Shown piece by piece: positions 1 to 64,000 of a stretch of DNA of 64,000 nt. The DNA is from an uncultured Candidatus Saccharibacteria bacterium. Its GTDB lineage: Bacteria; Patescibacteriota; Minisyncoccia; Phycocordibacterales; UBA918. The stretch is taken from contig CAYOAM010000003.1 in NCBI GenBank assembly GCA_964402035.1, positions 86,480-150,479 on the forward strand. Reading direction: 5' to 3'. Each line of letters begins with the position of its first letter. The stretch's first letter is position 1. The notes below the pieces were generated by a model. It saw only the letters and a program-made list of their open reading frames with translations. It did not search any database and was not told the DNA's origin. The position numbers and the translations under genes were made by a program.

Positions 1-362
1 CGTCCGTCGATGATGTATGTGGTGACTGCCTCCCCCACATCATAGGCAAAATCTAAATCTCGATCACGAAAAAGTATGTACTGGGTCGTAGGAGCCGTAT
101 CGATATGCACTCCATATCGCGAAGTAAAGATCGGTTGGCCTGACACATCAACATCCCCCCCGCGCACACTGACTCCCAAGACTTGAGCCTCACGGATCGC
201 GAGTGCTATCTCGTACGCACGGTTGCGGAGCAACAGCTCGCTATCAAAACTGGCAAATTGGGTAAGGAGGACGGCACCGAGGATGCCGACGATACTCAAA
301 ACGACAAGCATCTCCACTAGAGTGAAGCCGCGCTGCAAGACTTTTTGTGTAGAGCGATGCAT
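1..362 (-). CDS. Type IV pilin-like protein, 3' part cut by window edge
   Basis: Reverse strand from ATG at 362 translates MHRSTQKVLQRGFTLVEMLVVLSIVGILGAVLLTQF..., a class III prepilin leader plus hydrophobic helix. ORF runs off the window start. Confidence 0.6.
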   Translation of the reverse strand, partial: MHRSTQKVLQRGFTLVEMLVVLSIVGILGAVLLTQFASFDSELLLRNRAYEIALAIREAQVLGVSVRGGDVDVSGQPIFTSRYGVHIDTAPTTQYILFRDRDLDFAYDVGEAVTTYIIDG

Positions 363-363
363 A

Positions 364-1275
364 TCAATAGATGAAGCGACCCAAAAGCTCCGATACGAGG
401 AGAAATACGTCGACCGAGAGAAACTGCACCAACAGAAAGCCGACGATGAGAAACGGAGCAAATGGTATCTCACTTTTCATTGTAAGTGCGTTCCGAAATA
501 AACGTAAGTGCATTTGTCCCCTATTGTGTAGGGCGCGCGCACAGCGAACAAGACCCAAAAGTGTGAGGCCAACCGCTGCACCAATCCAAAACGACAGCAT
601 AATCATCGAAAGAACACCCGGCCATCCAACAATAAACCCGAGTGGTATCGCCAGTTTTGCATCTCCAAATCCCACCCACCTGCCCTTCGAAACAAACCAC
701 AAAAATGCAAAGAAGAGAAAACCAACTGCTCCACCGAGAAGGTGGTATGCCAGCATGTACACATCGGGGAGAAGGAAAAAATCTGTTGCCATAATAAGTA
801 TCCCCGTAATACTCGTAAGAATGATGAATTCATCAGGGATAATCGTATGAAGCATGTCGTAGACGATGATGAGCACTAACGCCGATATCAGTATGAGATG
901 CGGAAAGATTGATATACCCGAGAATGTATACGCAACAAAGAGAAACAGTAGTCCTGTCAAGAGTTCAACAGCGCTATAGCGGAGTGAAATGCGTGCGCCA
1001 CAATGTCCACAGCGCGCACGGAGTGCTAGGTATGAAAAAACGGGTACCAAATGCCACCACCGTAAATCCTTGCCACAGGAAAGACACCGTGACCTTCCCT
1101 GCAATGTCTTTCCGGTATGCAGTCGATACACCACCACATTGAGAAAACTCCCGATGATGAGCCCAAGGAGAAAAAAGAAAATGTAGCACCATACACTGAA
1201 TACGCCTTCGAGCGGTGCCAGCGGCGACACTCGAACTGATTCATATACTGCAGCTACAAGTCCTTCAAACATCAC
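364..1275 (-). CDS. pilD: Prepilin peptidase (A24 family)
   Basis: 303 aa, multi-TM, with the cytoplasmic Cys motif CLSCGKDLRWWHLVPVFSYLALRARCGHCGARI typical of PilD/GspO. Confidence 0.85.
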   Translation of the reverse strand: MMFEGLVAAVYESVRVSPLAPLEGVFSVWCYIFFFLLGLIIGSFLNVVVYRLHTGKTLQGRSRCLSCGKDLRWWHLVPVFSYLALRARCGHCGARISLRYSAVELLTGLLFLFVAYTFSGISIFPHLILISALVLIIVYDMLHTIIPDEFIILTSITGILIMATDFFLLPDVYMLAYHLLGGAVGFLFFAFLWFVSKGRWVGFGDAKLAIPLGFIVGWPGVLSMIMLSFWIGAAVGLTLLGLVRCARALHNRGQMHLRLFRNALTMKSEIPFAPFLIVGFLLVQFLSVDVFLLVSELLGRFIY

Positions 1276-1307
1276 TATATTTTACAGTACCATTGTACTT
1301 TCCCGAA

Positions 1308-1348
1308 TGAATAAGAAAATCAAAGGCATCCGTATTAGGATGCCTTTC
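1308..1348 (-). terminator. Rho-independent terminator-like hairpin downstream of first pilin gene
   Basis: 10-bp stem AAAGGCATCC/GGATGCCTTT with 6-nt loop, followed on the minus strand by a U-rich tract. Confidence 0.4.
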
Positions 1349-1399
1349 GCTTTAGTACATACACTATACAGTTTGCGTAGCCATGCTCTATAGAAAAAA

Positions 1400-1819
1400 C
1401 TATGGTCCGCAGACGTAGTCTAATGCAAGCGGATCTCCAGAGACAGAGGATGCAACGGAAATAACAGCGTTGCCTGCACTATCAACACAATAGTAGTCTG
1501 TAGATCCCTTTAATTGTGCCTCGAGTGCCCATAAATCGACATCTTCAACGCAGGTTTGACTTGGACTTCCAACAGTAACGGCGCCATTAATAAAAGTAAG
1601 TATTTTTGGATCAGTACAAAGCCCTACATAGGTATTGGCTATTTCATAAAATAATTGCCCTTGAGACCGCGCACTCTGAATATTTGATTTAATAGCAGCG
1701 TCTGCAGCCTTTGTGCGTGCCGTGTTTAAAGAAGCCAGCACAACCGACGCCAAGATACCAATAATTGCAATCACGACAAGGAGTTCGATAAGGGTAAACC
1801 CTTTAATTCTATTATTCAT
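1400..1819 (-). CDS. Type IV pilin (major pilin candidate)
   Basis: 139 aa. N-terminus MNNRIKG/FTLIELLVVIAIIGILASVVLASL is a canonical prepilin cleavage/methylation motif. Confidence 0.85.
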   Translation of the reverse strand: MNNRIKGFTLIELLVVIAIIGILASVVLASLNTARTKAADAAIKSNIQSARSQGQLFYEIANTYVGLCTDPKILTFINGAVTVGSPSQTCVEDVDLWALEAQLKGSTDYYCVDSAGNAVISVASSVSGDPLALDYVCGP

Positions 1820-1929
1820 AATAAGTTACTGATCTTACTCTTAATAATAACATGTCCGATACCCATGGAAATACAGACGTGTGCATGTCTAAATATAATT
1901 TTTATATCAACAGATTGTATAACTCACAA

Positions 1930-1962
1930 AACAGCAAAAAAACCGCTTTCGCGGTCTTTTTG
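1930..1962. terminator. Bidirectional terminator-like hairpin between the two pilin genes
   Basis: ACCGC-TTTC-GCGGT hairpin flanked by an A-run and a T-run. Confidence 0.4.
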
Positions 1963-1983
1963 TTTCTTGTTGCTTACTACCAA

Positions 1984-2475
1984 TTATTCAACACAAGCAC
2001 CTGCCGCAACCTCTGCCGTTACGCCAGCCTGATCATTTGTGGCTATAGTCACTTGTTTCGACTTGCCAGTACTGTCAACACACCAACCTGTGAGTGGGTT
2101 GGTTTTTAATTGCGTCACGACTGCATAAGCAGCTTGATTGGCACTCGAACTGCAAGCATTTAGCCCTGCACTCGCAGCCTTAGCACTGTTGATCAACGTC
2201 AATACTTGGGGTTCCGCAAAAATAGCATCAGCCGACGCTGCGCAAGCACCAGCTGCAATTGCAGCAGCTGCGCAAGCACCAGCACCATCCCCATAACAAC
2301 TTCCTCGGTCAAACTCTATCTCAGCTTGAGAGCGTATTGCTGACATTTCTGACTTTACTTTTGCATCAGCACCCTTTGATCGTGCAGTATTGAGCGAAGC
2401 CAACACAACCGAAGCCAAGATACCGATAATAGCGATCACGACGAGGAGTTCGATAAGGGTGAAACCTCTTTTCAT
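1984..2475 (-). CDS. Type IV pilin, paralog of 1400..1819
   Basis: MKRG/FTLIELLVVIAIIGILASVVLASLNTARSKGAD... The N-terminal 35 aa are near-identical to the neighbouring pilin, with a divergent Ala/Cys-rich C-terminus. Start at the second Met (weak AAAGAG SD); the ORF could extend to 2499. Confidence 0.8.
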   Translation of the reverse strand: MKRGFTLIELLVVIAIIGILASVVLASLNTARSKGADAKVKSEMSAIRSQAEIEFDRGSCYGDGAGACAAAAIAAGACAASADAIFAEPQVLTLINSAKAASAGLNACSSSANQAAYAVVTQLKTNPLTGWCVDSTGKSKQVTIATNDQAGVTAEVAAGACVE

Positions 2476-2626
2476 ACTCTTTTTTATATTAATAGACATA
2501 ATTGATCTAGATGTTACTAAAACTCTTTATTAGCTAATGTTTACCACGAGTTTAGTGGTTCCCCCCATTATACGCCTTTCCCAACGGGTTTTCCGTTACC
2601 CTGTGGAAAACAAATCTTTTGTATGC

Positions 2627-3835
2627 CTAGATTCCCGAAGCAATATTGTAGATTGGCATCAAGATAGCGGAAAGGAGGATGCCGACACCGACACCGAGCG
2701 CTACAATCATGGCTGGCTCGATGAGGTTGATGACGGTATCAACGGCGTTGTTGACCTCACGACGATAGAACTTTGCCAAAGTCTCCAAAATCTTTGAAAG
2801 ATTGCCCGTCTCCTCACCCACCTTGATCATCTGCGACATCACGCCAGGGATTTCGGGAAATTCTCCGAAAGAATCAGATACTGACTTTCCCGCCTTCACA
2901 TCAGCAATCACATCTTCAAGCATGCTTCGATACACTTTGTTGCCAACAAGATCTGCCGTAATCTCAAGTGTTTGCACCATGGAAAGCCCACTCGCAAGGA
3001 GCGTTGAGAACGTGTCCGCTATGCGCGAAAGATAGAGTTTGGTGAAGAGATCTCCAATGTATGGCACCGATAACTTGAGTTCGTCGAGTGCTCGCGCACC
3101 CACCTCCGTGCGCACAAAGCGCCACAGCATCACGGCTCCGATACCTAAGAAAATAAGAATGAATACGATGTAACTGGTGAGAAAATGTGAGAGACCAATG
3201 ATTAATTTCGTGAATAACGGCAATTCCTGACTTGTACCTTCAATAATTTCCGCCAGGCGCGGGATCACCATCGTAAGCATCAGCACCATCACCGTAACAA
3301 AGGTAAAAATCACAAAGGCAGGATAGATGAGTGCGTTGCGTGCCTTGCTCATGACCTCGTACGTTCGGTCGAGGTTGTCTGCAAGCTGCATAAAGACTTG
3401 ATCAAGACGGCCCGACTCCTCACCGGCGCGCACCATGTTGACATAGAAAGATGAAAATGTGTCTGGGTGGCGATTGAGTGCTTTTGAAATGGTGCTTCCC
3501 CCTTGGATATCGTCCGCCACTTCGGTCAAGATACGCTGCAGCATGGGGTTTTCAGCTTCTGACGAGAGGAGACGAAATACGCGGAGCGCAGACACTTGTG
3601 CTTCAAAGAGGGTTGCTATTTGGCGTGAAAAAATAACAATTTCCTTGTTTGAAATGTGTTCGAGAAAGGTGAATTGGATATTTAAAATACCTGTTTTCTC
3701 TGCAAGAGGGTCGATGGCCGTTACGGTGTAGCCACGACGCTGGAGTGAACTGATGGCTACATCAATATTTGAGGCATCGATAGTGCCTTCACGCTTGCTT
3801 CCTTCCTTATCTAGTGCTTTGTAACTAAAAAGCAT
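2627..3835 (-). CDS. pilC: Type IV pilus inner-membrane platform protein (GspF family)
   Basis: 402 aa with a duplicated GspF-like domain architecture and 3-4 TM segments. Confidence 0.9.
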   Translation of the reverse strand: MLFSYKALDKEGSKREGTIDASNIDVAISSLQRRGYTVTAIDPLAEKTGILNIQFTFLEHISNKEIVIFSRQIATLFEAQVSALRVFRLLSSEAENPMLQRILTEVADDIQGGSTISKALNRHPDTFSSFYVNMVRAGEESGRLDQVFMQLADNLDRTYEVMSKARNALIYPAFVIFTFVTVMVLMLTMVIPRLAEIIEGTSQELPLFTKLIIGLSHFLTSYIVFILIFLGIGAVMLWRFVRTEVGARALDELKLSVPYIGDLFTKLYLSRIADTFSTLLASGLSMVQTLEITADLVGNKVYRSMLEDVIADVKAGKSVSDSFGEFPEIPGVMSQMIKVGEETGNLSKILETLAKFYRREVNNAVDTVINLIEPAMIVALGVGVGILLSAILMPIYNIASGI

Positions 3836-3838
3836 ATG

Positions 3839-4909
3839 TTACAGGAGTCGTTTTAGTGACTTTGGGTTGACCGAGTACGCAAAAGCATTTTCAACGGTAA
3901 TCTCGCCTTTGTGTACCAATTCTGCCAATGAGCGATTCATCTCGATCATGCCGTGCTCAGAGCCAGTCTCAATGACAGTATTGACCTCGTGAGTACGTCG
4001 CTCGCGAATGAGGTTTGCGACCGCACTGTTGTTGATCAAAAGCTCGTACGCAGGGATAAGCCCACCCGCAATGCGGGGCACAAGACGTTGTGAGAAGATA
4101 CCCAAAAGTGAACCTGCGAGCTGGACACGGATCTGGTCCTGCTGACCTGCAGGGAATGAGTCGATAATACGATCAATGGTTTGTGCGGCGCTGTTGGTGT
4201 GGAGTGTTGAAAGGACCAGGTGCCCTGTTTCAGCAGCAGTCACAGCAGTCCCAATAGTCTCAGGAGAGCGCATTTCTCCCACCATAATGACGTCGACGTC
4301 TTGGCGAAACGCCGAATGGAGCGCTGCATGAAAATCGACCGTATCGACACGTACTTCACGCTGGTCGATGAGTGAGCGTTTTGGCTCAAAAATGTACTCG
4401 ATCGGATCTTCGATGGTGACAATATGTTCTGCCTTGGAGCTATTGATAATATCGACCATCGCCGCAAGTGTCGTCGATTTGCCTTGTCCCACTGGACCCA
4501 CACAGAGAAAGAACCCTTGTGGACGCGCAGCAAAACTCTCGAGGATCGGCGGCAGTGCAAGCTCAGTCAACGTGCGGATCTTGTTCGGGATATGACGAAG
4601 AGCGACCGATACGCCGCCACGCTGGAAAAAACCATTGCCACGAAAACGAACACCATCGCGATATGCATATGAAAAATCGACTTCTTTGGTTGCCAAGAAA
4701 TCTTTCATCTGCTCCTCATTGAGAAAAACCTCAACAAAGCCCATAGCATCCGCTTCGGTCAAGACTGGTTTTTTGAGAAGCGGAATCAATGACCCCGAGA
4801 CACGGATCATAGGATGACTCCCGACTGAAAGGTGCAAGTCAGAACCACCTTCAGACACGACAATGTCAATTAGTTCATCACGCTCCCCTTTGTAATCAAC
4901 GCTCGACAT
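3839..4909 (-). CDS. pilT: Twitching-motility retraction ATPase
   Basis: 356 aa, Walker A GPVGQGKSTT, Asp box and His box. Short PilT-type protein without the GspE N-terminal domain. Confidence 0.9.
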   Translation of the reverse strand: MSSVDYKGERDELIDIVVSEGGSDLHLSVGSHPMIRVSGSLIPLLKKPVLTEADAMGFVEVFLNEEQMKDFLATKEVDFSYAYRDGVRFRGNGFFQRGGVSVALRHIPNKIRTLTELALPPILESFAARPQGFFLCVGPVGQGKSTTLAAMVDIINSSKAEHIVTIEDPIEYIFEPKRSLIDQREVRVDTVDFHAALHSAFRQDVDVIMVGEMRSPETIGTAVTAAETGHLVLSTLHTNSAAQTIDRIIDSFPAGQQDQIRVQLAGSLLGIFSQRLVPRIAGGLIPAYELLINNSAVANLIRERRTHEVNTVIETGSEHGMIEMNRSLAELVHKGEITVENAFAYSVNPKSLKRLL

Positions 4910-4911
4910 AA

Positions 4912-5298
4912 TTATTCTTTCTTTTTCTTATGGGCAAAGACTGATTTTACTTGGGCGACAACTTCACTCGGAATCACATTTGCTTTGATAATGTACCCGT
5001 CAGCGCCTAATGCTTTTGCCTCTTCGACATCTTCTTTCTCACCCTGGTTTGAAAGGACAATACACACCGGATCTGCACCGAGCGACTCGGACTTTATGGC
5101 ACGCAAAAGATCCATGCCATTGAGATGCGGCATGATCATATCCAGAAGTACAATGTCGTATGTTTTTCCTCCACGCAATTTTGAAAGTGCTTCTTCAACA
5201 CTCTTTGAGGTGTCTACATTAAACTCAGACTCGCCAAACTTGACCGCGTACATATCGAGTAAAAAAGAATCATCGTCAACGATCAGAATTTTTTCCAT
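4912..5298 (-). CDS. Single-domain response regulator (CheY-like receiver)
   Basis: MEKILIVDDDSFLLDMY...DIVLLDMIMPHLNGMDLL...GYIIK receiver signature. Start chosen at the internal Met, 7 nt after the pilB stop. Confidence 0.75.
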   Translation of the reverse strand: MEKILIVDDDSFLLDMYAVKFGESEFNVDTSKSVEEALSKLRGGKTYDIVLLDMIMPHLNGMDLLRAIKSESLGADPVCIVLSNQGEKEDVEEAKALGADGYIIKANVIPSEVVAQVKSVFAHKKKKE

Positions 5299-5305
5299 AT
5301 AAATA

Positions 5306-7126
5306 TTATACTGCTTCAGCCGCAATATCTCGAGTAATGTTATCGACACGTGCTTGAGCCTTCTCTTCTTCTGCTTCAGGGTCTTCTGCCAAAAGCGCTC
5401 CACCCAGAGAATTTATCTCTTCAAAGGGAATCTCATGATTCATCGCTTTAATCATCGCATCTTCGCGCATGGAGATAAAACCATGTGCGCGTGCAACTTT
5501 GTACATCTCTTCTTCTGAACCACCTTTCAAGATGAGCTGCTCAAGTTCATCCGTAATCTCAAATGCCTCCATGACCGCCATACGTCCACGTGTACCATTG
5601 GGACATTCTTTGGTGGCAGCTGCACGAAGCACGCTCATAGAGCTCGGTATAATCCCCCGATGCTCTGCGGGCAAATCGACAAACTGCGCGTCGATCATTG
5701 CCTTGAGGCTGCCCTTGAGCGACAACTCTTTTCCTGAATTAGGACAGATCTTTTTTACCAATCGCTGCGCCATAGCGAGTATCAATGTCGGTGCAATAAG
5801 ATACGGATCAACACCCATGTCGATCAGGCGCGGTACCACACCAATACTGTTGTTGGTGTGAATCGTTGAAAGTACTAAATGTCCGGTGAGCGCAGCTTGG
5901 ATCGCGAGCTGCGCCGTCTCTTTATCGCGGATTTCTCCCACCATGATAATGTCGGGGTCCTGACGCAAGACAGTACGAAGTCCGTTGGCAAACGTATAGC
6001 CAATCTCGGGACGCATCTGCGACTGACTCACGCCATCGATCTTGTACTCAACCGGATCCTCGAGCGATATCACATTTTTTCCAATCCGATCAACCTCATT
6101 TAGCATGGCGTAGAGCGTCGTAGATTTTCCCGAACCGGTAGGTCCTGAAATAAGGACAATGCCATACGGCTGGCGTACCGCCTTCTTTATGAGGTCAAGC
6201 TGGTACTTGGAGATACCAATGTCTTCCAAGGTGCGTACCCCACTCTCCGGGTCCAAAATACGCATCACGACCTTTTCGCCGTACTGTGTAGGGAGTGTCG
6301 AAACACGAAAATCAATCTTTCGATTGTCGATGGTCGCTGAAAAGCGTCCGTCTTGTGGTTTGCGCTTTTCGTCAAGGCGCAAGGACGAGAGAATTTTGAC
6401 ACGTGCCACGATCGCCGTCTGCACTTTCATAGGAAGTTCAATGCTCGTAGCCAGCACACCATCGACACGAAAACGTACACGTACTTTTTCTTCCGTTGGT
6501 TCGATATGAATATCCGAAGCATGGCCATCGACGGCGTAACGGAGAATCGTCGCCACGATACGAGTCACCGGTGCATCTTCCTTGATGATCTCTTTGGCAT
6601 TACCGGGTGTTTTCTCTTCTTCTTTTTCGCGTGTACGCTCCTCTGATTCGCTCGTGAGCTCTGTTTCAAGGTCAGTCAAAGCCTCGTCGACCTCTCCGGT
6701 GATATTGGCATACATTTCAAGCACTTTTTCCAAATCTTGCTCCAAAATGAGCATGAGCTTGTAGGGCAAGGCATTTTTTGATGATATGAAGTTTAAGGCA
6801 TCAAGAGCAGTGAGGTTATCGGGGTCTGTGACCCCAACTTCCAATACCCCATCTTTCTCTTCGAGCGGTACCAGGCGGTAGTGTCTCGCAGACTCCTCCG
6901 GTAAATAGCGCAAAATAGCTGGAGCAATTTTTTCCTGTGGCTGCAACCTTCGTGTCGGTAATCGATAGTATTCTCCTAATGCCGCCAGAAGCACATCGGG
7001 GTCAATGCCATTTTTCATGAGCGCACTCTCTAGTTTTGCGCTATTACCACCCGACTCAGCCAAAACAGCATCCGCAACCTCCTGCGTTAAAAGATTCTTC
7101 TCTTTGAGAGTATCGAGGATATGCAT
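5306..7126 (-). CDS. pilB: Type IV pilus assembly (extension) ATPase, GspE family
   Basis: 606 aa with N-terminal T2SSE_N-like domain, Walker A GPTGSGKSTT and GspE His/Asp boxes. Confidence 0.9.
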   Translation of the reverse strand: MHILDTLKEKNLLTQEVADAVLAESGGNSAKLESALMKNGIDPDVLLAALGEYYRLPTRRLQPQEKIAPAILRYLPEESARHYRLVPLEEKDGVLEVGVTDPDNLTALDALNFISSKNALPYKLMLILEQDLEKVLEMYANITGEVDEALTDLETELTSESEERTREKEEEKTPGNAKEIIKEDAPVTRIVATILRYAVDGHASDIHIEPTEEKVRVRFRVDGVLATSIELPMKVQTAIVARVKILSSLRLDEKRKPQDGRFSATIDNRKIDFRVSTLPTQYGEKVVMRILDPESGVRTLEDIGISKYQLDLIKKAVRQPYGIVLISGPTGSGKSTTLYAMLNEVDRIGKNVISLEDPVEYKIDGVSQSQMRPEIGYTFANGLRTVLRQDPDIIMVGEIRDKETAQLAIQAALTGHLVLSTIHTNNSIGVVPRLIDMGVDPYLIAPTLILAMAQRLVKKICPNSGKELSLKGSLKAMIDAQFVDLPAEHRGIIPSSMSVLRAAATKECPNGTRGRMAVMEAFEITDELEQLILKGGSEEEMYKVARAHGFISMREDAMIKAMNHEIPFEEINSLGGALLAEDPEAEEEKAQARVDNITRDIAAEAV

Positions 7127-7145
7127 ACCACGATCACACTAGACA

Positions 7146-7451
7146 CTACTTCTTTTTTGGGTTGACCGGCAAGAATGGATTCTCACGCCCAGCGTCTTCT
7201 GGGATGTCAGGTTTGCGAATATCATCAAGTGAAGTGAACCGAGGATCGCTAAGAACATCACCTTTGAGCTCTATAGCTTTGAGCTGCTGCAGGGTTGCAA
7301 GAAATTCTTGTGCGCTCAACAGTGCCTCGCTCGTCGCAGCACCACTCACGGACGTCGCCGCATCATCAGTCTGAATAAAGACAACATACCCAAGATAGAG
7401 AATGACTGCGAGGCCGAGAGCGAGTAGTAAGTTACGAATGAGTCCTGACAT
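7146..7451 (-). CDS. Small membrane-anchored hypothetical protein in pilus operon (PilP-like position)
   Basis: 101 aa, N-terminal TM helix, Ser/Ala-rich. Synteny only; no family recognised. Confidence 0.45.
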   Translation of the reverse strand: MSGLIRNLLLALGLAVILYLGYVVFIQTDDAATSVSGAATSEALLSAQEFLATLQQLKAIELKGDVLSDPRFTSLDDIRKPDIPEDAGRENPFLPVNPKKK

Positions 7452-7454
7452 AGA

Positions 7455-8054
7455 TTATTTTGCTACACTGTTTACAAATGCATAGGTACGAAGTGTGATA
7501 TCGAATGTCATAAGATCACCTTCTGAGGCAGTAAATGTGAGATCCGTGACATCCAAAAACACCAGACTTTTTTCAAGATCGATCATCAGGGCGCGAAAAT
7601 CCTCGTACGTACCAAGAAGCCCAAGCTTAATATCGCGCGACGTATAGTGCTTTGGCACTTCTCCTTCAGGAGTAACGCCAACACTTGCTTCCGCAGCTGC
7701 TGCAGCGCGGCTACCCTTTGGAGCAACTTCCTTTGATTTTTCAACACTCACACTCGTGAGTGAGATTTTATGCATTCGCGTGAGCTCGTCCAAGTCTCGC
7801 ACGAGCGCTACTTCCTTGACCTCTGTCGGCAACATGGTCTTGAGGTTATCCATCGCCACCGGATCAAAACTCTTCATAAGATTGATTTTTCGCACCAACT
7901 CAGCTTGAAGAGCATCAGCTTGCTGTATGGCTTCGTCATATTCTGCCGACTGTTTCTGCACCTCCTTTACCGATTCAAACGTCGGTTTGATATACGTAAA
8001 ACCGAGACCGATGGCGATCAAGATTGCGATAATAGGTGCTAGTGCTTTAAACAT
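7455..8054 (-). CDS. pilO: PilO-like pilus assembly protein
   Basis: 199 aa, N-terminal TM helix then coiled coil. Position between pilN and pilB. Confidence 0.6.
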   Translation of the reverse strand: MFKALAPIIAILIAIGLGFTYIKPTFESVKEVQKQSAEYDEAIQQADALQAELVRKINLMKSFDPVAMDNLKTMLPTEVKEVALVRDLDELTRMHKISLTSVSVEKSKEVAPKGSRAAAAAEASVGVTPEGEVPKHYTSRDIKLGLLGTYEDFRALMIDLEKSLVFLDVTDLTFTASEGDLMTFDITLRTYAFVNSVAK

Positions 8055-8055
8055 A

Positions 8056-8742
8056 TTATGGATTTTGTACTTCGGTCACGGGAACCGTATCTGTCACAGG
8101 GTTTGGATCAAGGATGTCACCCTCATTTTCCTCTATATCTGGCAATACCTCGTAAGCCACAGCCTTTGGATCGAGTTCGGATGATACCTTAAACGTAATT
8201 TTGTCGTCTTCTTCGTCCTCGCCGGGCGTTATGGTTAAATCAGAAAAAATGAGGGAGCCCTCCTCAAACGATTTTTCTTCCTTGAACCCACGCTCTTGAA
8301 GGACGATGGTATTAAAGGTCGGTCCTGAACCAGCAAGCGCTACTTTTGCGGTACCAGATTCTTCACGTTTGAAACTAAAGCTAGTGAGCTCAACCTTTCC
8401 TTGTGTGCGCACCTCCAAGGCATCAAAAAGTCGTGTTAGTGAGAGATGCTGATTGAGGAGCAGATTCGCCGTTTGAAACTTATAGTCAAGATTGCGAATT
8501 TCCTCAATATTGGTCTGAGGAAATTTTGAGCGTTTTTCCGTAAGCGCTATTTTTTTTGCGGCCAAATCGTCCGCATTGTACTTTTTGTAAAAGAAGACCC
8601 CGACCGAAAGAGCGAGTGTTGCCAAAAAAATGGTCGTTGAGATAAAGGTGAGTACGTTGAAACTGCGGTGTTGACGTGAACCGCCAGCTGCGGGACCTGC
8701 AGACTGCTTTGGAATGAACGATGTTTGCGGAGTTGGAGGCAT
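8056..8742 (-). CDS. pilN: PilN-like pilus assembly protein
   Basis: Single TM, coiled coil, acidic C-terminus. Start set at internal Met 8742 (MPPTPQTS...); the longer ORF to 8835 would run into the palindrome. Confidence 0.6.
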   Translation of the reverse strand: MPPTPQTSFIPKQSAGPAAGGSRQHRSFNVLTFISTTIFLATLALSVGVFFYKKYNADDLAAKKIALTEKRSKFPQTNIEEIRNLDYKFQTANLLLNQHLSLTRLFDALEVRTQGKVELTSFSFKREESGTAKVALAGSGPTFNTIVLQERGFKEEKSFEEGSLIFSDLTITPGEDEEDDKITFKVSSELDPKAVAYEVLPDIEENEGDILDPNPVTDTVPVTEVQNP

Positions 8743-8791
8743 TGTTACCAGTATAAAGATAATGTGTCTGTATTGATAGCAAACGATGTGG

Positions 8792-8841
8792 ACATGAATG
8801 CACGGTGTGCCAAAATATTTTGGCACACCGTGCATTCATGT
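8792..8841. promoter_or_regulatory. 50-bp perfect palindrome in the pilM-pilN intercistronic region
   Basis: ACATGAATGCACGGTGTGCCAAAAT|ATTTTGGCACACCGTGCATTCATGT, verified base by base. No flanking U-run. Confidence 0.6.
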
Positions 8842-8969
8842 AGATAATTCTAAGCACACTAAAAATTTCAGATACGAGGCGCCAAGGAACGAGGACCCGA
8901 GTCGTACCTGATGTACGGTGAGCGGTACGAGTGACGATGGTAACGACGTAGATGGATTTTTTGGTGTGC

Positions 8970-10076
8970 TTAGCGTTCAGAAAGTCGTCGGAGCGCAGCA
9001 CCAACAGCAACAGCAAACGAGGGTCCGATTGTTTTTAAGGTATCTTGAAGAAATGCAGGATATTCAACTTTTGCAAAGGGATCGGCATTAAGAATCCGAC
9101 GACCGAGTACATTTTGTGCATACTCCGCAACGCCCGCGAGCGTTGCTCCACCACCTGAAAGCATCACGGACGACACTGGTACGGCTCCGTTGGTACGCTC
9201 GTATGCCTCAAGCAAGCGTCGAGACTCGATAAACATACGTTCGAGCGGCAAACTGAGCGCACGCTCAATCCGCGGATTCTCATGCGCCAAAAGTCCCACT
9301 TGACGCTTCATTTCTTCAGCATCAGATATAGTGAGTTCGAGAGACTTTGAAAGAGCCGACGTGAGATCTTGTCCACCCACTGTAATACTGTGTGTTGCCT
9401 GCACAATACCTCCGGCCACGACATAGAGTTTTGTTGTTGCGGCACCGATGTCCATAATAAGTATGGTCTCATCAATCTTTTGCACGCTCGAACGGATGGT
9501 ACTAAAGACTTCTATTTCGTTAAAACTCGAAAGCATCCCCGCCCCCTCGATCACCGTCTTAAATTTGCTCAGCGCTTCATTGTGAATAGCGGCCAAGAGT
9601 ACACGAGTTGTTGTCACTCGCCCCGCTGATTCAGCCCCATTTTTATTAGGCACCACAAACCAATCGAGCGTCACCTGCGAGACGGGCACTGGCACATATT
9701 TGCGGGCTTCAATCGGTATCATCGCCTCAAGGAGTGCCGGATCCTCAACCTGGAGTGAAATCACCGTCACGAAACTTGCAGCATACGGGACCGCAACACC
9801 AACGTTGCGGCTTGTGACAGATGCTTCTCGTACAATATCCAACAGCGCCTCCGTTGTTTTTCCCGGCTCAAGATTGGTGGCACGACCGACGTCCACGTTT
9901 GCATACGGCCCAAGCTGCAGTTCTCCATACGTCTCCAAAACCGCTCGCTGATGCTCGCGACGTAGTTGCACAATCTTTATAGAAGAAGAACCAAAATCAA
10001 TACCAACGACACTACCGCCATGCGCAGGCGCGGCGGCATTAAATAATTTACCGAGTGACTTAAAAGACAGATCCAT
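8970..10076 (-). CDS. pilM: Type IV pilus assembly protein PilM (actin-like ATPase fold)
   Basis: 368 aa with N-terminal GIDFGSSSIKIVQL and the PilM/FtsA-like fold signature. First gene of the operon. Confidence 0.85.
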   Translation of the reverse strand: MDLSFKSLGKLFNAAAPAHGGSVVGIDFGSSSIKIVQLRREHQRAVLETYGELQLGPYANVDVGRATNLEPGKTTEALLDIVREASVTSRNVGVAVPYAASFVTVISLQVEDPALLEAMIPIEARKYVPVPVSQVTLDWFVVPNKNGAESAGRVTTTRVLLAAIHNEALSKFKTVIEGAGMLSSFNEIEVFSTIRSSVQKIDETILIMDIGAATTKLYVVAGGIVQATHSITVGGQDLTSALSKSLELTISDAEEMKRQVGLLAHENPRIERALSLPLERMFIESRRLLEAYERTNGAVPVSSVMLSGGGATLAGVAEYAQNVLGRRILNADPFAKVEYPAFLQDTLKTIGPSFAVAVGAALRRLSER

Positions 10077-10131
10077 CTCAAAAACATTTTAACACGCAAA
10101 TAGCAACATTCGATCAAAAAACACGTAGTAT

Positions 10132-10755
10132 GTGTATGAGACTATGTTTCGGCATTTTTTCACACTAGTGCTCGATAGTATCTTTCCGCCATCAAAGATG
10201 GAGCTCCTGGTACGCCACGCAACACAAGAGCAGCTCCATGCACATGCACTACAAAATAGCGTCTTTGAGACACGGACGATTTTTGAATATCGTGATCCGC
10301 TGGTCCGTGCACTTATTTGGCAGACGAAATATAGTGACAACATGAGCGCTGCAACGCTTCTTGGCAACGCGCTCCGCGAAGAACTACTGACGTCAATAAC
10401 GACACCGTACGTGGTGATCCCGATGCCACTCTCATCGCAGCGGCTACGGGAACGAGGTTACAATCAGACAGAACGGATTGCTGAGATTGCTGTGCTCGAT
10501 CTCCCATTTCTCACCTATGAACCATCGGTCCTTGTTCGAAAGAATACTGAATCGACGCAGACAAAATTAACGAAAAAGCAACGTGAAGAAAACATTGCCG
10601 GTGCATTTTATGTGAAAAATACCGAAATCCTCAAAAAGAAGAAGGTGATTTTGATCGACGATGTGGTGACGACTGGCGCCACGCTGCGAGAAGCCGCCCG
10701 CGCGCTAAAGCGCGCTGGCGCAAAGTCCGTCCTCTGTGTCGCTCTCGCCCACTAG
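10132..10755 (+). CDS. comFC: ComF-family phosphoribosyltransferase-domain competence protein
   Basis: C-terminal PRTase motif VILIDDVVTTGATLREAARALKRAGAKSV. Divergent from pilM. Confidence 0.8.
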   Translation: MYETMFRHFFTLVLDSIFPPSKMELLVRHATQEQLHAHALQNSVFETRTIFEYRDPLVRALIWQTKYSDNMSAATLLGNALREELLTSITTPYVVIPMPLSSQRLRERGYNQTERIAEIAVLDLPFLTYEPSVLVRKNTESTQTKLTKKQREENIAGAFYVKNTEILKKKKVILIDDVVTTGATLREAARALKRAGAKSVLCVALAH

Positions 10756-10799
10756 GCATCTTTCAAAAACCTATGCTATTCTAGGCGAATACAAATTTT

Positions 10800-10814
10800 G
10801 GAGACGTGGCTGAG
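10800..10814 (+). repeat. Duplicate of the first 15 nt of tRNA-Ser (GGAGACGTGGCTGAG), 103 nt upstream of the intact gene
   Basis: Exact 15/15 match to positions 10918-10932, followed by a long imperfect hairpin (GTGGCTGAG...CTCAGCCAC). Confidence 0.6.
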
Positions 10815-10917
10815 CTGGGTGAGAAAGAAATAATCTTCTTTCGAACCGACACATCGTGTCGGACCACTCAGCCACGGAACCGCGCAAGCGGGCTTCATTT
10901 GAACAAAGTGAATATAT

Positions 10918-11005
10918 GGAGACGTGGCTGAGTGGTCGAAAGCACCTCACTGCTAACGAGGCAGGGCCGAAACGCCCTCGACGGTTCGAATCCGTCCGTC
11001 TCCGC
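10918..11005 (+). tRNA. tRNA-Ser (anticodon GCU)
   Basis: Acceptor GGAGACG/CGTCTCC, anticodon loop CUGCUAA, 18-nt variable arm with AGGGC/GCCCT stem, T-arm GACGG-TTCGAAT-CCGTC, discriminator G. One A:C mismatch at 31:39. No CCA encoded. Confidence 0.8.
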
Positions 11006-11054
11006 AACTGTTTTGAAAAGCACCACTTGCGGGTGTTTTTTGAAACAGGAGGAT

Positions 11055-11086
11055 GGGATTCGAAGCTGTTGCGAGATATTTTGGGA
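11055..11086 (+). repeat. Copy 1 of a 32-nt direct repeat (GGGATTCGAAGCTGTTGCGAGATATTTTGGGAG)
   Basis: Repeated at 11280-11309 with 3 mismatches. Confidence 0.5.
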
Positions 11087-11129
11087 GTGAAACGAACAGA
11101 ATATCGACAACGGGTACTGAACGTGTCAA

Positions 11130-11153
11130 CGTTCGAATCCGTCCGTCTCCGCA
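11130..11153 (+). repeat. Duplicate of the tRNA-Ser 3' end (T-arm plus acceptor), 125 nt downstream of the gene
   Basis: CGTTCGAATCCGTCCGTCTCCGCA matches 10983-11006 at 23 of 24 positions. Confidence 0.6.
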
Positions 11154-11177
11154 AATAACGAAGTGAGCGAAGGAGAC

Positions 11178-11309
11178 CAAACAGTCTGGGCTGAACATGC
11201 TGGGAGCATGTTCAGGACCTTGCGAGGTATCTTTAGAAAAGTACCCGCAAGGTGTACTGCTTCTGTCAGAAGACTGTTTGGGATTCGAAACTGTTGCCAG
11301 ATATTTTGG
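11178..11309 (+). ncRNA. Candidate structured RNA or repeat module, unclassified
   Basis: Long-range helix AAACAGTCT...AGACTGTTT encloses two stem-loops (CTGAACATGC-TGGGA-GCATGTTCAG and CCTTGCG...CGCAAGG). It is followed by repeat copy 2 and the 16-bp palindrome TCCGCCAGCTGGCGGA. No protein-coding signal. Confidence 0.3.
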
Positions 11310-11433
11310 AAGCCATAGTCCGCCAGCTGGCGGAGAACAAAAATAGCTGCAACGGATACTGAAACGGTACGTTTTAGTATCGCACTCTCCGCGAAAACTT
11401 GAGCGAATCACCTTTATAGATATGCTAATATAA

Positions 11434-12063
11434 ATGTGTCTTAATCACCTCACCTACACTATGCTTACTCAAAAAAGAAATGCGGCGATCGTGGCTATCA
11501 GTTGTGTTATTGGCGTTGCTACCGCACTTTTCTTTTATTTTGAAAAAGCCGAAGCGCCAGCCATTGTCACTGACGTACCAGGAGCGGAGACAATAAACCA
11601 AGAGACCAAGGAAACTGCCACCACGACCGACAACAATCAAACAACCACACCAACCGAGACTAAAGGTGTCGAGCCTACAACACCTAAAACAACTAGTGCC
11701 ACATCAAAACCAGTGGCCAAACCGGCACCCGCTCCGACATCGAAAGTTGTATATAGCGCTGTGGTTAGCTATACGGATAAAGGATTCAAACCGTTTCGCG
11801 TCACGATAGAACCCGGCCAGACAGTACGATTTCTCAATCAATCGAGTCGCGAGATGTGGGTTGCTTCTAATATTCACCCCACACACTCCAACTACCTGAT
11901 TAAAGGCTCCAACGACTGTCTTGGGAGCAGCTTTGATCAGTGCAAGGCCGTCGGCAAAGGCGAATACTGGGACTTCAAATTTGATCCCGTCGGCTCTTGG
12001 GATTTCCACAATCACATGCGACCGACCGACGATGGTACTATCTACGTTGTGAAGCCTCGTTAA
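11434..12063 (+). CDS. Membrane-anchored protein with Thr/Pro-rich linker and C-terminal cupredoxin-like domain
   Basis: N-terminal TM helix, TTTPTETKGVEPTTPKTTSATSKP linker, then FKPFRVTIEPGQTVRFLNQSS...IHPTHS...DFHNHM, which resembles EfeO-type cupredoxin domains. Confidence 0.5.
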   Translation: MCLNHLTYTMLTQKRNAAIVAISCVIGVATALFFYFEKAEAPAIVTDVPGAETINQETKETATTTDNNQTTTPTETKGVEPTTPKTTSATSKPVAKPAPAPTSKVVYSAVVSYTDKGFKPFRVTIEPGQTVRFLNQSSREMWVASNIHPTHSNYLIKGSNDCLGSSFDQCKAVGKGEYWDFKFDPVGSWDFHNHMRPTDDGTIYVVKPR

Positions 12064-12155
12064 TTTGAAACCGAGAAAGCCCTTGAAACACCCTCTTCTG
12101 GAGTTTTCTTATGACGTAAGATAGGCTATTCTGATACCAGAAAGTGAGGTATGTC

Positions 12156-12425
12156 ATGATCGACCTATTGTTCATCGCCCTCATAAGCACACTTTGCTTC
12201 TTCATCCTTGGAAAATGCATAGAGCTCAGCGACGCCGTGAGCGAGAGTCGATATGTGCGATCACTGGCGGCACTCTGTGGAACACTATTGCTTGTAACTA
12301 TTTTTATGAGCTGTGCGCATTTTGGCATCAGGGGACTAGCGATTGGAATATCATCCTGTATCGCGTTCACCGTAGGAGTGCTTGACGCCCGAGCATGTAT
12401 TCGAGATATCAAGACTTCTTCGTAA
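12156..12425 (+). CDS. Small hypothetical membrane protein
   Basis: 89 aa with three hydrophobic segments; GAGGT SD 5 nt upstream of the ATG. No homology recognised. Confidence 0.3.
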   Translation: MIDLLFIALISTLCFFILGKCIELSDAVSESRYVRSLAALCGTLLLVTIFMSCAHFGIRGLAIGISSCIAFTVGVLDARACIRDIKTSS

Positions 12426-12428
12426 CAC

Positions 12429-12458
12429 AAAACGGTCTCACAGCCGTTTTTTCTTTTC
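12429..12458. terminator. Bidirectional terminator between convergent genes
   Basis: AAAACGG-8 nt-CCGTTTT hairpin followed by TTCTTTTCC. Confidence 0.5.
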
Positions 12459-12470
12459 CACCGCACCCAC

Positions 12471-13649
12471 TCATCGCACCGTCTTTGCGATAGTTCCCAC
12501 CACTCGTTTATCAAAAACCCGAGGAATGATTTCTTGAGCGGTTGGTTTTTTCACCAGTCCTGCAAGCGCTTTTGCGGCTCGCAATTTCATATCGTCGGTA
12601 ATCGCTTGCACGCCCCGATCAAGTGCACCACGGAATAAGCCTGGGAACACCAATGCGTTATTAATCTGATTTGGGTAATCAGAGCGACCAGTTGCAACAA
12701 CACGCGCGCCCGCCTTTTGCGCAAGCTCTGGCATGATCTCAGGTGTTGGATTTGCAAGTCCAAAAACTATCGAGTCTTTTGCCATACGTGCCACATGTTC
12801 CGGCGTAATACTTCCCGGACCTGATACACCAATGATCGCGTCTGCTCCCTCAATCGCTTGCAGAACATCTCCACCAATGTTTCGAGGATTGGTCATTGAA
12901 ACCAAGTCTTTTTTATACCCATTAATATTAAAACGATTTTTCGAAAGTATCCCTTTGCTATCACATACAATCACATCTTTGATGCCATATTGGGTAAGCA
13001 GCAGTGCAACAGCGCGACCTGCAGCACCCGCGCCAACAATCACCACCCGCATCTTTTCAATCTTTTTCTTCACCACTTTCGCGGCATTGATAAGACCAGC
13101 AAGGACGACGATCGCCGTACCATGTTGATCATCGTGCATCACGGGAATAGTCAGCTCTTTCTTGAGACGTGACTCAATCTCAAAGCAGCGCGGCGCGCTG
13201 ATGTCTTCGAGATTGATCCCCCCAAACACGGGTGCGATACGCTTCACGGTCTCCACGATCTCGTCTGCATCCTGTGTATCAAGCACTATCGGAAATGCAT
13301 CAATACCCGCCATCTCTTTAAAAATGACGCATTTCCCTTCCATGACCGGCAGCGCTCCATAGTGACCAATGTTGCCAAGACCCAAGACCGCTGATCCGTC
13401 CGAAACGACCGCAACGGTATTGCGTTTAATGGTATACACACGCGCATCTTTTGGATTTTTTGCGAGATGTAGTGAAACTGCCGCAACTCCCGGTGTGTAG
13501 TACGTACTCCAATCTTCTCGTACCTTGAGTTTCGCTTTCGAAACCACTTCGAGTTTGCCATGCAGCCTTTTGTGTTCCTTGAGAGCGCGCTCACCAAAGT
13601 TTATCTTCTTTTTTGGGCTTTTGTTTGGTGCTAATTTTTCTGATTTCAT
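12471..13649 (-). CDS. NAD(P)-dependent malic enzyme (short bacterial form)
   Basis: Malic enzyme N-terminal and NAD-binding domains: YTPGVAAVS, GLGNIGHYGALPVMEGK, GAGAAG. Confidence 0.85.
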   Translation of the reverse strand: MKSEKLAPNKSPKKKINFGERALKEHKRLHGKLEVVSKAKLKVREDWSTYYTPGVAAVSLHLAKNPKDARVYTIKRNTVAVVSDGSAVLGLGNIGHYGALPVMEGKCVIFKEMAGIDAFPIVLDTQDADEIVETVKRIAPVFGGINLEDISAPRCFEIESRLKKELTIPVMHDDQHGTAIVVLAGLINAAKVVKKKIEKMRVVIVGAGAAGRAVALLLTQYGIKDVIVCDSKGILSKNRFNINGYKKDLVSMTNPRNIGGDVLQAIEGADAIIGVSGPGSITPEHVARMAKDSIVFGLANPTPEIMPELAQKAGARVVATGRSDYPNQINNALVFPGLFRGALDRGVQAITDDMKLRAAKALAGLVKKPTAQEIIPRVFDKRVVGTIAKTVR

Positions 13650-13720
13650 ATCATGGGTGCGGTTTATATGTATGACTAACTCGGCTATACTGTAACTATC
13701 GAAGGCTCGATTACCGTATT

Positions 13721-15961
13721 ATGCATCAAAACGACCCTCTAGCGAAACATTTTCGTATTGACGTAGCACATACCAAAGCGCTCAAACGGCTCAATGTTGA
13801 GACTGTGTCTGATCTCCTCTATCACCTCCCTACCCGGTATGAAGATATTTCTGCCATACAATCCGTTGGTGGGCTCATGGTTGGCACTGACGCTATCGTC
13901 TATGGAAAGGTGGGCGGCCTCAAGACACGCAAGACATGGAAAAGTAGACGCGCTATTGCCGAAGGGTGGGTTGAAGATGGTACGGCTCGGATTAAGATCA
14001 TGTGGTTTAACCAGCCGTATATTGCCAAGATGCTAACCGATGGGGTCTACGTCAAACTGGCAGGAAAAGTTGCTGGCTCCGCAGATAAACCCTACCTTTC
14101 AAACCCTGAGATCGAAATCATCGGCGACCTACCTATCGACCGGCACGATTCCCTGTTCAAGGGCACGGGGAACCAAGATGAAACACTCTATCCAGTCTAT
14201 CGAGAAACAAAAGGCGTCACCTCAAAGTGGGTGTATCACACCATTCAAAAATGTTTTAAAACAGGAGTGCTCGATACGCTTTTTGACCCACTACCGGCAG
14301 AGATACTCAAAACATACAATCTCCCCAATCTGCGCACTGCGCTCGTATGGATTCATGCACCCAAAAAAGCAGAGCATACCGAAGCGGCGCGCAAGCGATT
14401 TGCATTTGAAGAAGTGTTTTACATTCAAGTGGCAAAACAAAAAGAACGTGCCACCGTACAAAACATAGAGACCTACACCATAACCACCGACGATGCGCAC
14501 ATTCGCTCCTTTACCGAACGATTTCCATTTGCGCTCACCGACGCACAGATAAAAGCGATATCGGTGATCCTTCAAAATTTTACGGCGAAACACGCCATGT
14601 CTCGCCTCCTTGAAGGTGATGTTGGTTCTGGAAAGACCGCAGTCGCTGCAACAACCGCATATGCGGTAGCAACGAGTAGACCTCCGCGCATAGAACCCCC
14701 CAAACCAAAGGGTGTCCCTGAACTACGAAAACCATCGCTCATTCCAAAAGAGTTTGGGAATCTGCAAGTTGCATATATGGCACCCACCGAAATTCTCGCA
14801 CGCCAGCATTTTGAATCCTTTATCGAATATTTTCATCACCTCCCTATTCAAATTGGTCTTATTACCGGCAGTGGCTGTATGAAATTCCCTTCCAAGGTCA
14901 ACCCCACAAAACCAACCGACATTTCACGCTCGCAACTCCTCAAATGGGTTAAAAATGGCGAAATACCCATTCTCATTGGTACCCATGCATTGATTCAAAA
15001 AGCAGTGTCGTTTAAACATTTGGCGTATGTCATCATCGACGAACAACATCGATTTGGCACCAACCAGCGACGCATGCTCGCAAAGAAAGATAGCTCCAAC
15101 GGAAACTCCGCCAGCTGGCGGATTCCACACCTCCTTTCAATGACCGCAACGCCGATACCGCGCACACTGGCGCTCACCGTTTATGGCGACCTCGATCTCA
15201 CACTTCTTGATCAAATGCCCGTCGGACGAAAACCGATCATCACCAAGATTGTCACCAACACTGAACGCAAAAGCGTGTACGAAGAAATGAAGCGGGATCT
15301 CGCGCGCGGCCGCCAAGCGTATGTGATTTGTCCTCGTATTGAGGAACCCGATCCAGCAAAAGAAATGGCTATCCAAGCGAAGTCAGTCATTGCTGAAGCA
15401 GCACGTCTCAAAAAAAGTGTTTTTGCAGACTCCACGATCGGTATCTTGCATAGCAAGATGAACCCCAAAGAAAAAGAGTCGGTCATGAAACGATTTCTTG
15501 CGCACGATATCGACATTCTGGTCGCCACGTCCGTGGTGGAAGTCGGTGTCAATGTACCCAATGCAACTTCGATACTGATCGAAGGTGCTGAACGGTTTGG
15601 ACTTTCGCAGCTCCATCAGCTTCGTGGTCGCGTGATGCGCTCATCAGACCAAGCATATTGCTACGCGCTGACCGATAGCAAAAGCGAAAAGACGATCGCC
15701 CGCCTTAAAGCACTTGCCACTGCAAAAAATGGCTTCGAACTCGCTGAGTACGACCTCGCGCAACGTGGATCGGGTGAACTCTATGGCATGCGCCAGTGGG
15801 GACTCACCGATCTCGGCATGGAAGCAATCAAAAACCTCAAAATGGTCGAAGCGGCCCGCAAAGAAGCAACCAGTATGATCGAGCGCGATCCCGACCTCCG
15901 CATGCATCCCGAAATATTGAAACGGGTAGAGTCGATCACGAAAACCCTGCATTTGGAATGA
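13721..15961 (+). CDS. recG: ATP-dependent DNA helicase RecG
   Basis: 746 aa with wedge/OB N-terminus, DEQHRFG, SMTATPIPRT and QLHQLRGRV helicase motifs. Ends in TGA. Confidence 0.9.
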   Translation: MHQNDPLAKHFRIDVAHTKALKRLNVETVSDLLYHLPTRYEDISAIQSVGGLMVGTDAIVYGKVGGLKTRKTWKSRRAIAEGWVEDGTARIKIMWFNQPYIAKMLTDGVYVKLAGKVAGSADKPYLSNPEIEIIGDLPIDRHDSLFKGTGNQDETLYPVYRETKGVTSKWVYHTIQKCFKTGVLDTLFDPLPAEILKTYNLPNLRTALVWIHAPKKAEHTEAARKRFAFEEVFYIQVAKQKERATVQNIETYTITTDDAHIRSFTERFPFALTDAQIKAISVILQNFTAKHAMSRLLEGDVGSGKTAVAATTAYAVATSRPPRIEPPKPKGVPELRKPSLIPKEFGNLQVAYMAPTEILARQHFESFIEYFHHLPIQIGLITGSGCMKFPSKVNPTKPTDISRSQLLKWVKNGEIPILIGTHALIQKAVSFKHLAYVIIDEQHRFGTNQRRMLAKKDSSNGNSASWRIPHLLSMTATPIPRTLALTVYGDLDLTLLDQMPVGRKPIITKIVTNTERKSVYEEMKRDLARGRQAYVICPRIEEPDPAKEMAIQAKSVIAEAARLKKSVFADSTIGILHSKMNPKEKESVMKRFLAHDIDILVATSVVEVGVNVPNATSILIEGAERFGLSQLHQLRGRVMRSSDQAYCYALTDSKSEKTIARLKALATAKNGFELAEYDLAQRGSGELYGMRQWGLTDLGMEAIKNLKMVEAARKEATSMIERDPDLRMHPEILKRVESITKTLHLE

Positions 15962-16210
15962 TTGACACATAGTGCCCCCTATGCGAGCATGTTGCAAACG
16001 TTCTTGGGGATTCTGATGGATCGGAAAAAATATTGGCACAACGGTATCTGTCGCCGATGTGGTGGGACAGGATGGCTGTTGCGGAAAAATCAAAAGGACC
16101 AACCTGCTAAAAGCTGGAAAGGGAGCTTCAAAAACTGCACGACGTGCGCAGCTAGAGGTTCTCACGGACGAAAAATGAGACCAGTCCCAACACCCATGCT
16201 GCACCCCTAG
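15962..16210 (+). CDS. Small Cys-containing hypothetical protein, zinc-ribbon-like
   Basis: 82 aa with CRRCGGTGW...CTTCAARG. Starts with TTG directly after the recG stop. Weak support. Confidence 0.25.
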   Translation: MTHSAPYASMLQTFLGILMDRKKYWHNGICRRCGGTGWLLRKNQKDQPAKSWKGSFKNCTTCAARGSHGRKMRPVPTPMLHP

Positions 16211-16298
16211 GTGCCTCATGGGTTTTTCAATATTCTTCCTATTTGAGAAAGCCTATACTACAGGACGTTTAGCCATATTTAGTACTCTTGATCCTAAC

Positions 16299-16787
16299 TT
16301 AGAAGTACACCGTTGGAAAAAGCTTTAGAATTATCATATAGGCGGCACCAATGAGTCCAATCAAAATAAGAACATAAGCCACCGCGCGGAAGAGTAAAAT
16401 TGGAATTGACACAACACTTATCCAAAAGGACTTTTTTGCTATGCGTTTAGTATCAACATTTGCAACAATGATTTCATATATTTGTTGCATGTCTTCAAAA
16501 TGAGAAAGTGTCACACTACCATCCCAGAAACCTCCCTCTGCTCTTTCTACAGTAATGGCTTTTATTTTCCCAGATTTATTTTGAAAGAAATCCACATGTT
16601 CAATATCTCGGAAGAGAACTCTACGCATATTAAAATCATGAGAACTACTAGTGCGACCAGAGGACGACCACATTAACAGACAAAGACCCTCCTCAGTGAT
16701 TTCAAGTACTTGCTCATTGTTGAGTAACAAATCAAGTAACGATCGTGACTTTCTCAGAATAATCTTCTCCATAGTCGCAGAATGCAC
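16299..16787 (-). CDS. Hypothetical protein with C-terminal membrane anchor
   Basis: 162 aa in an AT-rich segment; C-terminal hydrophobic helix. No family recognised. Confidence 0.4.
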   Translation of the reverse strand: MHSATMEKIILRKSRSLLDLLLNNEQVLEITEEGLCLLMWSSSGRTSSSHDFNMRRVLFRDIEHVDFFQNKSGKIKAITVERAEGGFWDGSVTLSHFEDMQQIYEIIVANVDTKRIAKKSFWISVVSIPILLFRAVAYVLILIGLIGAAYMIILKLFPTVYF

Positions 16788-16878
16788 TAGTTTAACAGAA
16801 CATTGTATATAGGATTATTGTTGAACATAAGCCCCTTTTTGCGGTATAGTCATGGCACGCTGACTTACAGCACATCAC

Positions 16879-16952
16879 CCGTCCTTAGCTCAGTTGGTTA
16901 GAGCATTCCGCTTATACCGGAAGGGTCCCTGGTTCGAGTCCAGGAGGACGGA
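16879..16952 (+). tRNA. tRNA-Ile with anticodon UAU (decodes AUA)
   Basis: Acceptor CCGTCCT/AGGACGG, D-arm GCTC-AGTTGGTTA-GAGC, anticodon stem TTCCG/CGGAA with loop CTTATAC (U33, anticodon TAT, A37), T-arm CCTGG-TTCGAGT-CCAGG, discriminator A. Confidence 0.75.
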
Positions 16953-16961
16953 CAAGATCAG

Positions 16962-16996
16962 AAACAGCCAAGCCCTTTGGGTGCTCGGCTGTTTTA
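16962..16996 (+). terminator. Terminator-like imperfect hairpin after tRNA-Ile
   Basis: AACAGCCAAGC...GCTCGGCTGTT followed by TTTATTATG. Confidence 0.4.
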
Positions 16997-17674
16997 TTAT
17001 GTCGTCCGTCTCACCCTTATTCCTAACTCACCAAAATGTTTCAAAGCCATCAGGACATACTCCCATAGTGCTATGTCTCCGTATATTACATTGCATGTCC
17101 CGTGCCCAAAGCCATTCTTATACGTAAGACCAGATAATGTTGATGTCTTAACATATGGCTTTCTAAACTGACTCCGTGGTATACCCAAACGTTCTGACCA
17201 ATAGGATGAAACAGTCTCAATATCCATATCAGAGTACAGATGTAGTTTTATTTTTACTTTCCTTATGTCTACCTCCATTAATAACAGCCACTGTAAGAAA
17301 AAATACACAATGTCAGGATCTGTGTTTGCAATGAGGGTAGTGCCCCGCATAGATTTTGCACCCTCTCCCCAATAGAGAAATAGCCCCCCAAGAAACAATT
17401 CTCTTTTTGAAAGTATCCCAATGTCTTTTTTTGCTTTTTGATACGCTAGCGAGAGACGCGCCTCTCGCTTTCGCTGTGTGGTTATTCGATAGTTTTCAAT
17501 CCTGCGTGGATTCCAGTCCCGAACTGTACGCATCTGTTCATCAGATAGCGGCATATCGCGCAGCCACAGACTGAGTGTACTCTTGCTGACTCTCAAAATA
17601 CGTTTTATTTCGGAGTACGTTTTGCCCTCCTTGCGCAGTTTTCGAGCTTTTTCTCTATCCTGAAACCGTGCCAT
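16997..17674 (-). CDS. HTH-domain protein with possible degenerate LAGLIDADG-type homing-endonuclease fold
   Basis: N-terminal helix-turn-helix KEGKTYSEIKRILRVSKSTLSLWL, then FLGGLFLYWGEGAK (compare LAYWFMDDGG of I-SceI) with downstream spacing similar to single-motif LAGLIDADG enzymes. AT-rich, and TATACT lies 4 nt before the ATG. Confidence 0.4.
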   Translation of the reverse strand: MARFQDREKARKLRKEGKTYSEIKRILRVSKSTLSLWLRDMPLSDEQMRTVRDWNPRRIENYRITTQRKREARLSLAYQKAKKDIGILSKRELFLGGLFLYWGEGAKSMRGTTLIANTDPDIVYFFLQWLLLMEVDIRKVKIKLHLYSDMDIETVSSYWSERLGIPRSQFRKPYVKTSTLSGLTYKNGFGHGTCNVIYGDIALWEYVLMALKHFGELGIRVRRTT

Positions 17675-17860
17675 ATGTATAGTATAGAACATTAAACCGT
17701 ATATATAAATAACACTATCCACTAGTTCGATACTCAAAATAGGGCTGATTATTAACCTCGTTGATCATGCCATTACAGGTGCACCAAAATAGCATCGTCA
17801 CATTGTTTGTATTTGACACAGGCCCACTATCAAAGTACCCTTCCCGAGGAAAAGGAGAAG

Positions 17861-18097
17861 ATGATGATGCCGATAATGCCGCACTGCTCAGGTCCGTATA
17901 CATGCAGAGAGGGGACGACTTGCCCATGCTGCAAGAACGCGGCGGAACTTGATGCATTTTTGAAAGAGCATCTCGGTCCCACCCAATACGAAGCCTTTAC
18001 AGCACTTGTCGCAACAGGATTTGTGCTATCTCTCAAACGTGACGGCCTCTACACCTTGGGTGATCCCAGAATATCGATAACTTCACCTACGCGGTGA
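17861..18097 (+). CDS. Small Cys-rich hypothetical protein
   Basis: 78 aa, MMMPIMPHCSGPYTCREGTTCPCCKNAAELDAFLK..., with a hydrophobic C-terminal third. Strong AAGGAG SD at 17852-17857. Confidence 0.4.
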   Translation: MMMPIMPHCSGPYTCREGTTCPCCKNAAELDAFLKEHLGPTQYEAFTALVATGFVLSLKRDGLYTLGDPRISITSPTR

Positions 18098-18130
18098 CCG
18101 CCGCGCAATCACAAGATTGCGCGTTTTTTA
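18091..18130 (+). terminator. Rho-independent terminator
   Basis: GCGCAATC-ACAA-GATTGCGC followed by TTTTTTA. Confidence 0.6.
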
Positions 18131-18194
18131 TTTCTTCTCCTACACATCTGCAACTCTCTGAAAAAACCGTATCGATTGCTATACTAAAGCTGTC

Positions 18195-19706
18195 ATGGAA
18201 CTCCTCTTTGCACAAAAGAAGATTGGAATGATCCTGTTGGGTATTTTTGCTGTTTTCCTCGTGGGATTTTTTGGAAAAACATATCTATTTCCCGCTAAAG
18301 ACATGCGCGAGACGGCCACTGTCACTCGTGGCACAGTATCTCAAATCGTGTCAGTGTCGGGCACAGTGCGGACGCCGAACACCGCGACGCTTGGCTTCCC
18401 CACAACAGGAGTCATCAGCGACATATCAGTCAAAGAAGGCGACTTGGTTAAAAAAGGACAAGTACTTGCGACACTAAAGCAGTCAGGACCACTTGCTGAA
18501 TACAACGATGCATTAGCAGGACTCACGAGCGCAGAAGCTACCCGCGACGAAATGGTTGCAGGACCCCGCCAAGAAGCACGCACACTCACCGACGCTGCTA
18601 TCAATAACGCAGAAGCAGAGCTTGCACGTGTCACAAAAAAACAAGATGAAATCATCGAAAATGCATTGCATACGCTGTACTCTTCGGATCTTGCCGCAAA
18701 ACCAGTACAGGGCACAAACAATGACGACGTCCCACTGGTGACCGGCACCTATACGTGCACTAAAGCACAAACATATCGGTTTGTAGTCTATCCATCCAAT
18801 GCCTATTCGGGGTATTCATACAAAGTATTGGAAGGTGACGCCCTCATAACCGAAAATGCCGTAGCGGAAACCGCACAGCCGTTTGGAAGTTGCGGACTCT
18901 TTATACAATTTGTCATGGGCGCTCGCTATAACCGTGGCGAATGGCAGATCTCCATACCAAATACTGAAGGCGCGAGTTACACCGCAAATCAGAACGCCTA
19001 CACACTGGCACAAAAAGAGAGAGAAAATGTTATCGCGCGGGCAAAAGACGACCTGGACCTCGCACGCAAGGAAGCGACACTCGACAATGCTGCACCTCGC
19101 GCAGAAGCACTCTCCCGCGCGAGCGCTGACATAGCGAAGGCCCAAGCAAAACTCAAGGCAGCCGAAGCAAGAATTGCTGACTTTACCATACGTGCACCAT
19201 TCGACGGTATCGTAAGCGCAGTCGACATAGTGCCGGGTGAAATCAACAATGCAAGCAAAGGGATCATCATGACTGCAAACGACACCTACGAATTAAAAAT
19301 CCGCATACCAGAGATTGAAATTACGCACATCAAGGTTGGTAATACCGCAGTCGCTTCATTTGACGCAAAAGCTGAAGAGCTCATACCGGCAACTATTTCT
19401 TTCATTTCCCCGCTCCCCACACTCATAGATGGCGTTTCATACTTTGAAGCTTTTCTCACCATCAACACCATACCGCCCTGGATGCGAACAGGACTCAATG
19501 CTGATGTTGACATCACCACAGCAGCAACTCCCAACACCCTCATGCTGCCAAAACGATTTATCAAAACAGACGGAAATGTGCACGCTGTACTTATAATCGA
19601 AAATGGAAAGGAGGTTGAAAAAAATATTGAACTAGGTATTGCTGGGAATGACGGCTTTGTTGAGGTGCAAGGCGTCCCAGAAGGAACAGTGGTAATCGCA
19701 CCCTAA
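18195..19706 (+). CDS. HlyD-family periplasmic adaptor / membrane fusion protein
   Basis: 503 aa with N-terminal TM helix, biotinyl-lipoyl-like and long coiled-coil segments, and a C-terminal beta-barrel region typical of MacA/DevB-type MFPs. Confidence 0.8.
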   Translation: MELLFAQKKIGMILLGIFAVFLVGFFGKTYLFPAKDMRETATVTRGTVSQIVSVSGTVRTPNTATLGFPTTGVISDISVKEGDLVKKGQVLATLKQSGPLAEYNDALAGLTSAEATRDEMVAGPRQEARTLTDAAINNAEAELARVTKKQDEIIENALHTLYSSDLAAKPVQGTNNDDVPLVTGTYTCTKAQTYRFVVYPSNAYSGYSYKVLEGDALITENAVAETAQPFGSCGLFIQFVMGARYNRGEWQISIPNTEGASYTANQNAYTLAQKERENVIARAKDDLDLARKEATLDNAAPRAEALSRASADIAKAQAKLKAAEARIADFTIRAPFDGIVSAVDIVPGEINNASKGIIMTANDTYELKIRIPEIEITHIKVGNTAVASFDAKAEELIPATISFISPLPTLIDGVSYFEAFLTINTIPPWMRTGLNADVDITTAATPNTLMLPKRFIKTDGNVHAVLIIENGKEVEKNIELGIAGNDGFVEVQGVPEGTVVIAP

Positions 19707-19708
19707 CT

Positions 19709-20953
19709 ATGCGCAGTCTTCGTATCGGCCTCCTGTTGGGAATTCGCCAAATACAACGTGCAAACAAATGGGCTACGCTCTTAATTGTGTTTGTGTTGAT
19801 GCTTACCTTTCTTAACCTTGTTGCGGTCTCCGGCATCCTCGTTGGCCTCATTGAAGGGGCGGTGCGCGCAGTCAAAGAACAATCACTCGGTGACATAGTG
19901 ATTTCTCCATTGGCAGCAGAGGATCGCATCTTGGAAACTGAGCGCATTGTGCGCGAACTTGAGACATTTGGAGAAATCGAATCGTTTACCCCTCGATACA
20001 AAGATGGTGCAACTATCGAAGCAAATTACAAAGAACGGCGCGACTTGCGAGCCGAACGCGATATTGCAAACGTCAATGTCACCGGTATCGATACGGCACG
20101 CGAAGCACAAGCGACCGACCTTCCAGGCAACTTGATTGAAGGAGAATACCTTGCGCCCGATGATCAGGGCCAGATCTTGATCGGTAAATATTATATTGAT
20201 CGGTACGCAGAACAGTTTACCGATATCTTTGACTCCCTCGAAAATATCTACCCTGGCGATACCGTGCGCGTGACCGCTGGCAACACGAGCAAAGAATTTA
20301 TCGTCAAAGGCATCATCGATTCAAAAGTCGATGAAGTATCACTCAATACCTATATACCGGAACGTGAATTCAGGCGACTCTTTGCTCGCGACGACCACAA
20401 CGCGGACCAAATCGCGGTTTTTCTAAAGACGGGATCCGATGCTGAAAAGATGCGCACGACCCTACTTTCTGGAGGTCTTGGATCGCTCGCAAAAATTGAG
20501 ACATTTGAAGAAGCGCAGCCAAAATTTATCACCGATATCAAAAACACATTCGACGTCTTGGGAACCTTCATCGGCTCGATCGGCATCGTCGTCGCGTCGA
20601 TCACTATTTTCATCATTATTTTTATCAATGCCCTTTCCCGCAGACGTCAGATTGGTATCTTAAAAGCGGTGGGAATCGAACGTACGGTGATCGAGATCGC
20701 CTATGTCACTCAAGCGGCGTTTTACGCATTGACCGGATCAACATTGGGTATGCTCCTCACTTTTTTAGTGCTCGTCCCCTACTTTGATCGAAACCCAATC
20801 AGTTTTCCATTTTCAGACGGCATACTACTCGTGGAGTTTGGCGGCGCCATGATCCGCTTTGGTGTACTCTTTTTTGTGACACTGCTTGCAGGTTTTATTC
20901 CCGCATGGTTAATAGTCCGACAGAACACCTTAAACGCCATTTTGGGACGATAA
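19709..20953 (+). CDS. ABC transporter permease, FtsX/MacB-like
   Basis: 414 aa: N-terminal TM helix, large extracytoplasmic domain, three C-terminal TM helices (FtsX fold). 2-nt gap from the MFP gene. Confidence 0.8.
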   Translation: MRSLRIGLLLGIRQIQRANKWATLLIVFVLMLTFLNLVAVSGILVGLIEGAVRAVKEQSLGDIVISPLAAEDRILETERIVRELETFGEIESFTPRYKDGATIEANYKERRDLRAERDIANVNVTGIDTAREAQATDLPGNLIEGEYLAPDDQGQILIGKYYIDRYAEQFTDIFDSLENIYPGDTVRVTAGNTSKEFIVKGIIDSKVDEVSLNTYIPEREFRRLFARDDHNADQIAVFLKTGSDAEKMRTTLLSGGLGSLAKIETFEEAQPKFITDIKNTFDVLGTFIGSIGIVVASITIFIIIFINALSRRRQIGILKAVGIERTVIEIAYVTQAAFYALTGSTLGMLLTFLVLVPYFDRNPISFPFSDGILLVEFGGAMIRFGVLFFVTLLAGFIPAWLIVRQNTLNAILGR

Positions 20954-21113
20954 ACATGCAAAAGTATCTCATCTACTTCGTTGGGCGCTGCGGTACTCCT
21001 TCACCATATACATATAAGGCTCGGTTCATTCCTCGCACCCGCCTCGTATCTGAAACACTTTTGCACGTTTATACTATACTTTGTACATTCGATATTTTGG
21101 AAAATTTCTGACT

Positions 21114-21788
21114 ATGATCACCGCAAAAAACATCACAAGGACATTCACGACTGGTACTATTGAGACCAAGGTCTTAAAAGGTATTGATGTATCGATCGAG
21201 ACCGGAGAATTTGTCGCTATTATGGGAAAGTCTGGCGCGGGCAAATCGACTCTGCTCTATCAACTTTCTCTCCTCGACGAACCCACATCGGGCACGATAT
21301 CGATCGACAACATTGATGTCCTTGCACTTTCTGAAAGTGAAAAGACGACGTTCAGGCTGCACACCCTTGGTTTTATTTTTCAAGACTATGCTCTTCTTCC
21401 TGATCTTTCTGCGCGCGAAAATGTGATGGTGCCACTCTTGATGCGCGGTCTCTCGTGGAGTGAAGCACAAACAATGGCTGAAAAAGCACTCACGAGCGTT
21501 GGTCTCGGGCACCGGTATGACAATCTTCCAAACCAGCTTTCGGGCGGCGAGCAACAACGCGCATCGATAGCCCGCGCTGTTGCAGGGAAACCAAAAATCC
21601 TGTTTGCCGATGAACCGACAGCAAACCTCGATACGATTTCAGGCAACCAAGTCATAGACCTCTTGGGCGCACTTCACAAAGAAGGTCAAACGATCGTGAT
21701 GGTGACCCACGAACTAGAGTACACAAAACACTGCAACCGCATAATCAGCATGGAAGATGGGTTGGTCGTGAGTGACACAAGACAGTAG
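21114..21788 (+). CDS. ABC transporter ATP-binding protein (MacB/LolD type)
   Basis: Walker A GKSGAGKST, signature LSGGEQQRASIARA, Walker B LFADEPTANLD. Confidence 0.9.
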   Translation: MITAKNITRTFTTGTIETKVLKGIDVSIETGEFVAIMGKSGAGKSTLLYQLSLLDEPTSGTISIDNIDVLALSESEKTTFRLHTLGFIFQDYALLPDLSARENVMVPLLMRGLSWSEAQTMAEKALTSVGLGHRYDNLPNQLSGGEQQRASIARAVAGKPKILFADEPTANLDTISGNQVIDLLGALHKEGQTIVMVTHELEYTKHCNRIISMEDGLVVSDTRQ

Positions 21789-21851
21789 CGAAACAATTGC
21801 AAAATACAATCTCACCTGCTACTCTGCTCGCAGAAACAACAGGAGTAACCG

Positions 21852-22166
21852 ATGCAGAAAATAGCAGGCAGCTATCCCAGATTGACGCTGTCTCTCATGG
21901 TTGCGTTCTGGCCATTAACATGGGTACTAGCAGCATGTACCCGCAAGCAAACTGAACACACCACAAATGCTGAAATTGTCTTGGTGCTGATCGGTCTTGG
22001 ACTGCTGGTGACCAGCATCATTGGATTCGGAGGATCACTTTTCTTCGAACCATCAGACAGACTCTATACGATAGGGCTCGCGGCACTTGAATGGTATGCG
22101 ATCTACTGTACCGTGCTCTTTTTATGCGCACTTGACCGCGACAGTACAAACCGCCGAGCACCCTAG
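21852..22166 (+). CDS. Small hypothetical membrane protein
   Basis: 104 aa with three hydrophobic helices and a good AGGAG SD. Confidence 0.4.
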   Translation: MQKIAGSYPRLTLSLMVAFWPLTWVLAACTRKQTEHTTNAEIVLVLIGLGLLVTSIIGFGGSLFFEPSDRLYTIGLAALEWYAIYCTVLFLCALDRDSTNRRAP

Positions 22167-22190
22167 GGTGCTCGGCGGTTTTTTCTTTTT
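22151..22190. terminator. Strong bidirectional terminator
   Basis: CCGCCGAGCACCC-TA-GGGTGCTCGGCGG followed by TTTTTTCTTTTTT, between convergent genes. Confidence 0.7.
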
Positions 22191-22199
22191 TAAAGTTGA

Positions 22200-24272
22200 T
22201 TAAATTGATTCGTGGAGGGTGGTTGCCAGTTCTTTGCTAGGATCCGCAAGATTCATCGGATCTTTTTCTCGCACCTTGATGCCATGTTCACGCAAAAGGT
22301 CTTCATACTCTTTCCGTTCAAGAGTTTCAACCTTGAGGAGTCGCTGCGCAATCGCATCAAATGCCGTACGGTTAGTGGTCAATATGTTTCGTGCTTTTTC
22401 ATACGCCTCATCGATCATACGCTTTACCTCCGCATCAATAGACTCAGAAACTTTTTCAGAAAATTCTTGACCATCAACACCAGAACCAAATAGTGCACGG
22501 CCGCCAGCTCCCTCAAGTGCCATCGGACCGATCTTGTCGCTCATGCCGTACTTTGTGACCATGTCACGCGCAAGTGCGGTCAATACCTGGAGGTCATTTG
22601 AAGGACCTGTCGTCACGTCGTCAAAGATAATTTTTTCGGCTGCATACCCACCAAGAGATACCGCAATGTCATCAAGGAACTCTTTGCGAGACTGCATGCG
22701 GCGGTCTTCAAACGGTAGCTTGAGCGTATACCCCGCAGCGCGTCCACGAGAAACAATAGAGATTTTGTGCACAGGATCAGCAAACGGCAACATCGAAGAG
22801 ATGAGTGCGTGCCCAGCCTCATGGTACGCCGTGACTTCACGCTCTTTCTTTGAGAGGAGGTGTGATCTGCGCTCAGGACCAAGCATCACTTTTTCGATTG
22901 AACGGATCAAATCAAATTGCGATACTTTCTTGCGGTTTTCACGCGCAGCAAGGATTGCTCCCTCATTCATGAGCGAATAGAGATCAGCTCCTGAAAAACC
23001 TGGCGTGCGCTCCGCGATAACATTGAGATCCACATCTTCGGCAAACGGTTTCTTGCGGCTATGAATTTTCAAAATTTCCAATCGATCATTGCGATCGGGA
23101 TTATCAATGACTACACGTCGGTCAAAACGTCCTGGACGAAGCAGTGCAGGATCAAGAACATCCGGTCTGTTTGTTGCCGCAAGAACGATCACCTTTTCAT
23201 TGGGTTCAAAACCATCCATCTCAACCAAGATCTGGTTTAGGGTCTGCTCGCGCTCGTCGTTGCCACCACCCACACCTGTACCACGCACCCGTCCCACTGC
23301 ATCTATTTCATCAACAAAGATGATCGCAGGTGCTGCTTTTTTCGCCATGCGAAACAGATCACGCACACGAGACGCTCCCACCCCCACAAACATCTCGACA
23401 AACTCTGATCCTGAAATTGAGAAAAACGGCACACCAGCTTCGCCCGCGACCGCGCGCGCAAGGAGTGTCTTTCCGGTACCTGGAGCTCCCATGAGCAGCA
23501 CACCCTTCGGTATCTGCGCGCCAATATCGAGAAATTTCTTTGGATTTTTTAGAAAGTCGACAATCTCTTTGAGTTCTTCTTTTGCCTCCTTTGCACCCGC
23601 CACATCTTTGAAGGTCACTTTTTGACTCTGGTCATTGGGGTCTATAATACGCGCCTTCGACATACCAAAATTGAGCGCCTGTACACCAGCGCCTTTCACC
23701 TGACGCAAAAAGAACCATGCGAGGAAACCAAGCAAGATCAATGGGAAAAGAAACGGAGCAAGTGTTAAAAGCCAATATCGTGCTCCCGTTTGATCCTTGA
23801 CTTCAATCGTCACAGTCGCCAACTGTTCACCCGTCACACCATAGTTGCTCATCGTCTCAGTGAGCGCCGCATCAGACTCTTTCTTTGATTCTCCAACCGT
23901 CTTTCCTTCTTCTTTATAGGCAATCTCCAGCGCATTGCCACGAACCGTAATAGTCTTTACCTCCCCCTTCTTCACTTGTTCAGCGAGCACTGAAAGTGCC
24001 ACTTCGTCTTTCTTTTCGGTACTACTCGCAATAAACGAGTATGCCGTCGAGAGGAGGAGCAAGATCACAATCGTCGTCAAAAGGTTATTCCAAAACTGCC
24101 CGGGTCCAAGCGGGATATTGTGGTGAAAACCACCACCTTCTGGTTTTCGTGCTGGAGGGACATCCGGAATCTCCTGCTTTAGGAGCGCAGCCTCTTCATT
24201 GTGAGCAGAATGTGGCTCATTCCCTTGTTTTTTTTCCCGCTCAACATCCTTACTAAATGTGTAATATGGCAT
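22200..24272 (-). CDS. ftsH: ATP-dependent zinc metalloprotease FtsH
   Basis: AAA+ Walker [22 protein letters not shown] motif, HEAGHAL zinc site, two N-terminal TM helices. Start set at internal Met (MPYYTF...); the ORF extends to 24332. Confidence 0.9.
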
Positions 24273-24404
24273 AGTGGGGTCATTATACAGAAAATGAACA
24301 TAAATGCGAGCAAAATCAATAGTGACAAACACCGTCCAAGGTTTCCAAGGTCCAGCCTTGGAATCCGCCTATGACCCTTTGCACAAAAATGAGGTATAGT
24401 TTTA

Positions 24405-24866
24405 GTGTCTATGAACAAACCGATCTACCACAGCCGCGCACGGTACGACTATGAAATCCTTGAGACTTTTGAGGCTGGGATGGTGCTGTCTGGCCAGGAA
24501 GTGAAGTCTGTTCGCACGGGCAAAATAAAGCTTGAGGGGGGCTTTGTCATCGTGCGTGGCGGCGAGGCATTTTTGGTCGGTGTGTCTATCCATCCCTATC
24601 AGCCGGGCAATACGCCAAAAGAGTATGAACCCGACCACGCACGAAAGCTCCTTTTGACCAAAAAACAGCTAGAAACCTTATCTGCGCAGGGTGAAAAGAA
24701 AGGATTGACAATAGTGCCACTTATGGTGTATAATAAAGGGCGGAATTTGAAGATCCAGGTAGGTGTTGCGCGCGGCAAAAAGGAGTATGACAAGCGCGAA
24801 AGGACCAAGGAGCGCGAGACTGACCGTACGATCGAACGCACCATCAAACGCAGTATCGGGAGGTAG
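24405..24866 (+). CDS. smpB: SsrA-binding protein SmpB
   Basis: 153 aa with KKQLETL, GLTIVPLMVYNKGRNLKIQVGVARGKKEYDKRE and a basic C-terminal tail. Confidence 0.9.
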   Translation: MSMNKPIYHSRARYDYEILETFEAGMVLSGQEVKSVRTGKIKLEGGFVIVRGGEAFLVGVSIHPYQPGNTPKEYEPDHARKLLLTKKQLETLSAQGEKKGLTIVPLMVYNKGRNLKIQVGVARGKKEYDKRERTKERETDRTIERTIKRSIGR

Positions 24867-24988
24867 AAAGCTTCCCCACTCCACAACGTCTATACTAGTA
24901 TTGCGTTCTTTGAAAACTCAAAAGCAAAAACTCTACTGACTTAGAGTCAGTCGTTCCGCTTGAGCATGTTTACGAAAGTATGCTTCAG

Positions 24989-25391
24989 GGGGATGATCGG
25001 CTTAGACGGTTAGTGAGTATGTATGTGTGCAGTGTGAGAGCCTCTCGAATCTCTCTAAAAAATCGAGAAAATTCACGTGCTAAAACTGCTGTGAAATCTC
25101 CATACTTTAGCGGTATGGAGCTCGCCTACGCCTAAGCGTTTACGCTTTTCGCGTCGCGACGCGGACATGTCTGACACCCACTACGGCGTGTTCGTGTCAT
25201 ATTAGTTGGGTTATAAGGTACTACGTCGTTTCAGTGCACCTTGAATCAAAGAAACTCGGCACATAGTGATTTCGCTTACTTCAAACACTATGGACTTAAA
25301 TCTTCTTCGGAGGAATGAAAGTATCCTAGACACCGTAGATGCACATACATCCACTTCCTCGGACGGGGGTTCGACTCCTCCCATCTCCACA
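24989..25391 (+). ncRNA. ssrA: tmRNA (SsrA)
   Basis: 5' GGGGATGATCGGCTTAGACGG and 3' GGACGGGGGTTCGACTCCTCCCATCTCCACA match the tmRNA tRNA-like domain. Acceptor GGGGATG/CATCTCC has a G3:U70 pair and discriminator A. Internal frame GCT AAA ACT GCT GTG ... GAG CTC GCC TAC GCC TAA is tag-like. Directly downstream of smpB. Confidence 0.75.
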
Positions 25392-25402
25392 GATAACGCA
25401 AT

Positions 25403-25423
25403 CCGCCCTTTGGGCGGTTTTTG
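25403..25423 (+). terminator. Terminator after tmRNA
   Basis: CCGCCC-TTT-GGGCGG followed by TTTTTG. Confidence 0.6.
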
Positions 25424-25639
25424 CGTTCTGTGGAGTGGAGAAAGCAAATAGTTTTGCTTTCGTGAGGAGTCGAAAGTCGTAGCTAACTCACTTCCGCCTA
25501 TAAGCGGAAGTGAGTGCGAGACGTGGTCAAGAGCACTTAGTACACATGCGGAGCATGTTACTTAGTGACTCGTGACCGACACCGCCGTCCAAGAATCTTA
25601 GTGCAATCAAACGTAGTATTGATGTGCACTTAGAATTCT

Positions 25640-25700
25640 GGGGATCACTCCTCCCATCTCCACAAAATGAAAACCGCCTTCGGGCGGATTTTCTATTTTG
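25640..25700 (+). repeat. Degenerate duplicate of tmRNA termini plus terminator
   Basis: GGGGAT-CACTCCTCCC-ATCTCCACA: the 5' 6 nt and 3' 19 nt of ssrA are fused, then CCGCC-TTCG-GGCGG and a T-run. Confidence 0.55.
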
Positions 25701-25713
25701 GGAATATGAAAAC

Positions 25714-26427
25714 ATGCTGGGAGTATGTTTGGTGAAGTTGCAAAATAATTGTTTATATGGCATAATAATGCCCGTTTTTGTTCCAACCCAAACATTGAGG
25801 TTTGCCGTGGATATTTCATCTATCTTTAGACATGGGAGCGGCTGTACTCCCATCAACCCCTGTATATCCTGTCAGGGCGTAGCGTTCCTTAGACGTGAAC
25901 TTGGGGAAGCAAAATTCTCTGAATTCGTGAATATATTCTCGTGCGCGACAGAAGAGACTCGACCGCCAGCTGCGCCAGATTTTTCACTTGCAACATCTGT
26001 CCATGCTCTCGGACTTAAAAGGAGAACACTCAATTGTCTTGTGGGCCACGGTGTACGCACGGTCAGTGACATACTTCCTCTGTCAGCGGCGCAATTGCTG
26101 CGTATCCCCGGCATGGGCCAGGTCTCCCTAGAAGATTTGGAGATGCAGCTACAGAGTCGGGGGTTGCGTATCGTTGAATTCTCTATTCCACAAACCTCAT
26201 TGGATACAGAAATCTCGCAGCTGGATTTTGATCAGATGGCACATGGCTCAAGTGTGACACAGTACCTCAATAAATCGGGAGTAATGACCCTTGGAGATCT
26301 GCAAAGAAAGACTAGGGGGGAGCTGCTGCTAATACCTGGTATTGGCCCTGCCGCCATAAAAAAAATAGAACAAAGACTAAGGGAAAGAAACTTAAGTCTA
26401 AGGAAGTTTACGCACCAAAGACCGTAG
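25714..26427 (+). CDS. Protein with two tandem RNA polymerase alpha-subunit C-terminal-domain-like (helix-hairpin-helix) repeats
   Basis: SVHALGLKRRTLNCLVGHGVRTVSDILPLSAAQLLRIPGMGQVSLEDLEMQLQSRGL and VTQYLNKSGVMTLGDLQRKTRGELLLIPGIGPAAIKKIEQRLRERNLSL both resemble the RpoA C-terminal DNA-binding domain. Start uncertain: the ORF opens at 25624, and the first Met after the upstream terminator was chosen. Confidence 0.5.
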   Translation: MLGVCLVKLQNNCLYGIIMPVFVPTQTLRFAVDISSIFRHGSGCTPINPCISCQGVAFLRRELGEAKFSEFVNIFSCATEETRPPAAPDFSLATSVHALGLKRRTLNCLVGHGVRTVSDILPLSAAQLLRIPGMGQVSLEDLEMQLQSRGLRIVEFSIPQTSLDTEISQLDFDQMAHGSSVTQYLNKSGVMTLGDLQRKTRGELLLIPGIGPAAIKKIEQRLRERNLSLRKFTHQRP

Positions 26428-26621
26428 CGGCTTACCCACAGAGGATATCGGCAAACATTTGCAGTCTCTCCTCCGGCAACAACGCCTTGGTCCAGAAGTA
26501 TAGAACTTCACGCATCACGTGTGTGAAGTGTTTTTATTTTGGATGTAATTTTGTATGTATGTAACAAATTTGCCATTTGCAACGTCATATAGAATGGACA
26601 ACTGATCTTTGAGGGGAAATC

Positions 26622-26741
26622 ATGAAACTTCTTGTAACTTTCTGCGCATTGGTCAGCATTGCAGCGGGATTGCTTGGCCCATTCGCAGTACATACAGGCA
26701 AACTTCCCTTTCTCCACCCCAACACTTTCAACTCTCGATAA
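26622..26741 (+). CDS. Possible 39-aa small ORF / leader peptide
   Basis: MKLLVTFCALVSIAAGLLGPFAVHTGKLPFLHPNTFNSR with GAGGGGA SD. The 3' end overlaps hairpin CCCCAACACT...AGTGTTGGGG followed by ATTTTTT. Confidence 0.25.
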   Translation: MKLLVTFCALVSIAAGLLGPFAVHTGKLPFLHPNTFNSR

Positions 26742-26807
26742 GTGTTGGGGATTTTTTATGTTCACAGAAAAAATGAGCGTCATTTCTTTCTGTGCCATAC
26801 TTAGGGT

Positions 26808-27566
26808 ATGCGACGCGTCAAAGACTTTTTCGAGAAAGGTACGGTGGGCGGCATTGCCCTTGCCGTAAGCGCTCTGTTTGGCCTCCTTGCTGCAGCAAGC
26901 TTGCTTGCGGTTCCTATCATGACCAAACCGGTCGCCAGCATGCTGCTTGAGCCACGAGAAGGTGTTGCCGCTGTCGGAGATACCTTTGAAGTACAGATAC
27001 TGGTCGCATCAAGTATACCCGTCAATGTGTTCAGCGGTACCCTCACCTTTGACCCCTTGGTACTCTCAATTGAAAAAATTGACTACAACACTTCGGTTGC
27101 TGATCTGTGGGCCGAAAAGCCATGGTACAGCAATGGTGATGGGACCCTCACCTTTATCGGCGGCACCACACGACCCGGTGGATTTACGGGGAGTGAGCAG
27201 CTTATCACGGTGACCTTCAAGACCAACACTACGGGTGCTGGCCTACTTACACTCTACGACGCGCGCATCTTACAACATGATGGGCTCGGGACCGATGCCG
27301 AGCTCCACAAACCTATCGACGCACTGTTTACCGTTGAAGATCCAACGTTGGTTAAAGATGCACTCAAAGTTTCTGAGGGTCCACGAGCAGACTATCGGGT
27401 TGTAAAAGAGCTCCCCTCAACCGACCTCAATCATGATGGAAAACATGGCATTGCTGATATCAGTATTTTCTTGCTCAATGTCGGGTCAGATAATCCTATT
27501 TATGACTTCAATCAAGACGGATCCGTCGACACTGGCGACCTAAGCATTATCGTGAGTGCACACTAA
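26808..27566 (+). CDS. Cohesin-like domain protein with C-terminal dockerin-type Ca-binding repeats
   Basis: N-terminal TM/signal, cohesin-like FEVQILVASSIPVNVFSGTLTFDP, and C-terminal DLNHDGKHGIADISIFLLNVG...DFNQDGSVDTGDLSIIV dockerin type I repeats. Confidence 0.6.
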   Translation: MRRVKDFFEKGTVGGIALAVSALFGLLAAASLLAVPIMTKPVASMLLEPREGVAAVGDTFEVQILVASSIPVNVFSGTLTFDPLVLSIEKIDYNTSVADLWAEKPWYSNGDGTLTFIGGTTRPGGFTGSEQLITVTFKTNTTGAGLLTLYDARILQHDGLGTDAELHKPIDALFTVEDPTLVKDALKVSEGPRADYRVVKELPSTDLNHDGKHGIADISIFLLNVGSDNPIYDFNQDGSVDTGDLSIIVSAH

Positions 27567-27639
27567 ATTATCGCCCTACCCCTTGTTTCAAATACCGCAC
27601 AATTTGCTACACTAGATCTACTACCCATTAATTTCCCAT

Positions 27640-28017
27640 ATGCCAGAAAAAGCAAAAATACTGATTGTTGATGATGCAAAGGACCTCAGTGATGCCATTG
27701 GTGATATTTTGCAGTTTAAAGGCTATCAGACTATAGTCGCGCACGACGGCGCGAGCGCCATCACGATCGCACTTGAAGAACATCCTGACCTTATCCTACT
27801 CGATCTTCGTATGCCGGGACTAACCGGTTTTGATGTCATTCGAAAACTCCACGAAGATGATTGGGGAAAGACCGTCAAGATACTCATGCTCACCGCCGTA
27901 GATCGCGTTGATGAAATCCCTGCTGATATCGATATCAAACCTGAAGACTATCTCATGAAATCACGCTGGGGAATCGACAATATTGCACAGCGGATCGAAA
28001 AGAAGCTTGCTGAATAA
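27640..28017 (+). CDS. Single-domain response regulator (receiver only)
   Basis: ILIVDDAKDLSDAIGDIL...DLILLDLRMPGLTGFDVI...LMLTA. Confidence 0.8.
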   Translation: MPEKAKILIVDDAKDLSDAIGDILQFKGYQTIVAHDGASAITIALEEHPDLILLDLRMPGLTGFDVIRKLHEDDWGKTVKILMLTAVDRVDEIPADIDIKPEDYLMKSRWGIDNIAQRIEKKLAE

Positions 28018-28030
28018 CTAGAACATCTTA

Positions 28031-28076
28031 AAAACCCCGCGAGTGCCCTGGGCACTCGCGGGGTTTTTGTTTTTTA
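28031..28076. terminator. Strong bidirectional terminator
   Basis: CCCCGCGAGTGCC-CT-GGGCACTCGCGGGG followed by TTTTTGTTTTTTATT. Confidence 0.7.
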
Positions 28077-28079
28077 TTG

Positions 28080-29354
28080 CTACTGCGGCAATGTCACTGT
28101 AAACGTGGTGCCAATATTTTGTGCCGATATGAACGCAATCTTGCCCCCCAACACCTTTACCGCCTCTGAGACTACATAGAGCCCCAACCCAGTACCATCA
28201 GGGACATCCTTCATCGCATTGCTCGCACGGAACATCTTGGTAAACAATTTGTCTTGCTCATCCTGTGGTATACCCATACCCGAGTCCGCGACGGTGATGA
28301 TTGATGACTTGCCCGTATGAACGACGGACACTCGGACTGCACTACCCTCACGAGAATATTTAATGGCGTTTGAAACCAAGTTCCCGACAATCATGCGCAG
28401 CAAGTGAGCATCCGAAAGAAATGGTGTTGTCGTAGCCGCATAGTCTTTCTCCAGCGAAATATGCTTGTCATGTGCCCGTCCCATATGCTCATCCAACACA
28501 CCGTCAAAAAAGGCTACTGGATCTATTTTTATTTTATCCGCAACAAGTGTCCCTAATTCAAAGCGTGACACATTGAGAAAATCATCGACAAGTGCTTCCA
28601 TGCGACCGACACTGACCGTCGCCTTGCTCACATATACTTTTGCCTCCTCGCTTACTTGCGTACCAAACTTTGCAAGCAGGAGCTCTAGATTCCACTTCAT
28701 GGCAGCAATCGGTGTGCGCAACTGATGCGAAGCAAGCGAGACAAACTCTGTCTTAGCTCGATCTATCTCCTTTTGTTTGGTCATATCAACAAGCGTTAAA
28801 AGTCCCTTTTGTGCGCCGGACGCATCTCTAAATGAAAAGAGCGACAACAGCACCCACCGCTCTGCCCCATCTAAGCGTGTGATACGAACTTCTTCGTCGT
28901 TTACTGAGAGTCCCTGCTTAAGCTTCGCCGCAAACAGTGAAATATGCTGCTCATTTTCACCAGAAATTAAGGAAAAGATATTTTTACCAACGATCTCTTC
29001 TTTTGTCGTATTAAATAAACGAAATGTCGAAAAGTTTGCTGACGTAATCTGTCCATCCACCTCAATCAACAGATACGGGACTGGGCTGCTTTTATATACT
29101 TCAGAAAAGAGCTCATGGGATTCCGTAAGAAGATCCTCTGTCATATGGACCGCAATCTTTTCTGCATCATGTGAGATGCGCAGTGACTGAAATACACCTA
29201 CAGCAATAAGCGCAATACAGAAAAAAACAAGCCCGACAAACAATTTCTGAAAATCGAGCGCCGCTATATCGACACTCATCCACAAAGCCCCTGCACCAGC
29301 ACAGAGGAGTAAAAGTGTAGCGAGCGCAATACTTAACGCCTTCAGATTTCCCAT
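28080..29354 (-). CDS. Sensor histidine kinase with PAS domain
   Basis: Two N-terminal TM helices, PAS-like segment, HisKA H-box SHQLRTPIAAM and HATPase_c G-boxes GTGLGLYVV. Confidence 0.85.
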   Translation of the reverse strand: MGNLKALSIALATLLLLCAGAGALWMSVDIAALDFQKLFVGLVFFCIALIAVGVFQSLRISHDAEKIAVHMTEDLLTESHELFSEVYKSSPVPYLLIEVDGQITSANFSTFRLFNTTKEEIVGKNIFSLISGENEQHISLFAAKLKQGLSVNDEEVRITRLDGAERWVLLSLFSFRDASGAQKGLLTLVDMTKQKEIDRAKTEFVSLASHQLRTPIAAMKWNLELLLAKFGTQVSEEAKVYVSKATVSVGRMEALVDDFLNVSRFELGTLVADKIKIDPVAFFDGVLDEHMGRAHDKHISLEKDYAATTTPFLSDAHLLRMIVGNLVSNAIKYSREGSAVRVSVVHTGKSSIITVADSGMGIPQDEQDKLFTKMFRASNAMKDVPDGTGLGLYVVSEAVKVLGGKIAFISAQNIGTTFTVTLPQ

Positions 29355-29406
29355 AACTCTATTGTAGTATGCTCTCGATCAATGTACATCACGTATCGAG
29401 GAGAGC

Positions 29407-30633
29407 TTACACAATTTCCGATGTCTTTTTTTGCTGCATGCCAACAACTGCAAACAATCCTAGAAGCACGAGTGCAGCAATACCCATCCCTACCCACGGC
29501 ACCCACGTGTACCGCTCCGTCAAGCGACTCTCCTCTTGATCACAGGCATCACCAATCTGATCTCCGTCAACATCCGCCTGGGATGCATTCGGTACTTGTG
29601 GACAATTGTCGGCACTATTCAAAATAAAGTCTCGATCAAAATCATCACATGCATCCCCCCGGAGGTTGCGGTCAATATCGAGCTGGTCTGCGTTGGGAAC
29701 GGAAACACAATTGTCGAGCGTGTCGGGTCTACCATCATGATCAATGTCAGCGCGAATGTACACCGGGTTACTCTCTGTCGTACCTTCAAGTATGGTCATC
29801 ACACCGTCGTCCGAGCGCAGGTCGCCACTTTCAGGGAGTGCCACGCTGACACTACGATCGGGGTTATAGAAAATATCATACGACCGTCCAGGTTGAGCCA
29901 GGAATCGGAGCCCATATAGTGTTTCAAGAGTTGCGTCTTTTTCTATCATACGTAGCTCACTGATGCGGAGCGGCTGAATGTACTCAAAATCAATGATCCA
30001 TGCTTGTGCACTTACTGCAGGAAATGTGACTACATCGTCATACATACGCGTTTTCGCAACCACAATACGCTCGGTACCGTCCGCTTGTCGTGCGCGTATA
30101 GAAACTGAAATGGGAAGTGCTACATGTTCAGAGAGTTCAACGTGTAGTGCGGCAGAAGAAAAGATTCTGTCCGCGGAAAGGACGATGCGCGTCGATCCAA
30201 CCCCAACTTCAGGGACGAGGAAATCACTCCATGTGTACGACAAGCCATCAATCATGGTCGGTGGGTTTGGAACTCCGTCGACCGACACCACATAGGTGAG
30301 CGGGTTTGTGTGTGCCGTAGTGCGCAGATACGACGGTAAAAAAGTCTGAGTCTCATTTTCACGAACTAAAAAACTAGTATTTCTCAACATTGATGGTTCA
30401 AAACGCACTTCAACGACCTTTGGTACCAGAACATCTGCCAGGTAGGGCGACATCACATCCCGATATGCTGCTGTTTGATCGGTGGGTTCGTCGTTGCGAA
30501 CAGGTACACGCATTTCGCGCGAATTATATTTTTGACCATACTCACTATTGGGATCCACCATGAGTGCCAAAACAGGCTGACTGGAGATAACCATGAGAGC
30601 AAGAGCGAGTACACTAGTAATTGAAAGTTTCAT
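29407..30633 (-). CDS. Secreted, C-terminally anchored protein with thrombospondin type-3 Ca-binding repeats
   Basis: Signal peptide, then repeats [31 protein letters not shown] and [24 protein letters not shown], and a C-terminal TM helix. Confidence 0.6.
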
Positions 30634-30634
30634 A

Positions 30635-32386
30635 TTATTGTTTGGTTACAATTGTCTCCTGCGTACGTTTCTTCCCCATAAATGCGGTTGAGATGAGCAG
30701 TGCACCAATGACAAAGAAGGTGATAATGCGTCCAGCAAGCTCCATCTGCCATACGTCAACAAACAGTAGTCGCGCAACGACAAAGCCGAGGAGCACCCAT
30801 CCCCCCAGACGCAAATTCTTTTGATCCGTATTTGTGCCCGCAACGTGCAGCAACAGGCCAAGAATTGTATAGATGACAAGCGACAGCATGACGGCAACAT
30901 CTGTATCGAGAAGCGCATGCAATATGAGCCACACGAGCGAGAGCGCGTAGAAGGTACCCACAACACCAAAAGCAATACCGACACCGCGTGTCTCCTCATC
31001 GTCCGCAGGTGCATTCTCAAAGACGTATGCGCCTGTCACCCACAAGGCACACATAAGAATTAGGAGTACAAAGAAATCATTATGGAGGACTCCTGTCTGC
31101 CACAATGGTGAAACAAAACTTGGTAACGACATCAGGGCAGGTATCGTAAAGAGCCAACCGAGATTGCGCGAAAGCGCAATCGGTACAAACATTCGTGAGA
31201 GTGCGACAATCGCCCCCACTTCGATCGTATAGGCGATCGTAAGCATAGCGCCATCTAGTTCCGCCGCAGTAGCCGCTCCGAGAAGCGCGAGGCTTGTAGC
31301 TCCATAGATGTAAAATGGCACACGGTTTGCTGTTCCTCGATATACAGCAAATGCACCGAGACTGAAAACCAACATCCATGCAACATAGAGGAGGCTCTGC
31401 CATTCTGCGGCAACTGAGGAGGCAATCCACGCAATGAGGTAAGCGCTCGTACCGAAAGCGGTAAACATGGTCGCTGATGACGCTACACCCTGCCTCTCGT
31501 AGAGAATGCTCATCACGTTTGTTGCGAAAAAGAGTGCTGTGAATACAAAGGCGAATAAGAGCGCCACGTCGTTTCCTGTACTGAACCAATTTGATCCCAT
31601 ATACGAGGCTCCATACACGGCAACAACAGCGAGCGCTACAGGAGTAAGTGTCTTCCATCCGGTGTAGTACACCACCCACAGTGTTCCAAGAACTACAACA
31701 AGCAGGTACGAAAGAATCTCAAATGCACTCCAGTGTGGTGCATTGACGAGGAGTGGAGCAATACTACCCAAGAGCAAGCCCGCCATCGCCAGCTTTGGAC
31801 TGTTGTAGCGAACACTCACGAATGCGACAAAGACAACAGCACCAAACATCATCATGAGCGCAGAAAGCGGTGTAAAGAAGCCGTAGATCATCCGCGCTGC
31901 ACATATGGTGAGCAGGATGATCGTTGAACCCAACACCACAAAGATACCTCCTTGGTGTGTAAAGCGCTGTATGCGCCACACACCAAGAGCCAAGACTCCT
32001 GCGCCAATCAAAAGTCCTAGTGTAATACGACCATAGGGACCAATCCAGTCATGCAAGAACGCATAACTCACAAACCAGCCAAAACCAATCAAGATAAGAA
32101 ACGCTCCAAGCTTTACCAAGAAATCTTCCTTGATCCAGCGCATAAAGCGCTCTTCGGTATCTGAAGAGGGTACGTGCGGGATCGTGTGCGGCATAGTACC
32201 CTGCTCTATACGAGGTGTCGCAGGTACAATATCAGGTACCCTCGGTGATGCTATCGGTGCAACAACTGCATCGATCGGTGTAAAGCCGCGCTGTTCCAAT
32301 TGCTTCAATCGATCTTGGAGATTGCGAACCTTACTGCCGACATAGAGCGCATATCCCAGAGCAACGCACGCAATAACAAATTCCAT
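30635..32386 (-). CDS. Large polytopic integral membrane protein (DUF2339-like architecture)
   Basis: 583 aa with N-terminal coiled coil [11 protein letters not shown] followed by at least 14 hydrophobic helices. The DUF assignment is a guess. Confidence 0.5.
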
Positions 32387-32473
32387 AGTTAAAAGTAAGC
32401 TAGTAGTACCTACAGTGTACTCCTGTCACTCACTACTTTACATATCGAGAACTGGACAACAGCGGCTTCAAAA

Positions 32474-32815
32474 CTATTGTGCAGGTGGTGTATTTTCTGG
32501 TGTCGGTGTTTCTTGAACAGTACCCTCCTCTGCGATCGGTGCGGTTGATGTTGCAGATGCTTCGGTCGTACTTGCCTCAACAGGCGCTACAGGCGCTGGC
32601 TCCGGTGGACGAGGGACGTCGCCTGTCTGTGGACGCAATCCTCCATTGGGAACTACTGCCCGTGTATCTTGCTGTACTGGTTTAATAAAATCTTGCTGAT
32701 TGGTCGTAGAAATGCGTTCATTGACATTAATCTCTCCCCCACCATTTTTTGCAAAATATACCGATGCTCCGGTAATAGACGCAACAACAAGTACGGCAAT
32801 AATAAATAGTCTCAT
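32474..32815 (-). CDS. Membrane-anchored Pro/Thr-rich hypothetical protein
   Basis: 113 aa, N-terminal TM, low-complexity PEPAPVAPVEASTTEASATS tail. Confidence 0.4.
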   Translation of the reverse strand: MRLFIIAVLVVASITGASVYFAKNGGGEINVNERISTTNQQDFIKPVQQDTRAVVPNGGLRPQTGDVPRPPEPAPVAPVEASTTEASATSTAPIAEEGTVQETPTPENTPPAQ

Positions 32816-32958
32816 AGTCTCTTGACTATAGTATTACATACTTGAGAGCACATATACAATATGGTAACCGTGTGGTTTGGGCAAAAAAACTATCACACAC
32901 CGCTTGTAAGATACGAGATTATATGGTACATTCTTGCCTGTATTCCTATCGATCTGCG

Positions 32959-33489
32959 ATTCCCTTGAAAGACACTAGAGTACGTATCAACCAAGCAATT
33001 CGGGCACCAGAGCTTCGGGTTATTGGCGCGGACGGTGAAAACGTAGGGGTGATCACGCTTGCCGAAGCGCTTGCTCTCGCACAGACCGCAGCACTCGATC
33101 TTATCGAGATTTCGCCCACGGCCGTGCCGCCGGTTGCCAAGATCATGGATTTTGGCAAATACCAGTACGAACTCAAGAAAAAGCAGCGCGAAATGAAGGC
33201 AAAGTCGCATACGACTGAAACCAAGGGTGTGCAGGTAAAAATTGGTACTGGTGACCATGACCTCGCACTCAAGGCAAAACGTGCAGCAGAGTGGCTTGGA
33301 GAAGGTCACCGGGTGAAGATTGACCTCTTTTTGTGGGGTAGGTACAAGTACATGGAATTTGGCTTTCTCAAAGAACGCCTCGAACGCTTTGTAAAATTGA
33401 TACCGGCCGAATACAAAATTGCTGAAGTTATCAAAAAAAGTCCAAAAGGTCTTTCAGTCACTATCGAACGAGACACCGCCAAAACCTAG
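32959..33489 (+). CDS. infC: Translation initiation factor IF-3
   Basis: INQAIRAPELRVIGADGENVGVITLAEAL...LIEISPTAVPPVAKIMDFGKYQYE. No in-frame ATG close upstream; the start is probably ATT (32959) or TTG (32965). Confidence 0.8.
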   Translation: MPLKDTRVRINQAIRAPELRVIGADGENVGVITLAEALALAQTAALDLIEISPTAVPPVAKIMDFGKYQYELKKKQREMKAKSHTTETKGVQVKIGTGDHDLALKAKRAAEWLGEGHRVKIDLFLWGRYKYMEFGFLKERLERFVKLIPAEYKIAEVIKKSPKGLSVTIERDTAKT

Positions 33490-33579
33490 ATCTTGCTAGT
33501 TGCAAACGTAAAAATTCTTTAGTATAACCATACACACAGAACAGCGCTCGGTACCGCCCTGCCCTGATCTACACTATTT

Positions 33580-33765
33580 ATGAAAACCAACAAATCATAC
33601 ACAAAGCGTCTGCGCGTAACCAAGAACGGCAAGATTATGGCGCGCAAGGCAGGTCAAAACCATTTCAACGCAAAGCAGTCAGGTACCAAGCGCCTCAACC
33701 GCAAGCGAACAGCAACATTGGTCATGAGTGCTCGCGATCGACGTCGTTTCCTTCCCGCTTCCTAA
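33580..33765 (+). CDS. rpmI: Ribosomal protein bL35
   Basis: 61 aa, basic. KRLRVTKNGKIMARKAG...KRLNRKR is L35-like. Sits in the infC-rpmI-rplT arrangement. Confidence 0.85.
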   Translation: MKTNKSYTKRLRVTKNGKIMARKAGQNHFNAKQSGTKRLNRKRTATLVMSARDRRRFLPAS

Positions 33766-33811
33766 GAACTACTAAGATTCAATCTCTTAATTCAAGACTA
33801 ATAAATATAAT

Positions 33812-34156
33812 ATGGCCCGAGTAAAAGGTGGAGTCCAATCAAACAAACGACGACGAAATATCCTCGATGAGGTGAAGGGATATCGTTTTGGTCGTTCAAC
33901 AAAAAAGCGCTCAGCACGTGATGCTATTTACCACGCCCAGCTTCATGCATTTGCACACCGGAAAGACAAAAAGGTAGATTTCCGACAACTCTGGATCGCC
34001 CGCATGAATGCAGCACTTCGCGCACAAGGCACAACGTACAGCAAGTTTATTGGTGCAATGGGCAAGAAGAAAGGGGCCTTGAACCGCAAAGTGCTTTCAG
34101 AGATCGCACATGAACGACCAGCATCATTTGCACGGATTGTTGCGCACGTAAAATAG
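33812..34156 (+). CDS. rplT: Ribosomal protein bL20
   Basis: MARVKGGVQSNKRRRNILDEVKGYRFGRS...DFRQLWIARMNAAL. Confidence 0.9.
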   Translation: MARVKGGVQSNKRRRNILDEVKGYRFGRSTKKRSARDAIYHAQLHAFAHRKDKKVDFRQLWIARMNAALRAQGTTYSKFIGAMGKKKGALNRKVLSEIAHERPASFARIVAHVK

Positions 34157-34186
34157 TCTCCCAAGCGTAAAACCGTCAGCACAAAA

Positions 34187-34223
34187 CCCCCGCGATTCCC
34201 CTCAAGGAATCGCGGGGGTTTTG
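34187..34223 (+). terminator. Strong terminator after rplT
   Basis: CCCCCGCGATTCC-6 nt-GGAATCGCGGGGG followed by TTTTGC. Confidence 0.7.
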
Positions 34224-34236
34224 CTATACTGTACCC

Positions 34237-34572
34237 ATGAAAAATTATAAAGGAAGCTGCCATTGTGGTGCAGTCGCATTTAAAGCTGACATGGAACTCA
34301 CGGGAGGTATGGTGTGCAATTGCTCACACTGCCATAAGAAAGGTGTGGTACTTGCCTTCGTCCCAAAGAGCCAGTTTACCCTTGAGAAAGGAGCAGACAA
34401 CCTCACCGAATATCGTTTTAATAAAAAAGTCATCAGCCATCAATTTTGCAAGACCTGTGGAGTCCAAGGATTCGGCAGCGCAGGCGAACAAGTCGCCATC
34501 AACCTCCGGTGTGTCGACGAAGTCGACCTCGACACCCTCCCCACCCAAAAATACAATGGGAAGGATTTGTAA
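34237..34572 (+). CDS. GFA-family (glutathione-dependent formaldehyde-activating / CENP-V-like) zinc protein
   Basis: GSCHCGAVAF...CNCSHCHKKG...FCKTCGVQ Cys motifs characteristic of the GFA fold. Confidence 0.7.
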   Translation: MKNYKGSCHCGAVAFKADMELTGGMVCNCSHCHKKGVVLAFVPKSQFTLEKGADNLTEYRFNKKVISHQFCKTCGVQGFGSAGEQVAINLRCVDEVDLDTLPTQKYNGKDL

Positions 34573-34735
34573 GAATCCAGTGTAGTCGCGCTTTATTCAT
34601 TTTCCTTCAGTTCAAGATCCGGCCTTGAACGACCCTGAACTGTTGTGTCAAGGCAGCCCTTGGGAACTTTATGATTTGCATATAGTCCATACTGTGAGAG
34701 TATAGAGACAGTTCTTCTCTTACTCTGGAGGTCAC

Positions 34736-34945
34736 ATGAATGTCCACCGGCCAGAAATACATGTGTCTGCAGAACTACTTCATGACACCGAAACATGTCC
34801 TTCTTGTTCCCAAGAATTCACTGTTGGAGATGGTAGGACATATGAGGGCCCACTCACTGACGGAAAGAAAAATGTGTGGGGCTGCTTGCTGTTTTGCTCC
34901 CTTCTATGCATCACACGCTGTGTTCCTGCAGAAGGGCGAGCATAG
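34736..34945 (+). CDS. Small hypothetical Cys-rich protein
   Basis: 69 aa, GGAGGT SD 8 nt upstream, followed by a palindromic terminator. No homology recognised. Confidence 0.25.
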   Translation: MNVHRPEIHVSAELLHDTETCPSCSQEFTVGDGRTYEGPLTDGKKNVWGCLLFCSLLCITRCVPAEGRA

Positions 34946-34961
34946 AAAATGGTTCGTTATT

Positions 34962-34995
34962 GAAAAGACCTCTACGTAGAGGTCATTTTATTTTC
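34962..34995. terminator. Bidirectional terminator with perfect 18-bp palindrome
   Basis: GACCTCTAC|GTAGAGGTC flanked by GAAAA and ATTTTATTTT, between convergent genes. Confidence 0.65.
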
Positions 34996-35836
34996 ACGAC
35001 TTAATAAACGTCCCCTGTTGGAGTTCGGTGAATGCCTGCTTTATTTCCTCATCGGTATTCATCACAATCGGCCCACGCCATGAGATAGGTTCGCCAAGTG
35101 GCGTGCCTGCGACCACAAGCAGTCGCGCCCCGTCTTTGCCTGCCGCTAGTTTGAGCTCGTCGCCATTTGAGGTAAGCCCGATCTCGCCCGCACTCACCCA
35201 CTGCTCACTTTGGTTTTTAAAAACTACACTACTCTCGATCACATAGATAAATAGAGTGTCATCGGTGTTTGTCGTAAAAGAAAATACTGCCTCTTTCTGA
35301 AGTGAGACATCAAGATAGGTAGGACTCCCGGCAATATCAGAAACAGGACCCTTTGTATCTCCATATGCACCCGCAATCACTTTTACCACTACACCATCCT
35401 GCTCCACAATCGGCACCTGTGCCGCTTTGATATCCTGATACTGTGGCATTGTCATTTTTTTCGCACGCGGCAAATTGACCCACAACTGAAAGCCCTGTAT
35501 GCCACCCTCACTCACAACCGGCATCTCTTCATGCACAATGCCGCTGCCTGCGCTCATCCACTGGATATCGCCAGCGCCGATCTTCCCTGCATTTCCAAGA
35601 CTGTCGCGATGCTCCACTTCACCCCGCAACATGTAGGTCACGGTCTCAATGCCACGGTGTGGATGCCACGGAAATCCTTCAACATAAGCACGTGGATCGT
35701 CGTTACTAAAATCATCAAACAAGAGAAAGGGGTCAAATTGTGGCACTTCAAAAAATCCAAATCCCCGCTTGAGATGTACACCTGCACCTTCCAGAGTTGG
35801 CTTTAGTGGAAAGACTTTTTCAATCGTGCGCATCAT
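34994..35836 (-). CDS. Pirin-family protein (bicupin)
   Basis: HPHRGIETVTYMLRGEVEHRDSLGN and QWMSAGSGIVHEEMP cupin motifs. Confidence 0.85.
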   Translation of the reverse strand: MMRTIEKVFPLKPTLEGAGVHLKRGFGFFEVPQFDPFLLFDDFSNDDPRAYVEGFPWHPHRGIETVTYMLRGEVEHRDSLGNAGKIGAGDIQWMSAGSGIVHEEMPVVSEGGIQGFQLWVNLPRAKKMTMPQYQDIKAAQVPIVEQDGVVVKVIAGAYGDTKGPVSDIAGSPTYLDVSLQKEAVFSFTTNTDDTLFIYVIESSVVFKNQSEQWVSAGEIGLTSNGDELKLAAGKDGARLLVVAGTPLGEPISWRGPIVMNTDEEIKQAFTELQQGTFIKS

Positions 35837-36007
35837 TGGTTTACTATACTAGATAGTGGGACGAATAAGAAAAGTGTGTTCAAAAATCTGTTAGCACGAG
35901 TCTACTAGTATTGTTGTCGGCCTTCCTTTTAGAAGGCCGACGTGAAATTGCGGCGCGGTGGCGCCATCCTTAGCTAGAAAGCCACCCGGGTACCCAAATA
36001 AAAAAAT

Positions 36008-36046
36008 GCCGCCTCACTGGCGGCATCTTTTTTATTTGAGTGTGGC
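36008..36046. terminator. Bidirectional terminator downstream of rpsJ
   Basis: A-run, ATGCCGCC-TCACT-GGCGGCAT, T-run. Confidence 0.7.
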
Positions 36047-36427
36047 TTACATCATTTTTACGTCAATCGAAACTCCAGAGGGCAACGAGAGGTTCGTGAG
36101 AGCCTCAATCACCTTTGGAGAAGGAGCCACAATGTCAATCACACGCTTATGCACTCGCATTTCGAATTGTTCTCGCGCATCTTTAAATACGAATGAGGCA
36201 CGATTGACCGTGTACTTCTTGATTTCCGTTGGTAGTGGTATCGGACCGACAACAGTAGCATCAAAGCGGAGTGCAGTATCCATGATCTGCTTTATTGAAG
36301 CATCAAGAATCTTGTGCTCGTACGCACGCACACGGATGCGCAGCTTCTGAATTTCAGCCGCTGCGACTGCTGCACGTTTCGTCGGTCGCTTTTTTGCTTC
36401 CGTTTTATCTGCTTTTGCTGTCGCCAT
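36047..36427 (-). CDS. rpsJ: Ribosomal protein uS10 with Lys/Ala-rich N-terminal extension
   Basis: C-terminal 100 aa QKLRIRVRAYEHKILDASIKQI...PIPLPTEIKKYTVNRASFVFKDAREQFEMRVHKRVIDI matches the S10 core. Confidence 0.9.
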   Translation of the reverse strand: MATAKADKTEAKKRPTKRAAVAAAEIQKLRIRVRAYEHKILDASIKQIMDTALRFDATVVGPIPLPTEIKKYTVNRASFVFKDAREQFEMRVHKRVIDIVAPSPKVIEALTNLSLPSGVSIDVKMM

Positions 36428-36446
36428 AATAAATGTTTCTAAGCGA

Positions 36447-37640
36447 TTAGGCTACGATCTTCGTCACAACACCAGCTCCCACCGTCTTGCCTCCTTCGCG
36501 GATGGCAAAGCGCTGCTGCTCTTCGAGCGCAACTGGCGCTACGAGCTTCACTTTGAAAGTGACAGTGTCTCCTGGCATAACCATTTCGACTCCCTCTTTC
36601 AAGGTCACATCTCCGGTCACGTCAGTCGTGCGGATGTAGAACTGTGGCTTGTATCCAGAGAAAAATGGTGTGTGGCGACCTCCTTCATCCTTAGAAAGGA
36701 CGTACACTTCCGCTTCAAATTCGGTGTGTGGATTTACTGAACCCTTTGCTGCAAGCACCTGTCCACGATGGACATCATCCTTGGCTGTACCGCGGAGCAA
36801 AATACCCGCATTGTCTCCCGCCATAGCTGAATCAAGTGACTTGTTGAACATTTCAATACCGGTAACTGCTGTCTTTGTTGTTGGCTTGATACCCACAATC
36901 TCAACTTCAGTACCAACCTTGAGCTGTCCGCGCTCTACGCGTCCAGTGACCACCGTACCTCGTCCTTCAATTGAGAAAATGTCCTCAATTGGCATAAGGA
37001 ATGGCTTATCAGTATCACGAACGGGCATTGGGAAATAGGTATCCATGGCATCAACGAGCTCGAGAACCTTGGCACCCCATGGGCTAGAAGGATCTTCGAG
37101 AGCCTTGAGTCCAGAACCTTTGATGATTGGTACGTTCTTTCCATCAAAACCATGCTTATCCAAAAGCTCACGGAGCTCCTCTTCGACGAGCATAATCATC
37201 TCCTCATCATCAACCATGTCGCACTTGTTGAGGAATACGATAATCTTTGGTACTCCCACCTGGCGAGCCAAAAGTACGTGTTCCTTTGTTTGAGGCATCG
37301 CTCCGTCAGTCGCAGCAACCACAAGTACCGCGCCGTCCATTTGGGCTGCTCCCGTGATCATGTTCTTGATATAGTCTGCGTGACCCGGCGCATCGATGTG
37401 TGCGTAGTGACGATTTGGTGTCTCATACTCTGAGTGAGAAAGAGAAATCGTAATACCACGAGCCTTTTCTTCTGGCGCCTTATCAATATCGTCAACACCC
37501 TTTACCGATGCTGAGTATCCACCCCCCTTCTTGTTGAGCACGCTCAAAATCGCCGCAGTGAGCGTCGTTTTTCCGTGGTCAACGTGTCCGATCGTGCCCA
37601 CATTGATGTGTGGCTTTGATCGATTAAATGCTTCAGCCAT
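36447..37640 (-). CDS. tuf: Elongation factor Tu
   Basis: [25 protein letters not shown] and full-length EF-Tu conservation. Confidence 0.95.
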
Positions 37641-37892
37641 AATAATCTTAGATTAATACGTTTATAATGCTGCTGAAATGGTCCGTTGTAGAGGCGCGAG
37701 AAGTGCCCTATGACCAACCACTTCGACGTCTTCCTCTTAAATTTTCAAAAAACAAGGGTTGGGGAATAGAAATACCCAACACGAGCGAAAAAAAGAGCAA
37801 GGTGCAGTGCCGCCCATAGTACAGGAATCACCCCGAAGCGTCAAGAAATAATAAAGCCCCGAGGAGCGATGCTCAAAGGGGCTGTCAACACG

Positions 37893-37935
37893 TTTACAAA
37901 AAACTGCCGAGCTCCATGATGCTTCGGCAGTTTCT
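37893..37935 (-). terminator. Terminator-like hairpin after paralog 1
   Basis: Minus-strand hairpin CUGCCGAAGCAUCAUGGAGCUCGGCAG followed by UUUUUUG. Confidence 0.45.
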
Positions 37936-37954
37936 TGTTTCGATGTTACGGTGA

Positions 37955-38449
37955 TTATACAGCTGGAGTCGTTGTCGGAGTCGTAGGATTTACGAGTACA
38001 CACCCTGCGGTAATCTGTGCCCCTGAAAAACTCTGAGTCGGACCTGCGCCGGTATTGTAACTAAACGATTGTACGGAACTTGGCATGGTCGTTATGATTT
38101 GCCCGCCACCAGGAAATGTACAGACATAATGCGCACCAGTCGGACGCTGGATAACGCGGCGGGTCCCGGCGGCGACTGCGGCATCCTGCCCATCCGGCGT
38201 TTCTGCATCGACATATGACAAACTATCTTCATACACCATTTCAGCATCATCATAGACACCTTCATCAACATATGCGACATCATCTTCATACAGTGCACTC
38301 TCTGCAACCATAGACTTGAGTTGTTGTGCCTGCGTTGATAGCACGGACACACTACCACCCGTCGCAATAACTTGTCCAAGTGAAAAAGTGCTGATGGCAA
38401 ACGCTGCAATCGTGAGAACAGTTACTGGCATATTGTACTTTTCATCCAT
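37955..38449 (-). CDS. Small secreted/membrane-anchored protein, paralog 1 (with acidic Tyr-rich insertion)
   Basis: MDEKYNMPVTVLTIAAFAISTFSLGQVI... It shares the N-terminal signal-anchor and the C-terminal two-Cys domain VCTFPGGGQIITTMPSSVQSFSYNTGAGPTQSF...GC with 38611..38949 and 39114..39446. Start at internal Met. Confidence 0.55.
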   Translation of the reverse strand: MDEKYNMPVTVLTIAAFAISTFSLGQVIATGGSVSVLSTQAQQLKSMVAESALYEDDVAYVDEGVYDDAEMVYEDSLSYVDAETPDGQDAAVAAGTRRVIQRPTGAHYVCTFPGGGQIITTMPSSVQSFSYNTGAGPTQSFSGAQITAGCVLVNPTTPTTTPAV

Positions 38450-38552
38450 GTAAATTCTTTTGAGATCTGATAACACTACTACATAAAAACAATAGCATGC
38501 GACATACCCACGAACAATCGATGTCGTGCACAAGTAGCGATCACAACCAGTG

Positions 38553-38585
38553 TACGAAAAATCCGCATGGTGGCGGATTTTCATG
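38553..38585 (-). terminator. Terminator after paralog 2
   Basis: AAAATCCGC...GCGGATTTT hairpin. Confidence 0.5.
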
Positions 38586-38610
38586 TGCACATTGTGAAGC
38601 TAGTTTCTGC

Positions 38611-38949
38611 TTAGTAAGGAACGCAGGTTGGAGCAATTTGACCTCCATTGAACGTTTCTGTTGGACCGCTTCCCGTATTGTAGCTCACTGTCTGTACTGC
38701 AGTTGGATGTGACGTAATTATAGTCATTTGTCCAATTTGACATTTGAACAGACCGGCTCCTGGTCGAGCTATTGAACTTCCTAAAATTGTCCTTCGTGCA
38801 ACTGCAGCATCTTGAGATATTGATTCCTGTGTTGCTGAAAGCACCTGGACACTTCCATTTACACCGATCACTTGACCGAGGGAAAAAGCGCTCACACCAA
38901 ATGCGACAACAGCGAGAATTGCAACCGATAGACTATACTTCTGATCCAT
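38611..38949 (-). CDS. Small secreted protein, paralog 2
   Basis: MDQKYSLSVAILAVVAFGVSAFSLGQVIGVNGSVQVLSATQESISQDAAVA...KCQIGQMTIITSHPTAVQTVSYNTGSGPTETF...CVPY. Confidence 0.55.
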   Translation of the reverse strand: MDQKYSLSVAILAVVAFGVSAFSLGQVIGVNGSVQVLSATQESISQDAAVARRTILGSSIARPGAGLFKCQIGQMTIITSHPTAVQTVSYNTGSGPTETFNGGQIAPTCVPY

Positions 38950-39062
38950 ATGTTTAAATAAGAGAACTAATAAGTCCACTACACATAAAAACAATAGCAT
39001 GGGTCTAGACCTGCAACAATTGGGCATAGTGCATAGGTAGGAAATGTAAAAATTATTGAAGT

Positions 39063-39094
39063 ATAAAAAATCCGCCTAATGGCGGATTTTTTAT
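39063..39094 (-). terminator. Terminator after paralog 3
   Basis: AAAATCCGCC-TAAT-GGCGGATTTT, near-identical to the 38553 hairpin. Confidence 0.5.
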
Positions 39095-39113
39095 ACAGAC
39101 CTTTTGTCTAGAC

Positions 39114-39446
39114 TTAGATGGCTACGCAGGTCGGCGTCACTTGGCTTCCTGTGAAAGTCTGTGTCGCTCCACTTCCTGTATTGTAGCTCACGGTCTGTAC
39201 TGCAGTTGGATGTGACGTAACAATCGTCATCTGCCCTACTGTACATCGATAAAAACCAGCATTTGCGGGTGGTACAAAAACAGCACGCTGACGTGCAACA
39301 GCGGCATCTTGTGATATTGATTCTTGTGTTGCTGAAAGCACCTGGACGCTTCCGTTGACACCGATCACCTGACCGAGTGAAAACGTACTGACCCCAAATG
39401 CGACAACAGCGAGAATTGCAACGGATAGACTATACTTCTGATCCAT
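39114..39446 (-). CDS. Small secreted protein, paralog 3
   Basis: First 52 aa are 51/52 identical to paralog 2; divergent middle; conserved C-terminal RCTVGQMTIVTSHPTAVQTVSYNTGSGATQTF...CVAI. Confidence 0.55.
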   Translation of the reverse strand: MDQKYSLSVAILAVVAFGVSTFSLGQVIGVNGSVQVLSATQESISQDAAVARQRAVFVPPANAGFYRCTVGQMTIVTSHPTAVQTVSYNTGSGATQTFTGSQVTPTCVAI

Positions 39447-39540
39447 ATGTTTAAATAAGAACTAATAAGTCCACTACACATAAAAACAATAGCATGGGTT
39501 ACCTTGTGTATCCATCGGGTATGGTGCATAACTTCGAACG

Positions 39541-39582
39541 AAAAAGCCCGCGGAGACAAATGTCTCCGCGGGCTTTTTCTAC
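39541..39582. terminator. Terminator after fusA (bidirectional hairpin)
   Basis: AGCCCGCGGAGACA-AA-TGTCTCCGCGGGCT with T-runs on both sides. Confidence 0.65.
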
Positions 39583-39600
39583 CTTCTCACGCTTCGCTAA

Positions 39601-41748
39601 TTACGCGCGCGCCGCCTTAATCTCTGCTGCTACGTTACCAGGCACAACCTCGTAGTGGTCAAACTCCATAGTCATCGACGCACGCCCTTCAGTCATTGAT
39701 CGGAGAGTGGTCGTATACCCGAACATCTCTGAAAGTGGTACTTTCGCTGTGATGACGCGCACCATATCGCGGTCATCCATACTCTCGATCATTCCACGCT
39801 TACTTGAGATATTTCCCGTAATGTCACCCATGAACTGTTCAGGTGTTGTTACTTCAATCTTCATAATCGGCTCCAGAATCACTGGATCAGCCTTTTCTGC
39901 CGCTTCCTTAAAGGCGTGAATACCCGCAAGACGGAACGCAATTTCACTTGAGTCCACATCGTGATAGCTACCATCGTAGAGCTCAACTGAGACATCTTCC
40001 ATCTTGTATCCCGCAACAAAACCGCGTTCCATTGCCTCCTTAACCCCCTTTTGTACTGCAGGGATAAATTCTCCGGGGATGGCACCTCCCTTGATAGCAT
40101 TAACAAACTCAAAGTGATCTTCGCGGTGTATGTTCTTTTGGAGTTTTGCTCCCTCTTCAAGCGGTTGCATGGGGCGAATACGAATCTTCACGTGACCATA
40201 CTGACCCTTTCCACCTGACTGCTTTACATACTTATGTTCTGCTTCGGCTGCGCGACGGATCGTCTCACGATACGCAACCTGTGGCTTCCCTGTATCTGCC
40301 GTCACTCCAAACTCTCGTTTCATGCGATCAACCAAGATCTCAAGGTGAAGTTCACCCATCCCTGAAATAATGGTTTCCATTGTTTCAGGATCCGTTGACA
40401 CACGGAAGGTTGGATCTTCATCAGAAAGCTTCTTAAGCGCCATACCCATTTTTTCCTGGTCATTCTTGGTCTTTGGTTCAATACGCATCGCAACCACCGG
40501 CTCAGGAAATACAATCTGCTCAAGTACGATTGGTTTGGTTTCGTCACAGAGTGTGTGTGATGTACGCGTATCTTTGAGTCCCACTGCAGCAGCAATCTCT
40601 CCAGCAAACACCTCTTCAATCTCTTCACGTTTATCAGCCTGGAGTCGCACGATACGTCCCAAGCGCTCTCGTGAACCAGTCGTAGAGTTATAAATATAAC
40701 TTCCAGCTTTCACGACACCCGAATAGACACGGAAGAATGTAAGTTGTCCCACAAATGGGTCAGTTTGAAGCTTAAACGCCAACGCACAGAATGGCTCGCT
40801 ATCGAGCGGCTTACGAATCTCTTCGGCTTCAGTGTTTGGATTCGTACCCTTAACCGGCGCAAGCTCTGCTGGAGAAGGAAGGAAATCAACCACAGCATCG
40901 AGGACGAGTTGCACACCCTTGTTCTTGAGCGCAGAACCCGTCATGACGGGGAAAATCATATTTCCAATAACTGCTTTTCGAAGTGTTGCACGAATCTGAT
41001 CGTTTGTTGGTTCGTTTCCTTCGAGGTATGCCGTCATCAACGCATCATCATGCTCGACAATCTTTTCAATCATCTCACCTCGAGCCTTTTCAGCCTCAGC
41101 TTTAAGTTCATCTGGGATATCATACTCAATAACTTGCATACCCATCTCTCCTTCAAACTTGAACGCCTTCATCTTGATAAGGTCAATAACTCCCGCAAAA
41201 TCACCCTCAGCTCCAATCGGAAGCTGAATACGTACAGCCTTCTTTGAAAGACGCTTGAGAATACTCTCGTATGATCGTTCAAATGATGCTCCCGTGCGAT
41301 CCATTTTGTTGATGAAACAGATACGAGGTACTTTCGCCTCATCCGCATAGCGCCAGTTGGTCTCACTCTGCGGCTCCACACCCGCAACTCCATCAAAAAC
41401 GACGATAGCGCCATCGAGTACGCGCATCGAACGCTTTACCTCAGCCGTAAAGTCAATGTGACCAGGAGTATCGATGATGTTGAAGGTAAACTTCTTCGCC
41501 ATATCGTTGCGGTCTGTTTCCTCTGACTTTGTCCAGTTGCAGGAAATAGCCGCCGCCGTAATCGTGATACCACGCTCACGCTCTTGTTCCATCCAGTCAG
41601 TCACAGTCGCGCCATCGTGCACTTCCCCGATTTTGTGGGACATACCCGTATAAAAGAGCACACGCTCAGATGTTGTGGTCTTGCCCGCGTCAATGTGGGC
41701 GATGATGCCGAAGTTACGTACTTTTTCTAGAGGAAATGCTCGAGCCAT
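39601..41748 (-). CDS. fusA: Elongation factor G
   Basis: [23 protein letters not shown] and full five-domain EF-G conservation; 715 aa. Confidence 0.95.
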
Positions 41749-41783
41749 AAACGATAAAAATCAAATAATAAATGAATAAAAGC

Positions 41784-41820
41784 TAAAAAAATCCTGCGGC
41801 TGTGAGGCAGGATGTTTTTA
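41784..41820. promoter_or_regulatory. Terminator-like hairpin in the fusA 5' leader / divergent intergenic region
   Basis: A-run, ATCCTGC-GGCTGTGAG-GCAGGAT, then GTTTTTA, lying 40-70 nt upstream of the fusA start codon. Confidence 0.35.
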
Positions 41821-41888
41821 ACCTAACAGTGCGAACACTATATACTAAAGCTGTCTAGGCTGCAACGAAAATAGCCTATAATGATGCT

Positions 41889-42902
41889 ATGCTCCGATAT
41901 AACACATTTCTGATACTCCTAAGCATTCTTCTATTACCCACGACAGGCTTTGCCGAAGAAATCAATGCTGGCTTCGTGCAGGGACTATGGTACTCGGCTC
42001 GCAACGTATTTGTTGATACACCAGTCCGTATATACGTGGCAGTACGCAATAACAGTGAAAAAGATCTCTCAGGAACCGTTGTGTTTTCTGACAATGGGGC
42101 ACGGGTTGGCACCTTGAGCGTGAATGCGCTCCCTGGCCGCATCGTTGAAGCATGGGCTGACTGGAAACCGCTCTATGGGAATCACAAAATTGTTGCGACG
42201 TTTATTGATACGCGAATACTAAACGTCGGCACTACGTCTGAGCGCATCGACGTTGAAAGCACCCTTGCTGAAGATACTATTTTTGTTGACTATGACACCG
42301 ACAACGACGGGTCCGGGAACACGACTGACACGGATGATGACAATGACACCGTATCGGATGAGGATGAGAAGAAACAGCAGAGCGATCCTTTAGTTCCCAA
42401 TCATAAAAAAGAGGTCCTGACAGAAGCGGTGCAAACTCCTACAAACAGCACTTCGACGGAAGAAGAGGCTCCTATAGTACCAGCCGAGCAGACCCAACGC
42501 CTACCCCAAGGACTTGAACGCTATTTTGCCGACAGCGGAAGAATCGACTCCGTTCTGAAACAAACGACGAATAAGATCGAGCAAACAAAGAGCGCAATCG
42601 ACGAATATCGTACCAAGAGGTCTCACTCAAGCGCGAGCACCGGCTCCTCAATCGGGTCAAGCACAATAACAAATACGAGCCAAACAGATGATGGTACTCA
42701 AAAAAGTGGAACGGGAATCTTTGCAATGATGATCGATGGCCTCAGCAGTATTGTGTCAGGCGCCTATACCCTTATCCTCTGGCTACTATCACATCTTTTT
42801 GCAAATCCAATAGTTGTGCAGGTTCTACTACTGTTTCTGATCCCATATGTTTTGGTTAAAATAGCACGAAGAATGTCGCGTCGCCCTGATGGGTTTACAT
42901 AA
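41889..42902 (+). CDS. Secreted protein with CARDB-like beta-sandwich domain, acidic low-complexity region and C-terminal TM anchor
   Basis: Signal peptide MLRYNTFLILLSILLLPTTGFA. VRIYVAVRNNSEKDLSGTVVFSDNGARVGT resembles CARDB. Then DYDTDNDGSGNTTDTDDDNDTVSDEDE, and a C-terminal hydrophobic helix. Confidence 0.45.
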   Translation: MLRYNTFLILLSILLLPTTGFAEEINAGFVQGLWYSARNVFVDTPVRIYVAVRNNSEKDLSGTVVFSDNGARVGTLSVNALPGRIVEAWADWKPLYGNHKIVATFIDTRILNVGTTSERIDVESTLAEDTIFVDYDTDNDGSGNTTDTDDDNDTVSDEDEKKQQSDPLVPNHKKEVLTEAVQTPTNSTSTEEEAPIVPAEQTQRLPQGLERYFADSGRIDSVLKQTTNKIEQTKSAIDEYRTKRSHSSASTGSSIGSSTITNTSQTDDGTQKSGTGIFAMMIDGLSSIVSGAYTLILWLLSHLFANPIVVQVLLLFLIPYVLVKIARRMSRRPDGFT

Positions 42903-42904
42903 AA

Positions 42905-42945
42905 AACCACTATCATGTACGTACATGATAGTGGTTCACGTTTTT
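42905..42945. terminator. Bidirectional terminator with perfect 32-bp palindrome
   Basis: AACCACTATCATGTAC|GTACATGATAGTGGTT followed by CACGTTTTT, between convergent genes. Confidence 0.65.
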
Positions 42946-42956
42946 AGAGCTACACG

Positions 42957-43382
42957 CTACGACTGTATAAAAATTACAGCTTCTAGGTGTGTATTTCCGC
43001 CCTTAAGGCTCTGAACTACAAGGCGAAGTCGAGTAAATCCCTCTGCCGATTTCTCAGGCAACTCTTCAAACTTCACTTTTACGACACCGCGACTACACCA
43101 CACAGGTCTGCGGATCCGCGAACTCTCAATACCGCAAAAGAGCTTCCCTGGATACAACGCGCACACAGGACCAGCTGCTGCGGTGTTGAGAATCAATGCT
43201 CCCGGCACTATGGCTCTTTGGTTTATTTCTATGTCATGGAGCTCATAGTTTGTGTCACCAACATTGAGCATGTGATGTCGAATTTGCTCTCTAGAGAACT
43301 CCAAAATGATCGCCTGTGGCTCTTCAGGAATCTTCCTGATAGTCGCATGCCAATCTTCTCGTCCCGCAGAAATAGTATCCAC
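42957..43382 (-). CDS. Hotdog-fold protein resembling FabZ/FabA dehydratase (possible non-canonical active site)
   Basis: IVPGALILNTAAAGPVCAL and FCGIESSRIRRPVWCSRGVVKVKFEEL align with FabZ [20 protein letters not shown] and [27 protein letters not shown]. The position of the FabZ catalytic Glu is Asn here. Confidence 0.4.
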   Translation of the reverse strand: MDTISAGREDWHATIRKIPEEPQAIILEFSREQIRHHMLNVGDTNYELHDIEINQRAIVPGALILNTAAAGPVCALYPGKLFCGIESSRIRRPVWCSRGVVKVKFEELPEKSAEGFTRLRLVVQSLKGGNTHLEAVIFIQS

Positions 43383-43490
43383 AATATCCTCCCTATGCGT
43401 TCGTACATGAATGACAAATTCATTCCATAGCGCATTAAATACTCTTATCTTGGAGAAGTCAAAAAAGCCAACCTTTCGGTTGGCATAATA

Positions 43491-44048
43491 TTATTTCGAG
43501 ATAGCTAGGACGCCACCCGAGTAGGTCATTGTTCCTCTAGGAACCCATTTATTACTCTCCTCACCGCCACCGACGTTTTTGTATAGATTGGCAGTACCAG
43601 AAAACAGATAGAATGGGAAGCCCTGAAGAGGAGCTACGTGGCTATACTCACCATCTTTGTCACTACCACCAAATACCCCTTCAAACCTCCCCGCTTTGCT
43701 GGCACACACAAGTGCATGCCAAAGAAAACTATTTACATCCTCACTCAGAGGATAGGTATGCTGGTACGCACACTGCCACAATCTCTGTTGTGGCAAGTCA
43801 CCCCTCTTTACAAGATAGATGCTCACAAAGCCTCCGCCCTGGTAACACTTCCACCGTAGGCGCAACCGCCGATTACCTGTCTTTGAATATGAATCATGCA
43901 CACTTTCATTTCGTGTGATGAACGATAGTCGAACGCCGTTGCCCCCAAGGGATTTCTGCACATCATCAATCTGCTTTATTGACTGACAGAAGAATGCTTC
44001 CATTTCCTCCGCAGTGGGAACCTTGCTCATTGTCCCAGGATCAAACAT
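43491..44048 (-). CDS. Hypothetical protein (Gly/Tyr/Trp-rich), no family recognised
   Basis: 185 aa from the Met with AAGGAG SD (MFDPGTMSKVPTAEEMEAFF...). Lies between rpsG and the FabZ-like gene. Confidence 0.4.
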   Translation of the reverse strand: MFDPGTMSKVPTAEEMEAFFCQSIKQIDDVQKSLGGNGVRLSFITRNESVHDSYSKTGNRRLRLRWKCYQGGGFVSIYLVKRGDLPQQRLWQCAYQHTYPLSEDVNSFLWHALVCASKAGRFEGVFGGSDKDGEYSHVAPLQGFPFYLFSGTANLYKNVGGGEESNKWVPRGTMTYSGGVLAISK

Positions 44049-44104
44049 GACATATACTCCTTTTTCCAAACCCACTGCACACTACCTTATTTCACCCAAA
44101 ACAG

Positions 44105-44145
44105 CAAAAGCTCCCTTACGGGAGCTTTTGCTGTTTTATTTTTTT
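44105..44145. terminator. Terminator after rpsG
   Basis: AAAAGCTCCC-TTAC-GGGAGCTTTT followed by GCTGTTTTATTTTTTT. Confidence 0.6.
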
Positions 44146-44149
44146 ACTT

Positions 44150-44623
44150 CTACCAGGCAAAGTGCGCGAATGCGCGGTTCGCTTCGGCCATGCGGTGCGT
44201 ATCTTCCTTCTTCTTGACCGCTACCCCCTCTTCCTTTGCAGCTGACATAAGTTCTGCGGCGAGTGCTTCTGCCATTGGCTTTCCCTTGTGACCGCGAGCT
44301 GCAGCGATAATCCATCGGAGCGCAAGAGCAGTGCGGCGTTCTGGACGAACCTCTCGAGGAACCTGGTAGTTGGCACCTCCCACACGTCGTGAGCGGACTT
44401 CCATTTGCGGACCTGCGTTACGAATTGCCGTTTCCAAAATTTCAACCGGTGCTCCACCTCCCTCTTTTGCATCCTTGATAATCGCAAATGCGCTATGGAC
44501 GATAATGCGGGCAGTCGCCTTTTGTCCACGCTGCATGACATAGTTGATAAGGCGCGCAACATACACCGAGTTAAAAGTCTCGTCTGCCTTCAAGGCTGGT
44601 CGTCGTTTAATAGGTCGTCGCAT
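44150..44623 (-). CDS. rpsG: Ribosomal protein uS7
   Basis: 157 aa with INYVMQRGQKATARIIV and GANYQVPREVRPERR motifs. Confidence 0.9.
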   Translation of the reverse strand: MRRPIKRRPALKADETFNSVYVARLINYVMQRGQKATARIIVHSAFAIIKDAKEGGGAPVEILETAIRNAGPQMEVRSRRVGGANYQVPREVRPERRTALALRWIIAAARGHKGKPMAEALAAELMSAAKEEGVAVKKKEDTHRMAEANRAFAHFAW

Positions 44624-44649
44624 AAATAAATTGTATTGAAATTAGTGGT

Positions 44650-45057
44650 CTACTTTGGCTTCTTTGCTCCATAACGTGAACGGCCCATCATACGCTTTGC
44701 AACAGCAGTAGCATCATATTTTCCACGTACAATCGTGTACTGCACACCAATGTCCTTCACGCGACCTCCGCGAACAAGAACCACTGAGTGCTCCTGGAGC
44801 GTATGGCCGATACCAGGGATATAGGCGGTGATTTCCTGATGGTTGGTGAGACGAACGCGGGCAATCTTTCGAATAGCCGAGTTTGGCTTTCGAGGAGTCT
44901 TTGTCGTCACACGCGTACACACCCCTCGCTTGAATGGAGAATTGAAATAATTTGGCTGGTTTTTGAGGGTATTGAAACCGGTACTCAAAGCACCCGTCTT
45001 GCTTTTGCGGACGGAATTTTTACGCTTTTTGCGTGTGAGTTGATTGATGGTTGACAT
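44650..45057 (-). CDS. rpsL: Ribosomal protein uS12
   Basis: [18 protein letters not shown]...[35 protein letters not shown]. Confidence 0.9.
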
Positions 45058-45169
45058 TGTGAGTATGCGGCAAAATAAAAGGCCGTTGATACGGTGCGTG
45101 TACTGTACTATCTCCCTCTACTATTTGCAAGTACGACGACATTCTTCCCCTAACGGGGAGGGGTTAAAA

Positions 45170-45202
45170 ACACAGAAGATCTCCGAAGAGATCTTTTTTT
45201 GC
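45170..45202. terminator. Terminator between M50 peptidase gene and rpsL promoter region
   Basis: AAGATCTC-CGAA-GAGATCTT with a T-run on each side. Confidence 0.55.
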
Positions 45203-45354
45203 TATCATATAGATAGCGAGCGAAACGTCCATTGCAATCAATGGACCTGAAACTCATCTCGGTATAAAAATGACCGAGCACACGTGCTTTCCAAAAAGGA
45301 GAGCAAACAATCTATCCGTGATTATAACCTACTTTGTACCCGAAAACAACCACG

Positions 45355-45978
45355 CTATAACCCCGTCAACAAGCCATGAAAAGAAGCAACCAAGCCATAA
45401 AATGGGGCCCCGAAGTAGATTATGAACATGAAAAGAAAGATCATTCCAAAAATGCCGAGCTGCTCCCCAAACTGCTGATAGCGAACTTGGATATGTGCTG
45501 GCAAAAACGGTGCAATAACTTTTGATCCATCAGCGGGCGGAATCGGTATAAGGTTAAAAAAGGCGAGAAGAATATTGATATGGACTATTGCTGAAGCTAT
45601 TTCAATAAAAGGGGCTGCGAGGTCCATGCTGACGGCAAAACGCACACAGAGTGCAAAAACAAAGGCGATGATGAGATTGACTCCTGGACCCGCAAAACCG
45701 ACGAGTGCCTCACCCCACTTCTGATTTCGCAAGTTGTAGGGGTTATAGGGAACCGGCTTTGCATATCCAAAGAGCAGTGGCGATTGCGAAATGACCAAAA
45801 GGAGTGGGAGAATCACTGATCCTACAAGGTCAATATGAGAGATAGGATTGAGGGTCAATCGCCCGGCCAGGCGGGCGGTGGGGTCCCCAAGAAAATTTGC
45901 CATAAAACCATGCGCGACCTCGTGGATCACGATCGACATGATAAGTGCGGCTACAAGAAGAATAGTGCTCGGCTCCAT
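45355..45978 (-). CDS. M50-family (site-2 protease-like) membrane metallopeptidase
   Basis: HEVAHG zinc motif in a TM helix, a second motif around NLIPIPPADG, and multiple TM helices. Confidence 0.75.
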   Translation of the reverse strand: MEPSTILLVAALIMSIVIHEVAHGFMANFLGDPTARLAGRLTLNPISHIDLVGSVILPLLLVISQSPLLFGYAKPVPYNPYNLRNQKWGEALVGFAGPGVNLIIAFVFALCVRFAVSMDLAAPFIEIASAIVHINILLAFFNLIPIPPADGSKVIAPFLPAHIQVRYQQFGEQLGIFGMIFLFMFIIYFGAPFYGLVASFHGLLTGL

Positions 45979-46033
45979 ACTTGAAAAATATTGAATCTAT
46001 GATAGCATAGCGCGATACTAAACAGAAAAAACT

Positions 46034-46276
46034 ATGTCACGCATCTGCCAAATAACCGGAAAGAAATCCCAAATGGGAGGACGATACAGCAACCGCACTC
46101 GTGCGACACAGTTTAATCCGTGCGGAAAAGTTCGCCGAAGCCCAAATCTCCAGAAGAAGAAAATCTATGTGCCTGAACTTGGCAAGAGTGTATCAGTTTC
46201 TATTTCAACAAACGCAATCCGTACGATTGCAAAAAATGGTGCTTTTGCGACACTCAAAGCTGCTGGATTGATCTAA
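46034..46276 (+). CDS. rpmB: Ribosomal protein bL28
   Basis: MSRICQITGKKSQMGGRYSNRTRATQFNP... 80 aa and basic. Confidence 0.85.
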   Translation: MSRICQITGKKSQMGGRYSNRTRATQFNPCGKVRRSPNLQKKKIYVPELGKSVSVSISTNAIRTIAKNGAFATLKAAGLI

Positions 46277-46287
46277 GACATTCGAAG

Positions 46288-46328
46288 AAAAAGCGCCGAG
46301 TACCAATGGGTACTCGGCGCTTTTTCTG
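46288..46328. terminator. Strong bidirectional terminator
   Basis: GCGCCGAGTACC-AAT-GGGTACTCGGCGC followed by TTTTTCTG. Confidence 0.7.
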
Positions 46329-47204
46329 TTACCTCACTCGCGTAAGCGTCACGCCATCGCTCTCAAAAGCAATAGACCCTTCTTCTGCAGTATTCAAGAA
46401 CGGAATATTTCTCTCTTTCAAAAGATCAGTGACCTCTTTATGCGGGTGACCATACCGATTGTCTTTGCCCGCAGAGACAATTGCGTACTCTGGATGCACC
46501 GCATCGAGGAACACAGCACTCGAGGAAGTCCGTGATCCGTGATGTCCGAGCTTCAGTACGTCACTTTTAAGTACAGAAGGATCAAGAGATACTAAATACT
46601 CTTCAATATTTGTTGGTGAATCACCGGTTAGTAGAAATTCTGTTTCTCCATAGGTGAGCCGCGCCACGATCGATGAGGTATTGCTATCGAGCATAGTGGG
46701 ATCATGGTTAGGAAATAGTACCGTGAGCAATGTCCCGCCGCCGAGATCAAATGCCATACCCCTGCGCGCATTGATAATCTCGGATCCTTCGGTCACTTGA
46801 AAATTATCGACAGCGTCCGCAACAAAACTTTCTCCTTGATTTTCCGTACGGACAAACGTACCGACTTCATATCGTCGAAATACTTCGCTCATACCTCCCG
46901 CATGATCAGCATCTTCATGCGTCATCACGACCATATCGATTGTTCGATCCCAAAAGCCAAGTTCGCGAGAAAGTCTGCGTACTACGCGGCGACCAGGTCC
47001 CGCATCTACTAACACTTGCGCACCAGTGGGTGATTCTATAAAAATAGCGTCGCCTTGCCCAATGTCGAAGAATACGACACGAAGTTTTTCGGAAGCGGGT
47101 GCGCGATAAAAAGAGAGCGTCAGCGTAAAAATAGCGACAAGAGCGACTGTAAAAAGAATTGCGAGGCGAGCACGTTGTGTCAACCGTGCAACCGAATCAA
47201 ACAT
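46329..47204 (-). CDS. ComEC/Rec2-type metallo-beta-lactamase domain protein (stand-alone, membrane-anchored)
   Basis: FFDIGQGDAIFIESPTGAQVLVDAG, VMTHEDADHAGG and LKLGHHGSRTSSS match the C-terminal MBL domain of ComEC; N-terminal TM anchor. Confidence 0.7.
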   Translation of the reverse strand: MFDSVARLTQRARLAILFTVALVAIFTLTLSFYRAPASEKLRVVFFDIGQGDAIFIESPTGAQVLVDAGPGRRVVRRLSRELGFWDRTIDMVVMTHEDADHAGGMSEVFRRYEVGTFVRTENQGESFVADAVDNFQVTEGSEIINARRGMAFDLGGGTLLTVLFPNHDPTMLDSNTSSIVARLTYGETEFLLTGDSPTNIEEYLVSLDPSVLKSDVLKLGHHGSRTSSSAVFLDAVHPEYAIVSAGKDNRYGHPHKEVTDLLKERNIPFLNTAEEGSIAFESDGVTLTRVR

Positions 47205-47207
47205 ACT

Positions 47208-47420
47208 TTACCAGCAACCTTGAGCAAATTGAGCAAAACGATCCCCGTAACTTAAAATCTGTTCACCTTCCACATCTTTTTTAAACTTGTCGCAGCGAGT
47301 GTCGGTATTTGCATCACTGATCGTACCACCAAAATTCAGATTGGGATGCGAGGACTCATACATAAGAAAACCCCACACGACGAGCCCAATAAGGATGAGG
47401 TATCTGAGTGCCTTATTCAT
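47208..47420 (-). CDS. Small hypothetical secreted/membrane protein
   Basis: 71 aa from internal Met, MNKALRYLILIGLVVWGFLMY... Weak support. Confidence 0.3.
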   Translation of the reverse strand: MNKALRYLILIGLVVWGFLMYESSHPNLNFGGTISDANTDTRCDKFKKDVEGEQILSYGDRFAQFAQGCW

Positions 47421-47524
47421 ATATATGTATGATACGCCCCAACTACAAATACGCAATGCGCATGATCTATTATAAAAAAGAGGCGCATTCGTATGAGTGC
47501 GCCTGTTGATATAGTGACCATAAG

Positions 47525-48352
47525 TCAGGTGAGCTTCCGCGATGCTCTTGGTGATGCTAGACCAAGAGCAATGCAGAGCGCGATAAACCATTTACCCGGA
47601 TCAAAATCGAAGCGACCATGTCCAAGTTTCCAGCTTGTGTCATCGACGTGGTGATTAGCATGATAGGACTCACCAACAGTGAGGAGTCCCAGCATGGGAA
47701 TGTTCCTTGATGATCCACAACCATGCACTTCTTGCCCAAAAACATGACACACAGAGTTTACCACCCAGGTGAAATGATATTGAAATACAAGGCGCGCAGC
47801 AACAGCAACTAAGAAACCTCCGGCCCAGTCATGGAAAAAGAATCCACAAAAGACAACAGGGATAATAAGACCCATGAGTATCGAAAGTGGCCAGTGATAC
47901 TGATACTGCCACCTGAGATACCCGCGCTCATCTTTCCCAGATCGCATGTAGCGCACATCAGCAGGCGCAATTCCTTCTTTGGTACACATCCACCCCATGT
48001 GTGCCCAGAAAAAACCAAACAACGGACTATGCGGATCTGCCACGGTGTCTGTTGCTGCATGGTGTGCAACGTGCTTCCCCTTCCACCACTGCATTGGACC
48101 TTGCCCAACCGCCGAAAAAAAGAGGAGGAGAAAGTACTGAAGTGCTGGACTCGCTTTGTACGACACGTGCGAGTACAGACGATGCGCGCCGCATGAGATC
48201 GAAAGATGACAGAGAAAATAGAAGACGATCGCAAACACGATCGTTCCAGTTTCCGCTCCAACGATTGCATACACCGTCCCGATGATCCCAAGTATGTGCA
48301 CAAGCACAAACCAAGAGACCCAGCCGTAGTGTAGTTCGCGTGACGTACGCAT
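47525..48352 (-). CDS. Membrane fatty-acid desaturase (delta-9 acyl-CoA/acyl-lipid desaturase family)
   Basis: Three His boxes HRLYSH, HVAHHAATDTVADPHSP and HANHH, plus four TM helices. Confidence 0.75.
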   Translation of the reverse strand: MRTSRELHYGWVSWFVLVHILGIIGTVYAIVGAETGTIVFAIVFYFLCHLSISCGAHRLYSHVSYKASPALQYFLLLFFSAVGQGPMQWWKGKHVAHHAATDTVADPHSPLFGFFWAHMGWMCTKEGIAPADVRYMRSGKDERGYLRWQYQYHWPLSILMGLIIPVVFCGFFFHDWAGGFLVAVAARLVFQYHFTWVVNSVCHVFGQEVHGCGSSRNIPMLGLLTVGESYHANHHVDDTSWKLGHGRFDFDPGKWFIALCIALGLASPRASRKLT

Positions 48353-48475
48353 TGCATGGCCTCCTGTGCCAATGATTAAGAACGTCTCTCGCCATCATGA
48401 CATCACCTGCGATATTTGCAAGAGAAAGCAAAATGCTATACTGCACGCACACACTACTAATACACATATATATAT

Positions 48476-49066
48476 ATGCACACCTACGAAAAAAAAATAT
48501 TCGCACTACCAACCATGGAAGGAATTTCTGAGCGTCAAGTTGCGGCACATCTTGGTCTTTACGAAGGATATGTAAAACACGTCAATGTACTGCGCGAAGC
48601 GATCGCACACCTAGAAACCGATAAAGAAAAAAATGCGTACGCCATCATGGAAGTACGTCGTCGTCTTGGTTTTGAATTCAATGGCATGCGCATGCATGAA
48701 TTGTATTTCTCACAATTTGAAGGCGGGCCGGTAGCACACACAACGGGTAGTGTTTTTGAAAAAGCTGTATCAGAAAAATATGGATCATGGGACGGCTTCA
48801 TTGAGCATGTCACTGCCGTCGCACTTTCTCGCGGCATCGGCTGGTCTGTCCTCTACCATGATCCTGTGGGAAATACACCACACACTGCATGGGTCAGCGA
48901 TCATGAGGTGGGGCAACTCGGCAGTCTCCCCATCATCCTTGCGCTTGATATGTGGGAACACGCATTTATGGTTGACTACCTTCCAAGTGAAAAGAAAAAA
49001 TATGTTGAGGCTTTTTTCAAAAACCTCAACTGGAGTGTGATTGAAAAGAGATTTGAATCCATATAA
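48476..49066 (+). CDS. Fe/Mn superoxide dismutase
   Basis: C-terminal DMWEHAF(M/Y) motif and QLGSLPIILALDMWEHAFMVDY; N-terminal helical domain. Fe versus Mn is not assignable from sequence alone. Confidence 0.8.
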   Translation: MHTYEKKIFALPTMEGISERQVAAHLGLYEGYVKHVNVLREAIAHLETDKEKNAYAIMEVRRRLGFEFNGMRMHELYFSQFEGGPVAHTTGSVFEKAVSEKYGSWDGFIEHVTAVALSRGIGWSVLYHDPVGNTPHTAWVSDHEVGQLGSLPIILALDMWEHAFMVDYLPSEKKKYVEAFFKNLNWSVIEKRFESI

Positions 49067-49069
49067 AAA

Positions 49070-49102
49070 GATGACGCCGCGCATTGCGCGGCGTTTTAGT
49101 TT
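49070..49102 (+). terminator. Terminator after superoxide dismutase gene
   Basis: ACGCCGCGCA-TT-GCGCGGCGT followed by TTTAGTTT. Confidence 0.55.
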
Positions 49103-49218
49103 CCGAGATTCCAGCGTCCAGGTTCTGCATCTGCATCTGCCATGCAAGAAGTAACTGCACGTAAAGTTTCTCGTTTATCTTGTTTCTTTTTGCACCCGAA
49201 TCATCCTACATTAGTTTG

Positions 49219-50739
49219 TCAGACATTAGAAGTCTTATGCTGATCAACGTGTAGTTCTTCGCGCATGTACAGATATCGAATTCCCGCTGTTAGCAATATA
49301 TATGCTGCCACGACAAACCACATTGAAAAACGCTCCACGGAAATTGACGCATATGGAACGCGAGAACCCCATTCGGCTATAGCAAGAATATACGCAAGCA
49401 GGAGATATGCAGGATACGCGAAGAGGAGTGCGCTCATGCCAAAGACCATACCCGCTAACCCTATAAAAAATGTGACGAGCATCGTCAGCGGTACAAAAAG
49501 TAGTACAAACACATTTACAAAAAGTGCGACGAGAGAAACAGAACCAATTGCATAGAGCAAAAATGGGAGTACGAATATTTGTGTTGCAATAGTTGCTGTC
49601 ACATATTCGCGAACACCAAGCCGCGAGGGGACATATCCGAGTTTCCGTTCAACAATCGGTGCACAAAAAATAAGTCCCAGCGTTGCGAGAAACGAAAGTT
49701 GGAAGCCGGGATCAAACGCCAATACGTAGGGGTTCCACAACAGCATAATTCCCGCAGTGCACATAAGTGCGCGCAAGACGGCGTACGTTCTGCCAGTAGC
49801 GCGCGCCAAGAGTACGAGAAGTGCCATCACTGATGCACGTACCACCGTCGCGGAGAGACCCACGAGTAGGGCAAAAATAAAAATAGCGCATGCGCCAATA
49901 AAAAGTCGCACACGTATTCGTGGAATGAACGCAAGGAGTCGCATGATTGATTCTGCAACAATAGTGAGGTTGTATCCTGAAAGTACAATGATGTGGATAA
50001 TGCCAACGGTGCGGAACCACATTTCAACTTCTGGGCCAAGTGCACGTTTTTCTCCCAGCAACAACCCTGTCGCGAGTCCCGCATGTGGTTCAGGGAGTAA
50101 CAACTCAATACTTTCAATAAAACGATGCTTCAACACAAAGAGTGGGCGGAGTATGTAGGGCCCGCTTGTGTGCTCGATCATGGAAACGTGAGCAAACGAA
50201 ATAGTGTGTGTCACATCCTGCGCCCGTAAATATTCTTCATAATAAAATGTTCGGCCAAGATCTGTTTCAAAAGCAGACGGACGCTCGAGTCGTCCTTCAA
50301 CACGCACACGATCACCATACATGAGATCGTTTCGCAGATTCGCTTGTGCACGTACAACGGTGTCGATGCTCGTGCTTCCAACATGATCAACTGCTACATA
50401 GAGAGCAATCCCATTGTCTCGCTTCTCTACATCACGAACTACCACGCCCTCGATCGCAATAGTCGAAGACTCATAGGGTGCCACGGCGGAAACCGTACGC
50501 TCATATGCTTGCTCTACAAACGCAAAGCGACACACACCGACTATAAAAAAAAGTATTCCTGCACATGATGCTGCTGCAGCACGCATGGTGAGTAGTTGAC
50601 TAAAACAAAGAAGAGCAATGACGAGAGCGATCGTGGCACAGACCATACCCACCGTGACAACATCAAAAAAGAAAAACGAGCGGAATACTATTCCGCTCGC
50701 AAGTCCCACCACACCCCCATAGAGTAGTGCTCCTGACAT
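49219..50739 (-). CDS. comEC: ComEC/Rec2 competence membrane channel (DUF4131 + competence domain, no MBL domain)
   Basis: LATGLLLGEKRALGPEVEMWFRTVGIIHIIVLSGYNLTIV is the competence-domain signature; about 10 TM helices. Confidence 0.8.
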   Translation of the reverse strand: MSGALLYGGVVGLASGIVFRSFFFFDVVTVGMVCATIALVIALLCFSQLLTMRAAAASCAGILFFIVGVCRFAFVEQAYERTVSAVAPYESSTIAIEGVVVRDVEKRDNGIALYVAVDHVGSTSIDTVVRAQANLRNDLMYGDRVRVEGRLERPSAFETDLGRTFYYEEYLRAQDVTHTISFAHVSMIEHTSGPYILRPLFVLKHRFIESIELLLPEPHAGLATGLLLGEKRALGPEVEMWFRTVGIIHIIVLSGYNLTIVAESIMRLLAFIPRIRVRLFIGACAIFIFALLVGLSATVVRASVMALLVLLARATGRTYAVLRALMCTAGIMLLWNPYVLAFDPGFQLSFLATLGLIFCAPIVERKLGYVPSRLGVREYVTATIATQIFVLPFLLYAIGSVSLVALFVNVFVLLFVPLTMLVTFFIGLAGMVFGMSALLFAYPAYLLLAYILAIAEWGSRVPYASISVERFSMWFVVAAYILLTAGIRYLYMREELHVDQHKTSNV

Positions 50740-50747
50740 GAAGACAC

Positions 50748-51170
50748 TTACGATTTTCGATCCATCGCTTCATTTGCAAGTCGATCTGCATGCGTATTTT
50801 GTTCACGACGCACATGAGAAAACGTGAGATGTGGAAATGCTGCGACGCGCAGATTGTGAATCTCTATAAACTGAGGAACCAGTGATGGTTCTTTGATCTG
50901 GTACACGCTAGAGAGTTGTCGTTGGACCAGCTCACTGTCCATTTTCACTTCTACTGCCATGTGCTTGGTGTCTTTGCCAAAACGTCGTTTAAGTTCCGTG
51001 AGCACAAGAATGACCGCAGCATACTCAGCAAAATTATTTGTCGCATTTCCCAAAAACTGTGAACCTTCAAAAATAACTTTGTCATGACTATCAAAGGCAA
51101 CACAACCTGCTCCTGCAGGTCCTGGGTTGCCACGAGCTCCTCCATCGGTGTAACACACGACTTTCTTCAT
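50748..51170 (-). CDS. rnhA: Ribonuclease HI
   Basis: MKKVVCYTDGGARGNPGPAGAG...NNFAEYAAVILVL...HADRLANEA contains the DEDD catalytic residues. Start at internal Met. Confidence 0.85.
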   Translation of the reverse strand: MKKVVCYTDGGARGNPGPAGAGCVAFDSHDKVIFEGSQFLGNATNNFAEYAAVILVLTELKRRFGKDTKHMAVEVKMDSELVQRQLSSVYQIKEPSLVPQFIEIHNLRVAAFPHLTFSHVRREQNTHADRLANEAMDRKS

Positions 51171-51217
51171 GAGGGCATTATATACCTCAAAAGACACATC
51201 CGTCCAAGCACCCTCTT

Positions 51218-52957
51218 CTACCCTTGAGCAGGTGAAACCTCAACAAGACGTAGTCGTACCTCACGTCGACCACCAAAAAAACTCTCCTCAACATGCGCAA
51301 TTACGTCTACAAACTCATCCGCCACCAGTGGCGCTTTATACGCATCGGCTTGCTTAAAAAAACCTATAGCAGTAATACTCCGTATGCCTTGTTTAAATAT
51401 CACCTTTACGTGCCCTTTTTCTTTTCCAAACATTGTTACTTGATATGGCTTAACATTTCTAAACAGAAATAGTGGTTTGTGATTTCCAACACCAAACGGT
51501 GCAAAGCGTGCGAGAGTACGCGCAAGAGCATCGCCAACGTGATCCAACGTGAGCTCCGCATCAACGACTATTGGTTTCGTCGCACGTGCTGCCTGTGTTT
51601 CGTCGCCCACCAAAGTTGCGTGCGCTTGAAGTAGTGCATTACTCAGTGTGTGTATACGATCTTCATGCACAGAAAATCCACCAGACATGTGATGTCCACC
51701 GTATTCCAAAAACGACTCTCGCGCCTCATGCATGAGATCGACAACACTCACACCACCACCCGAGCGACACGAACCTTTCAAAATATTTCGTCCATCGCGA
51801 CCCCAGATAAAAACGGGTCGAGCAAATGACTCCGCAAGTGTGTTTGCGGCGAGACCAACAAGTGCGGGACGCCACGAAGGATCACCGACAACTAACACTG
51901 ATCCTATCTGCTCAAGTTCCGCTACTTTTTTATTAATTTCTTTTACCATCGAACCAACGACTCCTTTGCGTTCATTATTGATATGATCAAGATGCTGTGC
52001 AAACATTCCAGCTTCGCCCGGAGTAGCTGCTGTCAACAGTTTAAACGCATCTTCGGGTGAATCCATTCGTGATGCTGCATTGATGCGAGGCGCAATCATA
52101 AAACCAACATCATCTTCGGTTATCGATGAGGCCTGCATCTTCATGGTACGAAATAAATGTTGCAAACCGAGCCTGCGATTTTTTTTCATCACAAGCAATC
52201 CATAATGTGCAAACAATCGGTTCTCGTCAGTGAGTGGCACCATATCAGCAATCGTTGCGATACCGACCATATCAAGTAGCCATTTTTCTTGACCTTGTGT
52301 TAGTGAGAAATTCCCACGTGCAATCAGAGCCAAAACAAGTTTGTATGCAACACCTGACCCACAGAGACCTGAAAATGGGTAAGCGCTATCTACACGCTTA
52401 GGATTTATGACAGCAATCGCAGGCGGCAACAAGGGCCCTGGTTCATGATGATCAGTCACAATAGCATCAATACCAATTTTTTGAGCATGCATCACTTGAT
52501 CCACATCAGTAATACCACAATCGACAGTAATCATCAGAGTCACCCCATCACGCTGCAAACTATCAATTGCCACTGTATTGAGACCATACCCTTCATGGTG
52601 GCGGTGTGGAATATAATTTTGAACATGCGGATACGCAATAAGCTTAAAAAAATCGTGAAGCAAAACCCCACCAGGAATACCATCACAATCATAATCACTA
52701 TAAATCGCTATCTTCTCACCTTGTGCAATAGCACCCAAAATACGCATTACAGCTACTTCCATATCAGGAAGTAGAAATGGGTCATGGAGACCGCACTCAT
52801 ACGATCGATCAAAAAAAATCTGTGCATCCTTGGCAGTCACAATGCCGCGACCGAACAGCAGTGTCTGTGTCAATGAATCAAAGTCAACGAGTGCATCACG
52901 CAGGATTGGCGATGGCTCTTCACGCAATTGATAATGGGCAGACGACATGATTCGCAC
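51218..52957 (-). CDS. recJ: Single-stranded-DNA-specific exonuclease RecJ
   Basis: DHH motifs IYSDYDCDGI, ITVDCG and VTDHHEPG; DHHA1 domain GGGH; C-terminal OB region. Confidence 0.85.
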   Translation of the reverse strand: MRIMSSAHYQLREEPSPILRDALVDFDSLTQTLLFGRGIVTAKDAQIFFDRSYECGLHDPFLLPDMEVAVMRILGAIAQGEKIAIYSDYDCDGIPGGVLLHDFFKLIAYPHVQNYIPHRHHEGYGLNTVAIDSLQRDGVTLMITVDCGITDVDQVMHAQKIGIDAIVTDHHEPGPLLPPAIAVINPKRVDSAYPFSGLCGSGVAYKLVLALIARGNFSLTQGQEKWLLDMVGIATIADMVPLTDENRLFAHYGLLVMKKNRRLGLQHLFRTMKMQASSITEDDVGFMIAPRINAASRMDSPEDAFKLLTAATPGEAGMFAQHLDHINNERKGVVGSMVKEINKKVAELEQIGSVLVVGDPSWRPALVGLAANTLAESFARPVFIWGRDGRNILKGSCRSGGGVSVVDLMHEARESFLEYGGHHMSGGFSVHEDRIHTLSNALLQAHATLVGDETQAARATKPIVVDAELTLDHVGDALARTLARFAPFGVGNHKPLFLFRNVKPYQVTMFGKEKGHVKVIFKQGIRSITAIGFFKQADAYKAPLVADEFVDVIAHVEESFFGGRREVRLRLVEVSPAQG

Positions 52958-52983
52958 ATGGTACCATAGTAAGAAATATACGT

Positions 52984-53394
52984 ATGGACGACCTTTTTTT
53001 AAAAATTATCAGTGGCGACATACCGAGCGCTAAAGTCTACGAGGACGCGCAGGTCGTCGCTTTTTTAGACATCCGTCCCTGCAACAAAGGACACACACTG
53101 GTCATACCACGTACACACTATCGCAATATTTTTGATATGGACAAGGAAGCGTTTGGCACACTCGCAGCCGCGACGCACACGGTTGCTCTTGCGGTACAAA
53201 AAGCTACCGATGCCGATGGTATCAATATTGTCATCAACAATGAGAAAGCAGCGGGCCAAGAAATATTTCACGCGCACTTCCATATAATTCCACGCTTTAA
53301 CGACGATGGTGTGTTTGCGCCGCCTGCACACACGACCTATGCGCCCGGTGAAATAGAAACAATGGCAGAGAAAATAAAAGCAATGCTCTCGTAA
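52984..53394 (+). CDS. HIT-family (histidine triad) nucleotide hydrolase
   Basis: HAHFHIIPR histidine triad. Confidence 0.8.
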   Translation: MDDLFLKIISGDIPSAKVYEDAQVVAFLDIRPCNKGHTLVIPRTHYRNIFDMDKEAFGTLAAATHTVALAVQKATDADGINIVINNEKAAGQEIFHAHFHIIPRFNDDGVFAPPAHTTYAPGEIETMAEKIKAMLS

Positions 53395-53437
53395 CCCCTA
53401 GCGGGCGCCCCCGGGCGAAACACCCTCATATCTTAGA

Positions 53438-54604
53438 CTAGCTCGTCTGCGCAGTACGTAGTGCTTCAATGCCAGGCAGCGTTCCTTTTTCTAGAAACGT
53501 AAGCATTGCTCCTCCAGCCGTTGAGACAAATGTAAACCGGTCAGTCAATGCGCTATCTTGGATTGACGCGACCGTATCTCCGCCACCAACAATCGAAATA
53601 CCTGGAGCATGTGCGACAGCTTGCGCAAACTGTTTAGTGCCCGCATCAAAGCCACGCTCATAATCACCCAAAGGACCATTCCATAATAGTGTCTCAACAA
53701 AACGCAGCTCTTCGGTCAGCATCGCTATGGTTTCCGGTCCAGCGTCCAAGATCGCATCATCGTGAGCAACTTCAGAAAGCTTACGCATCATAGGTCCTCC
53801 CGGCGTTAGTACCGCAACATCAATAGGCAACAAGAGTTTTGGATGCTGATACAGCGATGTTGTCTTGATATCAATGTCTGAGATTAACGATTTTCCGATA
53901 GATAAACCGTTTGCGACAAAAAAATTGTTCGCGAGCGCCCCACCAACAAAAACACGATCATACCGCTCGATCAAAAGCTCCACTAAGGGGAGTTTTGTCT
54001 CAAATTTTGCTCCCCCAAGTACAAAGAGCGAAGGTGATTTTGGTGTACGCGCCAATGACAAATGCTCCAATTCGTCCATAAAAAGCAGGCCCGCGTACGA
54101 CGGCAAAAATTTTGGTATTCCCACAATTGATGCATGCTCACGATGCGCGACAGAAAAAGCATCATTAACATATATATCGCCGTACGAAGCAAGCGTTTGT
54201 GCAAACGCAGGATCATTGTCTTTTTCACCCGGGTGCAACCGCAGATTCTCGAGCAGCAACAACTCCCCTTCTTTGAGCGACGCAATCTTTGCATCAACCT
54301 CGGGACCAACTGATGTTCCTACCCACGCGACAGGTATATAGGTATTCAAGACTTCGCATACCCCCTTCAGAGAATCGTCCGAAGACCCATCTGCCCGTGA
54401 ACTATGAGCGATAATAACGACTTTTGCTCCTGCAGCCCGTAACAGCTGCAATGTCGGTAAGGCTTTTTTTATACGAAACGTGTGTGTGACTGCGCCCTCT
54501 GCAGAAAGTGGCACATCAAGTCCTGCACGGACGAGCACACGCTTGCCGCGCAAATCTGTTCGTTCACTTATTTTATGAAGCAATGGTATGAAATCAACGT
54601 TCAT
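53438..54604 (-). CDS. pgk: Phosphoglycerate kinase
   Basis: VRAGLDVP and GGGDT motifs, full-length PGK conservation. Confidence 0.9.
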   Translation of the reverse strand: MNVDFIPLLHKISERTDLRGKRVLVRAGLDVPLSAEGAVTHTFRIKKALPTLQLLRAAGAKVVIIAHSSRADGSSDDSLKGVCEVLNTYIPVAWVGTSVGPEVDAKIASLKEGELLLLENLRLHPGEKDNDPAFAQTLASYGDIYVNDAFSVAHREHASIVGIPKFLPSYAGLLFMDELEHLSLARTPKSPSLFVLGGAKFETKLPLVELLIERYDRVFVGGALANNFFVANGLSIGKSLISDIDIKTTSLYQHPKLLLPIDVAVLTPGGPMMRKLSEVAHDDAILDAGPETIAMLTEELRFVETLLWNGPLGDYERGFDAGTKQFAQAVAHAPGISIVGGGDTVASIQDSALTDRFTFVSTAGGAMLTFLEKGTLPGIEALRTAQTS

Positions 54605-55373
54605 AGGTTGTCGTAATAATAGTACTAAAATCTAAAGGACGTAAGCTGGCACCTCCTACGAGAAAACCTTGACTGCCGCCTCCCGCTACGAGCGCTGCCA
54701 CATTCTTTTGATCAACTGACCCACCATAGAGAATGCGCACACGCTCTGCAGCACCTCGACCATAGAGATCCGTCAAAATCTTCCGGATAAAGAGCACCAT
54801 CTCATGTGCATCGTCGGGTGTTGCGGCTCGCGCAGTCGCGCTCGCTGTACTAATCGCCCACACCGGTTCATACGCAACTACCAGATGTGCGAGTTTAGTT
54901 GCGACTACGCCGCGCAGCGCAGCGCGCAGTTGCTCTTCGACAACACCAAAATATTTCCCTGAGGTGTCACGTTCGCGCTCTCCCACACAGACGACTGCAG
55001 TAAGTCCTGCTTTTAGGACAAGCGCCGTCTTTTTTTCAATTTCAAGATCTGTCTCTCCACGTGCACGACGTTCTGAATGCCCAATAATGACATGGGAAAC
55101 TCCAAAGCCCTGCAACATACCGACAGACACTTCCCCCGTCAATGCTCCCATAACTTCACTTGAAACATTTTGTGCTCCGAGCAATAGCGGACTTTTTCCT
55201 ATGTTTTTTTGCAAATCGGCCAGGTACACAAACGGTGGAGCAATAACAACCTCAGTTTCAGACACCTTTTTTAGATGCTTCTTAATCGCCAAAAAAAGCA
55301 CCTTCGCTTCTCCTAAAGCACGAGGATTCATTTTCCAATTGGCAATGATGAGCATTCCTCGATGTGTGCGCAT
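54594..55373 (-). CDS. tpiA: Triosephosphate isomerase
   Basis: IANWKMN, AYEPVWAIST and IGHSERR motifs; 11-nt overlap with pgk. Confidence 0.9.
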   Translation of the reverse strand: MRTHRGMLIIANWKMNPRALGEAKVLFLAIKKHLKKVSETEVVIAPPFVYLADLQKNIGKSPLLLGAQNVSSEVMGALTGEVSVGMLQGFGVSHVIIGHSERRARGETDLEIEKKTALVLKAGLTAVVCVGERERDTSGKYFGVVEEQLRAALRGVVATKLAHLVVAYEPVWAISTASATARAATPDDAHEMVLFIRKILTDLYGRGAAERVRILYGGSVDQKNVAALVAGGGSQGFLVGGASLRPLDFSTIITTTYER

Positions 55374-55433
55374 AGATAGTGTATCGGTATCGCAATTGTA
55401 CCATAGAGCAGACCTCGTAACTGCAAAGCAAAG

Positions 55434-56852
55434 CTAGTTCATCTCGCGCCACTCGATAAAGCGGTAGGTATCCGACGTATACGGTGTTAGAGGTGGCGGA
55501 CTCGACACCAGTGAACGATCATACGAATTGAAACGTGTAGTATATCCTGATGTCTGAACACCACCCGATACCCACTTTGTACCCTCACGTCCATTGCTGA
55601 CTATCGTACCCTGCACAGTGAGTGAGTTTCTAAATACGTATGGGTCAAGTGAATTGGGGCTCGTATTTGCAGCGGTGTAGTGGTTTCGTCCAAATCTACC
55701 GTTTTGTGCGATAAAAATACCTTTGATTGTCATATTATTCGGTGAATCAAGACCAATGAGTATAGAGTCCTCCGCGATCGCCAATATGCCCACAGACCCG
55801 TCGTTTGTGGTGTAGGTGATGTTATCGGGAATAATGATGCTTGGGTTCACACCAACAGTAATGACATTTGCGGCGGCGACCGTCACTTTTTTACTAATTA
55901 CCCCCTCAAGCCATACCTTATCTTCAACATACACGAGACTGCAACTTGGTGGTATGGGGTAGTTAGCAACAAATACTTCAGTGCGTATGACGTGTCTCTC
56001 AAATTGCCATCCTGCTTCAGTTGTATATCCTTGAAAATTTTCGGTATTGGTCACGCGATACACATCAAATGTGTCATTGTTCTTGAAAATAAGGTGATAC
56101 CCGTAGTTACCTGATGGGGCGATGTATCGACCGCCTGCAGAAACGGCTTTGGTTTTCATGTTCGTAAGATCAACCGATAAGCCCGCAAAACTAATAGGTG
56201 GCGATGGAAAACTCCAGAGCGCACTGTTAGGCCCCGCACCGAAAACACCATCCTCGGTGGAGTTTGGAGAGCAGCCAAATGTTGCCGTACATAGCCAATC
56301 CTCTAGGCCACTTGAAACACTTGAATTATTGGTACCATCCATACGTATACCTCCATTTGAATGATACGGACCAATAATGGTGCGATCAGCACCAGCCCAC
56401 ACATTTGAATTGATAATGTATGAGAACTCCGTCACCGTTGGGCGCGCGTATTTACCATAGACAGTACGCGGTACCGATGGGGCACTTGTCGAGACACCCG
56501 TTGAGAGAATGTCGATCGATGCAATGTCACCGCACACATTATTGCCGGTAATGTCAAGCGAGTATGTACCAATGAGACCCCCTTCTGGATCAAAATAATT
56601 GTGCACATAGGGTCCCGTTGTTGCTGTACCATTCGTCACATCATTGGGATAATGCGAAAGATACCATTTATAATAATCGAGACCAGCTTCAGCGACCGCT
56701 AGCGCTCGCTCTTTTTCAACTTTTGTATTTTCTGAACGATGTTCTGTAATAATAAATCCTAACAACGCACTCACCATGACAAAAAACACTGAGCCAAATA
56801 CCAACACGATAACAATCAGATAGCCACGTGAATATAATGATGTTGGATGCAT
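55434..56852 (-). CDS. Large pilus-associated protein with PilX-like N-terminus (minor pilin / tip protein candidate)
   Basis: SRGYLIVIVLVFGSVFFVMVSALLGFI N-terminal hydrophobic segment, then a 430-aa Gly/Asn/Thr-rich domain. Last gene of the pilB2-pilC2 cluster. Confidence 0.45.
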   Translation of the reverse strand: MHPTSLYSRGYLIVIVLVFGSVFFVMVSALLGFIITEHRSENTKVEKERALAVAEAGLDYYKWYLSHYPNDVTNGTATTGPYVHNYFDPEGGLIGTYSLDITGNNVCGDIASIDILSTGVSTSAPSVPRTVYGKYARPTVTEFSYIINSNVWAGADRTIIGPYHSNGGIRMDGTNNSSVSSGLEDWLCTATFGCSPNSTEDGVFGAGPNSALWSFPSPPISFAGLSVDLTNMKTKAVSAGGRYIAPSGNYGYHLIFKNNDTFDVYRVTNTENFQGYTTEAGWQFERHVIRTEVFVANYPIPPSCSLVYVEDKVWLEGVISKKVTVAAANVITVGVNPSIIIPDNITYTTNDGSVGILAIAEDSILIGLDSPNNMTIKGIFIAQNGRFGRNHYTAANTSPNSLDPYVFRNSLTVQGTIVSNGREGTKWVSGGVQTSGYTTRFNSYDRSLVSSPPPLTPYTSDTYRFIEWREMN

Positions 56853-56855
56853 ATA

Positions 56856-57476
56856 TTAAAATCTAGTTTTTAGATTGCGAGGTGCAGCGCTCGAGTTTAT
56901 TTTAAATTCACCAGGCGTCTGAATAGGGTTCACATTCACAATCATATTCACTTCAATATACCGTATATCGGTGATACTCGTCGTTGCAACTGCAGCACTC
57001 CCATTCTCAAGAAAATATAAAAACGTCGATGTGGCCTGTTCACCATTGCGAATATACTCCGAAATAGTGATGTGTTCATCAGGTGTCGTTGAACTATAAC
57101 CCACCGGTGTTCCTGTCGCATTATAAATATCCTTGTACAACGTGGTTGTGGCGAGATAGTAGCGAACATACTCGACGCTATTATCTCGATCAATATCACT
57201 ATAAAACGCAATCGTGCTGGTACCCATGAGAACCAACGGATACGTACCATCATCCCCGTAGGTCATTTCACGAAGATCGCGCGTAATCAGTGCCATACCC
57301 CGTCGTCCATTACTCACTTCATAGGTCTGCGCTATTGTGTATGCATTGGTTTTATATAAATAGTTAATCGAGGAAAAAATTGCAAGTATCGTGATCGTAA
57401 AGAGAGAGACGGTGACGACCACCTCAACAAGAGTGAAGCCGGTACGATGACTACGGTGTAAAAGAAACGTGCTCAT
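56856..57476 (-). CDS. Minor pilin / pseudopilin
   Basis: HRSHRTG/FTLVEVVVTVSLFTITILAIF prepilin motif; 206 aa. Confidence 0.7.
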   Translation of the reverse strand: MSTFLLHRSHRTGFTLVEVVVTVSLFTITILAIFSSINYLYKTNAYTIAQTYEVSNGRRGMALITRDLREMTYGDDGTYPLVLMGTSTIAFYSDIDRDNSVEYVRYYLATTTLYKDIYNATGTPVGYSSTTPDEHITISEYIRNGEQATSTFLYFLENGSAAVATTSITDIRYIEVNMIVNVNPIQTPGEFKINSSAAPRNLKTRF

Positions 57477-59227
57477 GGTGTAAGGACGATGACGTTTTGC
57501 TGCATACCACTGACTGAGAGCGGCGAGAGTGAATACGAAGTATATCCGGGAGCAGACACGTCGACGGTATACCCCACTGCGTTTGACATACCGCTAAAAA
57601 AAGTCTGTCCGCACGCTGACGATGTTTCTGTTTTATCAAATACTCCAGCATGCACACGTACGGTCGCGCCAGGAATCGATGCCCCTACTGCAGTGCGTAC
57701 ATGCACACGAAGGGAGTGTGTTGTATGAGGCTCGAGTATTAAAGTCGTGGTAGCTGCAACGCCAGGACTTAAAGCAAATGGCGTCACTGGACAAGCATCG
57801 CTAATATCGTACCCTTCGGCTTGACCATTGATCGAAATATCATATTGGTCCCATTCTAAATTATTGATTTGTACGACACCACTTGCATTAGTGGTGTGCG
57901 TTTTAGAATATTTCAAAACGGGAACTCCAAAAGTATCCGTACCAATATTTTTTGTCCCCTCAAGTGTGAACGTTATATCGGGAATAGGTACGTTTGCCAT
58001 CATGTACGAGAATCGCCATTCATGAACCTGAGGCGTGGCACTTCCATCAAGACTTTGCAAAACCGCCCCAATAGCAAGACGTGGATACGTCGCGACTGGC
58101 AACGTCGCAAGATCAACAGGACTCACGGTCAATCCCGCACTATTGCCAGGCAGATCACTATCTGGAATGAGCGTATACGCACCCGATCCATCCACTGCAT
58201 ATATATAGTATGCTGTTTGTGTTTGTGGATTCAAAACTTCAGACCATTCTGCACGCTCCCATGAAAGCAGCGAGGAAGCAGCTGGCTCAACTACAGTACT
58301 TGTTGCACTTCCCTCTGCTGCATACACGCCAAGCACATTGGTGAGTACCAAATCTCCCCCAAGGGCTTCAACAGATGATGACGATACGGTACCAGTCATA
58401 TCAGGAAATAATCTTGACGTTGTTTGCTCAGTCGGTGGCTCTACCGTCTTTACAGCAAGCGTACTGACCCGATCTATACCAAGATTGACTGTCGAAACAC
58501 CATTTGCTACGACCGCAACATGTGGTGGATTTGGATTTGGGTTCGATGTCGAGGCACTATATGTTTGATCCAAAGAATACCCTACTGCTGTAGCGCTCAC
58601 TTCATATCCACCTGACGCAGGTGCGCCGGGAAACATGGTAATCCCTGCAATGTTCGTGTACGAAGTCACATCGATTGTCGAAGTGGTCGTGTTGTTTACA
58701 ATCCGCACTGCTGCGCCGTCAACCGGTGCAGCTACCGCATCGAATACATTAACAACCAAGGTCCCTCCACCCGCCAGTGTTTCAATTCCTGGCGGGATCA
58801 AGTTCGTAATGAGCGCCACTTCATGAGGGACCCCTTTTATCGTCCACGACACCTCAACTTTTGCACGTTTATAATCGGCAGCAATGCCATTGCTATCAGC
58901 AACACCAGAACCATCCGATGGATCATCAACATATTGAACCAACACGCGTCGATTATATGAAATCCCATTAAGGTCTACAGTCGAATTCTGTGGAATAAGT
59001 CCAGCAGGAATACCCGCAACAGTGCCGACAGAGTCGTATGGAAGACCATGCATGTACTCAAGGTACTTGTTTGCAATCCCAACCGCGCCTGCTTGCGCAC
59101 GCGTCTGTGAACTTACTGCAAGCGTATATTGAAAAACGGTAAAAAGAGCGCCAAACACCACAAGCATGAGTGCAGAAGCAACCAGCACCTCGACAAGTGT
59201 CATGCCTCGCGTGCGGTGATTTTGCAT
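57473..59227 (-). CDS. Large minor pilin (PilV-like N-terminus with about 550-aa extracellular domain)
   Basis: MQNHRTRG/MTLVEVLVASALMLVVFGAL prepilin motif. Start chosen at a Met that avoids overlap with pilC2; the ORF extends to 59278. Confidence 0.6.
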   Translation of the reverse strand: MQNHRTRGMTLVEVLVASALMLVVFGALFTVFQYTLAVSSQTRAQAGAVGIANKYLEYMHGLPYDSVGTVAGIPAGLIPQNSTVDLNGISYNRRVLVQYVDDPSDGSGVADSNGIAADYKRAKVEVSWTIKGVPHEVALITNLIPPGIETLAGGGTLVVNVFDAVAAPVDGAAVRIVNNTTTSTIDVTSYTNIAGITMFPGAPASGGYEVSATAVGYSLDQTYSASTSNPNPNPPHVAVVANGVSTVNLGIDRVSTLAVKTVEPPTEQTTSRLFPDMTGTVSSSSVEALGGDLVLTNVLGVYAAEGSATSTVVEPAASSLLSWERAEWSEVLNPQTQTAYYIYAVDGSGAYTLIPDSDLPGNSAGLTVSPVDLATLPVATYPRLAIGAVLQSLDGSATPQVHEWRFSYMMANVPIPDITFTLEGTKNIGTDTFGVPVLKYSKTHTTNASGVVQINNLEWDQYDISINGQAEGYDISDACPVTPFALSPGVAATTTLILEPHTTHSLRVHVRTAVGASIPGATVRVHAGVFDKTETSSACGQTFFSGMSNAVGYTVDVSAPGYTSYSLSPLSVSGMQQNVIVLTP

Positions 59228-59240
59228 ATTAAACATATGG

Positions 59241-60470
59241 TTATGAGATGCCATCACCAACGGAATAGATAGGTGCAATCATCGCTAGTGCAAAGAAACC
59301 GACACCGCCACCTATCACCACCATAAGTAGCGGCTCAATGATCGTCGAGAGATCTTTTGTCTTGCGATCAACCTCAGACTCATAAAAATCCGCAACCTCA
59401 AGGAGCATATTCGAAATTTGCCCCGTCTCTTCCCCCACCGAAATCATCTCTCCCACTAAGACTGGATAAAGATCCGTGCGTTCAATGAACACCTCCGAGA
59501 GCGATTTGCCTTTTTCAACGCGCACGGCAGCTTCCTTGATAATTTCTTTATAAAATGTGTTTTGTACGACATCACCCGTGATTGTAAGTGCCCCAACAAC
59601 ATCAACACCTGAAGAAAGTAACGAGGAAAGTGTGCGCGCAGTACGTGCGGAATTTACCTCTTTTGCAATATTTCCGATAACCGGAAGACGCACCAAGACC
59701 CATTCAAAACCGCGCCTCCCACGCTTGGTCCGCAAGAGTGACACAAACCCAAAGATGACGAGTGCAATAATGCCAAATGCGGCAAGCGTGTGCTGACTCA
59801 AGAAATCGCTGATTGCAATAATGACTTTTGTTGGGAGTGGCAGATCAATTTTCATCTCTTTGAATGTCGAGGTGAGTGTCGGCACCACATAGATCATCAT
59901 CAAAATACCAATGAGAAACATGATGGCAATGACGATCAAAGGATAGATCATGGCCCCCCTCACTTTTTTTCGAAGTTCCGACGAACGATGGAGTTCGGTG
60001 CCGATGATCGTAAGCGCTTCGGCGAGCGTGCCCCCCTCTTCTCCCGCTCGTACCATCGCAATATAGAGCGAAGAAAAAACTTTTGGATGGCGTGCAAGCG
60101 CCACGTTGAGCTGATCGCCTTTGTTGATATCTTCACGAAGCGAAACCAACACGGATTTCAATTTCAAATTTTTTGTTTGCCGCTCCGCAACCGAAAATGC
60201 ACGGGTGAGTGCAAGTCCGGCTTTGAGCATCGCTGAGAGGTTGCGCGTGAACATCACCAACTCATCACGCTTCACACGTGCAAGGGCTACATTAATGCGG
60301 TCCATCTTGATAAATGCCGAAAAAGAAAACTTCCCTTCCTCGCTTATGGAAATAACTTCGTGGCCATTTTTGCGCGCCACATCATACACATCATAACGAT
60401 CAGCAACTTCCACTTCTTGCTCCACGATGGTGCCGTCAGCTGCTTTTCCTTTATAGGTAAATTTTTTCAC
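59241..60470 (-). CDS. Second GspF-family pilus platform protein
   Basis: 409 aa, GspF domain duplicated, 3 TM helices. About 30% similar to the first pilC. Confidence 0.85.
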   Translation of the reverse strand: MKKFTYKGKAADGTIVEQEVEVADRYDVYDVARKNGHEVISISEEGKFSFSAFIKMDRINVALARVKRDELVMFTRNLSAMLKAGLALTRAFSVAERQTKNLKLKSVLVSLREDINKGDQLNVALARHPKVFSSLYIAMVRAGEEGGTLAEALTIIGTELHRSSELRKKVRGAMIYPLIVIAIMFLIGILMMIYVVPTLTSTFKEMKIDLPLPTKVIIAISDFLSQHTLAAFGIIALVIFGFVSLLRTKRGRRGFEWVLVRLPVIGNIAKEVNSARTARTLSSLLSSGVDVVGALTITGDVVQNTFYKEIIKEAAVRVEKGKSLSEVFIERTDLYPVLVGEMISVGEETGQISNMLLEVADFYESEVDRKTKDLSTIIEPLLMVVIGGGVGFFALAMIAPIYSVGDGIS

Positions 60471-60493
60471 AAAAAGATATTTAGTAAATATGT

Positions 60494-62242
60494 TTATTCC
60501 GAAATAACACGGAGAACTTCTTCTATGGAAGTACGTTTTTGTGCAGCCTTAAAAATCCCATCTTCAACCATCGTCAACATCCCCTCTTTTCGCGCTTGTA
60601 CTTGGATCTCATCTGCCGTTGCATTGCGCATCACCATCTCTTTGAGTGAATTGCTCATGAGCAGTACTTCGTGAATACCGATTCGTCCCTTGTACCCATC
60701 CTCACACTCCGTTGACGCTTTCGGTCGATAAAACGGAATGTTGTTCCACTTTGTTTTTTCATCAATTACTTTTTCGTCGCGCATCACCTGCATCACATGT
60801 TCAAAATCAACATGCTTATCAAGATCCGCCTTCTCTTCTGCCGATAGAAAATATTCTTCTGCTTCGCCACAAAGCTGTCGCACCAAACGCTGCCCGATGA
60901 TGACGCGCAGTGTCGATACGAGGAGAAATGGTTCCATACCCATGTCGCTCAAACGAGCGACTGTTGCGGCAGCTGAGTTCGTGTGCACGGTTGCAAAGAG
61001 CAAGTGTCCCGTGAGCGCTGCATTGACGGCAAGTGACGCCGTTTCTGTATCGCGAATTTCTCCAACCATGATAACGTCAGGGTCTTGACGCATGAGTGAA
61101 CGCAGACCATTCGCAAAGGTGAAGCCCACATTGGGACGCACCTGCGTCTGGTTGATGCGAGGCATCTGATACTCGATCGGATCTTCAATGGTTGAGATAT
61201 TCACTTCGGGCGTATTCAAAACATCGAGCGCAGTGTAGAGCGTTGTTGTCTTTCCAGAACCCGTCGGACCAGTAACCAAGATCATACCCGTCGTTTGCTT
61301 TGTTGCACGATGAATACGCTCGAGTGATTCTCCATGGAAACCTAAACCTTCGAGCGTATAGCCATTGCGCCCTTCACGCAACAGACGCATGACGATCTTT
61401 TCCCCAAAATAGACTGGGAGAACCGACACGCGAAATGCGACTTTCTGTCCCTCAACTTCCATTTTAAATCGTCCGTCTTGCGGTACTCGTTTTTCATCGA
61501 GCTTGAGGTTTGAAAGCACCTTGATACGCGCAACAATCGTTGGCGCAGCACGAGGTGGCAGCGTCATAGCGTCTCGCAAAATACCGTCGATACGATAACG
61601 GACCAGCACCTCGTTCTCCATCGGCTCAATGTGAATATCTGACGCATTCTGCATGATGGCATGCCGCAAGAGTGTATCGACAATACGCACTACCGGCAGA
61701 TCTTCCGCCATTTTCTTGAGATCTTCCTCACTCGTCTCATCGCCCCCTTCCTCCAAGACCTTGAGCGCAGCCGTCTCCTTCATAATGATGTCGCCAAACT
61801 CATCCTTGAGCGTTTTTTGGTACTGACGAAGCGCAATTTTCATTGACTCCGTGTCTGTGAGTCGTGGCAAAATCTTGAGTCCCACCTTTTTCTTAATAAA
61901 ATCGATCGCGGGAAGATCAGCAGTATCGAGCATCGCAACCTCAAGTGAGTCTGCGTGTTTCTCAAATGCAATAATGTTGTGGTTGCGCGCAACCGGTTCG
62001 GGGATGAGCGAGAGCACCTCAAAATCAATCTTGCGATCGGCAAGTGCAATAAACGGAATCCCTAGAACATATGACTCGACACGACGAAGATCATCTTCAC
62101 TGATCGAACCTTGGTTCACGAGCGCTGTTGCAAGCGAGATGTGACTATCTTTTGCAATTTTCGCTGCCGCATCAATATCTTTTTGAGATACGAGGCCGGA
62201 GTCTAGAATGAACCGCTTCAATTGTGTGTCTTGTATACGCAT
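60494..62242 (-). CDS. Second GspE-family pilus/pseudopilus assembly ATPase
   Basis: N-terminal T2SSE_N domain, Walker A GPTGSGKTTT, tetracysteine-less GspE core. Start at internal Met MRIQDTQ. Confidence 0.9.
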   Translation of the reverse strand: MRIQDTQLKRFILDSGLVSQKDIDAAAKIAKDSHISLATALVNQGSISEDDLRRVESYVLGIPFIALADRKIDFEVLSLIPEPVARNHNIIAFEKHADSLEVAMLDTADLPAIDFIKKKVGLKILPRLTDTESMKIALRQYQKTLKDEFGDIIMKETAALKVLEEGGDETSEEDLKKMAEDLPVVRIVDTLLRHAIMQNASDIHIEPMENEVLVRYRIDGILRDAMTLPPRAAPTIVARIKVLSNLKLDEKRVPQDGRFKMEVEGQKVAFRVSVLPVYFGEKIVMRLLREGRNGYTLEGLGFHGESLERIHRATKQTTGMILVTGPTGSGKTTTLYTALDVLNTPEVNISTIEDPIEYQMPRINQTQVRPNVGFTFANGLRSLMRQDPDVIMVGEIRDTETASLAVNAALTGHLLFATVHTNSAAATVARLSDMGMEPFLLVSTLRVIIGQRLVRQLCGEAEEYFLSAEEKADLDKHVDFEHVMQVMRDEKVIDEKTKWNNIPFYRPKASTECEDGYKGRIGIHEVLLMSNSLKEMVMRNATADEIQVQARKEGMLTMVEDGIFKAAQKRTSIEEVLRVISE

Positions 62243-62394
62243 AGCGCACTCACCAAAAGTGAAGTGAATGACTTTAGTATAGCAAGCACTCGCAGAAAAA
62301 AATGCACACAATTATTTTTTACGTGTATAAAAAATAATTGTGTGCCGAAGCAAATGCCCCGTGCATAAAACGCAGCAAAATTGTTTGAGCACTT

Positions 62395-62949
62395 CTAGCT
62401 CGCCATCCGCATTTTGTCTGGCGTATCTGGTCGCAATGTATGAATTATGCGCTCCACTAAAAAGACAGGACTACTTGCATCATCAGGAGTAATGAGCAAC
62501 CTATCACCTCGTTCATCTTTCAAAGGATTTTTGGTGATGTCGAATAAAATACGCGCACCTCGTTCATCTTCAATAAAACAATCGACACCATGTTTGGTAT
62601 CTAACAAGGAACCACGCGAATCAAACAAAGTCAGATGATCCAACCCCTTCTCTTGAAGTAGATGTAGAATTCTGCCCATCACGCTATGCACCGGAGGCAC
62701 TATAGGCCCACGTGCATGTACAAATCTCAGTGCATGCAGGAAATCATCATATTTTTCTAAAGTTTTTGAAAACCGGAACTGAGAAGGGCCCAGCACATCA
62801 TCTTCAAACTGATGACCTGTCTCATCTGAATATAAATCCTCTACACTTTTAATACTCTCACCAGCTGTTGAAACACCTCTCACATTTTCTTTTCGAACGA
62901 GCTGTGGAACCGGTGGTTTTGCTCTGAAATTTTGTTCCCCTAAACGCAT
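62395..62949 (-). CDS. Hypothetical protein upstream of second pilus cluster
   Basis: 184 aa from Met 62949, soluble, no TM, no family recognised. Co-directional and 83 bp upstream of pilB2. Confidence 0.35.
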   Translation of the reverse strand: MRLGEQNFRAKPPVPQLVRKENVRGVSTAGESIKSVEDLYSDETGHQFEDDVLGPSQFRFSKTLEKYDDFLHALRFVHARGPIVPPVHSVMGRILHLLQEKGLDHLTLFDSRGSLLDTKHGVDCFIEDERGARILFDITKNPLKDERGDRLLITPDDASSPVFLVERIIHTLRPDTPDKMRMAS

Positions 62950-63269
62950 AGGGATAGTATAGCAATAATTTTGTACATGCCTCAATTCTAGAATCAATAC
63001 TATAGCAGTAACGTTTCTATTTTTTGACAAACCCAAAAAAGAGAGTACTATGAGGGGACCTGTTTCTGTCGACCGCGCGGTCGGCATTTTTGTTAGGAAA
63101 CTGCGGGAAATTTTATAAAAATACCAAGTAAAATAAGGGTTTTTATAAAATCGATGCCATACGAGACGCCGACGAGTAAAGATCCCGAGGCGTATTTGAT
63201 ATACGATGAGGGTCTTTGCAAGGAAGGCAACGATGTAGGGCGCGATTTTAGGAAAACCCGCACCATATT

Positions 63270-64000
63270 ATGTTTGATTTAAAGGTAATAAATTCGGTAA
63301 TCGATCAACTCGAAGAAGAGCGGGGTATTCCACGTGCCAAAATGATCGATGCCGTGGAGCAAGCGCTCGCAACCGCCTATAAAAAGGAGTTTGGGAAACG
63401 CGGACAGATCGTACGTGCCAAGTTTGATATTACAACTGGCACCACGGAGTTCAACCAGATCAAGATTGTAGTGGATGAAACGACCATTTTTGAGAGCGAT
63501 GAAGCGCTCCCTGAAGAGCCAGAGCGCGACCGCCGTGAGTCTCGCGAAGCCGCCGAAAAAGTACCCACCGAAGACGCACGTGTACGCTTTGACCCTGAAA
63601 AACACATAATGATCGCTGATGCGCGCTATATAAAGAACGATGTGAAAGTGGGCGACGAACTGGTGTTCCCGCTTGAGTCAAAGGACGACTTTGGTCGTAT
63701 TGCCGCACAAACTGCTAAGCAGGTCATCATCCAGAAGATTCGTGAAGCAGAAAAAGAGTCAGCACTTGCTGAATTTGAAAAGAAAGAAGGCGAAATTATC
63801 GTTGGTATAGTGCAGCGCTTTGAACGCGGCAATCTCTATGTAGATCTCGGACGTATAACGGGCGTGATGCCATACGACCAGCAGATCCCCGGGGAACGCT
63901 ACCGACCAGGTGAGCGCATCCGTGCACTTCTCCTCTCGGTTGAAGAAACACCACGCGGCATTTTCCTCAAATTGTCACGATCACACCCTGATTTCCTCGC
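63270..64000 (+). CDS. nusA: Transcription termination/antitermination factor NusA (5' part, continues past window)
   Basis: MFDLKVINSVIDQLEEERGIPRAKMIDAVEQALATAYKKEFGKRGQIVRAKFD (NusA N-terminal domain), then S1-like GEIIVGIVQRFERGNLYVDLG. Confidence 0.85.
   Translation, partial: MFDLKVINSVIDQLEEERGIPRAKMIDAVEQALATAYKKEFGKRGQIVRAKFDITTGTTEFNQIKIVVDETTIFESDEALPEEPERDRRESREAAEKVPTEDARVRFDPEKHIMIADARYIKNDVKVGDELVFPLESKDDFGRIAAQTAKQVIIQKIREAEKESALAEFEKKEGEIIVGIVQRFERGNLYVDLGRITGVMPYDQQIPGERYRPGERIRALLLSVEETPRGIFLKLSRSHPDFL

What the first reader, a model, noticed from the sequence alone, without database searches (positions are those of the whole stretch)
4912..5298. CheY-like receiver gene wedged between pilB (extension ATPase) and pilT (retraction ATPase)
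A stand-alone receiver domain sits 7 nt after the pilB stop and 2 nt before the pilT start. It carries the conserved phospho-acceptor Asp context LLDMIMP, with the Asp pocket DDD at the N-terminus. No cognate kinase is adjacent.

In Pseudomonas, PilG/PilH receivers tune the PilB/PilT balance through the Chp chemosensory system. Embedding the receiver directly between the two motors suggests a hard-wired switch between extension and retraction.
Basis: partly seen in the sequence, partly recalled or inferred. Interest (0 to 1): 0.55.

Follow-up and report, generated by a model that had tools for sequence, protein, structure and literature searches.

The report
Orphan receiver inside Parcubacteria pilus operon
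A small, intact CheY-like signal receiver sits between the pilus extension and retraction motor genes of an ultra-small (Parcubacteria) bacterium, and the same layout recurs across that group, so it is probably an undescribed built-in regulator of their retractable pili.

Summary
A 128-aa stand-alone receiver is encoded on the minus strand at 5298..4912. It lies 7 nt after pilB and 2 nt before pilT. It matches Pfam Response_reg and gives a confident (βα)5 model. The acidic pocket, D53, S83 and K105 are all intact.

It is not a remnant or a chance neighbour. The order pilM-N-O-x-pilB-RR-pilT-pilC holds in all 16 species genomes that carry a close homolog. It also holds in 33 of 53 metagenomic loci found through PilT alone, mostly named Parcubacteria-group lineages.

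The family has its own hallmarks. Kinase-docking helix residues F12/L13/M16/Y17/K20 are invariant, and K105 is followed by Ala rather than Pro. No histidine kinase lies within 4-5 kb in any pilus locus examined.

The receiver is tied more closely to pilT than to pilB. Spacing to pilT is tighter, and a conserved TATAAT lies 6-8 nt before its ATG, suggesting a leaderless RR-pilT-pilC transcript. A second pilB2/pilC2 locus in the window lacks both PilT and a receiver.

My best reading is a phosphorylation-dependent regulator of the retractile pilus motor. Target, kinase and direction of effect are inferred, not shown. The "hard-wired switch" idea is only partly supported.

The parts
4912..5298 (-). 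Stand-alone CheY-like receiver (128 aa plus stop). Key residues: D8/D9(/D10), D53, S83, Y102, K105, A106.
   Evidence: ORF, Pfam. (family invariants). (AF2 model, pLDDT 90.2). (fold matches RR468 and CheY).
5305..5310 (-). Perfect TATAAT box 6 nt upstream of the receiver ATG, overlapping the pilB stop codon. Predicted -10 element of a leaderless internal promoter.
   Evidence: best promoter-like hit in 1-11000, 10/12; a perfect TATAAT lies 3-12 nt upstream in 19 of 37 related loci, against a 0.66% background (P~6e-32). Shine-Dalgarno-like motif in only 4 of 61. The leaderless reading follows PMC3160421. Function is inferred.
5306..7126 (-). pilB, the extension ATPase (606 aa, MshEN + T2SSE).
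3839..4909 (-). pilT, the retraction ATPase (356 aa). It starts 2 nt after the receiver stop.
   Evidence: (TIGR01420, 427 bits, above cut-off).
2627..3835 (-). pilC, the platform protein (402 aa, T2SSF x2). It starts 3 nt after pilT.
8970..10076 (-). pilM (368 aa).
7146..8742 (-). Three genes: pilN-like (8742..8056), pilO (8054..7455) and a conserved 101-aa ORF (7451..7146).
   Evidence: weak PilO hit. (gene calls). (conserved order in related loci).
364..2499 (-). Two prepilin genes (2499/2475..1984 and 1819..1400), each followed by a terminator-like hairpin, and prepilin peptidase pilD (1272..364).
27640..29354 (.). The only histidine kinase found in the window (PAS-HisKA-HATPase, 29354..28080, minus strand) and a second stand-alone receiver, RR2 (27640..28017, plus strand). 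A possible but doubtful phosphodonor for the pilus receiver.
   Evidence: kinase homologs sit next to RR2-like receivers in other genomes. RR2 is 25% identical to the pilus receiver.

Best explanation
The gene encodes a functional, phosphorylatable single-domain response regulator. It is a lineage-specific accessory of the retractile type IVa pilus system of Parcubacteria-group (Patescibacteria) bacteria.

Proposed mechanism:
1. It is made together with PilT and PilC. Their genes are tightly spaced, and in the window's clade a conserved -10 box may start a leaderless transcript at the receiver ATG.
2. A conserved histidine kinase encoded elsewhere phosphorylates D53.
3. The phosphorylated receiver binds a cytoplasmic motor component through its conserved alpha4-beta5-alpha5 face (Y102, K105, A106, P110-S111-E112-V113). 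PilT is the most likely target; PilB, PilC or PilM are alternatives.
4. Binding shifts the balance between pilus extension and retraction.

Shown here: gene integrity, fold, catalytic residues, family-specific invariants, conserved synteny, absence of a nearby kinase, and the conserved TATAAT.

Inferred: phosphorylation, identity of the kinase, the binding target and the direction of the effect.
For: **Intact receiver**
- Pfam Response_reg scores 74 bits.
- The AF2 model has pLDDT 90.2 and a (βα)5 fold.
- TM-score is about 0.86 to RR468 and CheY.
- Among the 120 closest homologs, D9, D10, D53 and K105 are invariant, D8 is present in 119, and position 83 is Ser in 110 and Thr in 10.

**Dedicated to pili**
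- All 16 species genomes with a homolog of at least 42% identity have pilB-RR-pilT. None of the other 64 receiver loci recovered by the same scan do.
- 33 of 53 PilT-seeded metagenome loci with at least 1500 nt upstream of pilT have it.
- Four further contexts agree.

**Conserved partner surfaces**
- F12, L13, M16 and K20 align with the RR468 kinase-specificity positions V13, L14, I17 and N21 (alignment; mutant named).
- These positions are invariant or nearly so in the family, but variable in unrelated receivers.
- A106 and P110-V113 are also invariant.

**Link to pilT**
- The receiver-to-pilT gap has a median of 5 nt (40 of 57 are 20 nt or less). The pilB-to-receiver gap has a median of 36 nt.
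- Stop and start codons overlap by 4 nt in L166 and L167.
- The TATAAT box is conserved.
- The second pilB2/pilC2 locus lacks both PilT and a receiver.

**Precedents**
- The output-less regulator DrdR binds PilB and PilT and raises their ATPase activity (PMC13507683).
- Only phosphorylated PixG binds PilB1 and PilC (PMC11181946).
Against: - No interaction, phosphorylation or phenotype data exist for any family member.
- No cognate kinase was identified. The only kinase in the window is adjacent to a different receiver (RR2), whose specificity-position residues differ at three of four positions (D15/L16/A19/I23 against F12/L13/M16/K20). Homologs of that kinase sit next to RR2-like receivers elsewhere.
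- The receiver was lost repeatedly in a sister clade, where RR+ and RR- loci are interspersed in the PilT tree. The pilus therefore works without it.
- Attempts to find a receiver-specific feature in PilB or PilT failed.
- The TATAAT signal is absent from subfamily B (0 of 24), so the transcriptional argument holds only for the window's clade.
- In the window alone, the promoter scan found no more hits than shuffled sequence gives.
Confidence: 0.55

Rival explanations
1. Same kind of regulator, different target. The phosphorylated receiver acts on the extension side or on the platform (PilB, the PilC N-terminus or PilM), recruiting or activating PilB as PixG~P does in Synechocystis. It does not act on PilT.
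For: - The gene directly follows pilB, at 7 nt in the window and at 20 nt or less in 24 of 57 loci.
- PixG~P binds PilB1 and PilC.
- PilG promotes polar recruitment of PilB.
- DrdR binds both motors.
Against: - Coupling to pilT is tighter than to pilB.
- A pilin is inserted between pilB and the receiver in L106.
- The PilB2/PilC2 locus has no receiver.
- The acidic C-terminal tail of PilB is not specific to RR+ loci.
Confidence: 0.22
2. Phosphate sink or phosphorelay branch. The receiver has no direct motor target. It drains or buffers phosphoryl groups from a kinase whose real output is another receiver such as RR2. This is the role proposed for PilH and for CheY-type sinks.
For: - It is a single domain with no output.
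- A second single-domain receiver and a kinase are in the window.
- PilH has been suggested to act as a phosphate sink.
- PixH negatively regulates PixG phosphorylation.
Against: - Residues at the kinase-specificity positions differ from RR2 at three of four positions.
- A sink would not need strictly conserved placement in the pilus operon.
- A sink would not need an invariant alpha4-beta5-alpha5 face.
Confidence: 0.12
3. Phosphorylation-independent accessory subunit or assembly factor of the pilus motor that merely keeps a receiver fold, like the atypical receiver domains of TadZ/CpaE or the FimX REC domain.
For: - It has no nearby kinase in any locus.
- K105 is followed by Ala rather than the usual Pro.
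- The FimX REC domain works without the phospho-acceptor Asp.
Against: - D53 and K105 are invariant in all 120 closest homologs, the acidic pocket nearly so (D8 in 119), and position 83 is always Ser or Thr.
- D9, D10, D53 and K105 are also invariant in 58 operon-embedded receivers from both subfamilies.
- Pseudo-receivers normally lose these residues.
Confidence: 0.07
4. A passenger gene. It is a general signalling receiver that happens to sit in the pilus operon and has no pilus-related role.
For: It has been lost in about a third of related loci without loss of the operon.
Against: - The position is conserved in more than 60 loci across two receiver subfamilies with only about 35-40% identity between them.
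- Close family members were never found outside this context.
Confidence: 0.04

Closest known systems
PilG / PilH of the Pseudomonas aeruginosa Pil-Chp system
   Same: They are single-domain CheY-like receivers. Their phosphorylation state controls where and when the PilB and PilT motors act (review PMC11656802).
   Different: - PilG/PilH are encoded with a CheA-type kinase (ChpA), a chemoreceptor (PilJ) and adaptor genes. Here no CheA, CheW or MCP is found among the window's ORFs.
- Here the gene sits between pilB and pilT.
- No curated NCBIfam family reaches its cut-off.
- The family carries K-Ala instead of K-Pro and its own invariant alpha1 helix.
- No direct PilG/PilH-motor interaction has been reported.
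DrdR of Xanthomonas campestris (PMC13507683)
   Same: It is an output-less response regulator with no partner kinase nearby. It physically binds both PilB and PilT and modulates their ATPase activity. This is the closest functional precedent for the proposed mechanism.
   Different: DrdR has two receiver domains, one of them degenerate, and the paper describes it as an orphan regulator rather than a pilus-operon gene. The window protein has a single canonical receiver.
PixG / PixH / PixE of Synechocystis (PMC11181946)
   Same: Receiver phosphorylation gates binding to the pilus motor. Only phosphorylated PixG binds PilB1 and the PilC N-terminus, and the single-domain PixH antagonises it.
   Different: - PixG and PixE bind through an N-terminal PATAN domain, which the 128-aa window protein lacks.
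[quoted passage not shown]
Thermotoga maritima RR468 (PDB 3DGE/3GL9)
   Same: It is the closest solved structure by profile (E=7.5e-22) and by fold (TM 0.85-0.87, rmsd 1.5-1.9 Å). It is also a stand-alone receiver. Its kinase-specificity positions map onto the family's invariant alpha1 residues.
   Different: - Sequence identity is only 27-29%.
- The structures are complexes with its partner kinase HK853; no partner kinase is known for the window protein.
- RR468 has K-Pro and no link to pili.

Membership tests
Response regulator receiver domain (Pfam PF00072, CheY-like superfamily) | Profile match above the curated threshold | tested here: met
   74.4 bits against a cut-off of 30.2, E=1e-20.
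Response regulator receiver domain (Pfam PF00072, CheY-like superfamily) | (βα)5 Rossmann-like fold | tested here: met
   AF2 model with pLDDT 90.2 and five strand-helix units. Foldseek TM 0.85-0.87 to RR468 and 0.84-0.86 to CheY entries.
Response regulator receiver domain (Pfam PF00072, CheY-like superfamily) | Catalytic quintet: acidic pair, phospho-acceptor Asp, Thr/Ser, Lys | tested here: met
   D8/D9, D53, S83 and K105 are present in the window protein. Among 120 homologs D9, D53 and K105 are invariant, D8 is present in 119, and position 83 is always Ser or Thr. Actual phosphorylation cannot be tested here.
Response regulator receiver domain (Pfam PF00072, CheY-like superfamily) | Pro after the conserved Lys (K+1) | tested here: not met
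   A106 is invariant in 120 of 120 homologs. Among 57 aligned unrelated receivers, Pro is the commonest residue (27) and Ala occurs in 9. This is a common feature rather than a defining one, so it marks a variant and does not exclude membership.
PilG/PilH (Pil-Chp twitching-motility receivers) | Encoded in a chemosensory cluster with a CheA-like kinase, CheW and a methyl-accepting receptor | tested here: not met
   Neighbours are pilB and pilT. No kinase lies within 4-5 kb in about 75 pilus loci. No CheA, CheW or MCP domain is found in the window ORFs scanned. The rest of the genome was not available.
PilG/PilH (Pil-Chp twitching-motility receivers) | Ortholog-level sequence similarity | tested here: inconclusive
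   None of the 25 best of 88 NCBIfam hits is a PilG/PilH model, and all score far below their cut-offs. No authentic PilG/PilH sequence was compared directly.
PatA-type regulators (PixG/PixE) | N-terminal PATAN domain fused to the receiver | tested here: not met
   The protein is 128 aa with one Pfam domain covering residues 4-106. Homologs are 119-145 aa.
DrdR-type tandem-receiver regulators | Two receiver domains in one polypeptide | tested here: not met
   Single receiver domain.
Flagellar CheY | Equivalog-level match to CheY, with chemotaxis and flagellar genes present | tested here: not met
   NF007901 CheY scores 45 bits against a cut-off of 189. Patescibacteria lack flagellar assembly and chemotaxis genes (PMC7137472).
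Type IVa pilus operon (context) | PilM/N/O, PilB, PilT, PilC, prepilins and PilD encoded together | tested here: met
   The same order is found in related loci.

The most novel reading that the evidence does not exclude
The receiver is a stoichiometric, phosphorylation-controlled 'clutch' of a minimal pilus machine. It is made from the same leaderless message as PilT and PilC. It decides whether PilT or PilB occupies the single PilC/PilM platform.

This would give ultra-small episymbiotic bacteria, which have no chemosensory array and only a handful of two-component genes, a one-protein switch between pilus extension (host search) and retraction (attachment or DNA uptake). A single conserved orphan kinase would drive it.
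Probability: 0.2. Interest if true: 0.75.

Novelty: new variant of a known kind. Interest (0 to 1): 0.5.

Why it matters
Type IV pili are central to how Patescibacteria (CPR) live. They mediate host attachment, twitching and probably DNA uptake (PMC11623550). Yet these bacteria lack chemotaxis systems and keep only about five two-component genes (PMC7137472). How they control pilus dynamics is not known.

This work defines a large receiver family that I found described in no paper:
- Hundreds of clusters at 90% identity belong to it.
- Public sources annotate its members only as 'response regulator', 'CheY-like chemotaxis protein' or, wrongly, 'OmpR family'.
- It is embedded in the retractile pilus operon.

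That makes the question testable. The system has one small protein, one conserved Asp, three or four candidate partners and very few candidate kinases.

It would also be the first case I know of in which a single-domain receiver is encoded inside the pilB-pilT-pilC core. Known pilus-controlling receivers sit in separate chemosensory clusters.

Tried and rejected
1. **PilB C-terminal tail as a docking peptide.** I tested whether the acidic tail (window residues ~572-606) is specific to RR+ loci. Tails are variable and often absent in RR+ loci, and similar short tails occur in RR- loci. Rejected.
2. **Conservation contrast in PilT and PilB.** I looked for columns conserved in RR+ but variable in RR- loci. 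The few columns found are scattered, mostly not conserved in the other RR+ subfamily, and confounded by the greater diversity of the RR- set. Uninformative.
3. **Profile search of 1.84 billion representatives to size the family.** The top of the list is dominated by multi-receiver proteins whose summed scores outrank true family members. Not usable as a family count.
4. **The window's kinase as the cognate kinase.** It sits next to a different receiver (RR2). Its homologs sit next to RR2-like receivers carrying the 'EDSWGK' motif in other genomes. Residues at the specificity positions differ at three of four. Not excluded, but not favoured.
The ORF is complete, and homologs are stand-alone proteins of 119-145 aa. 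Only one related locus, L153, shows a frameshift. Rejected.
6. **Literature.** Five full-text searches combining CPR/Parcubacteria/Patescibacteria or pilus-cluster terms with response regulator/CheY and pilB/pilT found no description of this arrangement. The Saccharibacteria pilus paper does not mention a receiver.
7. **Promoter scan in the window alone.** The number of promoter-like hits equals the shuffled expectation. The TATAAT became meaningful only through its conservation across loci.

Full report
**1. What is there**

- The window's first 10 kb carry a complete type IVa pilus operon on the minus strand:
  - pilM (10076..8970)
  - a pilN-like gene (8742..8056)
  - pilO (8054..7455)
  - a 101-aa ORF (7451..7146)
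  - pilB (7126..5306)
  - the receiver (5298..4912)
  - pilT (4909..3839)
  - pilC (3835..2627)
  - two prepilins and pilD (1272..364)
- The receiver ATG lies 7 nt after the pilB stop, and the pilT ATG lies 2 nt after the receiver stop.
- PilT is a true PilT/PilU-family ATPase (TIGR01420, 427 bits against a cut-off of 319). PilB has MshEN and T2SSE domains.
It did not state that the gene is on the minus strand.

**2. The protein**

- The 128-aa product matches Pfam Response_reg (E=1e-20).
- With a 32-sequence alignment it folds into a canonical (βα)5 receiver, mean pLDDT 90.2.
- The nearest solved structures are Thermotoga RR468, CheY proteins and OmpR-family receiver domains. TM-scores are 0.77-0.87, and identity to the listed matches is at most 35%.
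- D8/D9 (acidic pocket), D53, S83 and K105 are all present. Y102 corresponds to the CheY switch aromatic residue; that assignment rests on my own knowledge of CheY.
- Among the 120 closest database homologs, the following are invariant or nearly so:
  - the catalytic residues above;
  - F12, L13, M16, Y17, K20 and F21 in helix alpha1;
  - N84, and A106 in place of the common Pro after the conserved Lys;
  - P110-S111-E112-V113 at the start of alpha5.
- In the profile alignment to RR468, F12/L13/M16/K20 fall on V13/L14/I17/N21. Those are the positions mutated to rewire RR468 kinase specificity (alignment; mutant named in the PDB titles).
- In 105 unrelated receivers from other loci these positions vary freely. 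After the Lys, Pro occurs 27 times and Ala 9 times among 57 aligned.
- My inference is that the whole family keeps one conserved partner on the alpha1 face, most simply one kinase family, and another on the alpha4-beta5-alpha5 face.

**3. The arrangement is conserved and specific**

- A pattern scan of one genome per GTDB species with the family alignment returned 80 loci.
- All 16 loci whose receiver is at least 42% identical to the window protein (L006-L020, L022) show pilM-N-O-(x)-pilB-RR-pilT-pilC.
  - They are labelled Paceibacterota, Nomurabacteria, Taylorbacteria, Kaiserbacteria, Parcubacteria group, or in some cases 'Saccharibacteria' by an automated pipeline.
- None of the other 64 loci, which carry generic receivers, shows this order.
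- Three database homologs at 100%, 58% and 51% identity give the same order.
- To avoid selecting on the receiver, I seeded a metagenome scan with the window's PilT:
  - Of 53 loci with at least 1500 nt upstream of pilT, 33 have pilB-RR-pilT and 20 have pilB directly next to pilT.
  - Every locus with PilT at least 60% identical and enough flank has the receiver.
- The embedded receivers fall into two subfamilies:
  - A, window-like: 'DDDxFLLDMY ... KAxxIPSEV'.
  - B: 'VEDDPFLIDIY ... KAHYTPSEV'.
  - Both share D9, D10, F12, Y17, D53, G61, N84, K105 and P110.
- Subfamily B is named Parcubacteria group, Nealsonbacteria or Pacebacteria where a name exists. It sits in the same operon, with its stop overlapping the pilT start by 4 nt.
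- Taylorbacteria and Nealsonbacteria both belong to the Parcubacteria group of Patescibacteria.
- In a neighbour-joining tree of PilT, the window's clade is RR+ with one exception. In a second clade RR+ and RR- loci are interspersed. That pattern implies an old acquisition followed by repeated loss.
- One locus has a frameshifted receiver (L153).

**4. Always without a nearby kinase**

- tblastn with the window's kinase found HisKA/HATPase kinases next to the generic receivers of many phyla. It found none within 4-5 kb in any pilus locus.
- In the window, an HMM and motif screen found only two receivers and one kinase. The kinase is a membrane PAS-HisKA-HATPase protein at 29354..28080. It converges on a second stand-alone receiver, RR2, at 27640..28017.
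- RR2 is 25% identical to the pilus receiver.
- RR2 carries D15/L16/A19/I23 at the four specificity positions.
- RR2-like receivers sharing the 'EDSWGK' motif sit right after homologs of this kinase in other genomes.
- The kinase is therefore more likely RR2's partner, and the pilus receiver's phosphodonor remains unknown.
- Pfam scans of most window ORFs, including all of 200 aa or more, found no CheA, CheW or methyl-accepting protein.

**5. Closer to pilT than to pilB**

Four independent observations point the same way.

1. Across 57 loci, the median receiver-to-pilT gap is 5 nt (40 are 20 nt or less). The median pilB-to-receiver gap is 36 nt (24 are 20 nt or less).
2. In L106 a pilin gene is inserted between pilB and the receiver, but the receiver stays next to pilT.
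3. The window holds a second pilus-like locus: pilB2 at 62242..60497 (37% identical to pilB), pilC2 at 60305..59244, and pilin-like genes downstream. It has neither a PilT nor a receiver. This two-system layout resembles that described for Saccharibacteria TM7x, where only locus one has PilT.
4. A perfect TATAAT lies on the coding strand at 5310..5305, overlapping the pilB stop codon, 6 nt before the receiver ATG.

On the TATAAT:
- Within the window it was the best promoter-like hit. However, the overall hit count equals the shuffled expectation, so the window alone proves nothing.
- Across loci the signal is strong.
  - 19 of 37 other subfamily-A loci have a perfect TATAAT 3-12 nt (mode 6-8) upstream of the receiver ATG, against a 0.66% background (binomial P about 6e-32).
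  - In seven of them the box overlaps the pilB reading frame or stop codon.
  - 24 of 37 have at least a 5/6 match, against 5.8% background.
- Shine-Dalgarno-like motifs are almost absent (4 of 61).
- A TANNNT box starting about 12 bp upstream of a start codon is the recognised signature of leaderless genes in bacteria (PMC3160421).
- Similar boxes precede pilM, pilD and the kinase gene in the window.
- I therefore infer, without proof, that in the window's clade the receiver is the first cistron of a leaderless RR-pilT-pilC transcript, nested inside the longer pilM-to-pilC unit.
- Subfamily B shows no such box (0 of 24). There, coupling to pilT is through overlapping or abutting codons.

**6. 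Mechanism**

- The best-supported reading is a phosphorylation-dependent, pilus-dedicated single-domain regulator. It would bind the motor, with PilT favoured and PilB, PilC or PilM as alternatives, and shift the extension/retraction balance.
- Precedents exist for each step:
  - DrdR, an output-less orphan regulator, binds PilB and PilT and raises their ATPase activity.
  - Only phosphorylated PixG binds PilB1 and PilC.
  - PilG and PilH control PilB localisation.
- Gene, fold, residues, synteny, absence of a nearby kinase and the cis element are shown here. Phosphorylation, kinase, target and direction of effect are inferred.
- Rival readings, in decreasing likelihood: a target on the extension or platform side; a phosphate sink; a phosphorylation-independent subunit; a passenger gene.

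**7. Comparison and novelty**

- The protein is a member of the receiver superfamily.
- It fails the defining features of PilG/PilH (chemosensory cluster), PatA-type regulators (PATAN domain), DrdR (tandem receivers) and CheY (equivalog score).
- Functionally it most resembles DrdR or PilG/PilH. By family it is a distinct, uncharacterised Parcubacteria clade.
- I found no paper describing it.
  - Published surveys note only that Patescibacteria keep about five two-component genes and no chemotaxis.
  - CheY-like genes are enriched in sediment-attached ultra-small genomes.
- I rate it a new variant of a known kind: a single-domain receiver controlling type IV pili, here built into the motor operon and apparently served by a classical rather than a CheA-type kinase.

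**8. Limits**

- Only 64 kb of a contig of about 462 kb was available, so kinases elsewhere in the genome were not seen.
- Taxon labels come from record titles.
- The PilT tree is a quick neighbour-joining tree.
- Start codons in related loci were assigned by alignment.
- Attempts to infer the binding partner from sequence contrasts gave nothing.

Noticed in passing
window 5305-5310 (minus strand); related loci L004-L018, L086-L107: A perfect TATAAT lies 6 nt before the receiver ATG and overlaps the pilB stop codon. It is conserved in 19 of 37 related loci (P~6e-32), and there is no Shine-Dalgarno motif. This suggests a leaderless internal promoter for RR-pilT-pilC. -10-like boxes 7-9 nt before the ATG also precede pilM, pilD and the kinase gene, so leaderless starts may be common in this genome.
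   Followed up: yes
window 5333-5341 (minus strand, inside the pilB 3' end); L004, L011, L018, L086, L088: The string (GT)CGATAAC, which encodes 'VDN' in the PilB C-terminal tail, lies about 28 nt upstream of the TATAAT. It is conserved at the nucleotide level, wobble positions included, in the window and five related loci. It could be a peptide motif or a regulator-binding site. Unexplained.
   Followed up: no
window 55437-62242 (minus strand): A second type IV pilus-like locus:
- pilB2 (62242..60497, 37% identical to pilB)
- pilC2 (60305..59244)
- a 593-aa pilin-like protein with N_methyl plus a CarboxypepD_reg domain (59254..57476)
- a 206-aa prepilin (57476..56859)
- a 472-aa protein with no Pfam match

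It has no PilT and no receiver. The layout parallels the two-system arrangement reported for Saccharibacteria TM7x.
   Followed up: partly
window 27640-29354: A membrane PAS-HisKA-HATPase histidine kinase (minus strand) converges on a second stand-alone receiver, RR2 (plus strand). RR2-like receivers with an 'EDSWGK' motif follow homologs of this kinase in other genomes (L043, L059). The pair is flanked by predicted surface proteins: a cohesin/dockerin-like protein at 26808-27563 and a thrombospondin type-3 repeat protein at 29410-30633.
   Followed up: partly
window 10144-10752 (+), 49222-50739 (-), 51221-52948 (-): DNA-uptake-related genes are present. A phosphoribosyltransferase-domain gene, which I read as ComF-like, is divergent from pilM, and this pairing is conserved in L001, L004, L166 and L167. 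ComEC (Competence domain) and RecJ are also in the window. This hints that the retractile pilus serves DNA uptake.
   Followed up: partly
window 7146-7451 (minus strand): A 101-aa ORF with no Pfam match sits between pilO and pilB. It is conserved in position, and weakly in sequence (27-49% identity), in several related loci. It may be an additional alignment-complex component.
   Followed up: no
window 1935-1962 and 1322-1347 (minus strand): Strong terminator-like hairpins with T-runs follow each of the two prepilin genes. This suggests separate, attenuated pilin transcripts upstream of pilD.
   Followed up: no
L153:1816-2200; L106:3125-3580; L122:3623-3991: Variants of the arrangement:
- L153 has a receiver split by one frameshift, which may be a pseudogene or an assembly error.
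- L106 has a pilin gene inserted between pilB and the receiver.
- L122 has a 370-nt AT-rich, repetitive non-coding gap where the receiver would be.
   Followed up: partly
window 24411-25392: SmpB (24411-24863) is immediately followed by tmRNA (24989-25392, Rfam 84.8 bits). This is an ordinary trans-translation pair.
   Followed up: no
database annotations of homologs: Many family members are labelled 'DNA-binding response OmpR family regulator' by one source, although they are 120-125 aa with no DNA-binding domain. This is a systematic mis-annotation.
   Followed up: no

Follow-up and report, generated by a model that had tools for sequence, protein, structure and literature searches.

Does the long perfect palindrome between the type IV pilus genes pilM and pilN serve the expression of these genes, or did it arise in some other way? 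An earlier note on this DNA had offered three functional candidates, i.e., an RNase processing or stability element that sets the PilM:PilN ratio, an operator for a dimeric regulator, and a recombination site. Here, we examine the palindrome within the whole 64,000-nt stretch of DNA that was analysed (the window), together with the pilM-pilN spacers of relatives and the structured repeat that adjoins it. The DNA stems from an uncultured member of the Patescibacteria (Parcubacteria/Kaiserbacteria-like), in which the locus is part of a 461.7-kb contig.

The palindrome and its surroundings

In the window, the pilM-pilN spacer measures 227 nt (8743-8969). The locus is composed as follows.

5306-7126, minus strand: gene of a PilB-type ATPase
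7455-8054, minus strand: weak match to PilO
8056-8742, minus strand: pilN, 228 aa, ATG at 8742
8750-8755, minus strand: promoter-like -10 hexamer TATACT, 7 nt before the pilN ATG
8787-8794, minus strand: TGTCCACA box, conserved in all relatives, with 31 nt between it and the -10-like hexamer; the TGT of the box forms the last 3 nt of the palindrome
8792-8841: perfect palindrome with 25-nt arms (8792-8816 and 8817-8841), 100% complementary, 0-nt spacer
8842-8849, minus strand: linker AATTATCT, 8 nt from element A to the palindrome, completing a -10-like GATAAT on the plus strand
8846-8975 (covariance model R1; 8850-8973 in the repeat search), minus strand: element A, 98.5 bits, E 2.8e-23
8970-10076, minus strand: pilM, 368 aa, Pfam PilM_2 (3.1e-37)

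The gene identities given earlier for pilM and pilN hold: besides the PilM_2 match, the N-terminus of pilN (MPPTPQTSFIPKQ) aligns with M(E/D)xSPKTSFIPK of relatives, and gene callers also start the gene at 8742. The pilM stop codon (TAA, 8970-8972) lies at a position homologous to that of relatives (..LSER* vs. ..LSEK*). An in-frame ATG inside the palindrome (8835) was rejected as start of pilN, since it would add a 31-residue extension without counterpart in homologues and the callers use 8742.

As a whole, the window is densely packed with type IV pilus and competence genes. It holds three T2SSE-domain proteins, two PilC-type (T2SSF) genes, a prepilin peptidase (364-1275) and a ComEC-like competence protein; a second PilB-type ATPase gene is located at 60494-62241 on the minus strand, besides the one at 5306-7126.

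The palindrome consists of ACATGAATGCACGGTGTGCCAAAAT followed directly by ATTTTGGCACACCGTGCATTCATGT and has an AT-rich centre (AAAATATTTT). When the spacer-less palindromes of the 64-kb window are ranked by half-length, it comes first with 25, followed by 17 and 16, and the largest half-length in 200 shuffled windows is 12. Both the reported 50-bp perfect symmetry (25+25 nt, 100% in the repeat search) and the judgement that it is far beyond chance are thereby borne out. As pil-sense (minus-strand) RNA, it is predicted to form a 23-bp stem closed by an AUAU loop (dG -41.5 kcal/mol, z = -11.6), of which the 22-bp stem with AAUAUU loop described before is an equivalent description; a 23-bp stem with a 4-nt loop is predicted for either RNA strand. 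The distances put at about 50 nt to the pilN start and about 130 nt from pilM measure 49 nt to the ATG and 128 nt from the stop. No other copy of the arm was found at up to 3 mismatches within the 64-kb window of the at least 462-kb genome, for which shuffles predict 0 copies.

The palindrome is real and fixed in the population, and an assembly artefact is excluded. Three independent SPAdes assemblies (ERZ3430525, ERZ3430527, ERZ3430528) agree in every base of the pilM-pilN spacer. Furthermore, Logan k-mer contigs (SRR7369912, SRR7369924) end 5 nt beyond the palindrome centre from both sides, which indicates a genuine palindrome longer than k. That is, spacer-less perfect palindromes break k-mer assemblies at predictable points.

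Three sequence motifs in or around the arms were rejected as meaningful. The first, CCAAAATAT, is enriched in the window (6 seen vs. 0.5 expected), but its occurrences are the palindrome itself, one site beside a second copy of the neighbouring repeat (element B, see below) and a tRNA-adjacent direct repeat, such that it is no shared regulatory motif. GCACAC/GTGTGC is common to the outer stem of element A, the palindrome and the hairpin at 62304-62345, but this 6-mer is merely twofold over-represented window-wide. Finally, a sigma-54 reading of TGGCAC-N-TGCA in the arm fails because its GG..GC spacing is 2 nt short of the consensus.

With regard to tRNA genes, the 3' end of a tRNA-Ser (24 nt, GTTCGAATCCGTCCGTCTCCGCAA; 10984-11007) is duplicated 147 nt downstream (11131-11154), and a second direct repeat of 34 nt (91% identical, 225 nt apart) is found at 11054-11087 and 11279-11312. 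These repeats look like att-type scars of an integrated or excised element. The window also encodes a tRNA-Ile with anticodon UAU (16879-16953, plus strand), which is uncommon in bacteria.

Long perfect stems are also found in the window's intrinsic terminators, which are built as A-run, perfect stem and T-run with stems of 16-22 bp, most of them 100% complementary (28030-28068, 39540-39579, 46286-46327, 44098-44137, 34182-34223, 39061-39096, 62304-62345, 42905-42936 and 22143-22186). The A- and T-run flanks amount to a bidirectional design, and one of these terminators (42905-42936), located between convergent genes, is itself a perfect palindrome of 32 bp without spacer. Eight other hairpins of the window, with 16-19-nt arms, are also 100% complementary. 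The pilM-pilN palindrome resembles the terminators in its long perfect, GC-containing stem; it differs in that their A/T runs lie outside the stem, while its own lie in the centre only. No U-tract is found 3' of the stem, where CCACAUCGUUUGC stands on the sense strand and GAUAAUUCUAAG on the other, and a terminator scan reported none at the palindrome. The earlier statement that the lack of a U-run speaks against a simple intrinsic terminator is in accordance with this design of the window's own terminators.

Comparison with relatives

Upstream of pilN, the arrangement TGTCCACA-N31-TATAAT/TATACT-N7-ATG(pilN) is common to the window and six of the relative spacers examined. One further version (L001) shows spacings of N40/N9, and two more distant genomes (L002, L003) carry (A)nTCCACA-N32-34-TATAAT-N8-10-ATG before pilN. 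A conserved -10-like hexamer 7 nt before the start codon implies a separate leaderless transcript; from this arrangement we infer that pilN has a promoter of its own, which yields a leaderless mRNA. An activator or UP-like site is a possible role for the TGTCCACA box, which is found at about -52 to -45. Given this promoter-like module, the premise of the earlier note, i.e., a single polycistronic pilM-pilN mRNA, becomes doubtful. With a separate pilN transcript, the hairpin would sit in the pilM 3' UTR or in read-through RNA.

Such an arrangement may be common in this genome. Many other long ORFs also have a -10-like hexamer 6-7 nt upstream of their ATG (e.g., 34237 and 41889 on the plus strand; 51170, 44623, 29354, 17674 and 5298 on the minus strand), and these ORFs with a TATAAT-like hexamer near the start codon show no Shine-Dalgarno sequence. 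The ATG at 34237, with its -10-like hexamer, directly follows a terminator. Their start regions thus suggest that leaderless transcription units may be frequent here.

We compared the spacer with those of eight relatives, the PilM proteins of which are 64-69% identical to that of the window (loci L001, L056, L057, L058/L059, L060, L065 and L066/L067). The palindrome is missing from all eight: their spacers measure 52-84 nt and their longest perfect stems 4-7 bp. Conservation of the palindrome in related pilM-pilN spacers, which had been suggested earlier as a check, thus fails among these relatives. They are distant, i.e., the PilM identity is at most 69%, and a database of 5.8 billion proteins holds no PilM between 69% and 100% identity to that of the window.

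The difference in length can be located. From the pilM stop to TGTCCACA, relatives have 0-26 nt and the window has 175 nt, such that about 150-175 nt are specific to this lineage.

8795-8969, minus strand: lineage-specific stretch from the pilM stop to TGTCCACA, as judged from the spacer comparison with relatives

This stretch contains the structured repeat element A, the 8-nt linker and nearly the entire palindrome. Database searches yielded no source for the palindrome: its central 26-mer (GGTGTGCCAAAATATTTTGGCACACC) has 0 matches in viral contigs and JGI metagenome contigs, the whole spacer including the arms has no relevant BLAST match in phages and plasmids, and Rfam, searched at gathering and E-value thresholds, returns for the palindrome only sub-threshold matches to generic miRNA-precursor hairpins, which are typical for any long hairpin.

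With about even confidence, we read the palindrome as a young, lineage-specific inverted duplication, placed beside a dispersed repeat within the roughly 150-175 nt of extra DNA. It would have originated when one arm was copied onto the other by template switching at an AT-rich quasi-palindrome; alternatively, an insertion would have left it behind. In either case, the DNA concerned would also have received element A. Template switching during replication, by which quasi-palindromes are corrected and which is known from the work of Ripley and Lovett, reportedly makes imperfect inverted repeats perfect in one step. It explains the 25/25 identity and the sharp borders of the palindrome without selection. 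As a mutational mechanism, it is not a functional class, and the available relatives contain no imperfect precursor.

Not one mismatch separates the two arms, which points to a recent event. On the other hand, perfect stems of 16-19 bp are the rule among the hairpins of this genome, such that perfection alone is no proof of youth; selection or continual templated correction could instead have produced the perfect symmetry.

What such a duplication would do to the RNA can be outlined from the predicted fold. RNA read through from pilM would carry a perfect 23-bp hairpin in the pilM 3' UTR, just upstream of the pilN promoter module, and a hairpin in such RNA is, within this structural model, the sole certain physical effect of the palindrome. 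At least 90% of CPR genomes retain RNase III, RNase J and PNPase (PMC12641178). As Patescibacteria generally have these enzymes, the hairpin should stop decay that proceeds in the 3'-to-5' direction and/or be cut by RNase III, and it would help to define the 3' end of the pilM message. A required device that sets PilM:PilN ratios is unlikely, since pilN seems to have its own promoter and relatives do without the hairpin.

The adjoining repeat family

Element A, which adjoins the palindrome across the 8-nt linker, is a rod-like imperfect palindrome of about 125-130 nt that fills most of the pilM-pilN spacer. Its outer stem (8850-8876 / 8947-8973) takes in the TAA stop codon of pilM. The earlier description of the spacer rightly saw the palindrome and missed the 125-nt structured repeat next to it. 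Two further copies are present in the window.

20949-21075, plus strand: element B, second copy, between an FtsX-like permease gene and its ABC ATPase gene
63133-63261, minus strand: element C, third and more divergent copy, found with covariance model R1 (59 bits), with compensatory changes inside the boxes

A weak BLAST match at 62182-62280 was rejected as a further copy: this stretch encodes part of the N-terminus of a pilB-like ATPase and is not recovered by R1, such that we take it for a chance match.

Members of the family share the boxes CATCTACnTCGTT and GCCTCGTATCTGA, an inner GC stem and a central CGTAC-loop-GTACG hairpin. The sequence of the outer stem varies, and its complementarity is always kept. 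From elements A and B we derived the search pattern ATCTACNTCGTT-N45-72-CCTCGTATCTGA, which specifies 23 bases and for which we estimate at most about one chance match. It matched 48 metagenome contigs (loci L008-L055) and no viral contig. Model R1 detects additional copies in several metagenome contigs; the pil loci of the relatives yield none.

In the family alignment, the stems covary. Here, 79% of the cells are paired, compared with 30-44% when partners are slid, and double-change cells number 279 vs. 109 in shuffles (0 of 500 shuffles reach the observed value). Of the two strands, the one antisense to the flanking genes unexpectedly pairs better. It is the more stable one in 45 of 46 members (mean -58.6 vs. 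-43.5 kcal/mol) and likewise for all three copies of the window, and of its non-canonical counterparts, with the invariant pair set aside, 130 cells are A.C and 47 G.T. Rfam 15 contains no family matching the repeat (element A in the window and 18 loci), and a full-text search with the box sequences returned unrelated primer matches only. We regard the repeat as a candidate for a new, undescribed family of structured RNA or ssDNA within the candidate phyla radiation.

With regard to placement, the element usually begins on the stop codon of a co-directional gene that precedes it. In 35 of 50 cases, an ORF of the same strand terminates within the outer stem, 6-24 nt ahead of the first box, and the flanking genes are diverse housekeeping genes. 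In one locus (L025, 285-487) the element begins 2 nt past a tRNA gene; in another (L031, about 6616-6666) it is directly followed by a hairpin with 24-nt arms and A/T-run flanks. Both cases show that the element sits at the ends of genes of any type. A GC-rich member follows pilC of a Candidatus Kaiserbacteria relative, which places this widespread family at least in the Patescibacteria.

Among known repeats, the closest analogue of element A (not of the palindrome) is ERIC, the enterobacterial repetitive intergenic consensus. ERIC sequences are imperfect palindromes of about 125 nt that occur in several dispersed copies within transcribed intergenic spaces and are conserved across species. 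Element A is like them in size, imperfect symmetry, dispersal and placement between or after genes. It differs in that there is no sequence similarity, the host belongs to another phylum (Patescibacteria), the stems covary, and pairing is better when the element is read antisense to its flanking genes. Correia-type intergenic repeats are likewise similar to element A in size, shape and placement.

The palindrome itself is a neighbour and not a member of this family. Model R1 assigns it 18-19 bits, as it does for ordinary terminator hairpins, while true copies reach 59-98 bits. Among about 45 other members, a long palindrome accompanies the element in one case only, namely the L031 hairpin, which is terminator-like with its A/T runs. 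Neither element B nor element C of the same genome has an adjoining palindrome.

Alternative readings of the palindrome

Among the alternatives to a young inverted duplication, function at the RNA level comes first. Processing or stabilisation of the RNA is physically plausible, given the modelled hairpin. In its selected form, the palindrome would be an RNase III site or stabiliser in the pilM-pilN read-through mRNA that uncouples the decay of pilM from that of pilN-pilO and so tunes their stoichiometry in this lineage; we regard this as unlikely. A perfect duplex of 20 bp or more is a classic RNase III substrate, and the 23-bp duplex is within this range, its transcription being inferred from the position after pilM. 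The hairpin is very stable, lies exactly between two cistrons, and is fixed and identical in several samples, and rnc is among the genes kept in at least 90% of CPR genomes (PMC12641178). Against selection stand the eight relatives with their 52-84-nt spacers, all of which lack the hairpin, and the leaderless-type promoter module downstream, owing to which pilN expression need not depend on the pilM transcript. Moreover, no covariation speaks for selection on the pairing.

Known RNA elements provide partial likenesses. REP and other intercistronic stem-loops, e.g., the malE-malF REP of E. coli and the puf hairpins of Rhodobacter, stabilise the upstream mRNA. The palindrome resembles them as a stable hairpin between co-directional genes without U-tract, for which a block of 3'-to-5' exonucleases favouring the upstream cistron would be expected. 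REPs, however, are imperfect, 30-40 nt long and present in hundreds of copies per genome; the palindrome is perfect, 50 nt long and single-copy in 64 kb, and its downstream gene seems to have its own leaderless promoter. The Correia/NEMIS elements of Neisseria have 26-bp terminal repeats 50-100 bp apart, occur in hundreds of copies and duplicate a TA. Here, the likeness lies in inserted intergenic DNA that gives rise to long mRNA hairpins (cleaved by RNase III in the case of Correia) and in the ability of such insertions to create promoters. In contrast to Correia/NEMIS, the arms of the palindrome abut, no second copy exists and there is no clear target duplication. The multiple copies typical of REPs and MITEs are not observed for the palindrome within the 64-kb window at up to 3 mismatches.

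Distinctly unlikely, in our view, is a site that acts at the DNA level, either as operator or cruciform for a dimeric regulator at -99 to -50, directly upstream of the pilN promoter module, or as donor of the -35 hexamer (TTGGCA) of an antisense promoter. The latter is based on one feature.

8820-8848, plus strand: sigma-70-like TTGGCA-17-GATAAT, matching the consensus at 10/12 positions, formed by the right arm and the linker, antisense to the pil genes

The dyad symmetry is perfect, the AT-rich centre favours cruciform extrusion, and the palindrome overlaps the conserved TGTCCACA box by 3 nt. The candidate antisense start (about 8854-8856) coincides with the 5' end of the more stable strand of element A, which fits the better folding of the reverse-complement strand in nearly all members and the three window copies. 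By our reading, each of the three copies of the window also has a -10-like hexamer, which is located 1-2 nt ahead of the start on the reverse strand. As an operator, on the other hand, 50 bp is far above the usual size, there is no second site in the window and no regulator gene was identified nearby. A dyad conserved in orthologous promoters, as expected for an operator, is not observed: the window has the dyad and the eight orthologous spacers do not, and the operator proposed in the earlier note loses ground accordingly. For the promoter part, the scan gives 3 sites vs. 3.0 expected in the region, i.e., no excess over shuffles. No consistent reverse-strand upstream promoter is seen across other family members, for which reason a general antisense promoter of the repeat family was rejected.

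Somewhat more doubtful still is a transposon remnant, in which abutting terminal inverted repeats of 20-25 bp would be left after internal deletion (a minimal MITE); a variant of it, covered by the same assessment, takes the palindrome as the footprint of an insertion or excision tied to the arrival of element A. The sharp borders and perfect arms are consistent with such an origin, as is the position within lineage-specific inserted DNA beside a dispersed repeat. Furthermore, we read the palindromic CATG at both ends as a possible target duplication. There is no direct repeat outside the palindrome, and the CATG ends could hide one; an unambiguous direct target duplication is missing, and other family members have no palindrome. 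With up to 3 mismatches allowed, the window contains no second copy of the arm. BLAST of the spacer against phages and plasmids gave no relevant match, and the 25 most frequent of the 75 Pfam families hit include no transposase.

Improbable, and less so only than the readings that follow, is a combination in which palindrome and element A form one lineage-specific cassette. Here, the right arm and the linker would be the promoter of an antisense RNA that extends from about 8855 to a U6 run at about 8957-8962. In this cassette reading, the palindrome could also be a cruciform or operator switch for both divergent promoters. If true, the RNA would come from a widespread, undescribed rod-like family located antisense at gene 3' ends in Patescibacteria, and its target would be the 3' end of pilM or the promoter region of pilN.

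We hold it for very improbable that the palindrome is an atypical, U-tract-less terminator of pilM. The very stable hairpin does lie directly after the gene and before a promoter-like module. However, CCACAUCGUUUGC and not a U-run follows the stem, the genome uses the canonical A-run/stem/U-run design, and relatives have no terminator at this position.

Finally, a site for a site-specific recombinase or hairpin-forming enzyme (protelomerase-, Xer- or integrase-type) is extremely improbable: protelomerase targets are perfect palindromes of about similar size, but this one is surrounded by a pil operon that is intact and syntenic, on a contig of 461.7 kb, the 25 most frequent of the 75 Pfam families hit by the window's 66 ORFs include no recombinase, the spacer has no relevant phage or plasmid match and the central 26-mer is unmatched in viral contigs. 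Together with the lack of a second copy and of an orthologous site, this also removes the basis for the recombination site considered earlier.

If the palindrome is a young inverted duplication, as we prefer to read it, a statistically extreme feature can be the accident of one lineage rather than a conserved element of control, and a candidate 'PilM:PilN stoichiometry switch' drops out. What is conserved at this locus is the putative internal, leaderless-type promoter of pilN with its TGTCCACA box, which bears on the organisation of type IV pilus genes in ultra-small bacteria.

Follow-up and report, generated by a model that had tools for sequence, protein, structure and literature searches.

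Arm-and-core elements flanking tRNA and tmRNA genes of Patescibacteria

The E. coli tyrT repeats (rtT RNA) are 178-bp units, each with the 3' end of tRNA-Tyr, that lie directly downstream of the tRNA. REP/BIME/REPIN and MITE-type repeats such as Correia are small, non-coding, hairpin-forming and non-autonomous, with many intergenic copies near terminators. In CTX phage, the hairpin stem of attP reconstitutes a duplex recombination site. Like CTX attP, integron attC sites (e.g. Vibrio VCRs) are imperfect palindromes of ~60–140 nt that form hairpins from one strand; in attC sites structure is conserved over sequence, the strands are asymmetric, and arrays bracket small ORF cassettes (PMC3053210). 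Genomic islands and prophages integrated by tyrosine integrases target the 3' part of tRNA and tmRNA genes; the gene is regenerated, the displaced 3' fragment forms a direct repeat that starts in the T-loop, and in tandem arrays the oldest fragment is outermost (PMC4383910). Regenerated gene and displaced fragment thereby mark the island ends (the Islander principle, PMC4383910). Small RNAs from tRNA and rRNA spacers or trailers (3'ETS-leuZ; the dual rrn terminators, PMC8144298) are non-coding, lie 3' of a stable-RNA gene and could be expressed by terminator read-through.

Here we describe a family of small folded 'arm-and-core' DNA elements on tRNA and tmRNA gene ends in Patescibacteria, starting from a 64,000-nt stretch of DNA (the window). 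Three units of the window flank a tRNA-Ser(GCU) gene: two on its 3' side, of which one is intact and the other decayed and bearing hairpin insertions, and a mirror-image unit on its 5' side. A unit with a second type of core follows the tmRNA gene. These units resemble islands in all the respects listed above: an intact gene is followed by a displaced 3' fragment that is exact over 24 nt at tRNA-Ser (10984/11131) and 18 nt at tmRNA (25374/25647). Unlike islands, they are 88–270 nt long, include an antisense copy of the target, use one core, conserved as a single strand, for many tRNAs, and also occur at a gene's 5' end; in the window they contain neither cargo nor integrase, and no recombinase was found among the 26 window ORFs tested. 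They share the one-strand folding, strand asymmetry and conserved structure of attC and CTX attP, and arrays at loci L103 and L114 bracket cassettes, but their stem reproduces the adjacent tRNA end instead of a fixed site, their core forms a three-way junction, and many arrays are empty. By inspection, the arms end GGATTCGAA...TTCGAATCC and do not fit the R''/R' consensus of attC (RYYYAAC...GTTRRRY), GTTRRRY in particular; no link to an IntI integrase or Xer was found in the loci examined. Nested and decayed copies recall REP and MITE-type repeats. The units have a constant core, but their outer arms take their sequence from the gene next to them, they keep strictly to one position and orientation with respect to tRNA genes, and no RAYT or transposase was identified among the ORFs near them. 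The rtT repeats, also tandem and each ending in a copy of the tRNA 3' terminus, lack an antisense arm and a three-way core and occupy a single enterobacterial locus, whereas the units lie at many Patescibacteria tRNAs. Spacer and trailer sRNAs share only the non-coding position behind a stable-RNA gene and possible read-through expression; they are single-copy, neither repeated nor mobile, and carry no copy or antisense of a tRNA end. A full-text literature search found no description of such elements, and they are absent from a paper on the tRNA introns of Patescibacteria.

Units at the tRNA-Ser(GCU) gene

The original prediction placed a tRNA-Ser(GCU) gene in a nest of duplicated tRNA termini, direct repeats and stacked hairpins. 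The gene is intact, lies at 10918–11005 on the + strand and does not encode CCA. ARAGORN calls it as Ser(gct), and the covariance model Rfam RF00005 matches 10918–11004 with 56.9 bits (gathering score 29), a score that applies to the gene only. The 5' end is repeated upstream, as predicted: TGGAGACGTGGCTGAG, corresponding to tRNA positions –1 to 15, occurs exactly at 10799–10814 and 10917–10932, and the 15-mer of the tRNA 5' end has two matches in 64 kb, with 0.06 expected. The 3' end recurs as the 24-nt repeat GTTCGAATCCGTCCGTCTCCGCAA, exact at 10984–11007 and 11131–11154, one nucleotide off the coordinates given before (chance expectation 0.00). It starts exactly at G53 of the T-loop and extends 2–3 nt beyond the discriminator. 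Three features had escaped the first reading. Antisense copies of both tRNA termini lie between the sense copies, and a degenerate third copy of the 3' end is found at ~11375–11395, so that the more decayed 3' copy is the more distal one. Repeats are separated by 123 and 231 nt at tRNA-Ser and by 255 nt at the tmRNA gene.

Downstream of the gene, a hairpin resembling an intrinsic terminator (11008–11048, +), predicted by folding and arranged identically in all related loci, tips a palindrome of ~80 nt (10985–11064) in which the 3' end of the tRNA serves as the left arm. It leads into unit A (11046–11160, +), which is intact and matches R1, a covariance model built from related loci, with 90.3 bits (E = 1e-20), in agreement with the alignment. 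Its antisense arm GGAGGATGGGATTCGAA (11048–11064, +) is complementary to the 3' strand of the acceptor, the T-stem and the T-loop. Hairpin H2 (11066–11113), the junction GTACTG (11114–11119) and hairpin H3 (11120–11133) follow, and the unit closes with the direct repeat of the tRNA end, 24 nt from G53 to 3 nt past the discriminator (11131–11154, +).

Unit B (11172–11401, +) is decayed but recognizable from repeats, alignment and an R1 match of 74.2 bits for 11271–11401. It comprises an antisense acceptor GGAGAC (11172–11177), an antisense T-arm (11279–11289), H2 (11291–11355), the junction ATACTG (11356–11361), H3 (11362–11374) and the degenerate 3' copy. The direct repeat predicted near 11055 and 11280 is present and 91% identical, at a length of 34 rather than 32 nt (11054–11087 and 11279–11312). 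Inside unit B lies the helix-closed pair of stem-loops that had been proposed: a module (11177–11281, +) with a closing helix of 11177–11187 and 11271–11281 and inner hairpins at 11191–11215 and ~11217–11253 (z = –5.8). The module contains the motif AACATGCTGGGAGCATGTT, which recurs in the window only at 25711, and stands in place of the optional GGG-loop hairpin of other loci; homologous optional hairpins are found at L094, L100, L109 and L117. A second insertion relative to unit A, judged from alignments, is the 16-bp palindrome TCCGCCAGCTGGCGGA (11319–11334, +), also anticipated, which forms an apical extension of H2.

On the 5' side, the block TATGCTATTCTAGGCGAAT (10772–10790, +) is identical to a block directly upstream of tRNA-Ser(GCU) in L107 and, to judge by this conservation, is probably the tRNA-Ser promoter. 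A similar sequence, TATGCTAATATA, lies before the next gene (11421–11432). In L107 no unit separates block and tRNA; in the window, a mirror-image unit (10799–10916) is inserted between them. The distal copy of the tRNA 5' end (10799–10814, +) adjoins the shared block and sits where the start of a putative ancestral tRNA would lie. An inverted repeat closes two inner hairpins at 10805–10876 (+; –50.7 kcal/mol, z = –5.8), and the closing helix is the 5' copy paired with its antisense, GACCACTCAGCCACG (10862–10876, +), an antisense copy of tRNA nucleotides 6–20 that is 100% complementary to 10923–10937.

The original prediction saw no credible ORF downstream of the tRNA. The ORFs over the region, 10953–11411 (–), 10771–11154 (–) and 10856–11158 (+), lack any Pfam match, and when translated the first of them is not protein-like. 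The 152-aa minus-strand ORF reported by gene callers overlaps the tRNA and is a spurious call. Elsewhere, a 246-aa ORF beside tRNA-Ile shows marginal likeness (E = 0.008) to LAGLIDADG genes found upstream of tRNA-Ser in relatives. For a 207-aa ComF ORF, the called gene begins four codons later; an alignment scan of genome contigs with ComF gave, among the matches listed, mostly other phyla together with L005, L012, L015 and L041. The nest is identical in two ENA assemblies, so the repeats recur in independent assemblies and are neither an artefact nor, by the expectations above, due to chance, and two Logan assemblies are identical from 11193 onward, where their contigs end inside a hairpin loop of the nest.

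Shared termini had also raised the idea that the nest consists of tandem decayed copies of the tRNA-Ser gene. This is refuted, and we give it practically no weight. Five flanking segments, taken on both strands, align to the tRNA only over the 15–24-nt termini, with nothing above the shuffled background beyond them, the tRNA model finds no second match at E ≤ 10, and between the termini lies a conserved core that is not tRNA.

A family of units behind tRNA and tmRNA genes

A 20-nt pattern drawn from the 34-nt repeat, GGATTCGAARCTGTTGCSAG, retrieved 30 metagenome loci, ~24 of them genuine; IMG/VR viral contigs gave no match to it. R1 yields 59 matches. They lie 33–80 nt downstream, on the same strand, of tRNA-Ser (gct, gga, act, tga), Arg, Trp, Val, Tyr and Leu genes, and share one layout: tRNA, trailer and terminator are followed by the antisense of trailer and tRNA 3' end, the two-hairpin core and a direct copy of the tRNA end from the T-loop. 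The mirrored segment comprises the last 20–25 nt of the tRNA, the trailer and the intrinsic terminator, and forms a long palindrome with the antisense arm. The core, ~115 nt, is constant across host tRNAs, and the arms change with the adjacent tRNA. In each host, both the antisense and the copy segments agree with the T-stem and acceptor sequence of that tRNA over 10–25 nt (95th percentile of the null, 8–9). A primer-binding site, which needs the antisense of a mature 3' end including CCA, was considered and rejected, as the arms match the genomic trailer (e.g. ...GCAAA, ...ACAAA).

Some Patescibacteria lineages carry one to four units per tRNA gene behind many of their tRNAs. Tandem arrays are found at L091 (4 x 88 nt), L113 (2 x 137 nt) and L117 (2 x 167 nt). 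Every tRNA of the locus has a unit at L098 (3/3), L113 (2/2) and L116 (2/2); elsewhere occupancy is patchy within a genome, with none at Ser(act) of L092, Arg(gcg) of L105, Ile(tat) of L107 or Ile(tat) of the window. Solo copies away from any tRNA also occur, and in L086 and L091 they stand in either orientation to the neighbouring genes. In all tRNA-linked R1 matches the core is oriented like its tRNA. Both orientations would be expected of an invertible promoter (inverton), a reading we rejected. The arms of L116, of the last copy of L091 and of the inner copies of L120 do not match their host, and the foreign arms in L116 and L120 suggest transfer of units between loci or genomes. L103, L106 and L101 are 98–99% identical over left flank and unit and diverge at or after the 3' copy. 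At L103 and L114 the order is tRNA or unit, ORF(s), unit, ORF(s), unit; in these genomes units border small variable ORF cassettes.

The tmRNA gene (24989–25392) carries a unit with a second type of core (25427–25664, +; –144 kcal/mol, z = –12.2). An antisense acceptor (25427–25440), an inserted hairpin (25441–25461) and an antisense T-arm (25462–25474) precede the core (25475–25639), whose modules are common to L120, and the last 18 nt of the tmRNA are copied exactly at 25647–25664. After this copy, a second terminator-like hairpin and a GGG-loop hairpin (25710–25730) span 25670–25730 (+), probably where another, truncated unit begins. For L120–L123, where ARAGORN detected no tmRNA, the gene was taken from Rfam. 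L122 has no unit after its tmRNA, small GGG-triloop palindromes lie directly 3' of the gene in L120 and L122, and in L121 and L123 a large serine recombinase gene abuts its 3' end.

Such sense–antisense–sense triplets could be by-products of fold-back or template-switch replication at the terminator hairpins of highly transcribed tRNA genes, followed by slippage, with no element involved. Near-perfect palindromes centred on the terminator loop (24/24 in L091; 25 nt with one indel in L092, L097 and L104) include non-functional trailer bases, hairpins are nested in hairpins, as in the module inside unit B, and the GGG-triloop palindromes right after tmRNA would fit as well. However, this account leaves unexplained the core common to different tRNAs and genomes, the motif AACATGCTGGGAG(C/T)ATGTT at two window loci and the units that bracket cassettes, and we regard it as improbable.

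Fold, strand and possible transcription

The conserved core consists of two covarying hairpins, the junctions UCGAAR and RUACUG, and a GUA triloop. In the alignment, 93.7% of cells are paired, compared to ≤48% with partners slid, and double (compensatory) changes occur in 18 of 20 pairs. The covariation score, 0.574 versus ≤0.114, is reached by none of 500 shuffles. G.U pairs outnumber A.C combinations 49 to 11, which points to the tRNA-sense strand as the one that folds. The same asymmetry favours the plus strand over a reading of the core as a minus-strand pseudo-tRNA, which in addition lacks a T-stem. A hammerhead core (CUGANGA...GAA) was likewise dismissed after the junctions of the units were compared with it by eye, G8 and A9 being absent. 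The loops are mostly triloops (GTA, GGG, and GAA in GCGAAGC). Triloops of this kind are typical of DNA hairpins (GNA mini-hairpins).

The suggestion that the locus belongs to a small structured RNA family holds insofar as a conserved structured family exists; its folded form may be RNA or single-stranded DNA. The main alternative to an element acting as DNA is that the units are structured RNA genes or co-transcribed modules, expressed by terminator read-through or from an unrecognised promoter, with a closing helix that imitates acceptor and T-stem of the adjacent tRNA. They could be cut by tRNA-processing enzymes or affect tRNA metabolism, serving as decoy, as sponge or as antisense to the 3' half of the tRNA; at the 5' end, the unit would form a structured leader of the pre-tRNA. 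The covariation of H2 and H3, an invariant U.G pair, the excess of G.U on the tRNA-sense strand, the conserved unpaired RUACUG, UCGAAR and GUA loop, the constant orientation relative to the tRNA and the full occupancy of some loci all agree with this view. Some copies (L107, L090, L093) are followed by a terminator-like hairpin of their own, and transcription from the putative promoter would run through the 5' unit, which lies behind it.

Several observations weigh against it. Between the tRNA and each unit stands an intrinsic terminator with a U-tract, and a search of the + strand of 10500–11700, on which tRNA and units lie, turned up no promoter-like site; both points argue against abundant transcription. 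The closing helix takes in discriminator and trailer, so no acceptor end is free. Rfam scans had been suggested for the nest; in Rfam 15 scans of 10600–11600 and 25300–25900 the tRNA fold was recovered, and even with E ≤ 10 admitted only tRNA and tmRNA attain the gathering score of a family, so that ribozymes, rtT, retron msr, group II domains, Y RNA-like and other families give no match. The patchy distribution among the tRNAs of one genome, decayed copies, identical tandem units, host-mismatched arms and solo copies in either orientation are also at odds with RNA genes. On balance, we consider a structured RNA rather unlikely, though a serious competitor.

Proposed recombination at tRNA gene ends

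We tentatively favour a non-autonomous recombination element that works as DNA and adopts its fold in single-stranded form, a reading that falls a little short of even odds. Units would arise and multiply by recombination within the conserved segment from T-loop to 3' end. A small circular or single-stranded intermediate would fold into a stem equivalent to the duplex at the end of the tRNA gene, and would insert Campbell-fashion, like CTX-phage attP or integron attC sites. Insertion would restore the tRNA and push the displaced 3' fragment downstream; arrays would grow by repeated insertion or unequal crossing-over, and in other genomes units would carry or bracket small ORF cassettes. We infer this mechanism and its single-stranded intermediate from the anatomy of the units, their covariation and strand asymmetry, the host-tracking arms, arrays, patchy distribution and cassette junctions, which are observed directly.

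Integration and excision at the tRNA gene had been the leading interpretation of the nest. In general form it is partly supported: a 3' repeat that begins at G53 with a more decayed distal copy is the pattern expected of recombination at a tRNA gene, and the tandem arrays and cassette junctions of relatives agree with it. Arrays, patchiness, decay, foreign arms and solo copies resemble the behaviour of mobile or duplicative DNA. An ordinary scar of an island or prophage does not fit. According to that explanation, a tyrosine-integrase element integrated repeatedly and was then almost entirely deleted, so that the remnant between attL and attR would correspond roughly to the attP arm region. 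tRNA and tmRNA genes are classical targets, the displaced fragments start in the T-loop with the most distal copy most degenerate, and the serine recombinase gene at the tmRNA 3' end of L121 and L123 marks this site as an integration hot spot. Yet a unit length of 88–270 nt, the lack of an integrase, the antisense arm and a core covarying across distant genomes distinguish the units from such scars. Compensatory changes over ~115 nt in distant genomes and different host tRNAs are unexpected of deletion remnants or of double-stranded protein-binding arms, antisense arm and 5' units fall outside the island model, the window units contain no cargo, and the viral contigs of IMG/VR gave no match. 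We therefore think it improbable that the units are island scars.

The preferred reading, recombination of a folded single strand, faces difficulties of its own. No recombinase, integrase, HUH or transposase gene was found beside any unit (~45 neighbouring ORFs tested), which counts against it. The identity block in the window, 18–25 nt, is short for RecA-dependent recombination, and we know of no precedent for 5' units in tRNA-targeting integration. At several single-unit loci, among them L092 and L104, the antisense arm is closer to the tRNA than the direct copy is, unlike the prediction of simple insertion and neutral decay. Conserved unpaired junctions and strong covariation would suit a functional RNA equally well. 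A bolder version, which we put forward as speculation and consider doubtful, is that the units represent a new 'target-templated' mobile element or an RNA- or DNA-guided system, in which an enzyme would recognise the three-way-junction core and the arms would be rewritten to the tRNA or tmRNA end being colonised, or else a new class of RNA that imitates the ends of tRNAs and influences their processing.

Whatever their nature, the units break assemblies and yield spurious ORF calls, and search tools for tRNA fragments could take them for island att sites. Patescibacteria genomes are tiny and streamlined, yet some lineages carry these units behind many tRNAs. If they are RNAs, they would make up a new RNA class, patterned on acceptor and T-arm of the tRNA beside them. 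If they are recombination sites, they would constitute a tRNA-anchored system of gene-cassette exchange without a nearby integrase and would help to explain strain-level variation and gene flow in a genetically intractable phylum. Should the target-templated version prove true, Patescibacteria would possess a programmable, tRNA-anchored platform for cassette capture, analogous to integrons but mechanistically distinct.

Terminus copies around tRNA-Ser(GCU)

The tRNA-Ser(GCU) gene at 10918-11005 is sound by both ARAGORN and the Rfam tRNA model. The gap that contains it spans 678 nt, from the end of comF (10755) to the start of a 209-aa gene of unknown function (11434). The window belongs to a Patescibacteria (CPR) genome, and the neighborhood encodes RecG, malic enzyme, a ComF-like phosphoribosyltransferase and a cluster for type IV pili and competence. 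The nearest homologs of this ComF come from Paceibacteria-like MAGs and are at most 49% identical. The repeats listed in the original prediction are all present, at slightly shifted coordinates, where chance predicts none. To these we add three features: tRNA nucleotides 6-20 in antisense (10862-10876), a further antisense copy that covers T-loop, T-stem and acceptor strand (11048-11064), and a degenerate third 3' copy near 11386. The nest recurs in independent assemblies: two from ENA are identical over the locus, and two from Logan are identical to the window from 11193 onward. The Logan contigs (L003 and L004; L numbers denote loci fetched for comparison) have their first base, 11193, right in the loop of hairpin 11191-11215, and three independent contigs from a relative (L087-L089) stop ~30 nt past comF; nests so rich in hairpins seem to interrupt short-read assembly. 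A reverse-strand 152-aa ORF called across the nest in L001 and L002 (10953-11411), overlapping the tRNA, has no Pfam match and is judged spurious.

On the 5' side, a block ATGCTATTCTAG precedes the distal copy at 10799, and in locus L107 the same block lies immediately upstream of the tRNA itself; the sequence upstream of the true tRNA start in the window is unrelated to that in L107. The stretch 10815-10916 therefore looks like an insertion between putative promoter and tRNA with a 16-nt duplication, and L107 represents the unoccupied state. The only tRNA with comparable 5' nests is tRNA-Ser(GCU), in L085, L041/L104 (one locus, L104 being from a metagenome) and L100. In L041 the 5' units that precede tRNA-Ser(GCU) in tandem, 114 nt each, contain a masked N run (4517-4633). 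Two orthologous LAGLIDADG_3 genes, homing-endonuclease-like and 57% identical, lie directly upstream of tRNA-Ser(GCU) in L005 (4627-5619) and L117 (199-750); the L005 gene, between comF and the tRNA, takes the slot of the 5' nest in the window. Their shared position argues that the 5' flank is a hot spot too.

A conserved core between tRNA-matched arms

A 3' unit begins with the tRNA gene, followed by its trailer and intrinsic terminator, an antisense copy of the trailer and acceptor 3' strand, an optional hairpin with a GGG triloop, and then the T-stem and T-loop, again in antisense, with GGATTCGAA at the end. The core comes next: hairpin H2 (GCUGUUGC...GCAACGG, with a variable apical hairpin), a junction RUACUG, and hairpin H3 (5 bp, GUA triloop). 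A direct tRNA copy, from T-loop G53 to 2-3 nt beyond the discriminator, completes the unit, often with a second trailer and terminator that lead into tandem arrays. The antisense and copy arms vary between loci, each fitting the T-stem and acceptor of its own adjoining tRNA, unlike the core, which is constant. The original prediction had offered decayed tRNA copies as one source of the repeats; this is excluded, because the intervening sequence is a conserved non-tRNA core.

Of the two 3' units at tRNA-Ser, A (11046-11160) is intact and B decayed. In unit B a helix-closed pair of stem-loops, in the exact slot of the optional GGG hairpin of other loci, comes between the antisense acceptor GGAGAC (11172-11177) and the antisense T-arm (11279-11289); a 16-bp palindrome is an apical insertion within its H2, and its 3' copy is degenerate. 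Nest segments fold as helix-closed multi-hairpins (z = -5.3 to -5.8 against shuffled controls), with a weaker fold for unit B (z = -2.7). In seven loci (L093, L095, L097, L100, L106, L109, L114) a conserved extension, CATCTTAGAGCTAGCACGAGAC...TTTCGTGCTAG TTTTGTTATAAT, directly follows the 3' copy; it is present after the real tRNA and after each unit copy, and reads as a putative terminator-like hairpin together with a -10-like box. Pairing of this extension with an upstream CTAGCTCGAG block closes the whole element in solo units.

The structure of the unit is under selection. In an alignment of 40 matches to R1, a covariance model built from 22 units to which the alignment was itself fitted, 93.7% of cells form standard pairs, versus at most 48% with slid partners, and double changes that compensate each other occur in 18 of the 20 pairs. 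None of 500 shuffles reached the score for covariation (0.574 versus at most 0.114), and an independent RNAalifold run on a MAFFT alignment gave the same helices. G.U pairs far outnumber A.C pairs (49 versus 11), arguing that the tRNA-sense strand is the one that folds. Together, covariation and strand asymmetry show that the recognized form is single-stranded. The main rival reading, in which units are functional structured RNAs, is rather unlikely. In favor of a DNA-level explanation are the amplification of units in tandem, their patchy occurrence and their decay, the existence of foreign arms, solo copies and cassette junctions, the terminator that separates each tRNA from its unit, and a predominance of triloops.

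Occurrence at tRNA and tmRNA genes

A terminus-repeat scan of loci fetched via ComF relatives found the same sense and antisense copies at tRNA-Ser genes of other Patescibacteria (L041, L085). The 20-nt pattern GGATTCGAARCTGTTGCSAG, the first part of the 32-nt repeat reported originally, matched 30 metagenome loci, ~24 of them genuine, and no viral contigs. R1 gave 59 matches in ~300 kb; its matches in the window are limited to two, at 11046-11160 (90 bits) and at 11271-11401 (74 bits). Weaker, non-ascertained matches likewise lie ~55-80 nt 3' of a tRNA on the same strand; upstream tRNAs include Val(tac), Arg(tct), Arg(gcg), Tyr(gta), Leu(caa), Ser, Arg(tcg) and Trp. An Rfam 15 scan of the tRNA-Ser and tmRNA nests found no family matching the units, and a full-text literature search found no description of such elements.

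Identical or near-identical units form tandem arrays after tRNA-Arg (4 x 88 nt), tRNA-Trp and tRNA-Ser, and occupancy is patchy, some tRNAs of one genome having units and others none. Some arms are foreign: in L116, tRNA-Ser(tga) is followed by a trailer, terminator and antisense arm of the tRNA-Ser(act) type, mismatched to the host, and the outermost array copy in L091 derives from a different tRNA. Some units stand alone, with no tRNA next to them, in either orientation to neighboring genes. In three related contigs the upstream flank and unit are 98-99% identical, with complete divergence at or just past the 3' copy. Units in L103 flank cassettes of one or two small ORFs of unknown function. 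L114 is a cassette array anchored on a tRNA: tRNA-Ser(act) with trailer, terminator and promoter, an ORF, a unit, the same trailer, terminator and promoter, two ORFs and a unit. In several Patescibacteria (L012, L041, L092, L097, L114) ARAGORN calls tRNA-Ser genes whose anticodon is ACU (gene ACT), an unusual A34 serine tRNA that often adjoins tRNA-Ser(GCU).

An exact copy of the 18 nt that end tmRNA (24989-25392) stands 273 nt downstream. A terminator-like hairpin follows both this copy and the original, and the T-arm and acceptor strand recur in antisense between the two. The architecture (24989-25730) is of the tRNA-Ser type, but the structured, 165-nt core differs. A 309-nt stretch here folds at -144 kcal/mol (z = -12.2). 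The hairpin AACATGCTGGGAG(C/T)ATGTT, a GGG-loop hairpin that follows the second terminator of the tmRNA unit, occurs in the window only at the tmRNA and tRNA-Ser nests (0.01 expected). Among relatives, the closest MAG (L120) has at least three tmRNA-type units, with core modules in common with the window and inner copies bearing tmRNA ends of other lineages; L122 has no unit after tmRNA. In L121 (2977-4647) and L123 (1087-2769), reverse-strand genes for large serine recombinases (Resolvase and Zn_ribbon_recom, 556-560 aa) converge on the tmRNA 3' end, overlapping it by 134 and 42 nt, and probably belong to integrated elements that use tmRNA as their site. The tmRNA 3' end is thus variably occupied. 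Scars of classical islands would account for parts of the overall pattern only and are an improbable source of the units.

Downstream of the tmRNA unit, ORF 25624-26427 (forward strand) encodes a small protein that reads as a stand-alone alpha-CTD: Pfam matches it only to the C-terminal domain of the RNA polymerase alpha subunit and, overlapping this, to HHH_5. The actual start of the ORF probably lies well past 25624. The terminus-copy search found no nest at tRNA-Ile(UAU) (16879-16953), which has a plain terminator downstream and only weak partial antisense of the acceptor strand. Its anticodon is UAU (gene TAT), where a lysidine-modified CAU would be usual, and the same is seen in L107 (oriented 9-82). 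A convergent 246-aa ORF (16997-17737) has a weak HTH_23 match.

A possible recombination module

We tentatively propose that units are non-autonomous recombination modules, a model that accounts for most of the facts. The folded single strand would present a stem that exactly reproduces the duplex at the end of the tRNA gene, in the manner of integron attC sites and CTX phage attP. Insertion at the segment from T-loop to 3' end would then regenerate the gene and leave the displaced fragment behind. The model is weakened by a search of neighboring ORFs that found no recombination enzyme, and by some loci whose antisense arm resembles the tRNA more closely than their direct copy does. Fold-back replication errors would likewise explain parts only and have little probability.

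Among known elements, those most like the units are the att sites of tDNA islands, attC/VCR and REP/MITE repeats, and the tRNA-linked repeats of E. coli tyrT, each of which has some features in common with the units and lacks others. We class the units among small palindromic recombination or repeat elements, and their mechanism could be new.
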